Origin: an uncultured delta proteobacterium
GTDB lineage: Bacteria; Desulfobacterota; Binatia; UBA9968
NCBI GenBank assembly: GCA_963745835.1
Contig: CAVUZH010000018.1
Coordinates: forward strand, 256,001 to 320,000
Direction: 5' to 3'
Length of the DNA: 64,000 nt
Shown here: piece by piece, positions 1 through 64,000 of the stretch
Layout: each line of letters begins with the position of its first letter
Numbering within the stretch: the stretch's first letter is position 1
Notes under the pieces: generated by a model
The model's database searches: none
The model's input: only the letters and a program-made list of their open reading frames with translations
Told to the model about the DNA's origin: nothing
Position numbers and translations under genes: made by a program

Positions 1-1013
1 AATTTAATTATCTGCAATTGAAAGATGGCATCGTCTTCGCGTTGGATCAATGTCTTCAACGCGGCGTGACCACCGTTCACGACATAGTCCGCTATGCCGA
101 GCCGGTGCGGGCGTATCAGGAGCTTTACAAAGAAGGCCGCATGCATGCCCGGGTGAGTATCTTGCCCCGGGTGATCGAGTCGATGATCGAATCGAAGAGC
201 CTGATCGAGCTCGGTCTCATCACCGGCTTCGGCAACGAATGGCTGCGCATCGGCGGGGTCAAGATGAGCATCGACGGCGGGATTACCGGACGCAATGCTT
301 GTTTTCATGAGCCTTATGAAAACGACGAGCACAACCACGGCATTATAAGGATTCAGCAAGACGAGCTGAATCATACCGTGCAGGTATGTCACGATGCCGG
401 GCTGCGCTGCTGCGTTCACGCCATCGGCGACAAAGCTTTCGATATGGCGCTGGACGCCTACGAAAACGCTATCGAGCATTCGCCGCGCAAGGATCATCGC
501 CATCGTATCGAACACATGGGCAATTGGCTGGCCACGCCGAAACTCATGCAACGAATGGTACGATCGGGCATCGTGGCGATTCCAAATATTGCTTTTGCCT
601 ATTATATCGGCGATGCCATCCTCGATTGCGTCGGCGAGAGGCGGCTAACCAAAGCTTTTCCATTTCGAACGCTCTTGAAGAACGGCGTAATCATCGCGGG
701 CGGCTCCGATTCCCCGGGCTATTGGCCGGTCGATCCTCTACGGGATATTGCCACTGCCGCGTCACGCAAAATGCGCTGGGGCGATGTGTGGGTGCCCGAG
801 GAAAGAATCAGCGTGAGTGAAGCCTTCGCGATGCACACCACGACGGCGTCGTGGGTGGGGTTCGAGGAGAACGAAAAAGGCACATTGGAGGTTGGCAAGC
901 TCGGCGACATCGCCGTCCTGACGGAGGATCCATTTGAAACTCAACCGGAGCGCATCAAGGATATCAAAGTGGAGATGACGTTGGTGGGCGGAGAGGTGAA
1001 GTACCAGGCCTAG
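1..1013 (+). CDS. Amidohydrolase_3 (YtcJ-like) metal-dependent hydrolase, 5'-truncated by the window edge
   Basis: Motifs GGVKMSIDGG, VHAIGD, RHRIEH, GGSDSP, GTLEVGKLGD; frame is open back to the window start. Confidence 0.9.
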   Translation, partial: FNYLQLKDGIVFALDQCLQRGVTTVHDIVRYAEPVRAYQELYKEGRMHARVSILPRVIESMIESKSLIELGLITGFGNEWLRIGGVKMSIDGGITGRNACFHEPYENDEHNHGIIRIQQDELNHTVQVCHDAGLRCCVHAIGDKAFDMALDAYENAIEHSPRKDHRHRIEHMGNWLATPKLMQRMVRSGIVAIPNIAFAYYIGDAILDCVGERRLTKAFPFRTLLKNGVIIAGGSDSPGYWPVDPLRDIATAASRKMRWGDVWVPEERISVSEAFAMHTTTASWVGFEENEKGTLEVGKLGDIAVLTEDPFETQPERIKDIKVEMTLVGGEVKYQA

Positions 1014-1135
1014 GATAACGGACTACGGATACGGCACTCGCAAGCAGTGATCCGCATTCGAGTCGCCGCCCGATCCCTGCTCAGCGATCGGCTTTGTTCA
1101 AGTTCGTGAATCTTCTCTTTGGTTGTAAGGAGAAT

Positions 1136-2143
1136 ATGGAGTTCTGTCACAACCGTGATTTCCGCCCCAGATTAGCGTTATTTGCCGCCATTGTTATTCT
1201 TGTGTTGCCAACCTTGGCGGCGGCACAATCACCACTCAAAGTAAGAGCAGCTTATGGAGCGATGTCCGCAGCTATGGCGCCGTTGTGGTACGCCCAAGAC
1301 ACCAAGCTGTTCGATAGGTTTGGAGTACATGTAGAGCTGCTATATATACAGGGCCAGCCGATAGCTCTTCCAGCGCTTGTGACAAAGGAAATCGATGTGT
1401 TGTTGACCAGCGGTGGGAGCGCTGTTCCTTTTATCATGAATGGCTTGCCGTTGACCATGGTTGCCAATCTCAACAACATACAACCGTATCGGCTGCTGGT
1501 CGCTCCGGAAATCAAAAATGCGAGTGATTTGAAGGGCAAGAAAGTGGCCGTAAGCCGGATCGGCGCCACGAGTCATCAACTCGCTGTCATGAGTCTCGAA
1601 AAGCTCGGACTTAAATCCAATGACGTCACTTACTTACAAGTGGGTGGCCAGTCAGAAAGACTTGCGGCTCTCAAGGTGCGCGCTGTCGATGCGACATTGA
1701 TCAACCCGCCGGCCAATCTGACGGCTCGTAAACTGGGATTCAATGAAATCTTCGATCTAAAAGAATTGGGAGAGAACTTCCTCTTTCAAGTGCTCGTCAC
1801 TCGCAAGACCGATTCGGATATTAAGGTCGAATGGCTTCAACGTTTCATAAAGATGACCATGGAAGCAGTAAGGCTGATGAAGGCTGATCAACAGACTACT
1901 ATCAAAATCATCGGCAAGTATCTTAAGGAAACGGATCGCGAAGCCCTCGAAGAAAGCTTCAAAGTTCATGCGCTGAGCATGGTCGACTATCCGCTGGTGA
2001 GCCGTAGCGCAGTGGAGGATGCCTACAATGACGCTCTCAAGGCGCTGAAAGGAACCGTTCCCAGGAATACCAACATAGACAGCATGTACGACAACAGTCT
2101 GTTACAGAATATCAAAGGCGGGGCGCAATCTGGAAAGAAGTAG
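1136..2143 (+). CDS. ABC transporter substrate-binding protein, NMT1/SsuA family
   Basis: Signal peptide, DLKGKKVAVSRIGATSH motif; AAGGAG RBS before ATG 1136. Confidence 0.85.
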   Translation: MEFCHNRDFRPRLALFAAIVILVLPTLAAAQSPLKVRAAYGAMSAAMAPLWYAQDTKLFDRFGVHVELLYIQGQPIALPALVTKEIDVLLTSGGSAVPFIMNGLPLTMVANLNNIQPYRLLVAPEIKNASDLKGKKVAVSRIGATSHQLAVMSLEKLGLKSNDVTYLQVGGQSERLAALKVRAVDATLINPPANLTARKLGFNEIFDLKELGENFLFQVLVTRKTDSDIKVEWLQRFIKMTMEAVRLMKADQQTTIKIIGKYLKETDREALEESFKVHALSMVDYPLVSRSAVEDAYNDALKALKGTVPRNTNIDSMYDNSLLQNIKGGAQSGKK

Positions 2144-2156
2144 ACCGGTAATCACT

Positions 2157-2537
2157 ATGAAGCCCAAATTCATCAAACACGATCCGCCTCGGCGTTATTC
2201 CAAGGCGTCGGTTTATGGCGATTTCATTTTTTTGGCGGGCGAAGATTCCAAAGACCCAAAAACTCAAAAGGTGAGGGGAACAACGGCCGCCGAACAAGCG
2301 GAGTACCTGTTCCAGAATATGAAAGCAACGCTGGAGAGTTTAGGAAGTGGACTTGAGGATGTCATCAAGACTACGATCTATCTCACCGACGCTCGCCACG
2401 CCGATGGTTACCGGGAAGGGCGTAAGAAATATCTGCCGCATGCGCCGCCGAGCACTCTTATCATGGGTGTTCAATTGGCCGAACCGGAGATGCTGATCGA
2501 AATCGAAGCGGTAGCCGTAATTTCTGAAAAAAAGTAA
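2157..2537 (+). CDS. RidA/YjgF family protein
   Basis: YSKA..GDFIFLAGE, DVIKTTIYL, LIEIEAVAV. Confidence 0.9.
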   Translation: MKPKFIKHDPPRRYSKASVYGDFIFLAGEDSKDPKTQKVRGTTAAEQAEYLFQNMKATLESLGSGLEDVIKTTIYLTDARHADGYREGRKKYLPHAPPSTLIMGVQLAEPEMLIEIEAVAVISEKK

Positions 2538-2607
2538 CCGCCATGTCAGAGATCGTTGCTAGATTGTGTGGTTGCACTCTTTCTCTATTGTCAGGACGCT
2601 GCTTGGG

Positions 2608-3189
2608 TCAGCTTTTTACTTTCAGAGTTGGAGCGAGCCCGGTCGTCGTATCGCCTAAAACCTCTCCATGAGCGATACCCAGCGTTTTAATCCAGCGCTG
2701 CTGTCCCAAGGTAAGCGCGACAAAAAAGCCGAGCTCAACCAACTCTTCGGTGGTAAAGTGCTGATGCAACTTCTGCCAGAGTGCGTTGTCAGCGATTCCT
2801 GAGTTCCAGATAATCGCGCTGGTATAGGTCAGCGCCACCTTTTCCCGTTCGGAAAACTTTTCCGAATCGGCAAAATTCAGCAGCTCATCAATCTTGTCCT
2901 CGGTCAGACCCTTCCGTCCAGCCTGGACGGACCGCTGGACTCCTCAGTATTCACAGTCGATGGACTTTGAAACATAAACACGGCAGAGCTCCTTGAGAGC
3001 ATGGTCGCAAACACCCTGCCGGTAGGTCAGTTCCCATGCTTGCGAGAACGCCCGAATGACACTTGGGTTATTGGCCCGAATCGCTTGACTCTCAGGCCGG
3101 GGCGTACCTTCTTTGCGCGCCAGTTCGAGGTAACCCAGAATTTCCGGGTCCGTGATAGACGCCGGATCGGCATAGGGAATGTGCGGCAT
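2608..3189 (-). CDS. AhpD/carboxymuconolactone decarboxylase-family selenoprotein (CxxU)
   Basis: ORFs 2944-3189 and 2608-2838 are in frame and joined through one TGA (2944-2946): ...LKELCRVYVSKSIDCEY-U-GVQRSVQAGRKGLTEDKIDELLNFADSEKFSEREKVALTY...; hairpin just downstream. Confidence 0.85.
2914..2930 (-). promoter_or_regulatory. Putative bacterial SECIS hairpin
   Basis: CCGTCCA-GGC-TGGACGG, a perfect 7-bp stem with a G-containing loop, 13 nt 3' of the in-frame UGA. Confidence 0.7.
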
Positions 3190-3226
3190 TGGCAGTACCT
3201 CCTTCGGTCAACCCTACTCGGCTGCA

Positions 3227-4288
3227 TCAATTGAAGCCATAGAACTTCTTTGGATTCGTCTCAAGGATTTTGCTGACCACCCCAGGTGCAATTCGTTTAT
3301 CATTGCGCAGCAGATGAATGGCGTTGAGCTCGGTCGAGGGATCATGGTGACCGTAGTCGGTGCCGATCATCAGACAATCCTCGCCGGCATGGCTCAATAC
3401 GTAAGGCAGATCATCAGTGTTTTCGCATGCCACCCACAGGTTGTTTGCCGCGAGCGGGTCGGCTGGAAACGGTCTCCCCTGACGCCGGAAGCGATCGGCT
3501 AGATCGTTGAGAACATAGGGCACCCATTGGGCGCTGACCTCGACAAAGCCCCAGCGAACCTTCGGAAATTTTTTCGGAATTTCTTTCTCAAGCAAGGTAT
3601 GGAAAGCGCCGACGACAGTCAATTTGAATTTAGTAAAGCTAGTATCCTCGGCGAAGAAGTCATGATGAATAAAACTGCCGTTGGCCGAATGAATGCAGAC
3701 GGGAAGATCGAGTTCGGCCGCCATTTCCCAGAGCGGGTAGAAATACGGAGCGCCGAGCGCCCGCTCGCATTCCAGGCCGCGCATGAAGATGCCGCATGCG
3801 CCGTTTTTCTTGGACCATTCGAGTTCCTGTCTTAATGCGGCGGGCGTTTTTTCCAGCAAACGCAGGGGCGGCTTGGCCACCCAGCGCAATCGCCCTTGAC
3901 CCTGCCGCCAAAGCTCGCCCATCCAGCGATTATAAGACTTGCACAGAGCACGCTCGCGTTCGGCATCCTGCAGAACCGGCCGGAGAAACAGCGTCGGATA
4001 AAGCACCTGCGTTTCGATGCCGAGGTCATCCATATGCGCGAGCCGTGCCTGGACGCTGAGCATTTCACGCGATTCCTTTGACGTATCCGTGCCCACATTG
4101 CGGTCTTTGCCGAATGCGCGGTTCTCGATCACCCAGAATTCGGGGACGGCGATTCCTTCATTACTGAGAAGTTTCTCGCCGAAGGTTTGAGTCATGAGTT
4201 GCGGAGTGTAACGTCTTTCATCATTCTCCAGGTAGCTCCATGTCTGCACCGTCTCGATCACATGTGCATCTGCGTCAATCGCTCCCAT
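3227..4288 (-). CDS. Amidohydrolase_2 family protein
   Basis: IDADAHVIE, QVLYPT, PVCIH, IGTDYGHHD; AGGAGG RBS. Confidence 0.9.
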   Translation of the reverse strand: MGAIDADAHVIETVQTWSYLENDERRYTPQLMTQTFGEKLLSNEGIAVPEFWVIENRAFGKDRNVGTDTSKESREMLSVQARLAHMDDLGIETQVLYPTLFLRPVLQDAERERALCKSYNRWMGELWRQGQGRLRWVAKPPLRLLEKTPAALRQELEWSKKNGACGIFMRGLECERALGAPYFYPLWEMAAELDLPVCIHSANGSFIHHDFFAEDTSFTKFKLTVVGAFHTLLEKEIPKKFPKVRWGFVEVSAQWVPYVLNDLADRFRRQGRPFPADPLAANNLWVACENTDDLPYVLSHAGEDCLMIGTDYGHHDPSTELNAIHLLRNDKRIAPGVVSKILETNPKKFYGFN

Positions 4289-4646
4289 CAGCTTCCTCCT
4301 TGAACTAAAGTACTTCCGCTCCGAGTTGCTCGTGATGAGGACCACCAGTTCGTATCCACCACCGGCTTCTCACGGAACCATGCAACAATACTGGAGGGCA
4401 TTGGCATGTCATAACATGATCGGTTTGAAGCGGGCAATTCAATAGAGCAGCTCGATTCTACAGCTTGGATCTCGCGGGGAGCCAGGCATTTTTGTAGCTC
4501 GACCTATCCACCAACGGATTCTATCGTACCGTCAGACTTGACGTTGCTTGTGAATTCTCGGCGGTGCCGCTATTGAGTAAAAAACCGGTTCAATGACAGC
4601 TTCTAAGCCTTGCGAATGAACCTTGACCTCGATAGGAGGAACTTTG

Positions 4647-4956
4647 ATGCTGCATATTGCTTTTCTATTTACAGTAGATCACCGATGCCGCGAAGATGGA
4701 AGAATACCGCAGCCGCGTTCTGGCAACCGTAAAGCATTATGGCGGGCGCTACTTGGCAGTGGGCGGCAGATGCGAGGTGGTGGAAGGCACCTGGCGGCCG
4801 GTATTGCCGGTGCTCATCGAATTTCTAAACCTCGAACCGGCCAAGGCCTGGTACGGTTCCGATCAATACAAAGAGCTGAAAGCGCTGCGACTCTCGGCGA
4901 CCAAGGGCGACGTGGTGTTCATAGAAAGCGGGCCCAACGAGTTCGACGGGCCTTGA
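4647..4956 (+). pseudogene. DUF1330 family protein with a degraded 5' end
   Basis: ITDAAKMEEYR..YGGRYLAVGG..EGTW..LIEF..AKAWYGSDQY; the N-terminus (AAYCF) is out of frame and a TAG lies just before ITD. Confidence 0.65.
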
Positions 4957-5140
4957 TGTGCCGAATTAGGTGGAGCTAGCCTGTGCCGCATGCTAACTTC
5001 TATGATCGCAATGCAGACTCGCGACATTCAAGCTTAGCTTAACAGTATGCAAGAAATCCCAGAATCTCTGAGGTGGGTTCTTTGAGCGGGAGATGGATCG
5101 CGGAAAAGTTTTATAATTTATCTCCCAGGGAAGGAGACGG

Positions 5141-5362
5141 ATGAAAGTTGTTCTGCTTGCTTTGGCGATGTTGGTGGCTGCCTGCGCCAGCCCGCCGCCA
5201 CCGGCTCAAACGAGGGACAAGACCACTACAACGGCAAACCCAAGCAGCTTGAGTCGTGATACCACGGATTGCGAGCGTCAGGCTGCGCTGGCCGGCCCGG
5301 GTGAGAGAGCCAAAGCTTTTGAGAGCTGCATGAAAGCGAAAAACCGGACGCCGCAGCGTTAA
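5141..5362 (+). CDS. Small lipoprotein with a Cys pair
   Basis: Lipobox LVAAC, two further Cys (DCE, SCM), AAGGAG RBS. Confidence 0.75.
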   Translation: MKVVLLALAMLVAACASPPPPAQTRDKTTTTANPSSLSRDTTDCERQAALAGPGERAKAFESCMKAKNRTPQR

Positions 5363-5409
5363 AAGCGGATAAAGATCCAACTGCGCGAGATTACGCCGCC
5401 GAAGCCGGA

Positions 5410-7812
5410 CTAGCGCAACACCTCTCGTTGTCTGAGATCCGCAATCTGCCGGCTGGACATGCCCAGTAATTCACCGAATACCGACTCGTTATCGTCGCCG
5501 GCGAAGCGCGCTTGCTCTTCAGCCGTAAATTTCGCTGCGCTCGACCGAACTGATGGCCCGGCGCGCGTCACCCAACCGGTGGACTGATGAAACACCTCCC
5601 GCGCAGAGCCGCGCTCGCGCAGGTGCGGATCGCGATAGAGATCTTCGGCGGTTTGCACTACCCCGGCGGCTATGCCGTTGCGCTGCAAAATCATCATGAC
5701 CTGATGCGGCGTGTGCCGGGCCGTCCACGAGTCGACCAAAGGATCGAGCTCTGAACGATTTGCAACCCGGGATGAAAGATCCCTGAACCGAGCATCTGCA
5801 AACCACTCGCGATGGCCGACGACATCGCAGAAGTGCGCCCATTCTTCTTCCGTCTGCACCGAAATAACACACCAGCGGTCGTCTCCCTTGCATTTATAGC
5901 AGCCGTGCGGCGCAGAGAACGCGCTGAAATTGCCGCGTGGTTGAGGCTCCCGCCCGGTTAGCAACCATTCCAGATGTGCCGGAGCAATGAGCGAGGCAGC
6001 CGTCTCGGCCTGGGAGAGGTCGATGTACTGGCCTTTGCCGGTACGCGCGCGATAGTGCAGAGCCGCTAGAATCGCCAGCGCGCCATAGGAGGGCGCGATG
6101 TAATCGGGAAAGGCCGTCTGACAAGCGGCACCCGGCCGCTCGCTTTCGGGATCACGCCAGAGATAAGCCATGCCGGAATAAGCCATGAGAATTGGTCCGA
6201 AACTGACATAGTCGCGCCGCGGCCCGGTCTGACCAAAAGCCTGAAGGCTGGCCATAATGATGTCGCTGCGAACTTTGCGCATGCGCGGATAGTCCAGTGA
6301 CCAACTCGCCATCACCCGGGCGCTGAAATTTTCCGCGACAACGTCCGATTGAGCGATGAGGCGCTTGGCGAGATCCACTCCCTCGCTGTGCTTCATGTTG
6401 ATGGCGATCCGTTTGCGGCCGCGGTTACTTTCGAGATCGGAGGCAATTTGAAATTGTTGGCCGCGCTGCGGGCTGCGGATGGCCCGACCGGCTTCAATGG
6501 AAATAACCTCTGCGCCATGTTCAGCCAACAGGCAGCCCAGGGCCGGTCCGACAACGCCGGTTGGAAAACTGATGACTCTGATGCCCGCAAAAGCTCGGCT
6601 ACTGCTCTCCGGTGATTTCAATGATTCCAGCGCCGGTGAGGGTCGCGACCAATCGCTCGTTATCATTGATTGATGTTCGCCAACGAGCGGCGCGCCCCGG
6701 CCGATATGCCAGGGGCTTTCAGAAAATTTATAAGGATCCCCAGGAAAACGGTGCCGGCCTAAATGAGCGTGATTGATTTCCACAACATAGTCGCGATGCC
6801 GGGTCTGTTCATCATCGAGAAAGGCACTGGGCGAGTTAATTGGGGCGGCGGCCAACCGACGCCCTTGAAATTCATCGAAGAAACCTTTCACGTAATAATT
6901 CAAAGTGCGGGCCTCGATGAGACGATCGAGCAGCGGCCGTAGTGGCAATCGGTTCTGCACGTTCTCGAATTTGGGATCGATCAACTCCGGTGGATTTCCG
7001 AGCCATTCAACCAGACGTCGCCAGTGATCCGGTTGGTTGCAGAAGAGGCGAACAAAACCGTCTTTGCACTGGTAGGTCTCAGCAACCGTCGTTGCCTGGC
7101 TGTGTCCGGTGCGCTGCAGTATTTCACCCGTGACACTGTAGCGCGTGATGATGCGTAGAAAGGGATCGGCAACCAACACGTCCTGAAGTGAGATGTCCAG
7201 ATGATCGCCACGCCCAGAGACGCGCCGGTTGAACAGGGCTACCAAGGTGCCAAACGCCGCATGCACGGATCCCAGACGATAGGCGATATCGCACGGACCG
7301 CTGAGCGGGGCGCGCTCGGGATGGCCGCATAGATTCATCAAACCGCCCATCGCAAATGCGACGATACTCGGCGTCTTGAAATCGCGATAAGGGCCCGTGC
7401 TGCCAAAGCCACTGATGGAAGTCATGACCAGTGCTGGATTGATGGCTTGCAGATCTTCGTATCCGAGACCGAGCCGTTGGCAAAATGCCACTGGACGATC
7501 TTCGATGAACACGTCTGCATGGCCAACGAGATGGCGCAGCCTTGCACGATCATTCTCCGACTCTAGATCCAGGACAATTCCCTGCTTGTTTGTGTGATAG
7601 GCGGCAAAGGAGATACTTCCTTCCGGGTTCGGACTGTCCTTGAACGGCCCCTCGCCTCGCATGATTTCGCCACCGGGTGGTTCTATGAGAATTACCTCGG
7701 CGCCAAGATTTGCCAGAAGCAGACCGCAGTATCCTCCCATTCGACTGGTAAAATCCAAGACACGTAGACCGGCTAACGCACCCGATTTCAATGGATTCGA
7801 TTCGACAGGCAT
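5410..7812 (-). CDS. Two-domain CaiB/BaiF class III CoA-transferase
   Basis: Two repeats: LAGLRVLDF...LGAEVILIEPP and FAGIRVISF...HGAEVISIE; DVVAENFS. Confidence 0.92.
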   Translation of the reverse strand: MPVESNPLKSGALAGLRVLDFTSRMGGYCGLLLANLGAEVILIEPPGGEIMRGEGPFKDSPNPEGSISFAAYHTNKQGIVLDLESENDRARLRHLVGHADVFIEDRPVAFCQRLGLGYEDLQAINPALVMTSISGFGSTGPYRDFKTPSIVAFAMGGLMNLCGHPERAPLSGPCDIAYRLGSVHAAFGTLVALFNRRVSGRGDHLDISLQDVLVADPFLRIITRYSVTGEILQRTGHSQATTVAETYQCKDGFVRLFCNQPDHWRRLVEWLGNPPELIDPKFENVQNRLPLRPLLDRLIEARTLNYYVKGFFDEFQGRRLAAAPINSPSAFLDDEQTRHRDYVVEINHAHLGRHRFPGDPYKFSESPWHIGRGAPLVGEHQSMITSDWSRPSPALESLKSPESSSRAFAGIRVISFPTGVVGPALGCLLAEHGAEVISIEAGRAIRSPQRGQQFQIASDLESNRGRKRIAINMKHSEGVDLAKRLIAQSDVVAENFSARVMASWSLDYPRMRKVRSDIIMASLQAFGQTGPRRDYVSFGPILMAYSGMAYLWRDPESERPGAACQTAFPDYIAPSYGALAILAALHYRARTGKGQYIDLSQAETAASLIAPAHLEWLLTGREPQPRGNFSAFSAPHGCYKCKGDDRWCVISVQTEEEWAHFCDVVGHREWFADARFRDLSSRVANRSELDPLVDSWTARHTPHQVMMILQRNGIAAGVVQTAEDLYRDPHLRERGSAREVFHQSTGWVTRAGPSVRSSAAKFTAEEQARFAGDDNESVFGELLGMSSRQIADLRQREVLR

Positions 7813-8078
7813 TCGATAGATCCTCGAGAAGTCTCAAATAAAATTTTTCAAAACTCACAGCTCAGAAAAAGTTTTCTAATGTCATCCTGTCCACCTGCAC
7901 AGAAACTCGGAAGAGCCGAATTCACCGCAGAAGGTCGGACTTCGCCTTCCGTACAACGAATACACACGATGACTATGCACTCGTTTGGGAATATATTTGC
8001 AGCGGACTATAAATAACAAGAGACGCTCGATGTTTACCCCTCGTACGAGTGGTTTGTTGGTAACCGTTGATTCTGGCG

Positions 8079-8513
8079 ATGATTCCAGCGCAAACAGTTT
8101 ATCCGGTGCTTGCCGATTTGGTTGTCTTGGTCCATCTAGGCTTTGTCGTCTTCGTGGTTTTAGGCGGATTGTTGGTGATGAAATGGCCCGGGCTGATCTG
8201 GTTCCATTTGCCGGCGGTGTTCTGGGGCATCGCTATCGAACTTTCCGGCTGGATTTGTCCTTTGACGCCGCTCGAGAACTGGCTCCGGCACAAAGGAGGA
8301 GAAGAAAACTATCAGTTTGATTTTGTCGCGCATTACCTCTTGCCGATGCTTTATCCGCAAGGGCTAACGCGTAGATCGCAGATTGTCCTCGGTGCTCTCG
8401 TGCTCGTCGTGAATGGCGCGATCTATGGGTGGGTTCTTAGAAAAAGGAAGGTTCAACGGTTCAATCGTTTAACCGTTCAACGCCCTGCTAAGCCTCAACT
8501 CCGCAATCGCTAA
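8079..8513 (+). CDS. DUF2784 membrane protein
   Basis: LADLVVLVHLGF, WICPLTPLENWLR; the C-terminus runs into a GTTCAA repeat. Confidence 0.85.
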   Translation: MIPAQTVYPVLADLVVLVHLGFVVFVVLGGLLVMKWPGLIWFHLPAVFWGIAIELSGWICPLTPLENWLRHKGGEENYQFDFVAHYLLPMLYPQGLTRRSQIVLGALVLVVNGAIYGWVLRKRKVQRFNRLTVQRPAKPQLRNR

Positions 8514-8621
8514 TCCTTAAACACTGATAATTAGCTCAGTCTCTAATTCGAATAAGAAGTCAAAGCTCAAATTTCGTTGAGCTGAACTCGAGATCGGTCT
8601 GACGTTGAACTGTTTGAACGG
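8450..8621. repeat. GTTCAA-rich imperfect inverted repeat between convergent genes
   Basis: gttcaacggttcaatcgtttaaccgttcaacg ... cgttgaactgtttgaacgg. Confidence 0.5.
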
Positions 8622-8631
8622 AGTCTTGTTC

Positions 8632-10137
8632 TTAATCCGTTTTCGAAATGGGCGCGAGCTTCCCGCTGCTGTCGTAAACCTCGATGGGCCCGTATTTTTC
8701 CAGAGCAGGTTTGATCTTGTCCGCATCGCCTACCGCCACTAGCTGCATCGTGTCCGGGTCGAGATAGGTACGCGCCACACGCTGCAGATCTTCCGCGGTC
8801 ACCGCCATGATTTGGCTCGGATAGTTGTCCCAGTAATCTGGAGGAAAGCCATAGGTTTTCTGCACCATGGCAAAAGCCAGCACGCCAGTCGGCTGCTCCA
8901 GAGATAGCGCAAAACGCGCGGTGATAGCGCGTTTGGCATCAGCCAATTCGCTATCAGAAACTTTTTCATCGCGAATGCGCCGGATCTCGTTGAAGAATTC
9001 AGCCACGGCTGGGGCGGTCACTTCCGTGCGCATACTACCGCCGGCGCGCCATGGACCGGGGTAACGAAGCGCGGTCAGATCGCTGTAGACTCCGTAGGTG
9101 TAGCCTTTTTCCTCGCGAAGATTCAAAAACAACCGGGCCGCGGCGCCGCCGCCAAGGATGTGATTCATGACCACCAGCGGTACATAGTCCGGACTGCGGC
9201 GCTCGATGGCGATGTTGCCCAGAGCGATGGTTGTTTGCACCGAGTTGGGCCGATCGACCAGGTAAACTTTCCGCTCGGTGGTTGGAACGGCATTGGCCGG
9301 CAAGGTTTCTTTCAAGCTGGTCGCTTCCCAATCGGCCAGCCATTTCTCGAGCTTGGGGATCAGTTCTCCAGCGCGCACGTTGCCGGCAAATCCCAAAATT
9401 GCATTCTGCGGCACATAGCGCTCGCGATGCCACTTTGCCAAAACCGCCGGTGTTAACGATTCGAGCGATTCTGCTGTCGCTGAGACAATTGCAGCCGGAT
9501 GCTGGCTGAAAAGCGCGCGGTTGAAACGCTCGCTGGCGAGAAAACCAGGTGATGCTCTCTGCTGGCGCAACTGCACGCCTAGTCGTTGCTTGAGGTTGTC
9601 TAGTTCGCGGGCCGGAAAACTAGGATGAAGCAAGACCTCCAGCGCCAAAGGAAACCAGATGTCAAAGTTATCGCTCAATCCGGAGGCGCCAAAGGTAGTG
9701 ACCGAGGAGCCGAAGTCGGCCGATCCGCCGAAACTTGCTCCCAATTTGTCGGCCTCTTCGGCAATCTGTTTGCTGTCGCGCGATTTCGTCCCCTCGCGTA
9801 GCATCTGCGCCGTGACACTCGCCAGCCCGGCAACATTCTCGGGTTCGTACAAAGCTCCAGCGGCGCTGATTTGCAGTTGAACCGAGATCGCCGGAAAGCG
9901 GTGATCTTCGGCGATCAGCACGGTAAGGCCATTTTTCAATTTCGCTTCTACGGGTTTGGGCAGCTTGACTCGAAGAACCTCGCTCGACAGCGGCGCTTGG
10001 TTCTTTCTTTCTACTTTACTCGTCGGCGTGCTCGGCGCCGAATCTTGAGCGCGAATCGGAGAAGTTAGAAATAGAAACCCAGCGGCAAGGCTGATTGCCG
10101 CCGTCAAAGACCGATAAGATTTACGAGATTGATTCAT
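8632..10137 (-). CDS. M16 peptidase, non-catalytic subunit
   Basis: LKNGLTVL, GLASVTAQMLREGT (no HxxEH), RLFLNLREEKGYTY. Confidence 0.9.
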   Translation of the reverse strand: MNQSRKSYRSLTAAISLAAGFLFLTSPIRAQDSAPSTPTSKVERKNQAPLSSEVLRVKLPKPVEAKLKNGLTVLIAEDHRFPAISVQLQISAAGALYEPENVAGLASVTAQMLREGTKSRDSKQIAEEADKLGASFGGSADFGSSVTTFGASGLSDNFDIWFPLALEVLLHPSFPARELDNLKQRLGVQLRQQRASPGFLASERFNRALFSQHPAAIVSATAESLESLTPAVLAKWHRERYVPQNAILGFAGNVRAGELIPKLEKWLADWEATSLKETLPANAVPTTERKVYLVDRPNSVQTTIALGNIAIERRSPDYVPLVVMNHILGGGAAARLFLNLREEKGYTYGVYSDLTALRYPGPWRAGGSMRTEVTAPAVAEFFNEIRRIRDEKVSDSELADAKRAITARFALSLEQPTGVLAFAMVQKTYGFPPDYWDNYPSQIMAVTAEDLQRVARTYLDPDTMQLVAVGDADKIKPALEKYGPIEVYDSSGKLAPISKTD

Positions 10138-10138
10138 A

Positions 10139-11578
10139 TCAGCGATTGATCGTCGCGGTGGGTGAGGCTGCTTTGGCTTTCGGCAACGTCGTCACCACCG
10201 TTCGATTGCTCTCCTTCAAGTAATTGTTGGCGACACGCTGCAAGTCGTCCTTGGACACCTCGAAGATCTTTTCCTGAACCGAATTGATCAGCCCTGGATC
10301 GTTGTAATAAACCGCATAATAACCCAGAGTATTGGCGCGGCTGCGCGTGCTGTAGAAACTCTGCGCCCGCTGGCGACGGACCTGGGTGCGTACCTTTTCT
10401 ATTTCCCAATCCATGACGGCTTCGGTTTTGGTTCGCTCCAGTTCTTCATAAACGAGCTTCTCAATCTCGTCGAGGCTGATTCCCGGCCGGGGCATAACCG
10501 AAACCCAAAACAGAGATGGCCCGCGACGCTCGTCCGGTCCGGCGGAAATACTCAACGCGAGCTCTCTGTCCTTGACGAATTTCTGGTAAAGACGCGACGA
10601 TAATCCACCGGATAGGACCTGCCCCAATACCTGCAGCGCATAAGAATCCGGAGTATTCCCGGGCGGAATTTTATAGACGATATCGAGCCGGGGGGTTTGC
10701 GCAAAGGCATCCTCTATGGTGTTGCGGCGTTCAGCCTGTTGCTCCGGCTCCGCGACATTGAGCGCGGGTGGCGGCGGCTGTGACGGAATGTTCTCGAAGT
10801 ATTTTTTGATCAGTGCCATAGCCTCTTCAGTCTTGAAAGCCCCGACCAACGAGAGCACCGCATTGTTAGGCGCGTAATAAGTTCGAAAGAACTCCGCGAC
10901 ATCCTTTAGAGTCGCCGCGTTCAAGTCCTCCATGGATCCAATGGTCGAGTGCTTGTAGGCGAAATTGTCATAGGCGGTGCCGATGACTGCTTCATAGGTT
11001 CGACCATAGGGGCGGTTGTCGACTCCCTGGCGCCGCTCTTCCTGGACGGTATGGCGCTGGTTGTCCAGATTGGCCTGATTGATATTCAAAGAGCGCATGC
11101 GATCGGCTTCCAGAAATAGGCCAAGCTCGAGCTGGTTCGCCGGCAAAGTCTGAAAGTAGTTGGTGCGATCCGAATTGGTGGTGCCGTTGGCGCTGCCGCC
11201 GTTGTTAAGAACCAAAATAAAGTGCTCGCCCTTACCTACATTTGCCGAGCCCTGAAACATCATATGTTCAAAGAGGTGAGCAAATCCCGTGCGGCCGGGC
11301 TTCTCGTCACGAGAGCCGACATTGTAGGTGACGCAGATCGAGTAGGTTGGCGCATGCTGATCTTCCGAGAGAATGATACGCAAGCCATTGGCAAGTTTAT
11401 ATTCTTTGAAGGATACAGCGATGCTATCGGCAGATTGAGCGGCGGCGGCCGGCCTTATTTGTGATTGTCCAATCGCGCCCGCAGCGACAATCAGGATGAG
11501 CAGCGCAAGCGAAAAAGAAATGGCTTTAGACAAGTCATGCTCCAGAGTTATAAGTTTTAATTGACTAGCCATCGCCAC
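10139..11578 (-). CDS. M16 zinc peptidase, catalytic subunit
   Basis: GFAHLFEHMMFQGS (HxxEH), signal peptide. Confidence 0.93.
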   Translation of the reverse strand: MAMASQLKLITLEHDLSKAISFSLALLILIVAAGAIGQSQIRPAAAAQSADSIAVSFKEYKLANGLRIILSEDQHAPTYSICVTYNVGSRDEKPGRTGFAHLFEHMMFQGSANVGKGEHFILVLNNGGSANGTTNSDRTNYFQTLPANQLELGLFLEADRMRSLNINQANLDNQRHTVQEERRQGVDNRPYGRTYEAVIGTAYDNFAYKHSTIGSMEDLNAATLKDVAEFFRTYYAPNNAVLSLVGAFKTEEAMALIKKYFENIPSQPPPPALNVAEPEQQAERRNTIEDAFAQTPRLDIVYKIPPGNTPDSYALQVLGQVLSGGLSSRLYQKFVKDRELALSISAGPDERRGPSLFWVSVMPRPGISLDEIEKLVYEELERTKTEAVMDWEIEKVRTQVRRQRAQSFYSTRSRANTLGYYAVYYNDPGLINSVQEKIFEVSKDDLQRVANNYLKESNRTVVTTLPKAKAASPTATINR

Positions 11579-11791
11579 AGCTTTGTCACCGGCGAGGCAA
11601 AACAGTCACTCCACTCAGTATATGGGGACTATCCGGGAGCAGCAAGCGCACTGCTCGTCTGTTTCCTGTATCGGCCGGCTACTCCTCCATCAAAATCATC
11701 CATGAAGTGATTTCGCGATGATTCGAATTGAGTTGACAGCTCTTGTTTCCCGGCGGTAACGTCGGCCATCAAATCGACGAGGTGAGTTTAT

Positions 11792-12847
11792 ATGGCCGGG
11801 CCGGTGAAGGAGTTTGAGGTCCATCCTTATGTCCAGTTCATGATGGACAGGTATAGTCCCTATAAAAAGTGGATCGAGGCCGAAGGCGTGCCGATCATCG
11901 GCGGGGCGTTCGTCAGGGACGTGCGCACCGAAAAACTTGGCTATTGGAAGCGTAAAGAGTGCAAGGGCGCCATTTGCACGTTTTCCGATCAGATGGTTGC
12001 CGATGCCTACATTGCAGAGATCGATCCGGGAAAGAGCACCAAACCTCAACGTCAGCTCTACGAAGAAATCATCACCGTCGCAGCCGGTCGGGGCGCAACC
12101 ACCGTATGGTATGAAGGCACGGCCAAGCGAGTTTTCGAATGGGAAAGAGGCAGCACCTTCGCGATTCCACTTAACGCGTGGCACCAGCATCATAATGCCA
12201 GCGGCTCTGAGCCCTGCCGCTATTTTGCGCTCACCAGCCAGCCAGTGGCGTTCGAGCTTTTCCGAGACTCAGAGTTTATCTTCAACACGAATTATATGTT
12301 CACAGACCGTTTCGATCCCGGCGATCCCGAATTTTTTTCCAAAGAAGGGCAGTACTTCACCGAGTACTACGGCGGCATTCTCCATTCCAACTTCATCCCT
12401 GATATCCGGAAAATCAATCTCGTGCCGCGCGAGAAGCGCGGCAAGGGCACGCGCAATATGTATATTCATATGTCCGGGAGCGCGATGTTGGCGCACGTTT
12501 CGCAGTTTCCTGTAGGACGGTACAAGAAGGCGCATCGCCATGGCCCCGGTGCTCATGTGTTTCTGCTCGACTCGACGGGTTACACCTTGATGTGGAACGA
12601 GGGGGAAAAACCCGAAAGGTACGACTGGCACGAAGCGACCTGCATCTCACCGCCGGCGGGCACTTGGCACCAGCACTACAATACCGGCAAGGAGCCGTGT
12701 AAGTTTGTCGCGCTTCATGCCAACACGGCAGTGCAAAGAGAAGAGCGGGGCGTCGAACAGATCGAATTTGAGGACGAAGATGACTCGATGCGCAAGCTCT
12801 ACGAGGAGGAATGCGCCAAGAATGGGGTCAGGGTGGATATGCAGTAA
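11792..12847 (+). CDS. Bicupin protein
   Basis: IPLNAWHQHHN; KAHRHGPGAH; PPAGTWHQHYN. Confidence 0.85.
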   Translation: MAGPVKEFEVHPYVQFMMDRYSPYKKWIEAEGVPIIGGAFVRDVRTEKLGYWKRKECKGAICTFSDQMVADAYIAEIDPGKSTKPQRQLYEEIITVAAGRGATTVWYEGTAKRVFEWERGSTFAIPLNAWHQHHNASGSEPCRYFALTSQPVAFELFRDSEFIFNTNYMFTDRFDPGDPEFFSKEGQYFTEYYGGILHSNFIPDIRKINLVPREKRGKGTRNMYIHMSGSAMLAHVSQFPVGRYKKAHRHGPGAHVFLLDSTGYTLMWNEGEKPERYDWHEATCISPPAGTWHQHYNTGKEPCKFVALHANTAVQREERGVEQIEFEDEDDSMRKLYEEECAKNGVRVDMQ

Positions 12848-12903
12848 TCTACTACCAGAAGAATCGCGGCTACGAATTTGCGGCTCGGGCCGTTGGAGGT
12901 TTC

Positions 12904-13989
12904 ATGAATCAAATTAGACCGGCGTCGGCGTTCTTCATTAGTTATCTGGTACTAATTGGTTTATTTAGTGTCTTAAGCACGAGTGAAGCATCCGCGGCAT
13001 CCGCTTCGAATCCGCCACGCGAAAGTCAATCCCAAAATGAATCCCAAAGTGAATCCATCAATGAGCTTTATGAAAAAGCCAAGAAAGAAGGCGGCCAGCT
13101 GACGCTCTACATAGCCCTGTCGGCCCGTTCGGAAGAAATTATCCTGCCGTTGTTCAAGAAACGCTTTCCCGCCATTGCAGTGAACCACATCGACGCGACC
13201 TCCGATAAATTGGTGGCGCGGGTCTTGGCGGAGCAGCGCGGCGGACGAATCATCGGCGATGTATTCGGCGGCACTCCGGGTTATCTGGCTCAAATGACCG
13301 AGCAGAAACTGTTGGCGCCGCTTGCGGTTCCTGAGGCGGCGGCTTATCCGGCAATGCTCAAGGGAGCGGAGTGGGTGGCAACCGACACGCAGTATTTTAT
13401 CGCCGGATGGAACACCAGCCTGGTTAAAAAGAGCGATGAACCTAAGCAGTTTGAAGATTTCGCTGATCCGAAGTGGAAAGGGAAATTGATCGCCGAACCC
13501 CGGGATTTCCAGCTGTTGATGGGTTTGGCCAAGAGAAAATACAACAGTGACGAAAAGGCTGTCGAGCTATTAAAGAAAATCGCCGCCAACGGCGTGGAGT
13601 TCCATAAAGGTCATTCGCAACTTATCGAACTGTTGGTGGCGGGCCAGGCGCCGGTTTGCCTCACCTGTTATTCGCACCATTTCCCGCCGCGAATGAAAAA
13701 GGGCGCGCCGATTGTGCCGCTCTTGAGCGAAGGCGTCGGCGAAGTCGGTGGCAGCGTGGCGATTCTCAAAGGCGCGCCACACCCGCATGCGGCCCGGCTG
13801 TGGGCGCGGTGGGCTGTCAGTGATGAAGGGCAGAGAGCCTATGCGCAGGCCGGTGAAACACCGGCTCATCCGAACGTCGAGCCGGCGGAGAAGGTACGGC
13901 CTGAGACCATTCATATGTTGACGGCCGACGAGGTGAAGGAGTTTCCGAAATACGAAAAGCTCTGGAAGGGAATTTTCCAGATCCGATAG
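12904..13989 (+). CDS. Extracellular solute-binding protein (Fe3+/thiamine/polyamine class)
   Basis: Signal peptide, AKKEGGQL, DFADPKWKGK, APHPHAARLW. Confidence 0.88.
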   Translation: MNQIRPASAFFISYLVLIGLFSVLSTSEASAASASNPPRESQSQNESQSESINELYEKAKKEGGQLTLYIALSARSEEIILPLFKKRFPAIAVNHIDATSDKLVARVLAEQRGGRIIGDVFGGTPGYLAQMTEQKLLAPLAVPEAAAYPAMLKGAEWVATDTQYFIAGWNTSLVKKSDEPKQFEDFADPKWKGKLIAEPRDFQLLMGLAKRKYNSDEKAVELLKKIAANGVEFHKGHSQLIELLVAGQAPVCLTCYSHHFPPRMKKGAPIVPLLSEGVGEVGGSVAILKGAPHPHAARLWARWAVSDEGQRAYAQAGETPAHPNVEPAEKVRPETIHMLTADEVKEFPKYEKLWKGIFQIR

Positions 13990-14985
13990 CTAAAACGGCA
14001 AGACCGTTCCCACGCGTTTCGCCGCCGCGGAATGATAGATGTGGTTCGCTAGCGCGACATCTTGATTGACCAAGCCGATGGCGCGGATGAAAATCCGCTC
14101 CCGCTCGGATTGGCGTGCGGGCTTTTTGCCTGAAAGCAGTTCCGGCAGCTCGGCATAAAGATCTTTTTCGCTCAAGAACTTTTCTTGCAACATTCGCTGC
14201 ATGTCCGATTTATTCCTGCAGTGCACCCAACTATCGACGACAAACTTGTCGGCATCCTTGTAAACGTCGCTCTCCATTTCTTGATGTTTGCCGATCGAAT
14301 AGACCGTTACTCCGGCAGTGAGCCAATGGTTTTTAACGAACGGTGACGACGCAGTTGTCGCTGAGACCACCAGGTCGGCGCCGTTGAGGGCTTCCTCAGT
14401 GGAATCGACGGGACGGATGTTTAGGTTGTAGGCAGCTCCGACTTCCCTGGCGTAACTTTGACGGGACTCGGTGGCGCGCGAGGTGACACGGATTTCTTTT
14501 AGGGCAAACGCCTGCGCTATCACCGGCACGACGGCCCTCGCGGTGTCACCAGCGCCCAGCATCGTCAGGATCGCGGCGTTCTTGCGCGCGAGCAAGCGCA
14601 TTGCGACGGTCGCCGCCGCTGCAGTCCGCACTGCATGGCACCAGTCCTCGTCCATGATGGCACGGATCTCTCCGCCTTCACGGTCGCTGAGAATCAGAAT
14701 TCTTCTTGGTCCCCTTGGCGCGCGCGACACATCGCGGCTACCACCCGCGGCTTTAATCGAGCGAATACGAAATCCCGCGACCGGCTCAGTTGAAAGCGCG
14801 CAGCCGGTGACCCATGACTGCCAGCCTTGCTCCGGTTTGATCGCGAGATCTTCCGGCGTCGACCAGATCACTCGACCTTCGCTGTGATCGCGCAGCGCTT
14901 GCTCGGTAATTTCGATAGCGCGGCCGAGGTCGAGAACTCTTTTCACGTCCTCGTTCGATAGATAGAGAATGCCTTTTTGTTCCAT
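13990..14985 (-). CDS. Ornithine cyclodeaminase/mu-crystallin family protein
   Basis: VRTAAAA, LGAGDTA, ADLVVSAT, GLVNQDVALA. Confidence 0.88.
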   Translation of the reverse strand: MEQKGILYLSNEDVKRVLDLGRAIEITEQALRDHSEGRVIWSTPEDLAIKPEQGWQSWVTGCALSTEPVAGFRIRSIKAAGGSRDVSRAPRGPRRILILSDREGGEIRAIMDEDWCHAVRTAAAATVAMRLLARKNAAILTMLGAGDTARAVVPVIAQAFALKEIRVTSRATESRQSYAREVGAAYNLNIRPVDSTEEALNGADLVVSATTASSPFVKNHWLTAGVTVYSIGKHQEMESDVYKDADKFVVDSWVHCRNKSDMQRMLQEKFLSEKDLYAELPELLSGKKPARQSERERIFIRAIGLVNQDVALANHIYHSAAAKRVGTVLPF

Positions 14986-15013
14986 GGATTTTTCAACAAC
15001 ACATCACGAGTGG

Positions 15014-15141
15014 GAAATCCGAATCCGAATATCGATCCCGAAACAGACGCAAAGAATTCAATCCTAACTACGATCCGCCTGTTTGGAGTTCTCCGATTTT
15101 CGAAGAATCGATATTGTTTCGAATCTTGAGTTTCGGATTTT
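15014..15141. repeat. AAATCCGAA-type imperfect inverted repeat
   Basis: aaatccgaatccgaatatcga...cgaaaca versus tgtttcgaatcttgagtttcggattt. Confidence 0.5.
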
Positions 15142-15171
15142 TCACTCAGCCGCCAATTTCGCGCCTGTTGG

Positions 15172-16308
15172 TTACTTGATAATGTCTAACTTGCGACAAC
15201 CGGTGGTCAAAAATACAGGACCTTTCTCGGTAATGAGTACATCTTCTTCGAGATGAACCGCGCTTTTTTCGGAGCGAACTTTCGGTTCCAAGGCGAGGAC
15301 CATCCCGGGACGATAGAGCTCGGTCTCGACTTCGTTGAGCGATGGCGGTTCGGCTCTCGACATACCGATGCCATGGCCGATACGTTTCGGGCTCTCAACT
15401 GCCTGATAACCGCGCTTGACCAATTCACGGTTAGCCACGGGAGACACCTCGGCAATGCGCGTGCCGGGCTGCATCGACTCGAAACAGAGCTCGATCACGT
15501 CGCAGGCGGTCTCATGATCTTTTTTGTGTTCGGCGGTCGGTTCGCCAAAGATCGTCATTCGCGTGACGTCGCCGTAGTAGCCTTCATAACAGGCGCCGAA
15601 ATCGGCGATCATGCGGTCGCCCTGATTGTAGCGGCGGTCGTCGTAACGGGTCGAGGAATTAAGCATGAGAAAACCAGGATGGCGCGGGTGGGCGCCTTCC
15701 TCGATCATCGATATGTAGAGCCGATCCGCGACTTCGCGCCGGGTCATACCTGGTCTCAATTGAGGTAAGCAGCGATCGTACGCTTTGACCGAAATAGCAC
15801 AGGCCGTGCGCATGAAATCGATTTCCTGGGGGCTCTTGATCAGCCGCATTTCGGTTAGCGCAGCGGTGCCGTCTTTGATTTGTGCTTTTGGTAAAGCTTC
15901 GGTTAATCGTGAAAGATAGTTTACCGGAAAACCCAGACGCTGATCGTCACCGAGCTCAAACCCCAACTTAGATTCACCGAGACCTATCTCTTTGAGACAA
16001 TTGCCGATCATTTCTTCAGGAAAGGGTACGTCCGTATAGGCGCGCACTTCACCGATCCACGGCAGCGCCTTGGCTTTAGCTTTGTCATTGCCATAGACGA
16101 GCAGCAGCGGCTTACCGGTTTTCGGTAAAACGCAGATCTGCGGTCGCTGGATATGATCCAGCTGATAACTGATGAGACCGGTGAAATACCAGTAGTTGTT
16201 TTTTTCCGAGACCACCAATGCGTCGAGACCGTCGCGCTCCATCAGGATTTGTGCGCGTCGATAGCGGGTCAAATATTCTTCGTCCGCGAACGGGGCTTCG
16301 GTTGCCAT
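15172..16308 (-). CDS. M24 Xaa-Pro peptidase family protein
   Basis: Creatinase_N-like start; DFGACYEGYYGD, GHGIG, LEP, LEED metal ligands. Confidence 0.9.
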   Translation of the reverse strand: MATEAPFADEEYLTRYRRAQILMERDGLDALVVSEKNNYWYFTGLISYQLDHIQRPQICVLPKTGKPLLLVYGNDKAKAKALPWIGEVRAYTDVPFPEEMIGNCLKEIGLGESKLGFELGDDQRLGFPVNYLSRLTEALPKAQIKDGTAALTEMRLIKSPQEIDFMRTACAISVKAYDRCLPQLRPGMTRREVADRLYISMIEEGAHPRHPGFLMLNSSTRYDDRRYNQGDRMIADFGACYEGYYGDVTRMTIFGEPTAEHKKDHETACDVIELCFESMQPGTRIAEVSPVANRELVKRGYQAVESPKRIGHGIGMSRAEPPSLNEVETELYRPGMVLALEPKVRSEKSAVHLEEDVLITEKGPVFLTTGCRKLDIIK

Positions 16309-16344
16309 ACCTGCTGCCTCCTTGAGCTTCAGCGAAGATTCTTG

Positions 16345-17052
16345 CTAACTCGCGAGGGCTTTTCTGCCTTCTACTCGTTTGAGCTTGCCCACATAATCCA
16401 GTGCCTCGGCGAGCTGGATCACGGTTGCGTACTTGGCATTCATCTCGAACAGGTTCACCAGGTGCGAGGTGCGGGCACGATCGAAAACGCATTCCTCGAC
16501 TATAAAGACCGGATAACCGTAGGAGTAACCGTCGAGCACGGTGCCACGCACGCAGCCGCAGGTGCTGGTTCCAGTGACCAGCAGGCAATCGATGTTCTTG
16601 CGCACCAAGTAGGTGATCAGATGGGTGCCGAAGAACGCGCTGGCGCGGGCTTTGTGGACCACGAACTCGCCTTTTTTCGGTTTGATCATTTCGGGAAATG
16701 CCACGGCCAGCTTTTCGAAATCAGTGGCATCGACACCGCGTTTGGTGGCGTTGCCGAAGGCTGCTTTGAAATCCGGATCGCTGGTCGAATAAATCACCGG
16801 CACGTCAGCATCGCGACAGGCATGGAGCAGCTGTTGAATCTTCGGCAAGGCATCCCAGGCGACTTGGCCGCAGCTGGTGGGAAACTCGTCGATGGCATCC
16901 AGGACGTGCATCGGTTTGGTGCCGGTAAAACCGGTAATGACGTCGATCACCAACAGCGCCGGATTGCGGCCGAAACTGTCCTTGCCTTTATAGCCCGCCT
17001 TCTCGTAAATTTTTCTTTCTTCTTCCGGAATAATCTGTTCCCATTCGCGCAT
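16345..17052 (-). CDS. Isochorismatase-family cysteine hydrolase (N-carbamoylsarcosine/maleamate amidase-like)
   Basis: PALLVIDV, KARASAFFGT, GTSTCGCVRGT; AAGGAGG RBS. Confidence 0.9.
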   Translation of the reverse strand: MREWEQIIPEEERKIYEKAGYKGKDSFGRNPALLVIDVITGFTGTKPMHVLDAIDEFPTSCGQVAWDALPKIQQLLHACRDADVPVIYSTSDPDFKAAFGNATKRGVDATDFEKLAVAFPEMIKPKKGEFVVHKARASAFFGTHLITYLVRKNIDCLLVTGTSTCGCVRGTVLDGYSYGYPVFIVEECVFDRARTSHLVNLFEMNAKYATVIQLAEALDYVGKLKRVEGRKALAS

Positions 17053-17074
17053 GATTGCCTCCTTGTAATTACGT

Positions 17075-17231
17075 CTAGGAGGCTGCTGAAAAAGACTCAT
17101 AGACTTCGTTGCGCTCGCCCGACTCGCTTCAACGTACTGAAGCGTACGCCTCAGCTCATCGAACGTCGCGCGCCTTGTCTCTGAGATCTTTTTGAGCAGC
17201 CTCTAATCAAAATCTTTTATCAGGCTGCTAG
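17075..17231 (-). mobile_element. MITE-like element, copy 1
   Basis: CTAG at both ends, inverted repeats GAGGCTGCTGAAAAAG / CTTTTTGAGCAGCCTC; homologous to copies at 19361, 21375 and 51445. Confidence 0.75.
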
Positions 17232-18226
17232 CGAATCCCTAATGCATCATTGTGCAATCGGGTGATCTCACGCAGGTTCTTATAGCTCTCCGGAACTATA
17301 ACACGCCGTCTAAATCCCTCGAAAAGTTTGGGCGGATCAGGCTTCACATCTTTGCGCGGCCCGATCCGTCTGAAGCCTTTCAGCAATTCCTGTCCCTCTT
17401 TGGAGATCAGGTAGTCGATGAATAACTTGCCGGCATTGGGATGCGCAGCTTTCGCCGATAGCATGGACACGTTTAGTTCCACATTCACCGGCTCCAACGG
17501 TATCCAATCCACGGGCGCGCCGGTTTGCTTCATGCGCTCGATGATTTGCGCATAGACAAATGTCATCGAGCGCTCGCCGATGCTGACAAAATTGGCGCGG
17601 TTGGTATTGCCGCGCAGGAAGACCGGTTCTTGCTTGGCAAGGTCTTTGAAATAATTGATTGCTTTCTCCTGGCCCCATTCCTGACTGAGCCCGTAGAAGA
17701 CATCATGGTTCTCGATATCGATGATAAACTTTTGCCTGTATTGCGGCTTGAGCAAGTCCTCGTAACTCTTGGGAAGATCATTGCGCGAGAGGATCTTGGT
17801 ATTGTAACCGAGCACCAGCGTATTGAGGTAAACCGTGGCCCAATAACCTTTGGAATCGTAAAGATCGTCATAAAGGCTGGGAAACTCCGGCGACAAATAC
17901 GGCGCGATCAAATTTTTCTCGCGCATGGGAACGTAAGAAGGCGAGATTCCCACCGCGACATCGAACTTTTGCGCTCCTGCCTGAGCTTCGGTCATGATCC
18001 GGCTTACCATCGCGGTGCCGCCCAGGCGCACCAGATCGCCGCGGATGAACGGATACTTCTTGGTAAACGCGTCCAGCACGGGTTTGCTGTTCTGGATGTC
18101 CATGGTCGTATAAAACACCAGAGCCGCTTCCTTCTTGGCGCCTTCAATGACGGACGGTTCCGCCCCCAGCGCAAAAGAAACCGAGCACATCGACAGTACT
18201 AAGATCCAAAGCGATCGAGTGAACAT
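17228..18226 (-). CDS. Extracellular solute-binding protein
   Basis: Signal peptide, GAKKEAALVFYT, PKSYEDLLKP, HPNAGKLFIDY. Confidence 0.88.
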   Translation of the reverse strand: MFTRSLWILVLSMCSVSFALGAEPSVIEGAKKEAALVFYTTMDIQNSKPVLDAFTKKYPFIRGDLVRLGGTAMVSRIMTEAQAGAQKFDVAVGISPSYVPMREKNLIAPYLSPEFPSLYDDLYDSKGYWATVYLNTLVLGYNTKILSRNDLPKSYEDLLKPQYRQKFIIDIENHDVFYGLSQEWGQEKAINYFKDLAKQEPVFLRGNTNRANFVSIGERSMTFVYAQIIERMKQTGAPVDWIPLEPVNVELNVSMLSAKAAHPNAGKLFIDYLISKEGQELLKGFRRIGPRKDVKPDPPKLFEGFRRRVIVPESYKNLREITRLHNDALGIR

Positions 18227-18273
18227 GATTCCTTGCCTCGAGCCTTCGACATTATTTAGCGTTCGTTTAAACA

Positions 18274-19341
18274 TCAAGGGGAATAGGTTTTGTCTCCACG
18301 TCGGGTCATGAATAGATCCAATGGCAATTCGGAACCGATGCCTTTTTCACGGGCTTTTTCATACATCTTTCTTGCCGTGGCGGCGAATTGAATGCCCATG
18401 CCGGTGTTGTTCTTGAAAAGTGTGATCTCCTTGTCGTCGATACGCCCTCGGCACTTGCCGTTTAACAGATCACCGAGCTCGTGCAGATCATCGGCTTTGA
18501 CCATGCCGCGTTCCAGGCGTTCGTGAAACTCTGCCTGCTTGTCGATAAATATTTGCGGCTTGTAACCGACAACGATCAGTGCGGCCCTGGTAATCACGTC
18601 ATCATCCAGTTCTTTGCGCGGCAGAAAGCCGTCGCCGCCGACCAGGCTGGTGATATGCATGCCATCTTCCAGCCAGCGGCCCTGAACCACGGGATCAACG
18701 GTGTTCGTCGCAGCGCTCACAATATCGCTGCCGCGCACGGCTTCTTCGGCGCTAGCTACTGGCACCACCTCGATGCCGGTGTTCCCGCTCATCTCCCGGG
18801 CGAACTTCTCACGATTTTCTTTGGTCGGGCTGTAGACTTTGACTTTATTCAGAGGACGAATCGCCAGATGCGCGGTGACCTGAGTTTTTGCTTGCTCACC
18901 GGAACCCAACAGCCCCATGATCTTTGAGTCCTTGCGAGCCAGGTACTTGCTTGCGACGGCGCTCGTCGCAGCCACGCGCATCGCGGAAATATGATGATCG
19001 TCCATGATCGCCAGCAATTCGCAAGTGTCCATATCGAATAACATCACCAGCCCGATAAAATCGCCGGGGTAAATGCGCCGTTTGGCGCCATCGATCTGGA
19101 CTTCTTTGGAGAAGCTGGAATCGATGCGCAACGCCATGGATTTAACTCCCGGCACCAGGCCCATGATGTTGTTAAAATAATACTGCCCGCCCTCCTCTTT
19201 CCATGGCGTTCGCAGTCGCGCGCGCGGCGCATTCATTGCTTGGCCCGCGCCAAGCTCACGGAAAGCCTCCTCGATGGCATCGATCTCTTCCGCCATCGGC
19301 AGGAGATCTTCCATTTGTTCATTTTTAAGAACCAGAACCAT
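18274..19341 (-). CDS. Ornithine cyclodeaminase/mu-crystallin family protein
   Basis: MRVAATS, GSGEQAKTQ, ITLFKNNTGMGIQ. Confidence 0.9.
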   Translation of the reverse strand: MVLVLKNEQMEDLLPMAEEIDAIEEAFRELGAGQAMNAPRARLRTPWKEEGGQYYFNNIMGLVPGVKSMALRIDSSFSKEVQIDGAKRRIYPGDFIGLVMLFDMDTCELLAIMDDHHISAMRVAATSAVASKYLARKDSKIMGLLGSGEQAKTQVTAHLAIRPLNKVKVYSPTKENREKFAREMSGNTGIEVVPVASAEEAVRGSDIVSAATNTVDPVVQGRWLEDGMHITSLVGGDGFLPRKELDDDVITRAALIVVGYKPQIFIDKQAEFHERLERGMVKADDLHELGDLLNGKCRGRIDDKEITLFKNNTGMGIQFAATARKMYEKAREKGIGSELPLDLFMTRRGDKTYSP

Positions 19342-19360
19342 GCGCCAATCTCCTTTTATA

Positions 19361-19515
19361 CTACCAGCGTAATGAAAAGCTCTGATTACAGGCTGTTCAA
19401 AAAAATCTCAGAGGCGAGACGCGCGAAAATCGACGAGTGCAGGCGTACTTACGTAGTACGTTGGAGCGAGACGATTGAGCGCAACGAAGCCTATGCGGCT
19501 TTTTCAGCAGCCTGT
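19361..19515 (+). mobile_element. MITE-like element, copy 2
   Basis: ACAGGCTGTTCAAAAAA...TTTTTCAGCAGCCTGT with shared core ATCTCAGAGGCGAG...GCAACGAAG. Confidence 0.75.
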
Positions 19516-19749
19516 GACTTCTGCCTGCGTACAACAGATAAAGGAACCGAGTCAAGGCGCGCGCAGCATGAATTATTTTCTGATTGGTTTAGCGACGTCG
19601 CGATACGATCATCGGTATGCGCTTTGAGCGGTAAGCAGCCGCTAGCGAACGCAGCCCGTTCACTTTGATGTAGATCATCAGTACAAAGCGACCGAGCTAA
19701 TGAGAACCACTAGAGCAGGCCGAGAGGCAGTTAGAATTTTCGCGGCATT

Positions 19750-19777
19750 AAAAAAGGGCTGAGAATCCTCAGCCCTT
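19750..19777 (-). terminator. Intrinsic terminator of the ferredoxin gene
   Basis: Perfect 10-bp stem AAGGGCTGAG/CTCAGCCCTT followed by a U tract on the minus strand. Confidence 0.8.
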
Positions 19778-19810
19778 GGGAAGGTTCGGAAGTAAAATGA
19801 AGATCGGGCG

Positions 19811-20083
19811 CTAGCCTTTTTTCGCCTTGAACCAGTCGGCGTCGATCTTGATGAAGTGCTTCCACTTATCCGGAGTCGCCGCCTCCTCAAAAATTGCTTC
19901 TACCGGGCAAACGGGCTCACAAGCGCCGCAGTCAATACATTCTTCAGGATCGATGTAGAGCTTATTTTCTTTTTCGAACTCCTCAGCCTCATTTTTCGTG
20001 GGATGAATGCAATCCACCGGACAAACGTCGACACACGCAGTATCTTTGGTGTCGATACAGGGTTCAGCAATGATATAGGTCAT
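19811..20083 (-). CDS. fdxA: 7Fe/8Fe dicluster ferredoxin
   Basis: MTYIIAEPC..ACVDVCPVDCI; CIDCGACEPVCP. Confidence 0.93.
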   Translation of the reverse strand: MTYIIAEPCIDTKDTACVDVCPVDCIHPTKNEAEEFEKENKLYIDPEECIDCGACEPVCPVEAIFEEAATPDKWKHFIKIDADWFKAKKG

Positions 20084-20376
20084 CTATTTTTCCTCTCCTA
20101 AAAATGAAGTGACTTTAGTCTAGTAGCAAATCGAATTATCCAAGTCAATTAAGCAATTTAGCCAGATCGCCGCGGGTGCCTTCTCATCAGTCTGGGTAGG
20201 GGGAAAAAAGGTCTGACGGTTTTCGTTGCGCGTCCACAAAGGACATCCGAAAGGGATTACGGAACAAAAAAGCACTAATCGGTCGGGATCCGGCGTGACC
20301 GATGAGCGCTATGCTAGTTGACCGGTAAGAGCCCCAAGTGTTAGACAAGAAGATCTTTCCCTCAAGGAGTGTGATC

Positions 20377-20778
20377 ATGGCAAAACTCCGGCATCTTGCG
20401 ATCTTGACCCATCAACCGGAAAAACTCGCGGACTTCTATAAGAAAGTTTTTGAGCTAAAAGAAATGTACCGCACCAAAAACGGCTCGGTGCATCTCTCAG
20501 ACGGTGAAGTGAACCTGGCGATTTTGAACGCGACTGATCCGAAAGAGCCGGGTCACGCCGCCGGCATGTATCATTTTGGCTTTCATGTCGATGATGCCGA
20601 AGTCGTTGCGCAACGTATTCAAGAGCTTTACCCGGAGGGCGCTCCCAAAGCGAGGCCAAAGGGAACCAGCTACGCGGAAACTCGCGGTTCGGATCCCGAT
20701 GGCAACCTGTTCGATATCTCCACTTGGGGATGGGGTGAAAAACTGTTGCCCAAAGAAAAAGGCGGACCCGGCGCTTGA
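20377..20778 (+). CDS. VOC/glyoxalase family protein
   Basis: LRHLAI, FYKKVF, YHFGFHVDD, DPDGNLFDIS. Confidence 0.9.
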   Translation: MAKLRHLAILTHQPEKLADFYKKVFELKEMYRTKNGSVHLSDGEVNLAILNATDPKEPGHAAGMYHFGFHVDDAEVVAQRIQELYPEGAPKARPKGTSYAETRGSDPDGNLFDISTWGWGEKLLPKEKGGPGA

Positions 20779-20915
20779 TGCCAACCAAAGTTCGACGATC
20801 AATCGCGCCCATCAGGGAACATGCGCCGGACAAGCAAGACGGTCGGTTGCGTTAGGGCGGTCAACGGCACTCCTAAAAGCATTAACGCACTACCTTGCCT
20901 GCAGACCACGCCACG

Positions 20916-21365
20916 ATGGTCATCGAGTTCGCCCGCCGAGGCGCCGGCAGGGAATTTCCCACCGCAAATCTCAAGAAAATTGCCGCCGCAATCTTGACAG
21001 CCCTTGAACAGCGCGAGTCGGAACTCAGTGTGGCTCTGGTAGGCGACCGGGAAATGCGCCCGCTCAACGCCAAGTACCGCAAGGAAAACAAGACCACAGA
21101 CGTACTTTCATTTCCGGCTGATCCTGCGCTGCCTGCACAAGCGGGCTTGCTCGGGGATGTCATCATTTCCGTCGAGCAAGCCAAGCGTCAGGCCAGAGAC
21201 CGTAAAACATCGCTAGAAATAGAAATGGTCACTTTGTTGATTCACGGGGTTCTTCATCTTTTGGGCTATGATCACGAACGTTCGCAGCGACAGGCAAAGA
21301 TTATGGCGACCCTCGAGCAAAAAATCCTAAGTCACCTTTGTGAGCGCGGCCTAATCAAGCTATAA
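20916..21365 (+). CDS. ybeY: rRNA maturation RNase YbeY
   Basis: TDVLSFP, LGDVIIS, IHGVLHLLGYDH. Confidence 0.96.
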   Translation: MVIEFARRGAGREFPTANLKKIAAAILTALEQRESELSVALVGDREMRPLNAKYRKENKTTDVLSFPADPALPAQAGLLGDVIISVEQAKRQARDRKTSLEIEMVTLLIHGVLHLLGYDHERSQRQAKIMATLEQKILSHLCERGLIKL

Positions 21366-21374
21366 TTCAAAGTC

Positions 21375-21553
21375 GAGCAGGCTGTCTAAAAGCATAGGCT
21401 TGGTTGCGCTTGATTGCGCTCACCTAGAGTTCGTGTTTCGTGTTCGTGCTCGTTCGAAATTCTCGCTCACGTTTTTCACGGACAGGATCACGAGTATTCC
21501 GCCTCTGAGTCCTTTGAGCAGCCGGCAATCAGAGTTTTTCAGCAATCTGACAG
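21375..21553 (-). mobile_element. MITE-like element, copy 3, with a replaced or inserted interior
   Basis: Ends match copy 2 reversed (CAGGCTG..AAAAGCATAGGCTTGGTTGCGCT ... CGCCTCTGAG..TTTGAGCAGCC..AATCAGAGTTTTTCA); interior carries TTCGTG repeats. Confidence 0.6.
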
Positions 21554-21605
21554 CGCAGATGCAGAATTCCGGAATCAGTATTTAGCCGACCAAGGGCGAG
21601 GGCCG

Positions 21606-22716
21606 ATGTTAGAAGAAACCAAAGAGCAATTGGTGCAACTGGAACAAAGACTCGATAAGCTTCGGAGGCGTCTTTGACGTCGAAAGCAAACAGAAGCGTC
21701 TCGAGGAACTAACTCAAATCACTTCCCAGCCTGATTTCTGGAACGACGCCGACAAAGCTCAGACGATATTCAAAGAGCAGTCCTTTCTTAAAACTGTCAT
21801 AGAAAATTGGGAGAAACACCGAACGGGCCTCGAAGAGGCTCGTTTTTTTCTTGACCTTGCCGGCGAAGGGGAGGGCGACGAGGCTTTGCAAGAAGCGGCA
21901 GCCAAAGTCGCAGAAGTAACTCAGGGAATGGCTGAGACCGAGCTCGCGCAGATCCTTGGCGGTGCCGATGATCGGCGCAATGCGATCGTCACGCTTCATC
22001 CTGGCGCCGGCGGCACCGAGGCTCAGGATTGGGCGGAAATCTTGCTGCGCATGTATTTCCGCTGGGCCGATCGCCGTGGCTACCGCAAGGAAATTCTCGA
22101 ATACCAACCAGGCGAAGAAGCAGGTTTAAAGAGCGTCACCTTCAGTGTCGAAGGCGACTACGCCTACGGCTACCTGAAAGCGGAAGCCGGCATTCACCGG
22201 CTGGTGCGAATCTCCCCTTTTGACGCCAATTCGCGGCGTCATACTTCATTTGCTTCGGTGTTCGTCTATCCGGAAGTGGATGACACCATCAAAGTGGAAG
22301 TTGACGAAGCCGATTTGCGTGTCGACACTTACCGCTCCAGCGGCGCTGGCGGGCAGCACGTCAATAAAACCGATTCCGCCGTGCGCCTCACCCATCTCCC
22401 CACCGGCATTGTGGTCGCGTGTCAGAACGAACGCTCGCAGCACAAGAACCGGGCGATGGCCATGAAGATATTAAAATCTCGGCTTTACGAATTGGAGCTC
22501 GAGAAGCAAAAAGAAAAAATGGATACCTTGCACAAGACTAAAAAGGATAACGCCTGGGGCAGCCAGATCAGGTCCTATGTGCTGCATCCTTACCGGTTGG
22601 TTAAAGATCATCGCACCAATATCGAAATCGGCAACGCCGATGCGGTGCTCGACGGCGATATCGATCCATTTATTCAAGCCTACTTACTGCACGACAGTGA
22701 TTCGCCGGCCGCTTGA
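21606..22716 (+). CDS. prfB: Peptide chain release factor 2 with programmed +1 frameshift
   Basis: GGAGGCGT-CTT-TGA-C at 21664-21678; SPF and GGQ motifs in the +1 frame. Confidence 0.97.
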
Positions 22717-23173
22717 GTTCCCACTGATATCTAACGGTGACGAACGCCGAAGGCGGGTTATCACGGCAACCATCTGTTTACTTCGGCTGTAATTTTCTCT
22801 TCTTGAAGAACTGAATATGGCTCAGCGCGTCGGACCGGCGAAGTGAAAGCTGTTTACGAGAACACGCTCGCCGGAGTTCGACTATCGGTACTGTAGAGGA
22901 GAGGGAATAAGCTTCCTCCGAGCGTGAGAATCTTCGGCCTCTGTTCGCCGCTGCTTGAAGCTCACGTCGGTTTTGACATAGGTATTTATCGATCGGGTGC
23001 CGGGGTGGGCGGCGCGAAGAAGACTCATCGCGACGCAGATAGCCCGCACTGAGCACAACAATTCGGCTTTGAATAGCGGAACCAATGCACGGCATTTGCG
23101 AACTAGAAATCATCTTTGACAGAATAGCGAGGATTATTTTATGCGCGGAATAACTCCAAGACGGGAACAAGGC

Positions 23174-24046
23174 ATGGCCGATCCGGTCTTGGCCGAAATG
23201 GTTCATGCCACGGGGGCAACCGAGTCACGCCACTTTGCGGCGGTGAAACCGGTCATTCAAGCTTATCGCGCCAGTTGGGTTAAACTGGCGCCCTATCGTG
23301 ATGGTCCGGTGAATTCGCAGCGGGTGACAGTCAGCGATCCGGCGGCGATGACCGCGCAGATCAAGAGCAAGGCAAAGGAACTGGGCACCGACATGGTTGG
23401 CGTCTGCCGCTTGCAGCCGCATATGATCGATCTCGGCTCGGAGGTGGTCCATGAGTTCGTGATCGCCTGCTGCGTCGCGGAAGATTATGAAAAAGTTATT
23501 CACGGGCCGGATGCGGTCGAGGAAGAAGCGATGCGGACATACGCCAAGTGCACAGAGATCGCTACGGCGCTAGCCGCCTACATACGCCAGATCGGATATC
23601 CCGCGATCGCGCACCACAATGGCGCCAGCGAAGTTCAGGCGATTCCGATTTTCTACCAGGTGGGATTCGGCGAGCTCGGGCGCCATGGCAGTTTGATCAA
23701 CGAAGAATTCGGCGCAAGCTTTCGGCCGGGATTCGTGACCACCGACTTGCCGCTGGTGGAAGATCAGCCGCGCGAGTTTGGCGTTCAGGACTTCTGCATG
23801 CACTGCAATGTATGCCAGCGCAACTGTCCCGGCGATGCAATCCCCCAGGATCACGTGATGACGCATGGTATCAAGCGTTGGCTGATCGATCTAGAAAAAT
23901 GCTACCCATACTCCCGGCTGCGCGACGAGTATTGTCATCTGTGCGTCGATGTCTGCCCGTACATCGTGAAGTCGCATCCGGAAACCTATAAAACGTTCAT
24001 GAAAGAGCGCAAGCAAGTGGGCTACAAAACGCCGAAGACTTATTAA
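23174..24046 (+). CDS. Reductive dehalogenase/QueG-like cobalamin and 2x[4Fe-4S] protein
   Basis: AKELGTDMVG, GFGELGRHGSLINEEFG, VTTDLPL, CMHCNVCQRNCP, C..CHLCVDVCP. Confidence 0.82.
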   Translation: MADPVLAEMVHATGATESRHFAAVKPVIQAYRASWVKLAPYRDGPVNSQRVTVSDPAAMTAQIKSKAKELGTDMVGVCRLQPHMIDLGSEVVHEFVIACCVAEDYEKVIHGPDAVEEEAMRTYAKCTEIATALAAYIRQIGYPAIAHHNGASEVQAIPIFYQVGFGELGRHGSLINEEFGASFRPGFVTTDLPLVEDQPREFGVQDFCMHCNVCQRNCPGDAIPQDHVMTHGIKRWLIDLEKCYPYSRLRDEYCHLCVDVCPYIVKSHPETYKTFMKERKQVGYKTPKTY

Positions 24047-24052
24047 ATCTTC

Positions 24053-24262
24053 ATGGAAAAACTTTACGTCAACGAGATCCGTCCGGATGGCGCAGTGAGC
24101 ACCGTTGGGCTGTTCTATTCGCGAGCGGAGGCTGAGAAGATCGTCGTCATGCTGCGCGATATTCCCGAGCAGGCTGCCTGCCGCTACGAAATCGTTCAAG
24201 CGGTGCGTCATGTGTTAGCCGAGAAGGGCGCGCGGCGAGCACAGACCCCGCCGGAGGAGTGA
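24053..24262 (+). CDS. Small hypothetical protein
   Basis: 69-aa ORF starting 6 nt after the previous stop. Confidence 0.6.
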   Translation: MEKLYVNEIRPDGAVSTVGLFYSRAEAEKIVVMLRDIPEQAACRYEIVQAVRHVLAEKGARRAQTPPEE

Positions 24263-24264
24263 TC

Positions 24265-24354
24265 ATGCCCTATATCAAAACGATTCTACCGTCAGAGGCG
24301 ACTGGCAAGCTCAAGAAAATCTATGAATCCGGCGCCGGACCATCGGCGGGGTGA
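24265..24354 (+). pseudogene. N-terminal remnant of an AhpD/peroxidase-related gene
   Basis: GGAGGAG RBS then MPYIKTILPSEATGKLKKIYE, stopping after 29 codons. Confidence 0.6.
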
Positions 24355-24367
24355 TTCCGTGACGAGC

Positions 24368-25180
24368 TTAACTTGGCCTGGATTTTTCTCTCGCGAGAGC
24401 CAGCAACTCATCCATGGGCATCTCGGACGCGAGGATGCAGATCACATCGCCCTCGCGGTGGAGAACGGCATTGATCCCCGCCCGCGAGAAGGCATAAAGA
24501 TTCATGTTCATATCCGGATCAAAAAACTTCGCTGCGTTGGCCGGAGCATCCGCTTCGGATCCGAGGAAGGTGTAGCACAACAGCGAACCTCCTTCGCCCT
24601 GATAGATCGCGACCAGGATCTTGCGTCCGTCAATTTCCCGGACGACGCCCGCAACCGGTCTCATATTCATCGCCGAGAGATCGTATCCCATGGGGTGGAA
24701 GCGTCCATCCACCGCTTGAGTCAGCCGTCTAACAATATCATCGCTGTTTGACGTGCGATCGAAAGGCAGTTTGCCCTGCCTGAACGAATCGTAAGTTTCG
24801 AAAGCAGCCAAGGCGACAGGCTGAGAGATCCGATTGGATAAATAGTAGGTCGGAAGAATCAGTAGCACCAGAAAAGCTAGCGCCAACCCGGCCTGGTAAA
24901 CAGGAGAGCGGTGCCATAGGTTTTCTAACCATCGTCGCGCCAATACTCTGTTCTCAGGAAAGATTCGCCGGTCCGTAAGGATCCTGCTGCGCAACAGCGC
25001 AGGCGCATGCATGCGCTCGCCGGTTTGGCGTATGTTTCGCTTCAGAGCAAGCTCATCTTCAAACGCCAGCCGGCAGCCGGAGCACTCATCCATGTGAGCT
25101 TTCAGTGACGATCGCTCTGCCTGATCCAGTTCTTGATCCACCAGCGCGGTAATCAGTTCTTGTGCTTCGTCGCAGTTCAT
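24368..25180 (-). CDS. Zinc-binding (zf-HC2) transmembrane anti-sigma factor
   Basis: MNCDEAQELITALVDQEL..HMDECSGC, one TM segment, periplasmic domain; coupled to the ECF gene. Confidence 0.9.
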   Translation of the reverse strand: MNCDEAQELITALVDQELDQAERSSLKAHMDECSGCRLAFEDELALKRNIRQTGERMHAPALLRSRILTDRRIFPENRVLARRWLENLWHRSPVYQAGLALAFLVLLILPTYYLSNRISQPVALAAFETYDSFRQGKLPFDRTSNSDDIVRRLTQAVDGRFHPMGYDLSAMNMRPVAGVVREIDGRKILVAIYQGEGGSLLCYTFLGSEADAPANAAKFFDPDMNMNLYAFSRAGINAVLHREGDVICILASEMPMDELLALAREKSRPS

Positions 25181-25181
25181 T

Positions 25182-25751
25182 TCACTTGAGTTTTTCTTGT
25201 TCCCCGACAACATACGCTCTCAGGAATTTTCGCATTAGTTTTCTTCCCCGAGAGAGCCGCGAGCGGACCGTGCCGATAGGGCATGACATTATCAGCGCAG
25301 CCTCTTCGTAGGAGAAATCGCCGACATCCACCAAAACAATCGGTGTGCGAAACTCCTCCGGGATTTTCTTCAGAACCGCGCTGATTTGATCGTCGAGTTC
25401 CCGGGTCAAAACGGTGCGCTCCGGTCCGGGATTCTGCGCTGCGAGACCCTCCCAATAGTCGGCTTGCGGCTCCGCTAATTCTTCTGTGGAGACCCATCGT
25501 TGCTTGCGGCGGGTATGATCGAAAAAAAAGTTGCGCAGGATCGTTGTCAGCCATGCTTTCATATTGCTTGCCGGCTCGAACTGTTCGTAAGCAGCAAGCG
25601 CGCGCGCAAACGTTTCCTGCACTAGATCCTCGGCGTCCGATTCGTTCTTTGTCAGAAAAAACGCCACCCGATACAAATGATCGAGGTGAACCATGGCCTC
25701 ACTTGCAACAGCATCCCGCTTGGCGCCTCCTGTTTTCCGGTCCCCGGACAC
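25182..25751 (-). CDS. ECF sigma factor (SigR/SigH-like)
   Basis: HLDHLYRVA, DAEDLVQETF, KAWLTTI, FSYEEAA..CPIGTVRSRLSRGR. Confidence 0.93.
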   Translation of the reverse strand: MSGDRKTGGAKRDAVASEAMVHLDHLYRVAFFLTKNESDAEDLVQETFARALAAYEQFEPASNMKAWLTTILRNFFFDHTRRKQRWVSTEELAEPQADYWEGLAAQNPGPERTVLTRELDDQISAVLKKIPEEFRTPIVLVDVGDFSYEEAALIMSCPIGTVRSRLSRGRKLMRKFLRAYVVGEQEKLK

Positions 25752-25896
25752 GCGGGCATTCTATAGATCAGTCACTGTCTAAACAACATAACGTTTTACC
25801 GGGTTTCGAGTTCCCGATGATGCTCGGACCGTGGCCGACGTCCGTCGCCACTTCAGTTACGTCTGGAGCTATTTCTTGTACACGGCGTTGTAAGTG

Positions 25897-25922
25897 GGAA
25901 CTTTTTGCTTCCTCGCCAGTTT
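25897..25922 (+). promoter_or_regulatory. Putative ECF promoter GGAAC-N17-GTTT
   Basis: GGAAC 25897-25901, 17-nt spacer, GTTT 25919-25922; upstream of the MXKDX/arsM operon. Confidence 0.6.
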
Positions 25923-25982
25923 CAACAGGTACGAAAGCTTCGATATCCGAAGCCGGTAAACAACCGAGGAGGGAGAATAGTC

Positions 25983-26220
25983 ATGAAAAATACACGAGAT
26001 TTGGGGTTAGCGTTGCTAAATAGCAAGCGCGCTGATCGGTGCACCGATTTCCGCGCAGGAGAAGGGTGGGACGAAGGATGAGAAGGGCATGACAAAGGAC
26101 GAGAAAGGGATGATGAAGGATGACAAGGACACGATGATGAAAGACAAAATGAAAGCCGAAAAGAAGGGTCAGGCCGGAAAGACAGATGATAAGATGAAGA
26201 TGAACGAGAAAAAGCAATAG
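25983..26220 (+). pseudogene. Secreted Met-rich MXKDX-repeat peptide, 1-nt frameshift in the signal peptide
   Basis: MKNTRDLGLALL / IASALIGAPISAQEKGGTKDEKGMTKDEKGMMKDDKDTMMKDKMK...; extra A at about 26018-26020. Confidence 0.75.
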
Positions 26221-26358
26221 CATCGGCTCTTGCTTTGCCGGTATCGGTTTCTGGACGCGGTGCGCGTCGGGCAACCGAGTCCAGGCACCGTCTTGCGTCC
26301 TACTCGGGAAGATGATTTTGTTTCAACCACCGTTTCTGTGCCGAACTGAGGGGACGAT

Positions 26359-27549
26359 ATGGAAGAGAAGAATGTTAGTGCAATCGACGGAACGAGCGAC
26401 AATGTTGAAGCCGCAGTGCTGCAGCGTTACGGCAACGCGGCGCAAGAGGTCGAAGCCTGTTTGTGCCTGCCGGTCAGCTACGACCAAGCTCTATTGAACG
26501 TCATCCCTGACGAGATCATCGAAAGAGACTACGGCTGCGGCGATCCCACCCGGCACGTCCGCCAAGGTGAGACCGTGCTCGATCTGGGCTCGGGCAGCGG
26601 CAAAGCCTGCTACATCATCGCTCAGATCGTCGGCGCTGAGGGCAAAGTCATTGGCGTGGATTTCAATCCGCCTATGCTCGATCTCGCGCGCAAATACCAA
26701 AAGTCGATCGGCGATCAGCTCGGTTATCATAATGTCGAGTTTCGCCGCGGTAGAATTCAGGATCTTAGAACTAATCTGGAGCTAATCGATCTATTCTTGC
26801 AGGAAAACCCGGTGCGATCGGTGGCGGATCTCGCGCGCTTGGAAAGCTTTCAGCACACGGTTCGTGATGAACAGCCTTTGATCGCCGATGAGTCCATCGA
26901 CGTGATCGTTTCCAATTGTGTCCTCAACCTGGTTCGGCCGAACGATAAGAAATCTCTGTTCGCCGAGATGTACCGCGTGCTTAAGCATCGCGGCAGAGTC
27001 GTGATTTCGGATATCGTCAGCGATGAGCCGGTGCCGGAACATCTGGCCAAAGATCCTGATCTATGGAGCGCGTGCGTTGCCGGCGCTTTTCTTGAAGATG
27101 AGTTTCTGCGCGCCTTCGAAGAAGCGAAGTTTTACGGCATTCACATCGAAGAGCTCCGCAGCGAGGCTTATCAGACCGTCGAAGGCATCGAGTTTCGCTC
27201 TATCACAGTGACTGCTTACAAGGGAAAAGAAGGTCCGTGCGACGAGCGGAACCAGGCAGTCGTTTACCGCGGCCCGTGGAAGCAAGTGGTCGATGACGAC
27301 GGCCACACGCTGGAGCGCGGCGCGCGCATCGCGGTTTGCGACAAGACGTTCAAGCTCTATTCCCAGCCACCGTATCAGGACCAGTTCATTCTGCTACCGC
27401 CGCGGCAAGAAGTTCCGCTCGATGAAGTCGGTCCATTCGATTGCTCGCGCGAACATAAGCGCCATCCGCGCGAGACCAAAGGCGTTGGGTACAAAGTTAC
27501 CAGCGCCGCCGCAAGCGCCAGCACGCCGGGCTCGGCGTGCTGTCCATAG
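26359..27549 (+). CDS. arsM: Arsenite S-adenosylmethionine methyltransferase
   Basis: CLCLP, DYGCGDP, VLDLGSGSG, SNCVLNL, WSACVAGA, C-terminal CC. Confidence 0.85.
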   Translation: MEEKNVSAIDGTSDNVEAAVLQRYGNAAQEVEACLCLPVSYDQALLNVIPDEIIERDYGCGDPTRHVRQGETVLDLGSGSGKACYIIAQIVGAEGKVIGVDFNPPMLDLARKYQKSIGDQLGYHNVEFRRGRIQDLRTNLELIDLFLQENPVRSVADLARLESFQHTVRDEQPLIADESIDVIVSNCVLNLVRPNDKKSLFAEMYRVLKHRGRVVISDIVSDEPVPEHLAKDPDLWSACVAGAFLEDEFLRAFEEAKFYGIHIEELRSEAYQTVEGIEFRSITVTAYKGKEGPCDERNQAVVYRGPWKQVVDDDGHTLERGARIAVCDKTFKLYSQPPYQDQFILLPPRQEVPLDEVGPFDCSREHKRHPRETKGVGYKVTSAAASASTPGSACCP

Positions 27550-27606
27550 AAGACAGGCAGGGAAGCAAGGAGAAGGAAGACAGGGAGACAACGCGAGCAT
27601 ATGATC

Positions 27607-27648
27607 TTACCTTCCTCTCCCACCACGGGAGAGGATCAAGGTGAGAGT
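27607..27648. repeat. REP-like palindrome
   Basis: CCTCTCCC-acca-C-GGGAGAGG core; a related, more degenerate copy at about 35721-35769. Confidence 0.5.
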
Positions 27649-27657
27649 GATCTTTTT

Positions 27658-28611
27658 ATGCAACCCTTTTCCCATAAGATCCATCCTAGGAACGGCTTGA
27701 GCCGTCGCGCCATCGACACCCTGCAGGTAAACCTGGGCCGTTACTGCAATCTCGCCTGCATTCATTGCCATGTCGAATCGGGTCCGACCCGCACAGAAAT
27801 GATGAACCGGGAAACGGTCGATGCCGTGCTGCGATTTCTCGCCAGCTCGAATATTTCGGCTCTCGATATCACTGGCGGCGCGCCGGAGCTAAACCCGAAT
27901 TTCGACTATCTTGTTGAATCCGCGGTCGGTCTGGGGCGACACGTCATGGATCGCTGCAACCTGACCGTGATCTTCGAGCCTGGAAAAGATTATCTTCCTG
28001 AGTTTTTCAAGCGCCATGGCGTGGAACTCATCTGTTCGCTGCCCTGCTATTCCGAAGAGAACGTCGATCGCCAGCGCGGCAAGGGTACCTTCGAGTTGAG
28101 TATCCGCGCATTGCAAATGCTCAACGCGATTGGTTACGGCAGGGACGCTAATTTAGTTCTGAATTTGGTCTACAATCCGGTGGGCCCGCACTTGCCGCCG
28201 GCCCAGGAAAAGCTCGAACAAGATTATAAAGAGATTCTTAACGAGCAGTTTGGCGTCGTCTTCAATCAGCTTTTCTGTCTCACCAATATGCCGATCACGC
28301 GTTACGCGACGCATCTTAAATTGCGCGGCGAGTACGACTCTTACATGAACCTCCTCGAGAGCAGCTTCAACCGGTCAACGCTCGAACAGGTGATGTGCCG
28401 CAATCTTATCAGCATAGGCTGGGAAGGCCTGGTATACGATTGCGATTTCAACCAGATGCTCGATCTGCCTCTGACCGACAATGATGGAAACCGGTTGAAC
28501 ATTGCGTCGCTGACGGTTGAGCAGGTTGCCTGCCGAAAAATTATCATTGGCAATCACTGCTACGCCTGTACGGCCGGAGCGGGCAGCAGTTGTGGCGGCA
28601 CGCTGGTTTAA
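27658..28611 (+). CDS. arsS: Arsenosugar biosynthesis radical SAM protein (Cys form)
   Basis: QVNLGRYCNLACIHCHV, DITGGAPELNP, YDCDFNQML, HCYACTAGAGSSCGG. Confidence 0.92.
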   Translation: MQPFSHKIHPRNGLSRRAIDTLQVNLGRYCNLACIHCHVESGPTRTEMMNRETVDAVLRFLASSNISALDITGGAPELNPNFDYLVESAVGLGRHVMDRCNLTVIFEPGKDYLPEFFKRHGVELICSLPCYSEENVDRQRGKGTFELSIRALQMLNAIGYGRDANLVLNLVYNPVGPHLPPAQEKLEQDYKEILNEQFGVVFNQLFCLTNMPITRYATHLKLRGEYDSYMNLLESSFNRSTLEQVMCRNLISIGWEGLVYDCDFNQMLDLPLTDNDGNRLNIASLTVEQVACRKIIIGNHCYACTAGAGSSCGGTLV

Positions 28612-28629
28612 AAGGGAAGGAAAGCGACG

Positions 28630-29658
28630 GTGAAGTCCATCCTAGTAGCATTTCTCGCCCTCGCTGTGCTCTTCGCCGGATGCGGCAAACGCACGGAGGA
28701 AAAGAGCGGCGGCGCCAAGACCGTTATTCAATATGACGCGATCCCTAACTACGCGAATTGGGGCGGCGTGACCGAAGCGTACTTCAAGAAAACCGGTGTA
28801 AGGGTGCCGCCGGACATGAAAGGTTCGAGCGCGTCCATGGCCGCCTTGGAAGCCGAAAAGAACAACCCGCAAGCGGACACGGTTTACTACTCGGGCGCGA
28901 TTGGTTATCAAGCCGCAAGCAAAGGGCTGCACCAACCCTACAAGCCTTCGGGATGGGAAAAAATTCCCGATAATCTTAAAGACCCGGACGGCTTGTGGTG
29001 GACCATTCATGCCGCTCACATCGCTTTGCTGGTCAATACTTCGGCGCTCAAGGGTAAGCCGATACCTCGTTCATTCGCCGATCTGCTCAGACCGGAATAC
29101 AAAGGGATGGTTGTCTATGACGATCCGCGCATTCACGGCACCGCTTTTACGTTCGTCTATGGCATCAATCAAGTGTTGGGTGGCGGTTCGGATCTGAGCA
29201 AAGGATTCGATTACTTAAAAAAGCTCCATCCCAATATTCTCAAGTACGCCAAGGAAAACAGTTACAATGATCTCTTGCGCGGCGAGGTGCCGATCTGGAT
29301 TAACGCCGACGGCAACGGCTTGAAGGCCAAGCATGTCGACAACGCGCCGATCGAAACCGTGATACCGGAGGAGGGCGCGATCACGATGCCGCTGGTCATG
29401 GCTCTGGTCAAAGGCGCGCCGCGGCCGGTAGAGGCAAAAAAATACTTGGATTGGCTTCTCGACGAAGAGGCACAGAAGCTTATGGCCGACGCGTTTTTTC
29501 GGCCCGTTATGAACGTCGATTTGCCCGCCGACCTCCAAGCCAAGTTTCTGCCGGCGCAGGCGTATGCCAACACCCTGGTGCCGCCTCTTGCCGAGATGGC
29601 GGCAAAGGCAGATGCCATCAAGAAGCGTTGGGAGGAGGAAGTCGAGAATGGAAGGTAA
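28630..29658 (+). CDS. ABC substrate-binding lipoprotein (Fe3+/phosphonate/thiamine class)
   Basis: Lipobox FAGC, EAEKNNPQAD, DLLRPEYKG. Confidence 0.88.
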   Translation: MKSILVAFLALAVLFAGCGKRTEEKSGGAKTVIQYDAIPNYANWGGVTEAYFKKTGVRVPPDMKGSSASMAALEAEKNNPQADTVYYSGAIGYQAASKGLHQPYKPSGWEKIPDNLKDPDGLWWTIHAAHIALLVNTSALKGKPIPRSFADLLRPEYKGMVVYDDPRIHGTAFTFVYGINQVLGGGSDLSKGFDYLKKLHPNILKYAKENSYNDLLRGEVPIWINADGNGLKAKHVDNAPIETVIPEEGAITMPLVMALVKGAPRPVEAKKYLDWLLDEEAQKLMADAFFRPVMNVDLPADLQAKFLPAQAYANTLVPPLAEMAAKADAIKKRWEEEVENGR

Positions 29659-29679
29659 CGTTCAACTTAAGCCGTTGCT

Positions 29680-30522
29680 ATGAAGCGGGTTCTTTTGCGA
29701 CCCGAGCTTCTGTGCCTGCCGCTGCTCGTCGCCTTTGCCGCTCTGCTGCTTTGGCCCTTGGCTTTACTCTTTTTTGAAAGCGTCGTTAGCGGTGGGAGCG
29801 GAGCCGGGTTTACCTTGCGGCGTTATCTCGACGTGGTAACGATCCCGCGATATCGCGCGGCATTTCTTTGGTCTGTCTGTTTAAGCCTTGCCGTCGCGGT
29901 GTTCTCGACGGTAGCCTGTCTCGCGCCGGCTTGGTTGTTCGTGCGCAAGGAGTTCGCTGGCAAGCGCTGGCTTCGCGGCGCCTTTGCTCTTCCCATGTCT
30001 TTTTCAGGAGTCATCGTTGGTTTCCTGATGATCATCATGCTCGGGCGGTCCGGTTTTATCCCCGAATTGGCGCAGCGCCTCACCGGCGTGCCCTTGTTTT
30101 CGGGCGTCGCCTATCAGATTTCCGGTTTGTTTCTAGCCTATCTTTATTTCGAGATCCCGCGTGCGACCTTGACCCTGGAATCGGCATTGCGCAAATTCGA
30201 CGTCCGGCTCGAGGCAGCGGCAAAATCCCTGGGGGCCAATCGTTGGCAGCGACTCGTCTGCGTGATCCTGCCGACCATCTGGCCGGCTTTGATATCGACC
30301 TTCGCCGTCACCTTTACCGTTTCACTCGGCTCGTTTGGCGCTGCGCTGATTTTATCCACTCGTCAGGTAAATCTTTTGCCGCTGGAGATTTTCACTCAAT
30401 ATCTCGCGGTCCCGTCGGATCGCCCGGCGGCGGCGGCGATGGCCGTGATGTTGACGGGAATAGCCCTGGGAGTTAATTACGGTTTTCGCTCGTGGGTGGA
30501 AAGAGAGATTCCCCGGCGATGA
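29680..30522 (+). CDS. ABC permease 1
   Basis: Six TM segments, EAAAKSLGA loop. Confidence 0.92.
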   Translation: MKRVLLRPELLCLPLLVAFAALLLWPLALLFFESVVSGGSGAGFTLRRYLDVVTIPRYRAAFLWSVCLSLAVAVFSTVACLAPAWLFVRKEFAGKRWLRGAFALPMSFSGVIVGFLMIIMLGRSGFIPELAQRLTGVPLFSGVAYQISGLFLAYLYFEIPRATLTLESALRKFDVRLEAAAKSLGANRWQRLVCVILPTIWPALISTFAVTFTVSLGSFGAALILSTRQVNLLPLEIFTQYLAVPSDRPAAAAMAVMLTGIALGVNYGFRSWVEREIPRR

Positions 30523-31344
30523 TCAAGTTCCGTCCACAATTCGAGTTCCTGCTGGTCTACACCGTCACTCTGGGGTTGCTTGCGCTCATCCTTGCTCCCA
30601 TGATCGTCGTTATTCTCGGTTCTTTTTTAAACATGGGGCTCCTCGGAATCACTAGCGACCAATGGTCCGCCGCGCGCCACCAGCTGGTCAGCTTGGACGC
30701 GTTTACATACCTGTTCAGCGTCTATTGGGAGTGGATGTTGTTTAGCATGGAATTGGCGCTGCATATCGGTGATCCTCTGTGTAGTCGTCGCTGTTCCGGC
30801 CGGTTATGCATTGGTTCAACATCCGTTTAGAGGCAGCCGTTTGATCGAAGAGCTCCTTCTCCTGCCTTTGTCGCTGCCCGGCATTGCCATGTCGATCGCT
30901 TTGATCGCCGCCTACAACACGGTTCGCGGCAGGTGGCTGGTCCTGGGCGGCCATTTTCTCTATACGATGCCTTTCATGGTTCGTGTCGTGACCGGAACAC
31001 TGCGCAGCTTCGATGTCACGCTTCTGGAAGCGGCGGCGCAAACTTTGGGCGCCGGTTTCTGGCAACGCATGTGGCATGTGATTCTGCCCCACCTGCGCCA
31101 TTCGCTGGTTCTGGGATCGCTGTTGGTTTTTGCCGTTTCATGGGGCGAATTCAACGTCAGCTACCTTTTGAATGCCGGCCACCCGCAGACCTTTCCAGCA
31201 GCGGTTTTCAACACCTATGCCAATGAAAGCTTTCAACGCTCAAGCGCGGCCACAGTGATTTTTCTCGCAGTCGTGATCCCCATCGTGATCGCCATCCAGT
31301 GGCTTGGCGGCAAATCTTCGGTGGATGTGGAGCAGGGCGCGTGA
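30519..31344 (+). pseudogene. ABC permease 2, frameshifted near 30762
   Basis: ...FSMELAL / ISVILCVVVAVPAGYAL...; EAAAQTLGA loop. Confidence 0.8.
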
Positions 31345-32402
31345 GCACTCGAATCGAAACCAGGAAACTGTGCAAACGCTATGGTTCGATCGTCGCGGTG
31401 GAGGAGTTCTCTCATATTTTCGCGCCGGGAAGAGTGACCACGATTCTCGGGCCGAGCGGATCGGGAAAAAGCACCACATTGGAGATGCTCGCCGGTCTGG
31501 TCGATCCGGATGCCGGGCGGGTTTACTGCAACGGCGATGACATCACGGAGCTGCCCGCCGATCGCAGAAATTTTGGCATGGTGTTTCAAAGCTACGCGCT
31601 CTTTCCGCATATGACGGTGCTGGAAAATGTCGAGTTCGGATTGCGTGTGCGCCGGATTGAGCTGAGGGAACGGCGCCATCGCGCTGCCCGAGTCCTGGAA
31701 ATGCTTCAGATCGGGCGGTTGGCCGATCGGCGCATACGGCAAATTTCCGGCGGCGAGCAGCAGCGCGTCGCGGTGGCGCGGGCCTTGGCGTTCAATCCGC
31801 AGGTTTTGTTGATGGATGAACCGCTTTCGGCGCTCGACGCCAGATTGCGCGAAACTCTCCGCACCGAGCTCTTTCGCTTGCTCGCCGACCTCGGCGTGAC
31901 AACGATCTATGTCACGCACGATCAGATCGAAGCCATGAGCCTGGGTTATGAACTGATCATTATGAATGCCGGGCGCATCGAACAAGCCGGGCACCCGTTT
32001 GAGGTTTACTCGCAACCAGCCAATACATTTGTCGCTAATTTTTTCGGTTCGACCAACCTGCTCGAGGGCGAGTGCATCGAGCACGACGGCGCGCGCCGGC
32101 TGCGGCTGCCGTTTGCCTGGATGGATGTTTCCGGCGAGACACCCCTCGGGCAGTGCTGGGCGGTCATTCGTCCTGAAGACATGGAGATCACCGACGGCGG
32201 CGGCGAACATTTTTTTGCCGAGTTCGAGTCGTCGGTATTTTTGGGAAACCACGTTCGATTGTTTTTGCGTGCCGGGGAGCAGCGCATTATCGTCGATGTG
32301 CCGAACGACGTCTTGCGCCATTCACGGCGCAATTGGCCGGTGCAGATCAAAACCTCGAAGATCTGCGTTCTCGCCAAGGAAAACCCAACGCCATGGAACT
32401 GA
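31341..32402 (+). CDS. ABC ATPase (PotA/FbpC type)
   Basis: GPSGSGKST, ISGGEQQRVA, LLMDEP, YVTHDQ. Confidence 0.95.
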   Translation: MSTRIETRKLCKRYGSIVAVEEFSHIFAPGRVTTILGPSGSGKSTTLEMLAGLVDPDAGRVYCNGDDITELPADRRNFGMVFQSYALFPHMTVLENVEFGLRVRRIELRERRHRAARVLEMLQIGRLADRRIRQISGGEQQRVAVARALAFNPQVLLMDEPLSALDARLRETLRTELFRLLADLGVTTIYVTHDQIEAMSLGYELIIMNAGRIEQAGHPFEVYSQPANTFVANFFGSTNLLEGECIEHDGARRLRLPFAWMDVSGETPLGQCWAVIRPEDMEITDGGGEHFFAEFESSVFLGNHVRLFLRAGEQRIIVDVPNDVLRHSRRNWPVQIKTSKICVLAKENPTPWN

Positions 32403-32528
32403 CGCTTGCCCGGCGTCGTGTTTGATCGTTGACCGCCTCACTGCCCAACGTATGAATCTAAACTCCACGTCGAGTCATCTAAATAAAGCTCAACAGACGC
32501 GCGGCCGTCTCGTGACGTTAGGTCCGGT

Positions 32529-34778
32529 ATGAAAATCGGTAAAATTCTGCTGGCTACTCTGCTTATTGCGGGCGCAATCATCGCAATCTTTCTCCTGCCT
32601 GTGCGCCAGTGGTTCGTGCATTTCGAAAGCTATGTGCAATCGCTCGGCGCCATCGCGCCGGTGGTGGTGGTGCTAGCCTACATCCTGTCCACGGTGCTGT
32701 TTATTCCGGGAAGCGCGCTGACCATCGGTTCGGGAACTCTCTTTGGCTTAGCCACGGGCTTTGCCGTGGTATTCCTGGGCGCCAACTTGGGCGCGCTGTG
32801 TTCATTTTTATTGGCCCGAACCTTGTTGCGAGATAAAGTCGCGAACTGGGCGGCGGCTAATCCAAAATTCCGCTCCCTCGATCAGGCGATCGGCAAGCAG
32901 GGCTTCAAGATGGTCCTGCTCACGCGTCTGAGCCCGGTGTTTCCCTTCGTCCTATTGAATTACTTTCTCGGGCTCACTGCGGTGCGCACCGCTCCCTATG
33001 TTCTGGCCAACCTCATCGGCATGCTGCCGGCAACTTTCCTTTTTGTTTACATCGGCGCGGCGGCGCGGGATGCTCTTGCCGGTCAGACGGACGCTTCGGC
33101 CGGCTTCTACCAGCAAATTTTGAAAGTCGTCGGATTGCTGGCGACAGTCGCGGTCGTGGTTGTCGTCACGCGAATCGCGCGCAAAGCGTTGCGCGAAGCC
33201 GAGCAGGAACAGGAAGGCGATACGGCTCGAAAGCCGCATCTCGATGCCAGCCACCAGCCAGCATCTTTTGAAAAGATGATGCTCGTCGATGACGAGCACG
33301 ACCGGCGGCTCATAGAAAACTGTCATCCACCCCGATGGGTCAACCCCGCACCTGCCGCGAAGTATAATCTAGTCGTCATTGGCGCGGGCACTGCCGGACT
33401 GGTCAGCGCCGCCGGCGCCGCGGGACTTGGCGCCAAGGTCGCTTTGATCGAGCGCAATCTCCTGGGCGGAGATTGTCTGAACGTCGGTTGCGTGCCGTCG
33501 AAAGGGACGATCCGGGCGGCGCGCGCGGCGCATGATGCGCGCGATGCGTCGAGATTCGGCGTGGAGATTGCCTGTGAGCCGCAGGTTGTATTTGCCGCCG
33601 CCATGGAGCGCATGCGCAAGCTTCGCGCCGCCATCAGCGATCACGATTCCGCCGAGCGCTTCCGCAAGCTCGGCGTGGATGTATTCATCGGCAGCGCTCG
33701 CTTTGCCGGGACGTCATCGGTAGACGTGGACGGCAAGCGCCTTCATTTTAACCGCGCCGTCATCGCCAGCGGCGCCAGGGCGGCGGAACTGCCGGTTCCA
33801 GGGCTTGTGGAAGCCGGTTATCTTACTAATGAAACTGTTTTCACGTTGACGGAATTGCCGAGGCGAATTGTCGTCATCGGCGCCGGCCCGATCGGTTGCG
33901 AATTGGCGCAGGCATTCGCCCGCTTCGGTAGCGAGGCGACACTGCTGACCGACGGCGCCGAGATATTGCCCAGAGAAGATCGCGACGCCGCGCGGATCGT
34001 ACGCAAGCGGATGGAAGAGGACGGTGTCGGTATCGTTACAGGAGCGAGGATTCAGCGCGCCGCCAAAAATGGCAATGAAAAGATCCTCATTGCTACCATC
34101 GAGGAGGTGACAACCGAACTCCGTTGCGACGCCATCCTGGTTGCGGTCGGCCGCACACCCAATCTGGAGGGACTCGATCTGGAAGCAGCCGGAATAAGCT
34201 ACACCGCGCGAGGAGTCGAAGTCGATGCCCGGCTGCGCACTTCGAATCCGCGCGTATTCGCCGCCGGCGATATCTGCTCGCGCTTCAAGTTCACTCATGC
34301 CGCCGACGCCATGGCGCGTATCGTCATAGCGAATGCGTTATTTTTGGCACGGCGCAAAGTGACCGATCTTACCATGCCGTGGTGCACATACACCGATCCC
34401 GAGATCGCCCATGTTGGTTACTACGAGAAGGATGCCAAAGCGGCGGGTTTCGATGTCGCGACGATTACCGAGTCGCTGGACCGTGTGGACCGCGCGATTC
34501 TTGACGGTGAGGAGGATGGTTTCGCGCGGGTTCACTACGACAAGAAAACCGGCAAAATTTTGGGCGGCACCATCGTCGCTCGCCATGCCGGCGAAATGAT
34601 CGGCGAATTGACCTTGGCCCTTGTGGCAAAACAAAGCGTCGGAGTTTTGTCCTCGACCATTCATTCGTATCCGACTCAGGCCGAGGCGTTGCGCAAGATC
34701 GGCGATGCCTACATGCGCGCCAAATTGACTCCGAGAGTCAAAAAGATTTTCGAGACATGGCTGGCGTGGCGGAGATGA
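32529..34778 (+). CDS. TVP38/DedA (VTT) membrane domain fused to a MerA/LpdA-like flavoprotein disulfide reductase
   Basis: RLSPVFPF..LNY DedA motif; GAGTAG, GGDCLNVGCVPSK, GAGPIGCE, HSYPTQAE. Confidence 0.9.
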   Translation: MKIGKILLATLLIAGAIIAIFLLPVRQWFVHFESYVQSLGAIAPVVVVLAYILSTVLFIPGSALTIGSGTLFGLATGFAVVFLGANLGALCSFLLARTLLRDKVANWAAANPKFRSLDQAIGKQGFKMVLLTRLSPVFPFVLLNYFLGLTAVRTAPYVLANLIGMLPATFLFVYIGAAARDALAGQTDASAGFYQQILKVVGLLATVAVVVVVTRIARKALREAEQEQEGDTARKPHLDASHQPASFEKMMLVDDEHDRRLIENCHPPRWVNPAPAAKYNLVVIGAGTAGLVSAAGAAGLGAKVALIERNLLGGDCLNVGCVPSKGTIRAARAAHDARDASRFGVEIACEPQVVFAAAMERMRKLRAAISDHDSAERFRKLGVDVFIGSARFAGTSSVDVDGKRLHFNRAVIASGARAAELPVPGLVEAGYLTNETVFTLTELPRRIVVIGAGPIGCELAQAFARFGSEATLLTDGAEILPREDRDAARIVRKRMEEDGVGIVTGARIQRAAKNGNEKILIATIEEVTTELRCDAILVAVGRTPNLEGLDLEAAGISYTARGVEVDARLRTSNPRVFAAGDICSRFKFTHAADAMARIVIANALFLARRKVTDLTMPWCTYTDPEIAHVGYYEKDAKAAGFDVATITESLDRVDRAILDGEEDGFARVHYDKKTGKILGGTIVARHAGEMIGELTLALVAKQSVGVLSSTIHSYPTQAEALRKIGDAYMRAKLTPRVKKIFETWLAWRR

Positions 34779-34785
34779 AGGCCAT

Positions 34786-35631
34786 ATGAAAGTTTTTGCA
34801 GAGGGTCTGTTGCGGTTTCAATCTAAACTCGGTGTTTTCGCGCTCCTGGCAATCTTCGGCGCGCCTCAGGCCGACCTCTGGCCGAAGTGGCAAAAGCACG
34901 ATCCCGCCAGTGCGCAGAAGATCGACCACAGCGCTTGGGATAAATGGCTCAAGAAATATCTCGTGGCGCCGCATCCTTCGGGCGTCAATCGAGTGCGTTA
35001 CGGCTCGGTGGCGCCCGAGGATCGAAAGGCGCTAAAGAGCTATCTGGAAGATCTCCAAAGCTTGCCGATTTCCGCATATAATGAAGCGGAGCAAAAGGCG
35101 TACTGGATCAATCTCTACAACGCACTGACGGTGGAGGTGATTCTGTCCCATTATCCGGTTGAATCCATCAGGAGCATCGGCATCTCTCCCGGATTGTTCA
35201 GCCGGGGACCCTGGGATGCCAAACTAGCAACCATCGAGAGAGAAAAGCTTTCCCTTAACGACATCGAGCATCGCATACTGCGTCCGATCTGGAAGGATGC
35301 GCGAGTGCACTATGCGGTCAATTGCGCTAGTCTCGGTTGCCCAAATCTCCAGCTCGTGGCCTATACCGGTGAAAATACGGAAGCGGTGCTTGAAAAAGGC
35401 GCCGGCGAGTATATCAACCACCCGAGGGGCGTCGCCATTAAAAACGGCAAGCTCCAAGTCTCCAGCATCTACGACTGGTTCAAGGATGATTTCGGCGCCA
35501 GCCGCGATCGGCTATTGGAACACTGGCTGAAATATGCAGACGGAAATTTGGCCGGCGCACTCAAGAGCTACAAAGGCAGCCTGGCTTACGGATATGATTG
35601 GAGTCTCAACGACGCGGAGGTTAAACCCTAA
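34786..35631 (+). CDS. DUF547 protein
   Basis: AYWINLYNA, LNDIEHRILR, VHYAVNCASLGCP. Confidence 0.92.
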   Translation: MKVFAEGLLRFQSKLGVFALLAIFGAPQADLWPKWQKHDPASAQKIDHSAWDKWLKKYLVAPHPSGVNRVRYGSVAPEDRKALKSYLEDLQSLPISAYNEAEQKAYWINLYNALTVEVILSHYPVESIRSIGISPGLFSRGPWDAKLATIEREKLSLNDIEHRILRPIWKDARVHYAVNCASLGCPNLQLVAYTGENTEAVLEKGAGEYINHPRGVAIKNGKLQVSSIYDWFKDDFGASRDRLLEHWLKYADGNLAGALKSYKGSLAYGYDWSLNDAEVKP

Positions 35632-35802
35632 CCAATGCGGAGCCAGACGTTAGAGAACGCAGCAGAGCCGCAATCAAAGGAAATGCAACCACCAGCCTTG
35701 TCATCACGAAGGTCTCGGATCCCCCCACCTCTTTCCTCCTCCGCGTCACGGGCAGGATGAAAGAGGGAGAAGTTTCGAATCGCATAGGAACTAGCCCTTG
35801 AG

Positions 35803-36480
35803 ATGGACATTTCCGTCGTCATTCCTGTCTTAAACGAAGAAAAGACCATCGCTGCAAATTTAACTGCATTGATGCCGTTGCGGCCGCACCAAGTAATCGT
35901 CGTTGATGGCTGTAGTAGAGACCGCACTCGCGAGATCAGCGCGCAAATGGGTGCCGTGGTCGTTACCGGAGCGCCGGGCCGCGCACGCCAGATGAACTGC
36001 GGCGCTGGACAAGCCACCGGCGATCTTCTGCTGTTTTTACATGCGGACACTCGTTTACCGCCCGGGGCTTTCGATGACATTGTTGCGGCTTTACAAGACC
36101 GCCGTTATCTGGGCGGTCGTTTCGATGTCGATCTGGACGGCGATCACTGGCTGTTGAAAGTGATCGGCGCCATGATCAACCAGCGCTCGCGTATTACCAA
36201 AGTAGCCACCGGCGATCAGGCGATTTTCGTTCGGCGCGATGTGTTTGCCCGTATGGGCGGTTTTCCGGATATTCCGTTGATGGAAGATATTGCCTTTTGT
36301 CGCGCGCTGAAACGGCTGGGCAGGATCGCCTGCTTGCGCAGCAAGGTCCTCACTTCCGCGCGCCGCTGGGAAACCGAAGGGGTATGGCGAACCGTCATTA
36401 AAATGTGGACTTTGAAGCTCCTCTACTTTGCCGGCGTCTCGCCCGTTAAATTGAAGCGTTTTTATGCCGACACCCGGTAA
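35803..36480 (+). CDS. GT2 glycosyltransferase (TIGR04283 type)
   Basis: ISVVIPVLNE, GRARQMN, LFLHADT, GDQAIFVRR, PLMEDI, TSARRW. Confidence 0.92.
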   Translation: MDISVVIPVLNEEKTIAANLTALMPLRPHQVIVVDGCSRDRTREISAQMGAVVVTGAPGRARQMNCGAGQATGDLLLFLHADTRLPPGAFDDIVAALQDRRYLGGRFDVDLDGDHWLLKVIGAMINQRSRITKVATGDQAIFVRRDVFARMGGFPDIPLMEDIAFCRALKRLGRIACLRSKVLTSARRWETEGVWRTVIKMWTLKLLYFAGVSPVKLKRFYADTR

Positions 36481-37168
36481 CGCACTGGCCGTCATGGCGA
36501 AAGCGCCGATACCGGGCACGGTAAAAACAAGGCTGGCGCCACCACTGACGCAAGAGCAAGCGGCCGAGTTGTACCATGCGTTGTTGTTGGATCAACTACA
36601 ACATCTGAATTCGCTCGAAGCCGCCGATTTGTACGTGGCCTTTACGCCGAGCGCCGCGATGCCGCTAATTGCGAGCATTGCGCCGGCAGGCTACCGCTGT
36701 TTCGCCCAATGCGGCGGCGATTTGGGCGAGCGCATGAACGAAGTCTTTGCCGAGCTCTGGCGGCGTGGTCATGGCAGTTTGATTGTGATCGGCAGCGACC
36801 TGCCGCCGGTGCCGCTGGATACGTTTCGTTTGGCCTTCGCGCAATTATCGGCCGACGGGAAACGGGTCGTGTTAGGGCCGAGCCGCGACGGCGGTTATTA
36901 CCTGATCGGCATGAATCAGCCGGTGCCTGAGATGTTTTCCGGCATGACCTGGAGCGATGAGCACGTCTTAGAGGCGACGACCGATAGGTTGACGCAGCTC
37001 GGTATCGATTTCGGATTGCTGCCTGAGTGGTTCGACGTCGACACGGTCGAGGACCTCGACAGCTTGCGGGCGATCAGCGATCTCAGTGTGCGCGATTCCA
37101 TGCAAAGAACTCTCGCTAGTCTTCAGCGGATCGACAGCATCGGCTGCTCATCCGGATCCGTTTGCTAA
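36464..37168 (+). CDS. TIGR04282/DUF2064 transferase
   Basis: MAKAPIPGTVKTRL, DLGERM, IGSDLP, VLGPSRDGGYYLIG, DVDTVEDL. Confidence 0.92.
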   Translation: MPTPGNALAVMAKAPIPGTVKTRLAPPLTQEQAAELYHALLLDQLQHLNSLEAADLYVAFTPSAAMPLIASIAPAGYRCFAQCGGDLGERMNEVFAELWRRGHGSLIVIGSDLPPVPLDTFRLAFAQLSADGKRVVLGPSRDGGYYLIGMNQPVPEMFSGMTWSDEHVLEATTDRLTQLGIDFGLLPEWFDVDTVEDLDSLRAISDLSVRDSMQRTLASLQRIDSIGCSSGSVC

Positions 37169-38225
37169 CTTCTCGTGGGCTTCTTCAATTGCCGTTCGGC
37201 TGCGTGATCTTAGCTGTCAGCCTGCGAGCATCTCGCGGCAATCCAAATTCAGGATCGCACCTGGGTTCCTGCTCGAAGCATGCGGAATGCCGGACCTCTC
37301 ACAACCGTCGAATCGCGTGACGACAATCTAGGAGTGCGTTGAGCAAATTTAAAAACCCCCCTACAAGCCGGTGATTAATGGCTGATTGGACGGCCAGCGA
37401 AAGAGGGCACACCGAATCGCGTGGCTTTAACGATAACCGCCGGCCACCGTCATTCTCTTGCCCGTCACCCATCCAGCGTCTTCGGAGGCCAGGAACACCG
37501 CGACCCGCGCGATATCCTCCGGCTGCCCAAATCGTCCCAGAAACGATTGTGCCCGATTGGATTGCGCATGCTCGTCTCTCACACAAGCCAATATTTTGGC
37601 ATTTGCCGATGGGCCGACAAGCCCTCTTTTCGTCGCGTCTTATTTGCTTGAGACGTGCGGCGTGTAATGCTACCGATGGGTCGTCACTTATAGATCATCT
37701 AACCCCGATGCAGCCTGGCACGATCGTTGTCATTGCTATCCGCAAAAGCAGAGAAGGGTGGAGGATCTAATGAAGGTCGACAGTTATTTTTAGCAGCGTT
37801 TCTTCTCATCGGAACTGACCCTGGCACGCGCAGCCGTTCAAGGTGTAGAGCCGGCGCTTTGTTCAACAGCGATTGAGTACGGTTCTGCTGCTGTGAACCT
37901 GTTAGCGAAGTGGCTGAAAGCGAGCGGGAAGTTGTGATTTCATCGGTTTAGTGACGTGAAATCCAAATTTGAAAGAAGAGGGATGGTGAAATTCACAACC
38001 AAAGGCGGTCTTGATCTGCAGCAGGAAGTGGCCAAGTTGGCGAACGGACGCTTCGCTTTTTCGGGTTCATTAGAAAAAAAGTGCGCGTAAGTTGGGCACA
38101 GTTATCTGGAGGAGATGAAACCCTGACGAGGAGAAATGCAAGTCCTTCGTCATTCAGAATACTGACAAGGAATCACAGTCAAGACGGGGTCGCATAGTCA
38201 ACAATACCGAGAAGGAGACGCCATA

Positions 38226-38657
38226 ATGAAGCACGCAACTCATCGTCGGTCCATGAGAGCTCAGTACCTCGTATTAACCCTGCTCCTGAGTGTTGGTCTA
38301 TGTCTCATATCCGCCACGCTGATGGCTCAGGAGGTTAAGGTCACGTCGCTCATGTCAAAGATTATGAAGGATGTCTCTGGCAAGGAAGGTCTGCTGATCA
38401 CAGTAGAGTATCCGCCCGGCGGATCGGACCCTGTTCACCGTCACAATGCCCATGCATTTGTATACGTGCTGGAGGGTTCCATAGTGATGCAAGTCAAGGG
38501 CGGAAAACAAGTCACGCTTACGCCAGGACAGACGTTTTATGAGGGCTCCAACGATGTTCATATCGTTGGTCGGAACGCAAGCAATACTGAGCCAGCAAAA
38601 TTCCTTGTGTTCTTGGTCAAGGACAATGGCGCTCCAGTTCTCATACCAGTGAAGTGA
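38226..38657 (+). CDS. Secreted cupin protein
   Basis: VEYPPGGSDPVHRH, YVLEGS, TFYEGSNDVH. Confidence 0.9.
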   Translation: MKHATHRRSMRAQYLVLTLLLSVGLCLISATLMAQEVKVTSLMSKIMKDVSGKEGLLITVEYPPGGSDPVHRHNAHAFVYVLEGSIVMQVKGGKQVTLTPGQTFYEGSNDVHIVGRNASNTEPAKFLVFLVKDNGAPVLIPVK

Positions 38658-38773
38658 CTATGGGAGCGCCTTCTCCCGCGTTCTCCGTTACCGCCGACAG
38701 AGCGCTGGAAACACGCACGATCAACAACTGCTATGGTTCAACAAACAGAAACTCGATGTGAAGGAGGATAACA

Positions 38774-39595
38774 ATGTCTACAATCACGACCAGTGACGGC
38801 ACAGAAATCTATTACAAGGAATGGGGCAAGGGCCCAGTGGTAACGTTCTCCCACGGATGGCCCTTGAGTTCTGATGCTTGGGACGGCCAAATGCTGTTTC
38901 TCGCGCAGAACGGATATAGAGTCGTCGCGCATGACCGTCGTGGCCATGGCCGATCAAGCCAGGCCTCTTCGGGAAATGACATGAATGGTTATGCCGATGA
39001 TCTTGCGGCCATTATCGAAGCGCTTGATCTGCGGAACGCCACTCTGATCGGTCACTCAACAGGAGGCGGAGAGGTCACGCGATATATCGGTCGTCATGGA
39101 TCGAAGCGTGTCGCCAAAGTGGTTCTTATCGCTGCAGTGCCGCCGATCATGCTAAAGACCCCAGCGAATCCAGAGGGGCTCCCCATGGAAGTTTTCGATG
39201 GTTTACGCGCAGGCTTACTCAAGGATCGATCCCAATTCTACAAGGACTTGGCAATTCAGTTCTATGGCGCTAACCGACCCGGCGCAACAGTCTCCCAGGG
39301 CACACTGGATCAATTCTGGCTTTGGAGCATGCAAGCAGGGCTGAAGAACGCGTGTGAATCGATCAAGGCATTCTCCGAGACCGACTTCACTGAGGACCTT
39401 AAGAGGATTGATGTTCCAGCGCTAGTGTTGCACGGCGAGGATGACCAGATCGTTCCTGTTAAGGATTCGGCAAAGAAGTCGGCGAAGCTTATAAAGGGCG
39501 CAAAGGAAATTTATTATCCCGGAGCGCCGCACGGAATAACGGCTACACATCAGGATCAGGTCAATTTCGACCTTTTGGAATTTCTCCGGTCTTGA
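38774..39595 (+). CDS. Non-heme chloroperoxidase/perhydrolase (alpha/beta hydrolase)
   Basis: [36 protein letters not shown]. Confidence 0.92.
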
Positions 39596-39609
39596 GAGGA
39601 GATCCCGTG

Positions 39610-39766
39610 GAACTCGTCCGGCGAGGTCTATCCGCACGCAAGGATCCGCGCGAGGTTGCCGCTGACCCGCACGCGCTACCACTGCGTGGAGCTAAGCGAG
39701 AGCACACTCGTTTCTGGCGATGCCGCGCGACTCGGCGAGACGCGTTTCGAAACCTGGCTCAGTTAG
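39610..39766 (+). pseudogene. C-terminal remnant of an NmrA/SDR paralog
   Basis: ELVRRGLSARKDPREVAADPHA / RYHCVELSESTLVSGDAARLGETRFETWLS* aligns with the end of 40138-40893. Confidence 0.75.
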
Positions 39767-39960
39767 CCCACAGGTTAAATTACGAGTGCGAATCCGCAGC
39801 TACTAACTTGGTGAAGGAGAATCCCATGAACAATATCACGAAGTCCCTTGGAGTAGGGCGCTCAGAAGAGGAGGCAAACATGAGCTTAGGCATTGCCTCA
39901 CACCCTGGTAGACCGGGGACCGGCAGGTGAGCTGTGTCGTTCGGCCTCCCACATCCGCTG

Positions 39961-40023
39961 GCGAAGTTCGTCGTTTTCCTCGTCAAGGACAAGGGCGCTC
40001 CGGTGCTAGTGCCAGTGAAGTGA
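39961..40023 (+). pseudogene. C-terminal remnant of a cupin paralog
   Basis: AKFVVFLVKDKGAPVLVPVK* versus AKFLVFLVKDNGAPVLIPVK* of 38226-38657. Confidence 0.8.
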
Positions 40024-40137
40024 GAGGAGATCCGGTGGAACCGCAGATTTTCGACGAGCGTAGATGAAATAAAATCCGAGTAAAGGTGCCCTTAAACGCT
40101 CGTCCGAATCACGGGCGAGCTATAGAAAGGAGCGCAT

Positions 40138-40893
40138 ATGAAAATCGTAGTTATTGGTGGCAGCGGGTTGATTGGAACGAAACTGGTGAACAAGCTTCGT
40201 GAACGTGATCATGAGGTACTGGCGGCATCACCCTCTTCGGGCGTCAATACCATCACGGGTGAAGGACTGGCTAAAGCGCTTGCCGGCGCTCAGGTTGTCG
40301 TCGATGTGGCGAACTCGCCATCGTGGGAGGACAAGGCGGTTTTGGAGTTCTTCGAGACGTCGGGTCGCAACCTCCTTGCCGCAGAAGCGGCTGCTGGCGT
40401 AAGGCATCACGTTGCGCTGTCGGTCGTCGGCACTGAGCGCCTACTCGAAAGTGGCTATTTCCGCGCGAAGATGGCCCAAGAAGAATTAATCCAGGCTTCC
40501 AAAATTCCCTATACAATCGTTCGTGCGACGCAGTTCTTCGAGTTCGTTAACGGCATCGCCCAAACGGCAACCGAAGGGCAAACGGTTCGATTGCCACCTG
40601 CCCTGATGCAGCCCATCGTGTCGGATGACGTCGCTGCCGCACTGGCCGACATTGCAATCAAGGCGCCGGTGAACGGCATGGTCGAGCTGGCCGGCCCTGA
40701 ACTGATACGTCAGGACGAACTCGTCCGGCGATTCCTGAGCGCAAAGCAGGACGCTCGTCAGGTAGTCACAGACGTCCATGCTCGCTACTACGGCATAGAG
40801 TTGAACGATCAATCGCTCACCCCGGGCGACAACCCGCGCATCGGGCCGACGCGTTTCGAGGACTGGCTCAGCCGTTCCATACCTCAAAGCTAA
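40138..40893 (+). CDS. NmrA-like SDR oxidoreductase
   Basis: MKIVVIGGSGLIG, YFRAK, RATQFFEF. Confidence 0.92.
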   Translation: MKIVVIGGSGLIGTKLVNKLRERDHEVLAASPSSGVNTITGEGLAKALAGAQVVVDVANSPSWEDKAVLEFFETSGRNLLAAEAAAGVRHHVALSVVGTERLLESGYFRAKMAQEELIQASKIPYTIVRATQFFEFVNGIAQTATEGQTVRLPPALMQPIVSDDVAAALADIAIKAPVNGMVELAGPELIRQDELVRRFLSAKQDARQVVTDVHARYYGIELNDQSLTPGDNPRIGPTRFEDWLSRSIPQS

Positions 40894-41055
40894 CTTAACT
40901 AGGTGGGGTCGTCACCCAAGTTAAAAAGCGGAACATGGCGGGCGACGTATTATGGTGTGTGCACGATGCAGTAGTGCAAGCACTTGCAATAAAACAAATA
41001 GAACTGACGATGACTAAGAAGACAGTTTTCAAACAGTCAAAACCGAGAGATTGGT

Positions 41056-41805
41056 ATGTCGGCAACGCAATCTCTGACATTTGGGAATCTAGAGCCTTCG
41101 ATCTACGGCACGGCCGCCGTCACGCAGCGAAGATCAAGAGCGACTAACCGATCCCTATACCGCCAAAGATTAGCTTTCGATGAAGCACTTCTCATCGAGC
41201 GTTTGAAGGCGGGCGATTCGGAGGCTCTGGAAACAATTTTCAACACCTACTCGAAGAAACTTTACAATGTGGCGCTGCCGATTCTTGGCGAGGCCGCCGA
41301 CACCCAGGAAGTGATCCAGGATGTCTTCTGGACGGTGTTTCGCAAGGCCCAATCGTTTCGAGGTGATTCGCAATTCTCGACTCGGCTTTACCGGCTCACG
41401 GTCAACGCGGCGTTGGGCAAGATCCGCCGGGGCAAGAAAAATAAGGAAGTTGGATAAGAAGAGTTCCTGCCCAAGTTTCGAAAAGACGGCCATCATCGGG
41501 TCTGGCCGGTAGTCGATTGGTCGGATACCTTCGATGAAAAGTACGCCAGATGCGAGATGCGAAAGCTGCTTGCTAACGCTTTAGAACAATTGAGTCCGAT
41601 CGACAAAACTGTAACCGTCCTCAGCGATCTCGAAGGACTGTCCGCCAAAGAAATCGCCACGGCAGTGGGCCTGACGGTTTCAGCCGTGAAAAGCAGGCTA
41701 CATCGTGCTCGTCTTTATCTCCGAGGAAGAGTGTTCCAAGCGCGGCTGAACGGCAACTCATCCTCTGTAGTGGAGGCTATAAATCATGAAGATAACGGAA
41801 AGTAA
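41056..41805 (+). pseudogene. ECF sigma factor with in-frame TAA at 41455-41457
   Basis: EVIQDVF..FRGDSQFST region 2, then EVG*EEFLPKF, then in-frame region 4 KEIA..AVKSRLHRAR. Confidence 0.85.
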
Positions 41806-41859
41806 TCGTGCCATTTTGAATGGTATTTATTATGGTGGCGTTCAACGGAATATTTCCTA

Positions 41860-42223
41860 TCTGTAAACGGACTTTTTATGCTGATCGCTCCATTGGTGTG
41901 GTATGATTGTGTCCCCGGTGTGATCGACACTGGTTTGTTTAATCAGCACTTCATCCGCATATTGGCATTATTCAGCTGTTCCTCGGCTTCGCTTTTGGCG
42001 TCGGTATGATCCGACCGGACCGCCGCATTGGGCTGTGGGTCGCCGCGACCTTGTGGCTCATCGCCCATGCCGTTTTCCATCTGTGGGAAGTTGTCGTCGG
42101 TATCTGCGCTCCATTGGTAATTCCCCGAAGTTTCCTGCTGTCAGCCTGCCGGCGATCATCGAGGCAGTCCTTACCCTCTGGGCAATCAATCATTCGGGCG
42201 CCGAGAGAGCCGCATCCGCCTGA
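41860..42223 (+). pseudogene. Membrane protein with multiple frameshifts
   Basis: NGLFMLIAPLVWY..PGVIDTGLFNQHFIR / IGIIQLF..AHAVFHLWE / FPAVSLPAII. Confidence 0.7.
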
Positions 42224-42434
42224 GATCACGCGAGGTTGCTATTCTAACTGAAGCGTCAGCAGAACTTATGGCTCAGACAAACCATCAGACAGGTGCGCTG
42301 CCCAAGTCTCTGGGACGGGCGGAAATTTGAGGGGCGATATTATGCGGCCCTCCAGCGTGAGCTGCATGCGGTGGCGCACAGAGCGAAATGTACTGATCTT
42401 ATCGTCTGATCTTTAATTCAGATGGGAGAGAGGA

Positions 42435-42893
42435 ATGGGAGAAGCTAAGACTGTTCTTGAGTCGATCTCAAGAATTGAATATTACCAGATAATCCGTTCT
42501 CAAATTGAACATGAAGATAATCTGATCAATCAACGACTGAGCTGGTTCCTTGCTGCCCAGGCGTTTCTCTTTTCTGCATACGCGATACTCCTCAATGCCC
42601 CGTCGCAGGTACGTCTGCAAAGGTTCGCTACACAACAAGAAATTCTTTTTACTCTCATTCCGCTGGTCGCCATTGGTGCGAGCATTCTCATTTATGTAAC
42701 CGTCTTTGCGGCAATGTTGGCGATGGCTAACTTAAGACGCCTCCTGGAAGGCCATATGAACGAGGAGGAGAGCGCCTTATTGCCTCCAGTTCAGGGGTAC
42801 AGACAAACTTTACTCCTCGGGCAGGCCTCGCCAATCTTAATACCATTCCTTTTTATGATTAGCTGGATAGCGCTTTTGATTAAAAGCTCATAA
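42435..42893 (+). CDS. Hypothetical three-TM membrane protein
   Basis: Clean ORF with RBS; HEDNLINQRLSWFL followed by hydrophobic segments. Confidence 0.75.
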   Translation: MGEAKTVLESISRIEYYQIIRSQIEHEDNLINQRLSWFLAAQAFLFSAYAILLNAPSQVRLQRFATQQEILFTLIPLVAIGASILIYVTVFAAMLAMANLRRLLEGHMNEEESALLPPVQGYRQTLLLGQASPILIPFLFMISWIALLIKSS

Positions 42894-43077
42894 CGATCTT
42901 GGATATGCGCAGGTCACTCGCATGAGACGTGGCTGAGGAGTCGAAATGAGAGAGCGATGGTACTATTCCACCGAGGGACGCCCGTATGGTGCAATTTGGA
43001 GGGAGGAGTGGATTTAACAAATAGTGAGAACTGGACTACCTCATAAGTGCAAGATTATTGCTTGAGAAATCCGCAGC

Positions 43078-43290
43078 AGACGTGTGCTCGGGCCCCGTGC
43101 TGATGGAGGTTACTATCTGGTCGGCTTGAATTGCGTGAACACGATTATCTTCAAGGGTATCCGTTGGAGCTGCAGCGATGTTCTCGCCCAGAAGATTCAG
43201 AAACTCGCCGATCTCGGTCTCAAACACGAGCTTCTCTCCGAATGGTATGATATCGATACAGGAAAAGATCTAGAGCGCTTGCAGTCATAG
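43078..43290 (+). pseudogene. C-terminal fragment of a second TIGR04282 transferase
   Basis: VLGPRADGGYYLVG..WS..VL..WYDIDTGKDLERL; no N-terminal half visible. Confidence 0.8.
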
Positions 43291-43479
43291 GCAAAGTGTC
43301 GTGAAGTTGCGATGAAAAACACCTTCGCTCTATTGAACGAGCTTAGGCAGCGAGGCAGACTGTAATCAGAGGCTGCAGTGGATGTAATAGCTCTGCTTCT
43401 GGCAGTCCCACCCTCCGTTTCCAGCTTATGATTTCCGTCGGCGCGGTTGTGTCTGTGACGGCGGCGAGGAGAGTTAGCA

Positions 43480-45528
43480 ATGCAAAACAAAACCGACGCG
43501 CTGTGCGTCAACACGATCCGCATGCTGTCGGTGGATGCCGTCGAAAAGGCGAAGTCAGGCCATCCGGGCGCGCCAATGGGCCTTGCGCCGGTCGCTTACG
43601 TTCTATGGTCCCGCTTCCTCAGACACAATCCGAAAAATCCCTCGTGGCCGGATCGTGACCGTTTCGTCTTGTCAGCCGGGCACGGCTCCATGCTGCTCTA
43701 TAGCATGCTTCATCTTACCGGTTACAATCTGCCGCTCGATCAAATCAAGCAGTTTCGCCAATGGGGCAGCCTCACGCCGGGACATCCTGAACGCGAACTG
43801 ACTCCCGGAGTGGAAGTCACCACCGGACCGCTCGGACAAGGGTTCGGTAACGGTGTCGGAATGGCGATCGCGGAGGCGTATCTCGCGGCGCGCTACAATC
43901 GGCCCGGACTCGAGATCATCAACCATTTTACTTATGGCATCGTCAGCGACGGCGACTTGATGGAAGGCGTCGCCGCGGAGGCCGCCAGCATGGCGGGCCA
44001 TTTGAGGCTCGGAAAATTAATCTATCTTTATGACGACAACCGAATATCGCTTGCCGCATCCACCGATCTGACGTTTACCGAAGACGTCGGCAAAAGGTTT
44101 GAAGCGTACGGCTGGCACACGCAATCGATAGAAGACGGCAACGATCTGGACGCTGTCGAGCGGGCTCTGAACGGAGCTCGCAACGAGAGCAGCCGGCCGT
44201 CGCTGATCTTGGTGCGCACGCATATCGGCTTCGGTTCGCCGGGCAAGCAAGATTCCTTCGAGGCGCACGGCTCGCCTCTGGGCTCAGAGGAAACAAAACT
44301 GACCAAGCAAAAGCTCGGTTGGCCGCCTGAGCCCTTTCATCTTCCGGAAGAGGCATTGGCCCGTTTTCGCGAGGCGGTTACCCGGGGCCCAAAATCTGAA
44401 GCCGATTGGAACGAGCGATTCGCCGCTTATAAAAAAGCATTTCCCGAGCTAGGCAGAGAGCTGGAGCAAGCGCTGCGCGGCGAACTGCCGGCAGGCTGGG
44501 ACGCGGCGATTCCGGAGTTTCCTGCGGACCCGAAAGGACTGGCGACGCGCGCCGCCTCCGGGAAAATTCTCAATGCGATCGCGCCCAAGCTGCCGACGTT
44601 GATCGGCGGTTCTGCCGATTTGAATCCGTCGACTTTCACTGCGCTTGCTAATTTGGGCGACTTCGAAAATCCCCAAGGAGATTTCTCGAAAAGCCAGGGC
44701 CTGACCGGCGGAAGCTGCAGTTACGCCGGCCGCAACCTGCATTTCGGCGTGCGCGAGCACGGCATGGGCGCGGCCGTGAACGGCATGGCGGCGCATGGCG
44801 GCATCATTCCGTTTGGTTCGACGTTCCTGATTTTCTCAGACTATCTGCGCCCGTCAATGAGGCTTGCCGCTTTGATGGAGCTTGGTGTTATTTACGTATT
44901 CACGCACGATAGCATCGGCGTCGGCGAGGATGGCCCGACGCATCAACCGATTGAGCAACTCGCCGCTTTGCGCGCAATACCGCGGTTGGTGTTAATTCGT
45001 CCGGGCGACGCCAACGAAACCGCCATAGCTTGGAGCGTTGCTATCGAGACCCGCAACCGGCCGGTCGCGTTGGCACTGTCGCGGCAGAACGTGCCGACCC
45101 TCGATCGAACAAAGTATACTGCGGCAGCCGGCGTTCGCCGGGGCGCCTACGTCTTGGCCGATCCGCCCGAGGGCAGACCGGATATGGTATTAATCGGTAC
45201 TGGATCGGAACTGTCGCTGGTGGTAGCCGCTCGGGAAAAACTGCTGGAACAGAAAATCAATGCCCGCGTTGTTTCGATGCCCAGCTGGGAGATCTTTGAT
45301 GACCAGCCACAGGATTATCGTGAGTTCGTCCTGCCGCCCAATATCCGCGCGCGGCTCGCTGTCGAAGCCGCGTTGCCGTTAGGTTGGCATCGTTACGTGG
45401 GCGACGGCGGCGACGTACTCGCTATCGAGCGCTTTGGCGCGTCGGCTCCGGGCAATATCGTCATGGAGAAATTTGGTTTCACTGTCGATCATGTCGTCGA
45501 GCGCGCCCGCGCACTGATAGGGAAATAA
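43480..45528 (+). CDS. tkt: Transketolase
   Basis: [33 protein letters not shown]. Confidence 0.98.
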
Positions 45529-45529
45529 C

Positions 45530-45985
45530 ATGCGCGTGGCGATCGGCGCCGATCATGCCGGCTTTCAATTAAAGCAGCTTGTCAGCGAGCACTTGCGATC
45601 GGCAGGGCACGCCATCATCGACGTCGGCACAGCCAGTGACGCGCCGGTCGATTATCCAGACTATGCCGAAGCATTGGCGAAAATCGTTCTCGACGGCAGA
45701 GCCGAGCGCGGCGTGCTCATTTGCGGCAGCGGTGTCGGCGCTTCGGTTGCCGCCAACAAAATCCCCGGCATTCGCGCCGGCCTTTGTCACGACAGCTATT
45801 CCGCGCGCCAGGGCGTCGAGCATGATGAGATAAACGTTCTGGTTCTCGGAGCTCGCGTCATCGGCAGCGCGCTGGCAAAAGAGCTGGTGGATCGGTTTCT
45901 GGCGGCGCAATTTAGTCGCGAAGAACGCCATCGGCGCCGGGTCGAAAAGATCAAAGCGCTGGAGCAGCGCTACCAAAAATCCTAA
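45530..45985 (+). CDS. rpiB: Ribose-5-phosphate isomerase B
   Basis: GADHAG, DYPD, CGSGVG, RHRRRV. Confidence 0.97.
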
Positions 45986-45996
45986 GGAGAGAGTCG

Positions 45997-48756
45997 ATGA
46001 ATCCTTTAAGAGAGCTTTTGAATCAGAGCCAATCGGTATGGCTCGATTTCATTAGCCGTCAGTTGATCCGCAGCGGCGAGTTGAAACGTCTTGTGGAAGA
46101 GGACGGTTTGCGCGGTGTCACCAGTAATCCGACAATCTTCGAGAAAGCGATCGGCGGCAGCGCCGATTACGATGACAGCTTGAAGGAAATGCTGGCGCAG
46201 GATCGCAAGACTCCGGTTGGGCAGTTGTACGAACGAATCGCCATCGAAGACATACAGGCGGCGGCCGACGTCCTTCGTCCGGTTTACGACCAGACCAGCG
46301 GCGCCGACGGATACGTCAGTCTCGAAGTTTCGCCCCATCTAGCGCGCGACACGCAAGCGACGATTGCCGAGGCCAAGCGGCTCAACAGTTCGGTCGGTCG
46401 GCCCAACGTGATGATTAAAGTTCCGGCGACACGAGAGGGAATTCCGGCTATCGAGGAGCTCATTGCCGGCGGGATCAATGTAAATATCACATTGATGTTT
46501 TCGCTGGCGCATTACGAGGCGGTGGCGCACGCCTACATCAAAGGCCTGGAGCGTTGCGCCGATCCGGCTAAAGTGGCTTCGGTCGCGTCTTTCTTCGTCA
46601 GCCGGGTCGATACCATGGTCGACCGCGAGCTCGAGAAGCTCGGCACACCAGAGGCAAAGTCTTGCCTCGGTAAAATCGCCATCGCCAATTCCAAAGTCGT
46701 CTATCAACGCTTCCGCGAGATTTTTCATGGCGAGGGCTTTGTCGCGCTGCGGCAACGCGGCGCGCGAGTCCAACGGCCGTTATGGGCGAGCACCGGCACT
46801 AAAAATCCCAACTACTCGGACGTGCTCTATGTCGAGAATCTGATCGGCCCCGAGACCGTAAACACATTGCCCGTAGAGACGTTGAACGCCTTCAAAGATC
46901 ACGGCCGGGCTTCGGATGCCACGGTGCGCCAGGGACTCGATGAAGCGGCTAACGCGCTGGCGCAGTTAAAAAAGCTAGGCATCGATCTCAATGCGATTGC
47001 CGAAAAGCTCCAGGTCGACGGCGTTGCCGCGTTCGCGACTTCGTTCGATTCTTTGATGTCCACCTTGGAGAAAAAGCGCGCCTCCCTGGCCGGTATCGAA
47101 TTGAATCGTCAGGATCTGCATCTGGGCAAACTGCAGAGCCGCGTCGATCGGCGGCTCAAGAGTTGGCAGGCGCAACAATTCGGCAGCAGGCTATGGAAAA
47201 AGGATCCGACGATTTGGTCCGCCGACCCGGTTGCGGAGCTGACCGACCGTTTGGGCTGGCTCGAGATGCCCGAGTCGATGCAGCAGCAAGTTGAGGCATT
47301 GCGTCAATTCGCCGAAAGAGCCAAGGCTGATGGCATAGGTCACGTTGTGGTCCTCGGAATGGGCGGCTCGAGCCTGGCACCCGAAGTCTTCCAGCGCAGC
47401 TTCGGCAATCAACCCAATTATCCGGCCTTGATGGTCCTGGACAGTACCCATCCGGCGGCGGTTAAAGCGCTCGAAGCCAAGATCGATTTAGACCGCACTC
47501 TGTTTTTAGTCTCGAGCAAGTCCGGCACGACAACCGAAACGAATTCTTTTTTCTACTATTTCTGGGAGAAATTAAAGCAGCTGAAGCCGGAACCGGGCGA
47601 GCATTTCGCGGCCATCACCGATCCCGGCACGCCGCTTGAAAAAATGGCCGGCGAGCGCAAGTTCCGCGCGGTTTTTACCGCACCCGAAGACATCGGCGGC
47701 CGCTACTCGGCATTGACGGTTTTCGGACTCGTGCCGGCGGCGCTGATCGGCCTGGATGTGGGCGATATTTTAAAGCGCGCGCGCCATATGAGCCAAGCGT
47801 GCGCCGGCACCGTGCCGGAGCCGGAGAATCCCGGCCTGGTGCTCGGCGCCGCACTGGCGGAGTTGACTTTAGCTAAACGCGACAAGATAACTTTTCTCTG
47901 CTCGCCTTCTCTGACCGCATTCCCCACATGGATCGAGCAACTGATTGCCGAGAGCACTGGCAAAGATCGTAAAGGGATCGTGCCGGTTGCCGGGGAGAAA
48001 CTCGGCGCGCCCGAGAAGTATGGCTCCGACCGCGCATTTGTGTATCTAAGATATGAGTCTGATGAAAACCATGAGCTCGATCGCCAAGTGGCGGGATTGC
48101 AAGCCAACGGTCATCCGGTTTTGCGAATCGAGATCATTGAAAAGACTGATCTCGCCCAGGAATTTTTCCGCTGGGAGCTTGCTATCGCCGCCGCCGGATC
48201 AGCGCTTGGGATTCATCCGTTTAACCAACCGGACGTTCAGTTGGCCAAGGATCTTGCAACAAAGGCGATGAGTGAAGCTCGCGGCGGAAGCAGAAGAGGA
48301 GCCAGGCTGAAAGAGGAAATTTCCGCGTCGGATGATGCGGCAATGCAGCAGGCGGTTTCGTCGTGGGCGAGCAAGGCCAAAGCGCGCGATTATGTGTCCG
48401 TTCAGGCCTATATCAGTCCGACACCGGAACATGATGTCGCGCTGCAGAGCATCAGTGAATCGCTGCGCAACCGGCTCGGCACGGCGGTTACGGTGGGTTA
48501 TGGTCCGCGTTTCCTTCACTCGACCGGGCAGCTGCACAAAGGCGGCCCGAACACTGTGCTGGTTCTGCAAATTGTCGATCAGCCTACCGATGATGTGCCT
48601 GTGCCTGAAACCGATTATACATTCGGCGCGCTGATCGAGGCCCAGGCTCTAGGCGATTTTACCGCTTTGAAACAACGGCGCCGTCGCGCTCTTCGAATCA
48701 ACTTGGGCAGTGACACGAAATCCGGATTGCAACGTTTAGGCGAAGCGCTGCGGTGA
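45997..48756 (+). CDS. Bifunctional transaldolase/phosphoglucose isomerase
   Basis: GVTSNPTIF, LWASTGTK; GMGGSSL, SKSGTT, GGRYS, HSTGQLHKGG. Confidence 0.95.
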   Translation: MNPLRELLNQSQSVWLDFISRQLIRSGELKRLVEEDGLRGVTSNPTIFEKAIGGSADYDDSLKEMLAQDRKTPVGQLYERIAIEDIQAAADVLRPVYDQTSGADGYVSLEVSPHLARDTQATIAEAKRLNSSVGRPNVMIKVPATREGIPAIEELIAGGINVNITLMFSLAHYEAVAHAYIKGLERCADPAKVASVASFFVSRVDTMVDRELEKLGTPEAKSCLGKIAIANSKVVYQRFREIFHGEGFVALRQRGARVQRPLWASTGTKNPNYSDVLYVENLIGPETVNTLPVETLNAFKDHGRASDATVRQGLDEAANALAQLKKLGIDLNAIAEKLQVDGVAAFATSFDSLMSTLEKKRASLAGIELNRQDLHLGKLQSRVDRRLKSWQAQQFGSRLWKKDPTIWSADPVAELTDRLGWLEMPESMQQQVEALRQFAERAKADGIGHVVVLGMGGSSLAPEVFQRSFGNQPNYPALMVLDSTHPAAVKALEAKIDLDRTLFLVSSKSGTTTETNSFFYYFWEKLKQLKPEPGEHFAAITDPGTPLEKMAGERKFRAVFTAPEDIGGRYSALTVFGLVPAALIGLDVGDILKRARHMSQACAGTVPEPENPGLVLGAALAELTLAKRDKITFLCSPSLTAFPTWIEQLIAESTGKDRKGIVPVAGEKLGAPEKYGSDRAFVYLRYESDENHELDRQVAGLQANGHPVLRIEIIEKTDLAQEFFRWELAIAAAGSALGIHPFNQPDVQLAKDLATKAMSEARGGSRRGARLKEEISASDDAAMQQAVSSWASKAKARDYVSVQAYISPTPEHDVALQSISESLRNRLGTAVTVGYGPRFLHSTGQLHKGGPNTVLVLQIVDQPTDDVPVPETDYTFGALIEAQALGDFTALKQRRRRALRINLGSDTKSGLQRLGEALR

Positions 48757-48944
48757 TAGGCAGCGACCTGTCACCGCACGTGTTCGTGGTCGTATGTAAC
48801 GTGACCGTAAAATCCGAGAGATTCAGATCCACGAATGTCAATGAGAACGCGCGTGCAGGACTTTATGGTGACTGATCTGGAAGTCGAAAATCATATTTCA
48901 TCTTTCCGCTTTCATGCTTCATCATTTTTAACGGGAGAGTGGCA

Positions 48945-49841
48945 ATGGAATTAGGCATGATCGGGCTGGGGCGGATGGGCGCCAACATGACCGAGCGCCT
49001 GTTACGAGGCGGCCACAAGCTGATTACATACGACCGTAGCCCTGAGGCGATCCAGCGATGCGTCGACAAAGGCGCGTTCGGCGCGCATTCGCTGGCCGAC
49101 TTAGTCAAGCAAGTGAGTTTGCCGCGCGTCATCTGGCTGATGGTGCCATCCGGCGAGCCGGTTGATCTCACCATCGAGCAGCTGCTTCCCAGTCTGCTCG
49201 AGAACGACATCATCATCGATGGCGGCAACTCACATTACAAAGATTCCATCCGGCGCGCCGAAAAACTAAAACAACTGGGCATTCACTTCGTCGACGCCGG
49301 CACCAGCGGCGGCATCTGGGGTTTGCAAGAAGGTTACTGTCTGATGATCGGTGGCGAAAAAGCGATCGTCGACCAGCTCGAGCCGATTTTCAAGACATTG
49401 GCGCCGGAGAATGGCTTCGCTCACGTCGGCGCCAGCGGCGCAGGACATTTCGTTAAAATGGTTCACAACGGCATCGAGTACGGCATGCTGCAAGCGTATG
49501 GCGAAGGCTTCGAGATGTTGAAAGCCTCCCAGTTCGAGTTCGATCTGGGAAAAATTGCGCATCTATGGAATGAAGGCAGTGTGGTGCGTTCATGGTTATT
49601 GGAGTTGGCAGAAAATGCATTTCAAAAAGATCCCCAGCTCTCGTCCATCAAAGGCTACGTCGAAGATTCCGGCGAGGGCCGCTGGGCAGTGCTCGAAGCG
49701 GTAGAGCGGGAGATTCCAGCTTCAATTCTGACGCTCTCTCTCTTTGCCCGGTACGCCTCGCGCCAGGAGGATTCTTTTTCCGCTAAGGTGATCGCCGCTC
49801 TACGAAACGAGTTTGGCGGCCATGCCGTAAAAAAGGAGTAA
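48945..49841 (+). CDS. gnd: 6-phosphogluconate dehydrogenase (short type)
   Basis: GLGRMG, KMVHNGIEY, LRNEFGGH. Confidence 0.97.
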   Translation: MELGMIGLGRMGANMTERLLRGGHKLITYDRSPEAIQRCVDKGAFGAHSLADLVKQVSLPRVIWLMVPSGEPVDLTIEQLLPSLLENDIIIDGGNSHYKDSIRRAEKLKQLGIHFVDAGTSGGIWGLQEGYCLMIGGEKAIVDQLEPIFKTLAPENGFAHVGASGAGHFVKMVHNGIEYGMLQAYGEGFEMLKASQFEFDLGKIAHLWNEGSVVRSWLLELAENAFQKDPQLSSIKGYVEDSGEGRWAVLEAVEREIPASILTLSLFARYASRQEDSFSAKVIAALRNEFGGHAVKKE

Positions 49842-49847
49842 CTTTCC

Positions 49848-51416
49848 ATGGCAAGCGATCCGCAGGACTATGTTCCGAGCGGTTTCAGTCAAACGAAAAA
49901 ACCCCATTCGTGCGTGCTGGTTATTTTCGGCGCTTCCGGCGATTTGACCAAGCGGAAGCTGATACCTGCCTTGTACAATCTCGCGTTGGAAAGGCGCTTG
50001 CCGGAACGCTTCTCGGTGGTCGGTTTCGCGCGCAGCGACATGAGCGACGGCGACTTCCGCAACAAAATGCGCGAAGCGGTGAGCGAGTTTTCGCGCACCG
50101 GACTGAAGGATGAACAGGTGTGGCAACAGTTTGCCTCAACGCTCTATTACGTTCGCGGTGATTATAACGAGTCCGGCGCATACCAGCGTCTCAAGAGCAT
50201 GATTGACGGCTTCGATCGCGGCAGCCGTGTCCTGCCGGTGCGGGTTTTTTATTTAGCCATGCCGCCTGATTTGTACGCTCCGGTAATCGAGCGCATGGCC
50301 GCGGTTGGGTTAGCTCCGAAGGAAAGCGAGGGCACCGCGCGGACTCGGGTGGTTATCGAAAAGCCGTTCGGCAGCGACCTCGAATCGGCGCGCGAGCTCA
50401 ACCGGCGCGTGCATGAGGCGCTGGATGAAAAACAGGTCTATCGAATCGATCATTATCTCGGCAAAGAAACCGTGCAGAACATCATGGTACTCCGCTTTGC
50501 CAATGCGGTGTTCGAGCCGATCTGGAATCGGCGCTACGTCGATCATGTGCAAATTACCGCCGCCGAAACGGTCGGCGTGGAAACCCGCGGAGGGTACTAC
50601 GACAAAGCCGGCGTTGTCCGCGACATGTTTCAAAATCATCTGTTGCAGCTTGCTTGTCTTACCGCTATGGAGCCGCCGGTAGGCTTTTCCGCCGACGCGG
50701 TACGAGATGAAAAGAGTAAGCTGCTTCGTGCCGTGCGCCCGATAACCGACGATCAAGTGGCGGTCCATGCGGTGCGCGGTCAGTACGGTCCGGGCCGAAT
50801 CAATGGTAAACCCGTGCCGGGTTATCGCGAAGAATCCGACGTCGCCAGAGATTCGTCGACGCCTACGTATGCGGCCATGAAACTCTTGATCGACAACTGG
50901 CGCTGGGAAGGAGTGCCCTTTTACTTGAGATCGGGTAAACGGCTGTTCAGGCGCGTGACCGAAATTGCCATCCAATTTAAGCGGCCTCCCTTGTTACTGT
51001 TCAAGTCCTGCGCTGTTGAGGACGTGACTCCCAATGTATTGGTGATCCGGATTCAGCCCGACGAAGGCGTGGCGCTTACGTTCGAAGTCAAACCGCCGGG
51101 ACCGGAAATCTGTGTGAGTCCGCTCAAACTCGATTTCAAGTACGAAGAGGCATTCGGCAACACTTCGCCAGAGGCATACGAGACCTTGCTCGAGGATTGT
51201 ATCGAAGGCGACTCCACCCTCTATACGCGGCACGACTGGGTGGAGTTGGCGTGGTTGCTCATGGATCCCGTGATAAAAACCTGGGACAGAATACAGCCGA
51301 ACGATTTTCCCAATTACGAGGCTGGTAGCTGGGGACCGAAGGACGCCGATGAATTCATGCAGCGCGACGGGCGACGCTGGCGGCGGCCGTTAAACAATAC
51401 CAATCAGCTTGCCTGA
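49848..51416 (+). CDS. zwf: Glucose-6-phosphate dehydrogenase
   Basis: GASGDL, EKPFG, RIDHYLGKE. Confidence 0.98.
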   Translation: MASDPQDYVPSGFSQTKKPHSCVLVIFGASGDLTKRKLIPALYNLALERRLPERFSVVGFARSDMSDGDFRNKMREAVSEFSRTGLKDEQVWQQFASTLYYVRGDYNESGAYQRLKSMIDGFDRGSRVLPVRVFYLAMPPDLYAPVIERMAAVGLAPKESEGTARTRVVIEKPFGSDLESARELNRRVHEALDEKQVYRIDHYLGKETVQNIMVLRFANAVFEPIWNRRYVDHVQITAAETVGVETRGGYYDKAGVVRDMFQNHLLQLACLTAMEPPVGFSADAVRDEKSKLLRAVRPITDDQVAVHAVRGQYGPGRINGKPVPGYREESDVARDSSTPTYAAMKLLIDNWRWEGVPFYLRSGKRLFRRVTEIAIQFKRPPLLLFKSCAVEDVTPNVLVIRIQPDEGVALTFEVKPPGPEICVSPLKLDFKYEEAFGNTSPEAYETLLEDCIEGDSTLYTRHDWVELAWLLMDPVIKTWDRIQPNDFPNYEAGSWGPKDADEFMQRDGRRWRRPLNNTNQLA

Positions 51417-51444
51417 TTCTTCAACATGCCTCTAAATATGACTC

Positions 51445-51600
51445 ATAGCAGTTTACTCGAAAACTCTGTTTGCAGGCTGCTCAAAAAAGATCTCAGCGGC
51501 GAGGCGGAAGAATGGGCGAGCAGAAGCGTCTTGCTCAGTACGTTGGTGCGAGGCGAACGAGGGCAACGAAGCATATGAGTCTTTTTCAGCAGTCTGATAC
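51445..51600 (+). mobile_element. MITE-like element, copy 4
   Basis: CAGGCTGCTCAAAAAAGATCTCAG...GCAACGAAGCATATGAGTCTTTTTCAGCAGTCTG. Confidence 0.75.
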
Positions 51601-51604
51601 AGAA

Positions 51605-52591
51605 TTGATTCTTGCCGGTGACATAGGAGGCACCAAAACTCACCTTGCTCTCTACTCCCATCAGAACAACAATCTTAAAGCCGAATTAGAGAAAACATTT
51701 CCAAGTCAGGAGTATTCCGGCCTCGAGCCACTCCTGCAAGAGTTTCTCGCCAGCGGTAAATATCCGATCGGCCGAGCGTCCTTCGGCATTGCCGGTCCGC
51801 TGGTCGACGGCAGAGTGAATCCGCCTAATCTGGACTGGATCGTAGATTCTTTATCGCTGGCGCAGACCTTGAAATTGCCTTCGGTTTCTCTGCTCAACGA
51901 TTTGGAAGCGGCCGCGTACGGCATTTTCACTCTAGCGCCGGAAGAGTTTCTCGTGCTCAACGAAGGGGTCATCAGACGGCCGGGCAATAAGGTTCTCATC
52001 GCCGCGGGTACCGGTTTGGGCGAAACGATAATTTTCGACGACGGCAAGAATTATTATCCCTTGGCTTCAGAGGGCGGGCACGCCGACTTTGCTGCCAGAA
52101 ATGAGCTGGAGATTGAACTGTTACAATACCTGATCGGTCGATTCGGCCGAGTAAGCTACGAACGGGTTGTCTCCGGTCCGGGCCTTGCGAACATCTACGA
52201 TTTCCTTAAAGAGAAGGCCGACGTTCCGGTGCCGGGTCCGTTCGCGGAAAAGATCGCCGCTGCGGAAGATCGCAGTCCTCTCATATCACGAGCGGCTCTG
52301 GCAGGAGAGCCGGAGATCGCTGTTAAGGCACTGGATGTGTTTGTTTCGTCTTACGGCGCAGAAGCCGGCAATCTCGCGCTCAAGGGCAAAGCCATCGGCG
52401 GCGTTTACGTCGGCGGCGGCATTGCACCCAAGATACTGAGTAAGTTGAAGAGCGGAACCTTCATGCAGGCCTTCAACGACAAGGGTCGTTATCGGGATCT
52501 GGTTTCCTCGATTCCGGTTTATGTCATCTTAAACGAAAAGGCCGCGCTGCGTGGCGCCGCATACCATGCCACTTTGGACCGCAGCAGCTGA
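51605..52591 (+). CDS. glk: Glucokinase (alternative start at ATG 51575 inside the MITE)
   Basis: ILAGDIGGTKT, LLNDLEA, GTGLG, SEGGH, ERVVSGPG. Confidence 0.95.
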   Translation: MILAGDIGGTKTHLALYSHQNNNLKAELEKTFPSQEYSGLEPLLQEFLASGKYPIGRASFGIAGPLVDGRVNPPNLDWIVDSLSLAQTLKLPSVSLLNDLEAAAYGIFTLAPEEFLVLNEGVIRRPGNKVLIAAGTGLGETIIFDDGKNYYPLASEGGHADFAARNELEIELLQYLIGRFGRVSYERVVSGPGLANIYDFLKEKADVPVPGPFAEKIAAAEDRSPLISRAALAGEPEIAVKALDVFVSSYGAEAGNLALKGKAIGGVYVGGGIAPKILSKLKSGTFMQAFNDKGRYRDLVSSIPVYVILNEKAALRGAAYHATLDRSS

Positions 52592-52599
52592 GGCATAGC

Positions 52600-53343
52600 A
52601 TGGTCGAGCGCGAGGTCATTGTCTGCCGCGACATCGTCGAACTCAGCCGTCAAAGCGCCGAACGTTTCAGCCAGCTCGCACTTCAATCCGTAGAAGCGGC
52701 AGGACGCATGACGGTGGCGCTTTCCGGCGGCTCGACTCCCAAGCATCTTTATTTACTGCTCGCCTCGCCCGATTATCAGAATCGAATCCCATGGGGAAAC
52801 GTTCACGTATTCTGGGGCGATGAACGTTGCGTTCCACCGGATCATCCCGAGAGCAATTTTCGCATGGCCCAAGAGGCGCTATTGTCGCAAATGGAAATTC
52901 CAGCGGAGAATATTCATCGGATGCGCGGAGAGGGACAACCGCAAATGGCGGCAGCTGAGTATGAGGAAGAACTACAGACATTCTTTAGCCTAAATTCCGG
53001 CGCGCTGCCGCGTTTCGATTTGATCCTTCTCGGAATTGGCGAAGATGGTCACACGGCATCGCTCTTTCCCGGTAGCGAGGCGCTCAATGAAACCAAGCAT
53101 CTGGTTGTCGCTCCGTTTGTCGCAAAGCTTAACTCCCACCGCTTGAGCCTGAGCTTAGCGGTGTTAAATAACGCCGCCGAGGTTTGGTTCTTGGTGACAG
53201 GTGGCAGCAAAGCTGACGCTGTTAAGAAAGTCTTCAGCGGTTCTTCGGATCTTCCTGCGGCAAGAGTTCATCCGGTCAACGGAAATCTTATCTGGTACAT
53301 CACTCAAGATGCGGCACCGGGGACCACAGCGCCCGGCAAGTAG
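52600..53343 (+). CDS. pgl: 6-phosphogluconolactonase
   Basis: ALSGGSTP, WGDERCVP, GEDGHTASLFP. Confidence 0.96.
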   Translation: MVEREVIVCRDIVELSRQSAERFSQLALQSVEAAGRMTVALSGGSTPKHLYLLLASPDYQNRIPWGNVHVFWGDERCVPPDHPESNFRMAQEALLSQMEIPAENIHRMRGEGQPQMAAAEYEEELQTFFSLNSGALPRFDLILLGIGEDGHTASLFPGSEALNETKHLVVAPFVAKLNSHRLSLSLAVLNNAAEVWFLVTGGSKADAVKKVFSGSSDLPAARVHPVNGNLIWYITQDAAPGTTAPGK

Positions 53344-53486
53344 CAAAGTCCAGATCCCGCTTCTAAACCATACTCACGAGTCTCTCGTAGCTTTATTAAA
53401 ATTACGGTGGTATTGCAGCCGAACGCATGTTATCGGTCGGCCTCATGGACTGAGACAAACATCACAAGTCATGCGGGGGGAATTTT

Positions 53487-54485
53487 ATGAGTGGAAAGCT
53501 GTTGGTCGTCCTGACTTTTATCCTTTGCGCAGCAAGTCGGCCTCAAGCACAAACACTTGATGAAGTATACAAGAGGGCTTTGACAGAAGGTGGCACGCTC
53601 AATTTCTATGCGACCTTGGCGCAGGTGAACGCCGCTAGCATTCTTCCCGGCTTCGAGAAGCGTTTTCCAGGCATCAAGGTCAATCACGTTGATGCGACGT
53701 CGGATCAGCTCGCCGCTCGGATCATTGCTGAATCGCGCGGCGGCAAGGTTGTTGCGGACGTTTTTCAGACGCTTCTGGACGGCATGATTCGGGTCCAAAG
53801 CCAGGGCCTGTTCCTCGACAAACTGTATCCTGAGGCCGCTGAATATCCAGCGGAGCTCAAGGGTACAACCTGGGTGGCCACCGATCTGATTTACATTGTG
53901 GCGGCGTGGAATACGACCAAGATCAAGAAGCAGGACGAGCCGAAACAGTTTGACGATTTTGCCGATCCGCGTTGGAAGAATCAACTCATCGCCGAGCCTC
54001 GAGATTTCCAGTTATTGCTCGGTTTGGCGAAGCACAAATACAAAAGCGACGAGAAGGCGGTTGCCTTGCTCAAACGAATCGCCGATAACAACGTCCAGTT
54101 CCACAAAGGCCATTCGCAACTCGCCGAGTTGCTCGTCGCGGGACAAGCCGCGGCCTGCGTTACCTGTTACTCGCATCATTACCCAAGCCGGAAAAAAAAG
54201 GGCGCGCCGGTGGATTACCTGTTGACTGAAGGAACCGGCGACATCGACGCCACCGCGATCATGAAGAATGCCCCGCATCCGAATACGGCTTTGCTTTTTG
54301 CGCGTTGGACCGCCAGCGAAGAGGGTCAAAAGATTTACGCCCAAGGCGGCCGCCTTCCGGCTCATCCAAAAGTCGAACCGGTAGAAAAAACCCGCCCCAC
54401 AAAGGTCTACCCGTTAGGCGAGCAAGATGTCAAAGACTACCCCAAATACGAAAAGATGTGGAAGGAAATTTTTGGGCTGCGGTAA
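53487..54485 (+). CDS. Extracellular solute-binding protein, paralog of 12904-13989
   Basis: Shared DEPKQF.DFADP.WK, LIAEPRDFQLL, FHKGHSQL.ELLVAGQA, CxTCYSHH. Confidence 0.9.
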   Translation: MSGKLLVVLTFILCAASRPQAQTLDEVYKRALTEGGTLNFYATLAQVNAASILPGFEKRFPGIKVNHVDATSDQLAARIIAESRGGKVVADVFQTLLDGMIRVQSQGLFLDKLYPEAAEYPAELKGTTWVATDLIYIVAAWNTTKIKKQDEPKQFDDFADPRWKNQLIAEPRDFQLLLGLAKHKYKSDEKAVALLKRIADNNVQFHKGHSQLAELLVAGQAAACVTCYSHHYPSRKKKGAPVDYLLTEGTGDIDATAIMKNAPHPNTALLFARWTASEEGQKIYAQGGRLPAHPKVEPVEKTRPTKVYPLGEQDVKDYPKYEKMWKEIFGLR

Positions 54486-54514
54486 CTGACGACGGCAAAG
54501 ACGGCTTTATTGCT

Positions 54515-54830
54515 ATGGACCTGAACATCGGCTACGAGTTCGGTGACGCCGGCCAAGCTCAAGCGAATGACTGCCAGACGAGAAATCGCTCAAGGCCGGG
54601 CACCCGCCGAAATGCATATTGAACCGACAAGAAGGCGGTCGAATTATCGTCGAGAGCGAGGCAACGCTCAGCGGCATCCCGACTGGAGCTTGGGATTTAC
54701 CGACTTGGCAATCGCGCAGCGCTCGAATGGATTCTCGACCAGTACAAAGAAAAAGATATCGAACTGCTCATGAGCGTAACAACCGTGAGCCTCAGGACGG
54801 TTGCTCTCGTTGACTTGTTGAAAGTGCGAT
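54515..54830 (+). pseudogene. Remnant of a type ISP restriction-modification C-terminal domain
   Basis: Fragments in several frames: MDLNIGYE, GRIIVESEATLSGIPTGAWD, YRLGNRAALEWILDQYKEK, VTTVSLRTV. Confidence 0.7.
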
Positions 54831-55304
54831 GCGTTAGAGGCAAGGCGAATCGATCAAATCTAATTATTGAACTCATGCAACCTACTTCCCCAGGAGTTTT
54901 GGTCCTTGAATCTGGAAGCTTTATTAAATGGCGTCAAGAGAATGATCTTCCTTTTTTGTTGGAATTTTTCAAAAATGAGCTTCCAAACTCTGCAACTGGA
55001 TGAGAGACCAAGCTGTGACGGACGAAGCGTTTGTACAGGCACCGCACAGGCGAGTGGTTCCTTGGCAAGAACGTGCGGCAGTTTATCAGTTACTTCGAGA
55101 ATGAAGAGCCGAGATTTATTATCTCGGATCAGTTCGATCCGCATTCTTCTTCCATTGCAAGCCAACAGAACATAAGGACACTCTTATTCAAACCCTACTT
55201 GGCTTGGGGTGCGAGTGTCTTATCACTTTTATAAATCCTTGCTTGTGGCGGTGCTGTTGCTCTATTAGCAGAGCGGCTCGCAATTAAACCGATCGGAGAT
55301 CTGG

Positions 55305-56015
55305 ATGAAGCTCACCGGACTGATATCGCCCAATTTCAGCGAGGATACTCTAGAAGATGTTTACAAAGTCTTCCCGCCCGGGATACGTATCGAAGGGAGG
55401 ACATTAAAAGTCGAAAAATACACCGATGACGAGTTTCGCCGAGCCGAGCTGATGCTCGCCGATCTGGTGCGCGATTTGGCGCGCCATCCGCTCGACTTTC
55501 TCATGATCACGGGAGAATTGTTTTTATCCTACAAAGGGCCGGGATCGGATCTGGACATTCTCGAACTGGTCAAGACCATCACTGCGGTTCCCGCCTCCAC
55601 GGTGCTGACCGCGGTGGTACGCGGCTGCCACGCGCTTGAACTCAAGCGCATCGTCATGGCTTCGCCGTTTCCCGAAGATCAGGATGAGCGCCTGGTAAAA
55701 TTTCTTGCCCACTACGACATCGAGGTCGTCGCGTTTCGCGGCCTCGGCTGCCCCAATGCAGACGTGATCTGGGAGTTGCCGCCGGCGAGCGGATACGAGT
55801 TGGCGGCCTCGCTGTTGAGCGAATATCCGGACGTGGACGGCATCTATATGCCGTGCAACAAGTGGCGCATTGTCTCGGTCATCGAGCGCATCGAAAACGA
55901 TCATGGCAAGCCGGTGGTGAGCAACACCCAGGCGTGGGTTTGGGAGGCGCTGCGGCTGATGAATATGGCGAGGCCCATACCCGGTTACGGGCGACTCCTG
56001 AGCGAATTGGAGTGA
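55305..56015 (+). CDS. Maleate isomerase/arylmalonate decarboxylase family protein
   Basis: DVDGIYMPCNK, IENDHGKPVVSNTQA, PGYGRLL. Confidence 0.85.
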   Translation: MKLTGLISPNFSEDTLEDVYKVFPPGIRIEGRTLKVEKYTDDEFRRAELMLADLVRDLARHPLDFLMITGELFLSYKGPGSDLDILELVKTITAVPASTVLTAVVRGCHALELKRIVMASPFPEDQDERLVKFLAHYDIEVVAFRGLGCPNADVIWELPPASGYELAASLLSEYPDVDGIYMPCNKWRIVSVIERIENDHGKPVVSNTQAWVWEALRLMNMARPIPGYGRLLSELE

Positions 56016-56206
56016 TCGAGCCGGGCGGCAAAAGACTGCCAGAGCCAGGAGAACCGTTGCCACTCGCCAGGCTGGTTCCGCCCGGAGATCGATTCGAACC
56101 TCGGGTGGCATAGGTTCGTGCCTGATTACTGACGAATTCTTCTGTCCGATTCGATCGCCGTTTACCATTGACAATCCTGGACAGACTGGACTAAGCTTAG
56201 TCCATC

Positions 56207-56446
56207 ATGACAAAAGTTAATATTCATCAGGCCAAGACACAGTTTTCCCGGCTCGTCGATCTGGCTGCGAGCGGAGAGGAAATCATCATTGCCAAGTCGG
56301 GACAACCGGTTGCCCGGTTGGTTCCCTACAGGGCCAAAGGCGCCGCGCGCAAGCCGGGAACCATGCGAGGTAAAATTCGCATCAAAAAAACATTTGACGA
56401 GCCGCTGCCGAAAGAGCTGCTGGCTTCGTTCGCAGGGAAGTTGTAA
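56207..56446 (+). CDS. Phd/YefM antitoxin
   Basis: VNIHQAKTQFSRLV, GEEIIIAKSGQPVARL. Confidence 0.93.
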   Translation: MTKVNIHQAKTQFSRLVDLAASGEEIIIAKSGQPVARLVPYRAKGAARKPGTMRGKIRIKKTFDEPLPKELLASFAGKL

Positions 56447-56449
56447 GGA

Positions 56450-56845
56450 GTGCGGCTGCTCCTCGATACCCACGTCCTTCTTTGGTGGCTTTCGGATGAC
56501 CGTAAACTAGCGAAGAACGCGCGCGATATCATTGCCAACCCCGACAATGACGTGCTCGTGAGTTCGGCATCGGCTTGGGAAGTATCGATCAAGGCAGCAT
56601 TAGGGCGTCTCGAGATTGAGTTGGATAACCTGGAAAATGCGATCGTAAGAAACGGCTTTCGGCCGCTGCCGATCGGGATACAACACGCTTTGACGGCCGG
56701 TCGTCTGCCGAACCTACATCGAGATCCGTTCGATCGCATGCTCGTGGCCCAAGCCAGTGTCGAGGAACTGCGACTCGTGTCTCACGACCGAGTGTTCGAG
56801 CGTTACGGCCTCGCCGCAGAAGGATTGCCGCCGATCATCGTTTGA
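56450..56845 (+). CDS. vapC: VapC PIN-domain toxin
   Basis: LLLDTHVLLW, SAWEVSIK, HRDPFDRMLVAQA. Confidence 0.93.
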   Translation: MRLLLDTHVLLWWLSDDRKLAKNARDIIANPDNDVLVSSASAWEVSIKAALGRLEIELDNLENAIVRNGFRPLPIGIQHALTAGRLPNLHRDPFDRMLVAQASVEELRLVSHDRVFERYGLAAEGLPPIIV

Positions 56846-56974
56846 GTGTGCAGCTGATCGTATAGGCACTTTCCGGCAAGCAGCGTTTTGCGGTGCCGAA
56901 CCTATCCTTAATAGCCCTCGCCTTTTCTCCCGCGGTGATGGCAGCCAATTTATTTCGGCGCTACATTGTATTCC

Positions 56975-57184
56975 ATGCCTGGCAAATGCCCACAGTGCGG
57001 CTCGAAGACTTATTTGGGCCGAACAATGATCCACAAAGATTCGATGGAAATCCAAAATATCCCGTGCACGATATGCCATGAATGTGGATATGAGCAGATC
57101 GGCCAGCAAGCTCAGAAAAAAATCGACAAGCTTCTCGAACGCGCCGCCAAAGGAAAACTGAAGTCCCGCTTCGTTGTAATATAG
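56975..57184 (+). CDS. YgiT-type zinc finger protein
   Basis: CPQCG ... NIPCTICHECG. Confidence 0.8.
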   Translation: MPGKCPQCGSKTYLGRTMIHKDSMEIQNIPCTICHECGYEQIGQQAQKKIDKLLERAAKGKLKSRFVVI

Positions 57185-57202
57185 GGGGAAGTCGTAGAGA
57201 TC

Positions 57203-58573
57203 TTATTTCGGACACTTTAGTCCGGCAAAGTTGTCGCCAAAATCTTTACAGATCGCTGCAAGTGTCTCCTTGTCTTCTTTTATCAACATCTCAGCAGCAT
57301 TAAACAATGCCTCTTGTGCTTCAGCGGCGCCTAAGCCATGAGGCGCCAGCAAGGTGTAGCGCGTCGGAATATTATTAACAATCGCGGCAATTGTCCCTGC
57401 ATTCGGCAAGTGTGTTAAATGCTGCAGCCTTTGAAACGTGATCAGCCAGGCGTGACACTCAACGTCCTTTAGTTTTGGATGTTTCTTTATTTCTGGATCA
57501 TCTGCTTCAGCGAAGAGACGGAACGTTTGATATACATCAGGCGCTTTGTTTCCAGCGGGTCTGATTCCCATCTCCTCCAAGAGGATATCCCTTCGTAACG
57601 CGAGCAGCACACTGCTTGCCTCCAAAGCATTGGTATCGATGACAAAGTCGGTGATAGCTTTTCGTGTATCGGAGACTTCACGGGATAAATTCCACCCTTC
57701 CGTATAAGCATCGACTATCAGGACCAGACATTTCTTAGGGTGTTCGGTTTCAGGTTCTAGATACAGATCTCGGGCGATTTTGCGGAGGCTGTTGATGCCC
57801 AAGTTATCTGAAGGGCCGCCGTCGAATAGATGGACGTATTGCTTTGGTTGCGTATAGTCACGAAGCGTAACATTGTGAAAGGCTCCCGGAAATGCGCCGG
57901 ATGCCATCACAGCTCTCGAGACTGCGTAATTATCGAGCCCGGATCCAATCTTGTTGAAAGCCTCGTCGGTGAAAAGAAATAACGCTCCATTCTCGGTTAA
58001 CGAAGTGGCGTTTATAAGGATTTTCGGGGTGGCCTTGGGCATCTGCCCGAATGTCTTGTCTTCGAATAGATTATGGTCGAAAACGTCAGCCATGATGTCG
58101 CTGCGGTCAAACCCGGTAAACCAGTAACGTCCTATGTTCCATGGTAGAAACCATCTCCCAAACCACTCGAGCTCGAAATTCTTCACCAATCGTTTACGAA
58201 CTTGTTGTGGATTCCAATGATGAATCTTTTCTTCGCTGAAGAGGCCGTAGTAGGCCGCGGTCAACGAACTGCCTGAGACGGACGAAAGAGCAGTCGCTTG
58301 CTGCAGTATTCCTAAACTCTCGAGTTGGAGCAGTGCAGCGGCAGAAAAATTTGCAGCGCGACTTCCGCCGCCGGACATAGCAATTCCTATAAAGGTGCCA
58401 TTCTTCAAATCTGACGACGAAATTTTGGTTGTGGCTCTTGTCGGACTAGGAGAGGTTAGCACAGGGCCTTCGTTTGCGTGTGTTCCATATTCGACAATGG
58501 CACACCCGGAAACAGATGCGAGATGGAAAGCCGCCAGCAGCATTATTAGTCCCGTATGTATCGTTTGGACCAT
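57203..58573 (-). CDS. Patatin-like phospholipase, lipoprotein
   Basis: SGGGSRAA, SSVSGSS, MASGAFP, DGG; VSGC lipobox. Confidence 0.88.
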   Translation of the reverse strand: MVQTIHTGLIMLLAAFHLASVSGCAIVEYGTHANEGPVLTSPSPTRATTKISSSDLKNGTFIGIAMSGGGSRAANFSAAALLQLESLGILQQATALSSVSGSSLTAAYYGLFSEEKIHHWNPQQVRKRLVKNFELEWFGRWFLPWNIGRYWFTGFDRSDIMADVFDHNLFEDKTFGQMPKATPKILINATSLTENGALFLFTDEAFNKIGSGLDNYAVSRAVMASGAFPGAFHNVTLRDYTQPKQYVHLFDGGPSDNLGINSLRKIARDLYLEPETEHPKKCLVLIVDAYTEGWNLSREVSDTRKAITDFVIDTNALEASSVLLALRRDILLEEMGIRPAGNKAPDVYQTFRLFAEADDPEIKKHPKLKDVECHAWLITFQRLQHLTHLPNAGTIAAIVNNIPTRYTLLAPHGLGAAEAQEALFNAAEMLIKEDKETLAAICKDFGDNFAGLKCPK

Positions 58574-58881
58574 AACCGTCCTCCGTTCTGGAATACATTA
58601 CTCGGAGCTTGAGCGGCATCTTGCAGACGCCGCGTTATAGTGACATTCAGGTAAAGCCTTTGGGTCTTTTGGAGATATTGAATGCTAGATTTGAATTTCG
58701 TATTTACGCCACGAGCTGTCCGTGCGGCATGAGCTGTTCAGAGACCTGATATAAAGCAGACTGCAGATAGCGGTCAAGAAAAAAATCGAGCGCGAGCAGA
58801 TGCAACAAGACAACGGCGAGAGTTTCACGCTAAAACTTTATTCCTAAGCTCGTTTACTTGCGCGCCGCGAGGCTCTCAGAA

Positions 58882-59973
58882 TCACTGTGGGCATGAAGCT
58901 TTCGAGTAGCTGTCAGGAAAAAAAATGCACTGACCTGTTTTTGGCTCATAGATCGAATATCCGTAGTTGTTCGAAGTATCAAAAAGCTTGAGCCGTTCTA
59001 TAAAGCGATCATAGTTCGCGAATGGTAAGAACCTCATGCCGTTATTGGGATCTTCTCCCGGTGTGTAAGGTGACCCGAAGTCATCATAATGACTGAGCAC
59101 GATATTCTCAGGTCTTAAAAGCCGGAGAAGAGTGTCCGGATAATCATCTACTTTGTCCCATCCCGGAACGCATAAGATTGCAACGTTGATTCGATGCTCA
59201 TTGAGGAGACTTTGATGATTGCGCAGTGCTTCAGCTCCTGCGGCGCTATTTGCAGCACCGTTGATAAAAATCCGCCAAACCACTCTCTTCTGATCATCCA
59301 AGAAGTCAATCAAGAAAACCAAGGTTTGTCCTTCCAAATATTGGCCCACCCGGGAAGGGATCGATGTCATGGGGCTAACTACATCACCAGCCATGAACGT
59401 ATGGCCGAAAAAATGTGGGGCGTGGTCGCTGGGTAACGCAGTCACTCTAACTCTGCCCTTTATCATCGAACGCCTTTGTTCGGCTATGACGAAATCCAGA
59501 GCGGAAGGTTTGAAGCCCAGCAGAATGTTTCGCGCAGTTAGACTGCCGACATAGGTGATACTTCTCCCGGAGTTCTGGTTGATGTAATACGGAACATCGA
59601 GCAAATGGTCGTAGTGCGCGTGGGTCAAAAGAACAAACTTGGTGTCTTTGGGTAGCTCCGGAAGCACAGCCCTTATTCTTTCCGGATCATAGGCGAAGTT
59701 ACTCGGGAGAAACGGCAACATCAGAGAAGCAGTCACACGTCCGAAGGAAGGACGCGTAAAGAAAGGGTCCACGATCACCAGATCATTGCCACTGGAGAGA
59801 ATCCAGGAAGATGTTCCGAGCCACTGAATATAGCGGTCCGTTCTTGTCGGTGACGGCTCAGCAGCCAAAACCGGCGAAGGAAGAGGCGAAACCGTAGCGG
59901 CGCAAGCGCTCAGGATCATCGCGTACGCCATTAGCCAAAAAGACAGGCGCTTCAATTTATTTCGGTTGCGCAT
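58882..59973 (-). CDS. Metallo-beta-lactamase-fold hydrolase, lipoprotein
   Basis: LSAC lipobox, VDPFFTRP, THAHYDH, SHYDDF. Confidence 0.88.
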   Translation of the reverse strand: MRNRNKLKRLSFWLMAYAMILSACAATVSPLPSPVLAAEPSPTRTDRYIQWLGTSSWILSSGNDLVIVDPFFTRPSFGRVTASLMLPFLPSNFAYDPERIRAVLPELPKDTKFVLLTHAHYDHLLDVPYYINQNSGRSITYVGSLTARNILLGFKPSALDFVIAEQRRSMIKGRVRVTALPSDHAPHFFGHTFMAGDVVSPMTSIPSRVGQYLEGQTLVFLIDFLDDQKRVVWRIFINGAANSAAGAEALRNHQSLLNEHRINVAILCVPGWDKVDDYPDTLLRLLRPENIVLSHYDDFGSPYTPGEDPNNGMRFLPFANYDRFIERLKLFDTSNNYGYSIYEPKTGQCIFFPDSYSKASCPQ

Positions 59974-60047
59974 GCCGCGGGCGTAAGACTATTCAAAGTT
60001 GGAACGGTAAGCTGGGTAACTCATGAGCGTTGCCAGTGTCGAGCTGT

Positions 60048-60902
60048 CTAATTCGAGTGGCGGCCAATGAATCCTAGAACAGCGCCATTGAAGAAATTGG
60101 GTCGTTCCCAGTAGATCGAATGGCCGCATTCCGCCGCGATCACGACCTCGTTGTCCGGAACGTGCCGCGCTATCATCCGGGTGATTGCAGGCGGCGTGAA
60201 CATGTCGGCTGCGCCGGTCATCAGCAAGGTCGGCACTTTCAACGTCTGCAACTTCTCCGGCGTGACGACGTTGCAAAGCTTTTGGCGGGCGCCCCTACCG
60301 AGCTCGGACTGATGATTTAGCTCGATCCATTTGGCAACGCCTCCAGGATTTGTCGCGCGATATGAAGGCCCGAGTTCGCGAAACCAGCGCGGCAACGCAT
60401 CCCACTCTGGTAGCTTGATCCTAGCCGCGGCTTCGGCGATGTAACCGTTGGCGGCGGCCAGGTTGTTGCTCGAGACAGTGAGGCTCAGCAGCCGTTCCGG
60501 ATGAGACAAAGCATAATCCGCGGCAACACTGCCCCCGGCAGCCGAGCTCACCGCATGGAACTTTTTTAGGCCCAGGAATTCGATGAAGTTGTGCAGGTCT
60601 TCCGATCCTGTCCCCGGATTCTCGTCCGGCGCCGAATCGGAGTTATGATAGTTGCGGCGCGAATAAGCGATTACGCGATAGCCGGCGCTGGAGAATACCG
60701 GTTGCTGATACAACCAGATCAGCGCGCTGCCCGATGCCGGATGCAGGAACACGACCGGCTCTCCGGCGCCGCCGGTGTCCCAATAGCCCAGATGAGTGCC
60801 GGGAAGCTCTGCTATTCCGTCCTTTGCCGGAGCTTGTTCCGGTATCGGCACGGGAACCATCGGGTCGTCCAACTCAGTGGACGGAATGCTCTCGTTCATC
60901 AT
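60048..60902 (-). CDS. Alpha/beta hydrolase (atypical nucleophile elbow)
   Basis: VFLHPASGS, SSAAGG, GAADM, CGHSIYWE. Confidence 0.87.
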   Translation of the reverse strand: MMNESIPSTELDDPMVPVPIPEQAPAKDGIAELPGTHLGYWDTGGAGEPVVFLHPASGSALIWLYQQPVFSSAGYRVIAYSRRNYHNSDSAPDENPGTGSEDLHNFIEFLGLKKFHAVSSAAGGSVAADYALSHPERLLSLTVSSNNLAAANGYIAEAAARIKLPEWDALPRWFRELGPSYRATNPGGVAKWIELNHQSELGRGARQKLCNVVTPEKLQTLKVPTLLMTGAADMFTPPAITRMIARHVPDNEVVIAAECGHSIYWERPNFFNGAVLGFIGRHSN

Positions 60903-61258
60903 GTTCGTTCTACGTATTCTATAACATTGGCTGGCATTCGAGATTCAAAATTTTTAATTTCAGCGGATTGCCGTCTTGTGACACTTTTTAAACCTTGTAG
61001 AGTATGTCATCCGGTGCCGCGACTTATCAATGAACCCTTTGAGTTCAGGTCCCCCTGTATAGACTCGTGTCTCGGCTCTAGTCACAGTATTCGACAGGCG
61101 GTCGAGTATTCGATGTCAGGGAGCGGCCGGAGCGATCGATCAGCAATCAATCGGTCATAAGTCCGAATAAAAAATAAAACTTGAGCTCAAGGGCTGCGGG
61201 CGCTAAGCTTCCCTGGCCTTATCTACTGAAGTGCTGTCTATCCGCAAAGGAGAAAGTT

Positions 61259-61795
61259 ATGAATCCTATGTTCATTGTCGCAATTCCCATAGTTTTAGTG
61301 GTCATTGGCATGGTGCTCAATAGCACCGGACTTTCATTCGATCAGCCGCCAAGCTCATCGGAGCAAGATCCTGCAAAGAGAAGCGCCGCGGAAGCAGATG
61401 CTTACCGCCGTTTCTTCGATCTACAGAGAAAGCAAGCTGTGAAAAGGCAGGCGAGGGTCGGCCAGTATGCCTGGCTGCTCATGGCCGCGATCATCGGTTC
61501 CTTCATCTGGCTGTACATGTATACGGTCAATAAAACCAGCTTAGCCACACAGATCGGCGCGGTTCAAACCCTACCGACCGAAGACGGCAAAGAGGCGGTT
61601 CTTTCCATTACGTTGAAGGACGGGAGCAACGTCAAATATCTGATCAAAGCACCGACAGCCGAAATGTTGGCCAGCAAGAAAGACGGAACTTCGAAAGAGA
61701 AAGTCTCATCCTACGAAATGTCGCAACTGCGCTCCGCTTTTAACGTTGGCGAAAGCCCATTATTACCCGGCATCGCAGTGAAGGTTGCCGACTGA
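61259..61795 (+). CDS. Hypothetical two-TM protein
   Basis: AAGGAG RBS, clean ORF with two hydrophobic segments. Confidence 0.7.
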   Translation: MNPMFIVAIPIVLVVIGMVLNSTGLSFDQPPSSSEQDPAKRSAAEADAYRRFFDLQRKQAVKRQARVGQYAWLLMAAIIGSFIWLYMYTVNKTSLATQIGAVQTLPTEDGKEAVLSITLKDGSNVKYLIKAPTAEMLASKKDGTSKEKVSSYEMSQLRSAFNVGESPLLPGIAVKVAD

Positions 61796-62094
61796 TAAGC
61801 AGCAAGGCCAATCAGAGAAGGCCCGCTGTACGCTGAGCGACACCAACGACAACTCGCAGCGGCGCGATGCAGAGACTCGCGGTGTTGCGGCATCACTTCT
61901 CGTCGAACTCACGTACGGTGTCCTCATCGCCAGGCGGAACAAATGGGCTCGTTCTGACTATCACTTCATTCTAGTATAGGCTTGCGGAGACTCTGTTGAC
62001 TTTTCCTGCCTCAACAATGGTTATGGCTTGAACGCGGTATAAAATCGTTGCAGATAATATTTCCGGCAGTCCTTTCAAGATTCCGGAGGAAACC

Positions 62095-62439
62095 ATGGAG
62101 AATTATAACTACGACATCGACGGTTCCACCCATCTGGCTTATGGCTTGTTGCCCAACATGGTTTATTTGATCGCCCGTGACGGCATTGTAGCTTACAAGT
62201 CGGACTGGACCGACGCCCATGAGATCGACGGCATGTGCGCGAGCTTGCTTCGATTGGATGAGATGAAGGCGCGAAAGGTGCCGATCATTCGACAAGGGAT
62301 GTCAGAGAGAATGCACTGGATACCGATGGATCCCGTGCAGCGAGAAAATGTTTACCGGCGCTCGGGAGAGAAAGCGATCCAGGACTACTTCAGGGCGAAG
62401 GGACGCTTGCCCTATGCGGCCGATGCAGAGAAAGGGTAG
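62095..62439 (+). CDS. Deiodinase/peroxiredoxin-like protein apparently lacking its catalytic middle
   Basis: GGAGG RBS; MENYNYD joined directly to IDGSTHLAYGLLPNMVYLIARDGIVAYKSDW. Confidence 0.6.
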   Translation: MENYNYDIDGSTHLAYGLLPNMVYLIARDGIVAYKSDWTDAHEIDGMCASLLRLDEMKARKVPIIRQGMSERMHWIPMDPVQRENVYRRSGEKAIQDYFRAKGRLPYAADAEKG

Positions 62440-62619
62440 TCATAGTTCGTCGCCACTGAGCAATCAGCAGCAATCAGTGCTGGCGTTCCCTGCAAAAAGA
62501 AAAGGCCGACATGGTATGCGGCAACCGCAGTGAGTACCTACCCATAAAGTCGCTTGCAACGTGAGTTTTTTTGCAAGAACAAATAACTAGTCGAACTACT
62601 ATCTTTCCCTGCTAGTTAA

Positions 62620-62946
62620 TTGCTAGGCTGGGTTATGCTCCGAGTTCTTCGATGCGATCTTTGGTTCTACCTGGCTTTCATCGCCGCCGGGGTGCTTTTA
62701 TTTCAGGCAACGCCTACCCAATGGCATCTCGCTGAGTATCTTTCTTTCGTTACCACCAAGATCGGCTACAGCGACTTTGAACGACCGGACCATCGACCAT
62801 TTCGATCCGACCTAGCATCAGGTTTGCCGGGGAGGAGCAGGACCGTTGTAGAATTTTCTTACATCAAGTTCGATCGCAAACAAAATACTCGCCTCTGGCC
62901 TTTCATCTTCACTGGAATCACACGATCACCTCCCGCTTCTCATTAG
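62620..62946 (+). CDS. Possible small membrane protein ending in RSPP
   Basis: Hydrophobic N-terminus, C-terminal GITRSPPASH; lies upstream of a transporter. Confidence 0.35.
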   Translation: MLGWVMLRVLRCDLWFYLAFIAAGVLLFQATPTQWHLAEYLSFVTTKIGYSDFERPDHRPFRSDLASGLPGRSRTVVEFSYIKFDRKQNTRLWPFIFTGITRSPPASH

Positions 62947-63100
62947 CCGATAGAATTTAGCTGGTGCAGATTGCAACCCCTGGGCTTATTGCCGGGAGTT
63001 CTGGGTTGTCATCTGCTTCTGATTCGAGCTTGTGCCCTGAGATCGCTCGGATCGAGAAGAATACGTCGACAACGGCTACGTTCCACAAAGGAGCTGAGAA

Positions 63101-64000
63101 ATGGCTCGAGTACTAACCTACAGCGTGCTGCTGATAGTGGGAATGGTGCTATCCCAGTTGCCCGCCATCGATCATTTGAAGCCCGAGATTGCGGCGCTCA
63201 CAATGATCTTTCTTGCCTACATCATGATTCAAGTCGGAATGGAATTCGAAATCGACAAAAATGACCTGCGGAAATATGGTGTTGATTACCTTGTCGCTAT
63301 GGCTGCGGCGGCCGTGCCGTGGCTCACGGCTGCGGCATACTTCTGGTGGTTCTTTCACATCGGGACCGCCGAAAGCCTGTTGATCGGCCGCTTTGCCGCG
63401 CCGACCTCTGCCGGGATACTCTTCACAATGCTCGCCGCCGCAGGACTTGCGGCAACATGGACCTATAAGAAGGCCCGAGTTTTAGCGATCTTCGACGATC
63501 TCGATACCGTTCTGTTGATGATTCCACTAAAGATGATGCTGCTTGGATTTACACTCAAACTGCTCGGCCTTGGCATCGTAGTTGTTGCCTTACTCGTGGC
63601 GGCATATTTCATGATCCATTGGCTGCGAGTTCCGACAAACAACTTCTGGGTTGCCGGTTATGCTGCGCTTATCTGGGCCTCATGCGTGGCATTCGACTAT
63701 GTCACGGAGTTGCACCTGGAAGTGTTGCTGCCTGCTTTCGCCTTGGGGTGTCTCATCAAGTCGGATCATCTGCATGGTTCGGAAGAGTTTGATCCGCACG
63801 CAAGAGGTTCCGAGCCTTACAATCGGGAGTGGGAAGACGTGCTCGATCGCTTTATCAAAGGTTCCTTCATGTTACTTGCCGGCATGGCGCTTCCGCCGAT
63901 TCAGTTTGGTTCAATCGGCATCGGCATTGTTGTTGTTCATGTGTTCCTTTTGACTTTCCTGATGAACATCGGCAAGTGCGTTCCGTTGGCGGCTTACGGC
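63101..64000 (+). CDS. Cation/H+ antiporter, 3'-truncated (absent from the ORF track)
   Basis: AAGGAG RBS; MARVLTYSVLLIVGMVLSQ..VGMEFEIDK..GRFAAPTSAGILFTML..KARVLAIFDDLDTVLLMIPLK. Confidence 0.85.
   Translation, partial: MARVLTYSVLLIVGMVLSQLPAIDHLKPEIAALTMIFLAYIMIQVGMEFEIDKNDLRKYGVDYLVAMAAAAVPWLTAAAYFWWFFHIGTAESLLIGRFAAPTSAGILFTMLAAAGLAATWTYKKARVLAIFDDLDTVLLMIPLKMMLLGFTLKLLGLGIVVVALLVAAYFMIHWLRVPTNNFWVAGYAALIWASCVAFDYVTELHLEVLLPAFALGCLIKSDHLHGSEEFDPHARGSEPYNREWEDVLDRFIKGSFMLLAGMALPPIQFGSIGIGIVVVHVFLLTFLMNIGKCVPLAAYG

Follow-up and report, generated by a model that had tools for sequence, protein, structure and literature searches.

Two neighboring genes on the minus strand make up the locus under study within the window, by which we mean the whole 64-kb stretch of DNA that was analyzed. 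The upstream gene, at 3227..4288, is an Amidohydro_2 (PF04909) gene of 353 codons, recognized by Pfam with an E value of 1.7e-15 and closed by a TGA stop at 3229-3227. The downstream gene, at 2608..3189, encodes an AhpD-like (CMD-fold) protein; in its read-through translation, it comprises 193 codons followed by a TGA stop at 2608-2610. Its ATG start (3189-3187) lies 37 nt beyond the end of the amidohydrolase gene, the very spacing given in the initial annotation of this DNA, and is preceded at a distance of 8 nt by a Shine-Dalgarno-like AAGGAGG read from the sequence (3198..3204, minus strand). Under translation table 11, the AhpD-like gene appears as two open reading frames, one running from 3189 to 2944 (81 amino acids) and the other continuing in the same frame to 2608, with one TGA between them. 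This TGA (2944..2946, minus strand) is codon 82, occupies the second-Cys place of the motif C79-E-Y-U82, where it is read here as selenocysteine (Sec), and is the sole interruption of the frame before the stop at 2610-2608. The initial annotation had joined the two short frames across the UGA into a single 193-residue protein of the AhpD fold, and both the read-through translation and Pfam agree with it: the CMD domain (PF02627) matches residues 44-123 of the read-through protein with an E value of 2.7e-7 and spans the TGA. Orthologs cover both sides of the TGA at 69 to 99% identity.

A search of the 64-kb window for pairs of open reading frames joined by a TGA, and running open for 60 codons or more to either side of it, returned 29 candidates, among which the AhpD-like gene alone has a trusted CxxU/UxxC-type context. 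Positions 20776 and 31224 were also looked at briefly in this search.

How is the in-frame TGA read? The source genome (7.28 Mb in 25 contigs, 97.1% complete, with 9.3% contamination) encodes all the genes that the initial annotation had proposed to look for, namely, selA, selB, selC, and selD. The tRNA-Sec scores 74.2 bits, and its anticodon is given as tca by ARAGORN; selA (608.6 bits), selB (394.3 bits), and selD (383.4 bits) all exceed their curated cutoffs and lie side by side on one contig (C22). The selD gene of this genome has one in-frame TGA of its own.

The conservation of the TGA was examined at two scales. With the read-through protein as the query, we searched 41 genomes, consisting of the source genome and 40 relatives. 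The 10 matches with at least 75% identity (G000, G001, G003, G004, G005, G016, G019, G021, G022, and G023) have exactly one TGA each, and the 5 matches at 51 to 56% identity (G008, G009, G010, G020, and G033) have none. A scan of contigs with one genome per species then yielded 580 related stretches, the best 80 of which correspond to 79 distinct loci at 69 to 98% identity; several of these lie on the same contigs as the loci of the relatives, so that the two samples overlap. Within these best 80 stretches, TGA stands at codon 82 in all 79 species-level loci, whose labels name roughly a dozen groups at the level of class or phylum, including Binatia, Rokubacteria, Deltaproteobacteria, Burkholderiales, Chloroflexota/Ktedonobacterales, Actinomycetota, Armatimonadota, and Acidobacteriota, among others. 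Read directly, codon 82 is TGA in loci L021-L029 and TGC in two Cys homologs (L031 and L032). Among the 120 protein matches listed, the residue at the Sec column is Cys in 107, Trp in 10, and something else in 3, two of which (P0006 and P0057) show a CxxC motif and one of which (P0030) is deleted there. Alignment of the homologs at the UGA column, as suggested at the outset, gives UGA in the best-matching loci and Cys in more distant homologs, and the placement of the UGA at the second Cys of a CxxC motif holds, since the homologs show CEYC, CSYC, or CQYC at this place.

Independent contigs provide another view of the same codon. A DNA contig from another study (X5 record 23, covering 2757-3210) and RNA-library contigs from three studies (X15 record 4, X16 record 10, and X17 records 17 and 18) all cover the TGA, and two of them, X15 record 4 and X16 record 10, have 0 differences from the window. 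Among the difference rows listed for the DNA and RNA-library contigs, none falls at 2944-2946, and the two records with 0 differences do not depend on this listing. The agreement among independent contigs is solid evidence against an assembly error at the TGA. The RNA-library contigs also hint that the AhpD-like gene may be expressed; such contigs are no proof of transcription, and the stretches that they leave uncovered are no evidence either way.

These observations bear on whether the TGA is a real stop, leaving a pseudogene or two small genes, or a product of misassembly. The two open reading frames seen under table 11 are what a real stop would give, and decay does occur in the family, as one relative (G003) has a copy with an apparent frameshift in the N-terminal region. 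However, the homologs do not end at this position: in 79/79 loci the TGA is present and both halves of the protein are kept at 69 to 98% identity. The TGA is also spanned by a Pfam domain, is retained in the independent contigs of both DNA and RNA-library origin, and is followed by a covarying hairpin (described below). We consider a real stop or an assembly error barely credible. Readthrough of the UGA as Trp, Cys, or Gly, by a suppressor or an altered code, has in its favor the Trp found at the Sec column in ten database homologs. The entries with Trp stem from metagenome contigs of short length and are consistent with gene calls made under code 4, homologs have at this place a Cys that belongs to a redox motif, and the full Sec machinery and a SECIS element are present, all of which make readthrough as another amino acid extremely unlikely. 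Furthermore, TGA is the stop codon of both the AhpD-like gene and the amidohydrolase gene, indicating that TGA has not been reassigned genome-wide.

A SECIS hairpin lies at 2913..2931 on the minus strand. A perfect 7-bp hairpin 13 nt past the UGA had been noted in the initial annotation, and folding reproduces it: counted in the mRNA with the U of the UGA as 1, CCGUCCA at 17-23 pairs with UGGACGG at 27-33 (2930-2924 with 2920-2914) around a GGC loop (2923-2921), and U16 and A34 form an eighth pair in the sequence of the window, closing the hairpin. The hairpin lies within codons 87-93 (S-V-Q-A-G-R-K) and its stem within codons 87-92 (S-V-Q-A-G-R). As a single sequence, it shows no excess of stability over shuffled sequence (z scores of -0.23 to -1.81), and an Rfam scan of 2700-3100 with E values up to 10 returned chance miRNA and rox1 matches and no SECIS family. 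Since folding of the single sequence was not significant, we relied on comparative data.

The comparative alignment of the hairpin consists of 77 sequences, namely, the window and the 76 distinct sequences that the 79 loci supply once one two-copy locus and two duplicate sequences are left out. Standard pairing is found in 98.3% of 532 cells (7 pairs, 77 aligned sequences). Changes on both sides occur at 3 of the 7 stem pairs, in 22 such cells, including compensatory replacements of C-G by G-C in 9 sequences, of C-G by U-A in 8, and of U-A by C-G in 3. None of 500 shuffles reached the covariation score of the hairpin, a control that overstates significance because the sequences are related; the compensatory pairs and a slide control, in which pairing falls to 15 to 43% of cells once the partners are moved by 1 to 3 columns, are independent of this kinship caveat. 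The first base of the loop (G24) is G in 77/77 sequences. In sequences labeled Ktedonobacterales, the stem codons read S-V-R-S-G-S with pairing retained, and no hairpin was found in the Cys homologs L031 and L032. The comparative data on the TGA and the hairpin are far beyond chance. They also make the hairpin a neat illustration of how an RNA signal constrains the sequence of a protein, since amino acids are swapped across codons 87-92 yet the base pairs are kept.

The fold of the protein was modeled with AlphaFold from a 24-sequence alignment, giving a mean pLDDT of 88.8 and a pTM of 0.85. The best PDB matches found by Foldseek are the AhpD-core structures 2prr, 2oyo, 6k40, and 6e8l, with TM scores of 0.70 to 0.73, and further fold and sequence matches include Pseudomonas aeruginosa PA0269/AhpD and the debrominase Bmp8. 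Family models are less specific about the protein: it scores 26.1 bits against TIGR01926, below the curated cutoff of 81.8 bits, and its best NCBIfam match, NF053654 (GroundWater_YciW; E value of 3.1e-16, residues 25-166), reaches 59.7 bits against a cutoff of 310 bits, so that its placement in a subfamily is by fold and motif only. A PcaC-type (4-carboxymuconolactone decarboxylase) model is absent from its three NCBIfam matches with E values up to 0.01. Its nearest JGI homologs are named "alkylhydroperoxidase family enzyme," which we take to be the name of COG2128.

The residues around the Sec position can be compared with the catalytic site of Mycobacterium tuberculosis AhpD, which has the signature Glu-X11-Cys-X2-Cys-X3-His, with the second Cys of CxxC as the attacking residue and the His four positions after it. 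The AhpD-like protein has E67 12 residues before C79 (E67-X11-C79), followed by C79-x-x-U82; if the second Cys attacks as it does in M. tuberculosis AhpD, Sec82 would be at the expected catalytic place. Four positions past Sec, an Arg (Arg86) is invariant in the alignment, and the N-terminal segment GTPRPESQA is strongly conserved or invariant. The invariant Arg86 in place of the His, together with GTPRPESQA, suggests that the chemistry or substrate may differ from that of textbook AhpD.

The gene is thus very probably a genuine selenoprotein gene, in which UGA82 would be read as Sec and the product would be an oxidoreductase of the AhpD/CMD fold. The proposal of the initial annotation that this UGA encodes Sec is in this respect well supported by the machinery, the TGA/Cys pairing, the covarying hairpin, and the TGA in independent contigs, and from these lines of sequence evidence we infer Sec insertion at UGA82. 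In the mechanism that we propose, SelB carrying Sec-tRNA(Sec) would recode UGA82 at the ribosome, recruited by the 7-bp-stem hairpin with its G-first triloop that starts 13 nt downstream in the coding sequence, and the selA-selB-selD cluster and tRNA-Sec of the genome itself would provide the machinery. The predicted product is a 193-residue, all-helical thiol-selenol oxidoreductase of the AhpD/CMD fold with Cys79/Sec82 as its redox pair, which may cycle between the selenol/thiol and selenenyl-sulfide forms and be recycled by a thiol donor. The substrate reduced would presumably be a hydroperoxide, a disulfide, or a similar oxidized or electrophilic compound.

Another question is whether the gene works together with its neighbor. 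The initial annotation had suggested that the two genes may form a Sec-dependent catabolic module rather than a generic peroxide defense. The Sec protein and the amidohydrolase would then both serve a single catabolic pathway, for instance, with a redox step coupled to hydrolysis or decarboxylation. The two genes lie on the same strand, and the gap between them is bridged by RNA-library contigs (X15 record 5, 3073-3918; X17 record 18, 2940-3277). A scan of 2400-4700 for promoters and terminators found no more than expected from shuffled sequence and detected no terminator either between the two genes or after the AhpD-like gene. Because the gap is only 37 nt, has no terminator-like site, and is bridged by contigs, the two genes are probably cotranscribed in this genus. 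The window also encodes other genes of catabolic type (Amidohydro_3, an NMT1-like binding protein, RidA, and a CoA-transferase III), and enzymes of the CMD fold are not confined to reducing peroxides but can carry out other redox chemistry, as illustrated by Bmp8, which is among the matches by both fold and sequence. In addition, a distant Amidohydro_2 paralog (25 to 31% identity) is found 1.2 to 3.4 kb away in 15 of the 79 species-level loci.

The distribution of the pair argues against such a module. Only in G000, G001, G004, and G005 do the two orthologs lie next to each other; these genomes belong to one genus, and their copies are 95 to 99% identical to the window and so carry no information on whether linkage is selected. 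Among the species-level loci, the adjacent ortholog is found in 2 of 79 (L045 and L046, the G001 and G005 contigs), a paralog in varying orientation in 15, and neither within the flank examined in 62. The pair is adjacent in 0 of the 12 loci of other relatives, each with several kilobases of flank, where neither tblastn (E values up to 0.01) in the loci nor Pfam, applied to 56 neighboring open reading frames, found an amidohydrolase relative or a PF04909 domain. Orthologs of the amidohydrolase with 84 to 90% identity exist in six relatives (G002, G007, G017, G023, G010, and G019). Two of these, G019 and G023, hold the two orthologs on different contigs (the G019 contig stops inside the amidohydrolase gene), and two others of the same genus as the source, G002 and G007 (96% complete), have the amidohydrolase at 90% identity and no AhpD ortholog found with this query. 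No AhpD- or RidA-like gene was found beside the amidohydrolase ortholog in the four loci inspected (G002, G007, G017, and G023). The source genome has 128 PF04909 matches, which makes a chance neighbor of the Amidohydro_2 family unremarkable.

In other genomes, the Sec gene has varied neighbors, among them glyoxalase/VOC, MurJ, Ogt/Ada, NMT1, and PrpD-like genes. Clustering of the neighbors across the 79 loci placed a glyoxalase/VOC gene directly upstream in 13 and a MurJ gene before that in 11, and a Fer2-cyclase gene downstream on the opposite strand in 16; Ogt/Ada-type methyltransferases were found in 4 loci, NMT1-type binding proteins in 9, and PrpD-like genes in 7. No universal partner gene emerged from this clustering, and the sole recurrent context (MurJ, glyoxalase/VOC, and Fer2-cyclase; 11 to 16 loci) is lineage specific. 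Checked in this way for conservation, the gene pair is not kept across genera: it is limited to four nearly identical genomes, and its members lie apart elsewhere. The pairing with the amidohydrolase is a recent local accident and not a conserved module; nothing points to a function that the two enzymes have in common, and a catabolic pathway shared by them is improbable. The varied neighbors across genomes instead suggest an enzyme of stress response or detoxification that stands alone, outside any one fixed pathway.

Two bolder readings may be put beside this one, which even taken together we hold to be unlikely. In the first, the Sec enzyme would have been recruited in one Binatia-type subclade to a place beside an Amidohydro_2 gene and cotranscribed with it, so as to provide a selenol redox step, such as a reductive loss of a substituent of the kind catalyzed by Bmp8, while a compound is being degraded. 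In the second and milder one, the ortholog group would form a distinct subfamily, marked by GTPRPESQA...C-E-Y-U-G-V-Q-R-S and nearly always containing Sec. The ortholog group with this signature is found in many phyla at 69 to 84% identity, and no NCBIfam model captures it.

The value of the result lies mainly in annotation. Gene callers split the AhpD-like Sec gene or miscall it, as in the ten entries with Trp under code 4, and the presence of a TGA ortholog in all 79 species-level genomes examined implies that the selenoproteomes of lineages from soil and groundwater are undercounted. No new mechanism or long-standing question is opened by this gene.

Among known systems, the Cys-type AhpD-core structures 2prr, 2oyo, and 6k40 (Deinococcus radiodurans), 2ijc/2o4d/7xw1 (P. 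aeruginosa PA0269/AhpD), and 6e8l (Streptococcus pneumoniae AhpD) share the fold and the position of the CxxC motif with the protein of the window. They match it with TM scores of 0.60 to 0.73 at 16 to 23% identity, have Cys where it has Sec, and differ from it in its invariant Arg86 and N-terminal GTPRPESQA. Bmp8 (PDB 6ohi and 6ohj), also of the CMD fold, is matched both by sequence (E value of 0.0011) and by fold, though weakly, at 17 to 19% identity, and the window has no halogenation context. The SECIS of the Escherichia coli fdhF type is an in-frame hairpin just 3' of the UGA with G as the first base of its apical loop. The hairpin of the window is likewise in the reading frame just 3' of the UGA with a loop that begins with G, but it is much shorter (7 bp with a 3-nt loop), and no bulged U is seen in it.

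The closest counterparts are the AhpD-like selenoproteins of marine metagenomes, a type reported in 2005 and 2008 (PMC1088965 and PMC2398784). The AhpD-like CxxU protein (COG2128) was reported from the Sargasso Sea data as a novel family of selenoproteins with 27 sequences (PMC1088965), and in the GOS data, AhpD-like 1, with 299 selenoproteins and 902 Cys homologs, was among the most abundant families and AhpD-like 2 (pfam02627) counted 70 (PMC2398784). The AhpD-like families are still listed in a 2026 review, which assigns TIGR01926 to the marine family (PMC13188914), and a 2026 database includes a page on an AhpD-like family (PMC13326102). Our search of the literature on Binatia and selenocysteine returned no report. 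The protein of the window shares with the marine proteins the AhpD/CMD fold, a CxxU motif with Sec in second place, many Cys homologs, and, downstream, a small hairpin whose apical loop contains a G. It differs in that its ortholog group comes from metagenome-assembled genomes of soil, rhizosphere, and groundwater type, and in that it falls under the cutoff when compared with TIGR01926, the model of the marine family. NF053654, the "YciW-related (seleno)protein" family, is of the YciW/AhpD type and includes Sec members; the protein of the window is a relative of this family and not a member. Hence, the gene is an ordinary member of the known AhpD-like CxxU kind of selenoproteins, and its recognition here is a correct reannotation.

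The genome that contains the window carries a second AhpD/CMD-like gene with an in-frame TGA, located on the minus strand of contig C13 at about 274914 to 275327 (locus L124). This gene has a C-P-F-U motif and is only ~23% identical to the AhpD-Sec gene of the window, indicating that the genome holds at least two predicted AhpD-like selenoprotein genes. One TGA is also present in many CMD paralogues of the relatives' genomes. In the same genome, selA, selB, and selD form one cluster on contig C22 (positions 65479 to 70161), and selD itself contains a single in-frame TGA, suggesting that it is probably a selenoprotein gene as well.

Two full copies of the AhpD-Sec gene, both with the CEYU motif, lie ~2.8 kb apart on one contig at locus L083, with their TGA codons at 2342 and 5123. 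The orthologue of the same-genus genome G003 (contig C360, about 5081 to 5643; L030/L038) is split over two frames near residues 48 to 58, owing either to a frameshift in this copy or to a misassembly; the TGA is kept despite this split.

Amidohydro_2 (PF04909), the family of the gene 37 nt upstream of the AhpD-Sec gene, is very large in the window's genome, with 128 matches in its 7.28 Mb, 127 of which exceed the Pfam cut-off. Many copies are also found in relatives from the same order. Elsewhere in the window, the minus strand at 5410 to 7812 encodes an 800-residue protein with two stretches matching CoA-transferase family III (PF02515; E value, 5.4e-179), apparently two such domains fused in tandem. 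In another genus, represented by G019, a GrdB/PrdB-like gene (Pfam GRDB; E value, 4.2e-6) lies directly upstream of the AhpD-Sec gene, at about 137 to 1015 of locus L033 (contig C103). An in-frame TGA divides this GrdB/PrdB-like gene; the codon sits in a UxxC motif, F-U-P-A-C, and the gene is probably a second selenoprotein gene adjoining the AhpD-like one.

Follow-up and report, generated by a model that had tools for sequence, protein, structure and literature searches.

Among the described systems, the Synechocystis-type arsM-arsS pathway is close to the locus studied here. arsS is reported to be co-transcribed with arsM and to provide the first committed step of arsenosugar synthesis (bioRxiv 10.1101/2022.09.23.509062), and ArsS is reported to cleave the adenosyl C-S bond of SAM by a radical mechanism (bioRxiv 10.1101/2024.02.01.577332). 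A second point of comparison is given by the AfuABC, P5PA and PhnS/PhnSTUV transporters. AfuABC is described as a hexose/heptose-phosphate transporter, and AfuA is reported to bind sugar-phosphates, not iron (PMC4546632). A third are arsenic islands in which pst, phn or PiT genes lie beside ars or aio genes. Cyanobacterial ars clusters, as reported, can contain a periplasmic phosphate-binding protein (bioRxiv 10.1101/2022.09.23.509062), and a review ties arsenite oxidation to phosphate metabolism (PMC7533571).

The window, i.e., the whole stretch of 64,000 nucleotides analyzed here, belongs to a soil bacterium; its relevant features are collected in Table 1. All ten genes from arsM to TIGR04282 that the preliminary description had listed are present on the plus strand, separated by short gaps or overlapping. 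Its view of an arsenosugar-type arsM-arsS cluster with the customary partners is borne out: as in the Synechocystis-type pathway, ArsS, TIGR04283 and TIGR04282 score above the cut-offs of their models, and an ArsM-like gene lies directly upstream of arsS. ArsS carries the CxxxCxxC motif as CNLACIHC at residue 49. The ArsM-like protein scores higher with the "arsinothricin ArsM" model (NF040538, 353 bits, cut-off 500) than with the model of the cyanobacterial arsenosugar ArsM (NF038099, 131 bits, cut-off 400), and remains below both cut-offs as well as that of NF008823 (194.5 versus 263 bits). Its cysteines at 34/36, 60, 187 and 248 occupy what we take to be the four positions conserved in ArsM. 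The reductase fusion reaches 762 bits with NF004991 (cut-off 620) and shows CLNVGC at residue 316. Among the 80 arsS loci nearest to that of the window, TIGR04283 occurs in 41 and TIGR04282 in 37. In line with the stated absence of acr3 and arsC from the window, a search of the window and of the whole genome (97.1% complete) yielded no Acr3, no ArsB, and no ArsC above cut-off.

Table 1. Features of the arsM-arsS locus and its divergent regulatory genes (positions refer to the window).
Feature	Position	Strand	Evidence
Membrane anti-sigma factor, ZAS type	24368-25213	-	Pfam zf-HC2 38.6 bits, cut-off 22.2; RsrA model 46 bits, below cut-off
ECF-type sigma-70 factor	25182-25751	-	TIGR02937 sigma70-ECF 88.8 bits, cut-off 42.9
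ECF-type promoter motif GGAAC-N16-CGTT, 38 nt upstream of sigma gene	25790-25814	-	Equivalent in 7/7 loci with sigma beside arsM
ECF-type promoter motif GGAACTTTTT-N12-GTT toward arsM, 437 nt upstream	25897-25921	+	7/7 loci with sigma beside arsM
Small Met/Lys/Asp-rich repeat ORF between promoter and arsM	25983-26220	+	Frame change breaks ORF; gene status uncertain
ArsM-like arsenite S-adenosylmethionine methyltransferase	26359-27549	+	Top NCBIfam matches all ArsM models, every one below cut-off
ArsS, radical SAM enzyme	27601-28611	+	TIGR04167 444.1 bits, cut-off 300
Lipoprotein SBP of ABC importer	28630-29658	+	SBP_bac_6 123 bits; lipobox LFAGC
ABC permease 1	29680-30522	+	Sulfate/molybdate/2-AEP permease models 81-109 bits, all below cut-off
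ABC permease 2	30519-31344	+	BPD_transp_1 48 bits on C-terminal piece; frame split in window
ABC ATPase	31341-32402	+	PhnT2 317.6 bits (cut-off 457.7), PotA 301 bits, both below cut-off
VTT/DedA-TVP38 membrane domain + class-I pyridine-nucleotide-disulphide oxidoreductase fusion	32529-34778	+	VTT_dom 91.7, Pyr_redox_2 213.6, Pyr_redox_dim 96.8 bits
DUF547 protein	34786-35631	+	PF04784 87.7 bits, cut-off 27
TIGR04283 GT2-type glycosyltransferase	35803-36480	+	272.5 bits, cut-off 182
TIGR04282 (DUF2064, CofC-like) protein	36464-37168	+	197.1 bits, cut-off 134; DUF2064 103 bits

Further differences from the Synechocystis-type pathway concern transport and regulation. Between arsS and the reductase gene, where relatives have a PiT permease, it carries an SBP-dependent ABC importer, and its operon is faced by a divergent ECF/anti-sigma pair with matching promoters. 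The transporter is of type I, as had been proposed, with a lipobox SBP, two permeases and an ATPase in one operon. The SBP indeed starts 18 nt after arsS (arsS stop at 28609-28611, SBP GTG at 28630), and this gap contains a purine-rich RBS; a 21-nt gap and ATGA and GTGA overlaps follow within the cassette. Read from the sequence, the probable GTG start of the ATPase at 31341 overlaps the stop of permease 2, while the ORF as called opens at 31299.

The regulatory pair possesses all sequence features of an ECF sigma factor and a ZAS anti-sigma factor with a putatively autoregulated promoter. In the anti-sigma factor, the motif H40-x3-C44-x2-C47 is followed by a single predicted TM helix (about 102-127); the C-terminal domain, about 150 aa long, matches no family. 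Orthologues of the sigma factor (59-84% identity) lie divergently and upstream of arsM in six of the 38 loci of the family. In the divergent intergenic region, paired GGAAC-N16/17-GTT motifs are kept in all seven loci with the sigma gene beside arsM; the one before the sigma gene is presumed to be autoregulatory. The 7.28-Mb genome contains just two copies of the strict arsM promoter motif, and a relaxed form, GGAACTTTT-N11-16-GTT, is found upstream of arsM in 14/32 family loci. Thus, the ECF control suggested by the preliminary description gains comparative support from kept motifs, but the pair itself is encoded on the minus strand, divergent from and not co-oriented with the operon. The link to the operon is drawn from motifs. 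The 437 nt that separate the putative promoter from arsM include a doubtful small ORF, which is in two pieces in a locus of the same genus (L177) as well.

Comparison with L177 reveals the ABC cassette (28611-32570) as a clean insertion. The flanks match at 88% (25768-28610) and 95% (32571-36463), while L177 has just 187 bp in place of the cassette and nothing corresponding to it. In the family, the cassette was found in only one further genome, G020 of another genus, which makes one of 100 other genomes of the order. There, the gene order is arsM-arsS-SBP-permease-permease-ATPase-metallophosphoesterase-reductase-DUF547-TIGR04283-TIGR04282. The metallophosphoesterase is lost from the copy in the window, and none was found anywhere in the genome. 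This SBP is absent from all 80 arsS loci nearest to that of the window. The position right after arsS is taken by a PiT/PHO4 permease (PF01384, 214 bits) in 18 of the 38 arsS loci of the family and in four of the six nearest public arsS loci; the shared slot of PiT and ABC transporters does not prove a common substrate.

An insertion of this kind could be neutral or recent hitch-hiking, i.e., a horizontal landing in an intergenic gap that has no functional tie to arsenic chemistry here. The same-genus relative lacking the cassette, its rarity in the order and the lost partner phosphoesterase speak for this, as does a +1 frameshift in permease 2 near 30761-30763 of the window sequence. The frameshift is, however, missing from the contigs of three other studies: Logan contigs of three of the four runs compared (X5, X6, X11) have one base fewer at this site, the fourth run (X1) having no cover there. 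Omitting one base yields a 274-aa permease-2 ORF devoid of stops, which aligns over its full length with the intact G020 orthologue at 75% identity. Against hitch-hiking also stand the otherwise intact and tightly spaced four cassette genes, the presence of the stretch in 18 DNA runs from seven studies, and the recurrence of the arsS-SBP junction in G020 and in Verrucomicrobiota, in the latter with ArsS only 47-52% identical to that of the window. We therefore consider a neutral insertion improbable. Since independent contigs from three other studies span both cassette junctions, arsS-SBP and ATPase-reductase, an assembly chimera can be dismissed as the source of this arrangement.

With its homologues at 39 loci (56-74% identity), the SBP forms a clade with sharp limits, to which G020 and the window add two more; the next homologues reach at most 36%, and the clade is set off from them by this identity gap and a long branch. 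Counting its co-occurrence with arsS, as had been proposed, gives a link that is real but confined to a minority: ArsS is encoded near 7/39 clade loci, and an arsenosugar-set-like gene (ArsM, ArsS, TIGR04282-like, TIGR04283 or DUF547) near 19/39, compared with 0/41 among more distant homologues. The remaining 20 clade loci have no gene of this set in the flanking DNA examined. Eleven of the 19 positive loci have no ArsS nearby and were counted for their ArsM-like or TIGR04282-like matches, and the TIGR04282-like genes scored against the model in four clade loci reach 85-91 bits (cut-off 134). Kin genomes among those counted are not independent of each other. L009 and L010 share with the window the order arsM-arsS-SBP-permease-permease-ATPase, although ArsS is merely 48-49% identical (SBP 67-68%). 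Across at least three phyla, members of the clade have genes for arsenic methylation and for radical-SAM proteins as neighbors. An rSAM-ArsM fusion follows the cassette in L038, and in L007 the phosphoesterase partner of the cassette and ArsM share one ORF.

Judged by its sequence, the SBP clade belongs to the AfuA/P5PA/PhnS group of organophosphate- and phosphonate-binding proteins. The PDB matches of the SBP (about 54-104 bits) comprise 5t1p (an unnamed SBP), 8x1a, 4r72-75, 6wce (a pyridoxal-5-phosphate binding protein) and 4r6y (a putative 2-AEP binder), and the nearest genomic homologues are roughly 30-35% identical. Entries 4r72-75 bear the PDB title "Fe3+ transport system"; we take them to be AfuA. 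The window cassette shares the SBP fold family and the type-I importer operon logic with AfuABC, P5PA and PhnS/PhnSTUV, which are among the best PDB sequence matches of its SBP, and the PhnS and PhnT models are its best NCBIfam matches. Unlike these systems, the clade has neighbors of its own (arsM, arsS, rSAM, metallophosphoesterase, phosphate-selective porin), and its SBP in the window is far under the curated PhnS cut-offs. The PhnS/PhnSTUV 2-aminoethylphosphonate transporter was rejected as an assignment, with the SBP at 123.6 bits against a cut-off of 392.75 (TIGR03261, phnS2), 113.8 against 310 and 104.9 against 395, and the ATPase at 317.6 against 457.7. As in the arsenic islands, a phosphate-type transporter adjoins arsenic genes; in the window, however, it lies inside a biosynthetic arsM-arsS operon and not in a resistance or oxidation island, and it is of neither the PstS nor the PhnD type.

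The solved relatives nearest to the SBP bind organophosphates or phosphonates (sugar-phosphates, PLP or 2-AEP), not arsenic compounds. As the SBP lacks a conserved cysteine pair, it is unlikely to bind As(III) through thiols. In the clade, a metallophosphoesterase accompanies the cassette in 17/39 loci, as it does in G020, and a phosphate-selective porin gene adjoins it in 18/39. These partners fit phosphorus scavenging as well as arsenic uptake. The cassette might thus be a phosphorus-sparing module, importing an organophosphate or phosphonate that is elsewhere hydrolysed by the partner metallophosphoesterase. It would supply phosphorus rather than arsenic, and would have been recruited because cells under arsenate stress experience a real or apparent shortage of phosphate. 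The PiT family transporter in the same slot in relatives is in line with such a role, whereas the missing phosphoesterase of the window and its genome is not. Moreover, the phosphoesterase-ArsM fusion in L007 and the radical-SAM partners fused to phosphoesterase or ArsM elsewhere indicate a role inside the arsenic pathway, so that we regard phosphorus sparing as possible but rather doubtful.

The Pfam family SBP_bac_6, together with matches to models and PDB entries whose names refer to Fe3+ or thiamine binding, would suggest a classical substrate of this family, ferric iron or thiamine, e.g., imported to supply the Fe-S radical SAM enzyme. Yet the thiamine model is matched with 54 bits only (cut-off 93), 4r72-75, if taken as AfuA, tie the SBP to the sugar-phosphate binder introduced above and not to iron, and the genes beside the clade encode a phosphoesterase and a phosphate-type anion porin. 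This makes iron or thiamine import highly unlikely. Import of a phosphate-like or arsenic oxyanion by the cassette, in contrast, is plausible.

The explanation we favor, with a probability of roughly one half, is an ancestral ECF-controlled arsenosugar-type operon that acquired its importer horizontally, the latter bringing in a pentavalent oxyanion for ArsM and ArsS. The ancestral operon would have consisted of arsM, arsS, the DedA-reductase fusion, DUF547, TIGR04283 and TIGR04282 behind an ECF-sigma-dependent promoter, and the four-gene type-I ABC importer would have entered precisely at the junction of arsS with the reductase gene. The sigma factor would be held by the zinc/thiol (ZAS) membrane anti-sigma factor until envelope or thiol stress, e.g., As(III), frees it for transcription of the operon. 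The importer would then take in a small pentavalent oxyanion, which may be arsenate, with or without methyl groups, or a phosph(on)ate resembling it. The CxxxxC flavoprotein fusion is a candidate for the reduction that follows, whereupon the arsenic would be methylated by ArsM, a 5'-deoxyadenosyl group would be added by ArsS, and the product may be worked up by TIGR04282, TIGR04283 and DUF547. As this type of importer adjoins arsenic genes in several unrelated bacterial groups, such bacteria may deliberately take up an arsenic or phosphate-like compound.

The gene content proposed in the preliminary description is borne out by ORF listing and profile searches: ten genes, all on the plus strand, run from an ArsM-like methyltransferase to a TIGR04282 gene, and the SBP indeed starts 18 nt past the arsS stop, with a GTG codon preceded by a purine-rich ribosome binding site. 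The distances between successive genes are 51, 18, 21, -4 (ATGA), about -4 (GTGA, if the ATPase starts at 31341), 126, 7, 171 and -17 nt. The ECF setting described earlier holds in that a sigma factor gene is present, but it is not co-oriented with the operon, as the sigma/anti-sigma pair lies divergently on the minus strand. The cluster belongs to the known arsenosugar-type kind. Four features are new: the importer inserted into it comes from a distinct SBP clade associated with arsenic, a PiT permease holds the equivalent position in relatives, related loci encode fused accessory enzymes, and a predicted ECF promoter is conserved.

Features of the cluster and its upstream neighbourhood (window coordinates; bits with model cut-offs)
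Feature	Position	Strand	Remarks
ybeY	20895-21365		
prfB (release factor 2)	21414-22716	+	two ORFs
Reductive-dehalogenase-family / 4Fe-4S protein	23141-24046	+	TIGR02486 119 bits, below cut-off
zf-HC2 anti-sigma factor	24368-25213	-	H40xxxC44xxC47; one TM segment
ECF sigma factor	25182-25751	-	divergent from operon
ECF-type motif, sigma side	25790-25814	-	
ECF-type motif, arsM side	25897-25921	+	strict form
Small repeat ORF	25983-26220	+	signal-like start; Met/Lys/Asp-rich repeats (MxKDx-like)
ArsM-like methyltransferase	26359-27549	+	top scores are ArsM models, every one below cut-off
ArsS	27601-28611	+	TIGR04167 444 bits (300); CxxxCxxC at residue 49
Lipoprotein SBP	28630-29658	+	SBP_bac_6; lipobox LFAGC
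BPD_transp_1 permease 1	29680-30522	+	
BPD_transp_1 permease 2	30519-31344	+	frame split in window
ABC ATPase	31341 (if GTG)-32402	+	
VTT/DedA-TVP38 domain + class-I disulphide reductase fusion	32529-34778	+	NF004991 762 bits (620); CLNVGC
DUF547	34786-35631	+	
TIGR04283	35803-36480	+	272 bits (182)
TIGR04282	36464-37168	+	197 bits (134)

The gene order is real, as contigs of other sequencing runs span both ends of the ABC cassette (SBP, two permeases, ATPase). The stretch 28400-32700 is present, with at least half of its sampled words, in 18 DNA runs from seven soil or rhizosphere metagenome studies; two RNA runs contain just 0.05-0.09 of its words. Among the Logan contigs of four runs from four studies, the arsS-SBP junction is bridged by X5 record 18, X6 record 25 and X11 records 9 and 10, and the ATPase-reductase junction by X5 record 22 and X6 record 31, while the fourth run, X1, barely covers the cassette stretch. 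Permease 2 is split near 30761-30763 in the window. X5, X6 and X11 have one base fewer at 30761 or 30763, and with one base removed the gene reads through as 274 aa without a stop and matches the intact orthologue in G020, a genome of another genus, at 75% identity along its full length. The break thus reflects a fault of assembly or is peculiar to the window's genome.

In the family, an ArsS match (E <= 1e-60) occurs in 41 of 70 other genomes and in 20 of 23 genera, or in 39 of 68 genomes without the unpublished G070 and G093. We scored 38 family arsS loci (G070 and G093 left out) and the G020 locus with the window proteins. Nearly all family loci show arsM-arsS, followed by the reductase fusion, TIGR04283 and TIGR04282. 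Directly 3' of arsS, 18 of the 38 loci (among the fetched loci L176-L212) carry a PiT/PHO4 permease of 374 aa (PF01384, 214 bits; also L086:10977-12101), and 20 carry neither this permease nor the ABC cassette. Elsewhere in the family set the cassette follows arsS in G020 only, in the order arsM-arsS-SBP-permease-permease-ATPase-metallophosphoesterase-reductase-DUF547-TIGR04283-TIGR04282. Of 100 other genomes sampled from the order, G020 is also the only one with a close SBP (82% identity), the rest reaching at most 35%. Neither the 126-nt gap that follows the ATPase nor any other part of the window's genome yielded a remnant of the metallophosphoesterase seen in G020. L177, a locus of the same genus as the window, matches it at 88% as far as the end of arsS (28610) and, beginning at 32571, at 95%; the 3.96 kb in between have no counterpart there, their place being taken by 187 bp. 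By this comparison the cassette is an insertion into an old cluster. The same-genus genome G077 has an ArsS of 84% protein identity and arsM-arsS DNA of 88%, with 95% on the reductase-DUF547-TIGR04283 side (32571-36463); the side adjoining the insertion may have been exchanged together with it. A Nitrospirae locus (L102) likewise has a PiT/PHO4 permease directly after arsS, at 36% identity.

With one genome per GTDB species, homologues of the SBP at 56-74% identity were found in 39 loci, mainly from Verrucomicrobiota (mostly Chthoniobacterales) and Acidobacteriota (Thermoanaerobaculia), with one Geobacteraceae and a few others. These clade proteins share 116 alignment columns identical in at least 38 of the 39, and the next homologues (Synergistota, Thermotogota, Pasteurellaceae, others) reach at most 36%. 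In a quick tree search, the SBPs of the window, G020, the Geobacteraceae locus and L038 take the basal position in the clade, followed by the arsS-linked Verrucomicrobiota, with the porin-linked Acidobacteriota as one nested clade (99% SH-aLRT); the root of this tree is a midpoint on a long branch and gives no direction of change.

Neighbours were counted by tblastn with defined queries (window proteins at E <= 1e-10) within the fetched flanks. The adjacency of this SBP clade to arsS, for which a count had been proposed, holds from one side: ArsS lies near 7 of the 39 clade loci (L007-L011, L014 and L043, all Verrucomicrobiota) versus none of 41 loci with remoter SBP homologues. L009 and L010 share the window order arsM-arsS-SBP-permease-permease-ATPase, and their ArsS is only 48-49% identical to the window's. 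Seen from the arsS side the link is rare, as this SBP is missing from all 80 public arsS loci closest to the window's; these partly overlap the family loci, so that the two sets are not independent, and contain TIGR04283 (41), TIGR04282 (37), ArsM (20), the reductase fusion (19) and DUF547 (11). When locus-derived queries were added, an ArsM, ArsS, TIGR04282-like, TIGR04283 or DUF547 gene was found near 19 of 39 clade loci versus 0 of 41 distant ones, the weaker part of this count depending on DUF2064 matches; the four among them that were scored with the TIGR04282 model stayed below its cut-off. In L017 the SBP is directly preceded by genes for an arsenite methyltransferase (NF008823, 351 bits against a cut-off of 263) and a TIGR04282-like protein (85 bits, short of 134).

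Further genes recur around the clade: a metallophosphoesterase in 17 of the 39 loci, a phosphate-selective porin O/P directly upstream in 18 (Acidobacteriota), and, in eight, a further radical SAM protein that is often a fusion with the phosphoesterase. None of the three has a homologue in the window's genome. A Pfam tally of 138 flanking ORFs left out 13, ten being longer than 830 aa and three having earlier remained without a match. Fusions comprise a metallophosphoesterase and ArsM in one ORF of L007 (8884-10920), a radical-SAM-ArsM protein after the cassette in L038 (14002-16287), and a radical SAM-metallophosphoesterase in L017 (13742-15358) and six other Acidobacteriota loci. All three kinds of fusion are candidates for arsenic enzymes not yet characterised.

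As to the substrate, the SBP scores highest in NCBIfam with PhnS and PhnS2, both 2-AEP binders, though it stays far short of either cut-off, and its top PDB sequences are 5t1p (an unnamed SBP), 8x1a, 4r72-75 (which we take to be AfuA), 6wce (a pyridoxal-5-phosphate binding protein) and 4r6y (a putative 2-AEP binder). AfuABC is described as a hexose/heptose-phosphate transporter (PMC4546632), and the PLP system is the subject of PMC8427247. Overall, what members of this SBP family recognise is a phosphoryl or phosphonyl group. A small phosphate-like oxyanion, of arsenic or phosphorus alike, is the probable substrate in view of the phosphate-selective porin and of the PiT permease that sits in the same place in relatives. 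A thiol-based As(III) site was considered and rejected: the clade has a single common cysteine column, occupied by Ala in the window, and such a site is disfavoured because the SBP has no cysteine pair. It is established chemistry that arsenate is the arsenic counterpart of phosphate, and methylarsonate that of methylphosphonate; we infer that this analogy could apply to the importer.

The lack of acr3 and arsC noted for the window appears to extend to the whole genome (7.28 Mb, 25 contigs, 97.1% complete, 9.3% contamination): Acr3 (TIGR00832) gave no match, and the best ArsC scores are 71 bits (cut-off 174) and 33.5 bits (cut-off 106). ArsB (PF02040) has zero matches as well; at 97.1% completeness, the absence of Acr3 and ArsB is not proven. 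The organism may be devoid of a canonical arsenite efflux route, and missing Acr3 and ArsB would fit the acquisition of arsenic. One PHO4 gene lies elsewhere in the genome, on contig C3.

The 608-bp divergent region contains two GGAAC-N16/17-GTT motifs, one 38 nt before the sigma gene and the other, GGAACTTTTT-N12-GTT, facing arsM. Since GGAAC-N16/17-GTT is not enriched in the window overall (6 versus 3.4 expected; 11 of 100 shuffles reach 6), only placement and conservation count as evidence. Both motifs occur in the right orientation in 7 of 7 loci with this sigma factor beside arsM. The strict form GGAACTTTTT-N11-14-GTT has two copies only in the 7.28-Mb genome; the second, at C3:622887-622911 (-), was dropped because the ORFs downstream of it are all small and unannotated. 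In 14 of 32 family loci, GGAACTTTT-N11-16-GTT is found no more than 800 nt upstream of arsM, namely in 6 of 6 with an adjacent sigma factor and 8 of 26 without, G020 being among the latter. The sigma/anti-sigma pair adjoins arsM in 6 of 38 family loci and is found in none of the SBP-centred loci. A predicted ECF-dependent promoter before arsM has good in-silico support, and we infer that the ZAS anti-sigma factor might sense As(III). Rfam at gathering threshold gave zero matches across the window, and therefore the 608-bp leader holds no known riboswitch. Scans for sigma-70 promoters (3 promoter-like sites versus 6.8 expected) and intrinsic terminators (27 terminator-like sites versus 18 +/- 5) were uninformative.

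Between the predicted promoter and arsM, the small repeat ORF changes frame near 26018 and is in two pieces also in L177; it could be a gene in decay, a leader peptide or not a gene at all. Its place is taken by a TlpA-like thioredoxin-fold gene (WCPPC motif) in L180, of the same genus, and by an unrelated small secreted protein in L212. Upstream of the sigma pair, the reductive-dehalogenase-family protein has an 87% identical counterpart in L086 and none between prfB and arsM in G020. The two ORFs of prfB are accounted for by its well-known programmed +1 frameshift.

In the literature searched, which left most subscription journals outside, we found no description of an importer inside an arsM-arsS operon, of a PiT gene after arsS or of ECF control, and none that joins arsenolipids, phosphate limitation and ArsS. 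The results bear on two questions about bacterial arsenosugars, namely what purpose they serve and which genes act before and after ArsM and ArsS. With an importer embedded in the operon, and with an unrelated anion permease in its place in relatives, deliberate arsenic uptake becomes testable. Other products of the study are an SBP clade whose ligand can be tested, candidate accessory enzymes (the ArsM-fused phosphoesterase and radical SAM fusions), and a predicted ECF regulon with a defined promoter. The stretch occurs in soil and rhizosphere metagenomes of several studies, and in such habitats arsenic speciation matters, for example for rice. The boldest reading, to which we assign a chance of roughly one in five, is that proteins of the SBP clade would capture arsenate or methylated arsenate for a dedicated acquisition system comprising porin, ABC importer and phosphoesterase-like enzyme, and that this system, with the PiT permease of relatives, would purposely supply arsenic to ArsM/radical-SAM pathways. 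These pathways would make arsenosugars or arsenolipids destined for the envelope, and envelope stress would control them through the ECF factor. If so, arsenic would be an acquired building block for some soil bacteria and not merely a substance to be expelled.
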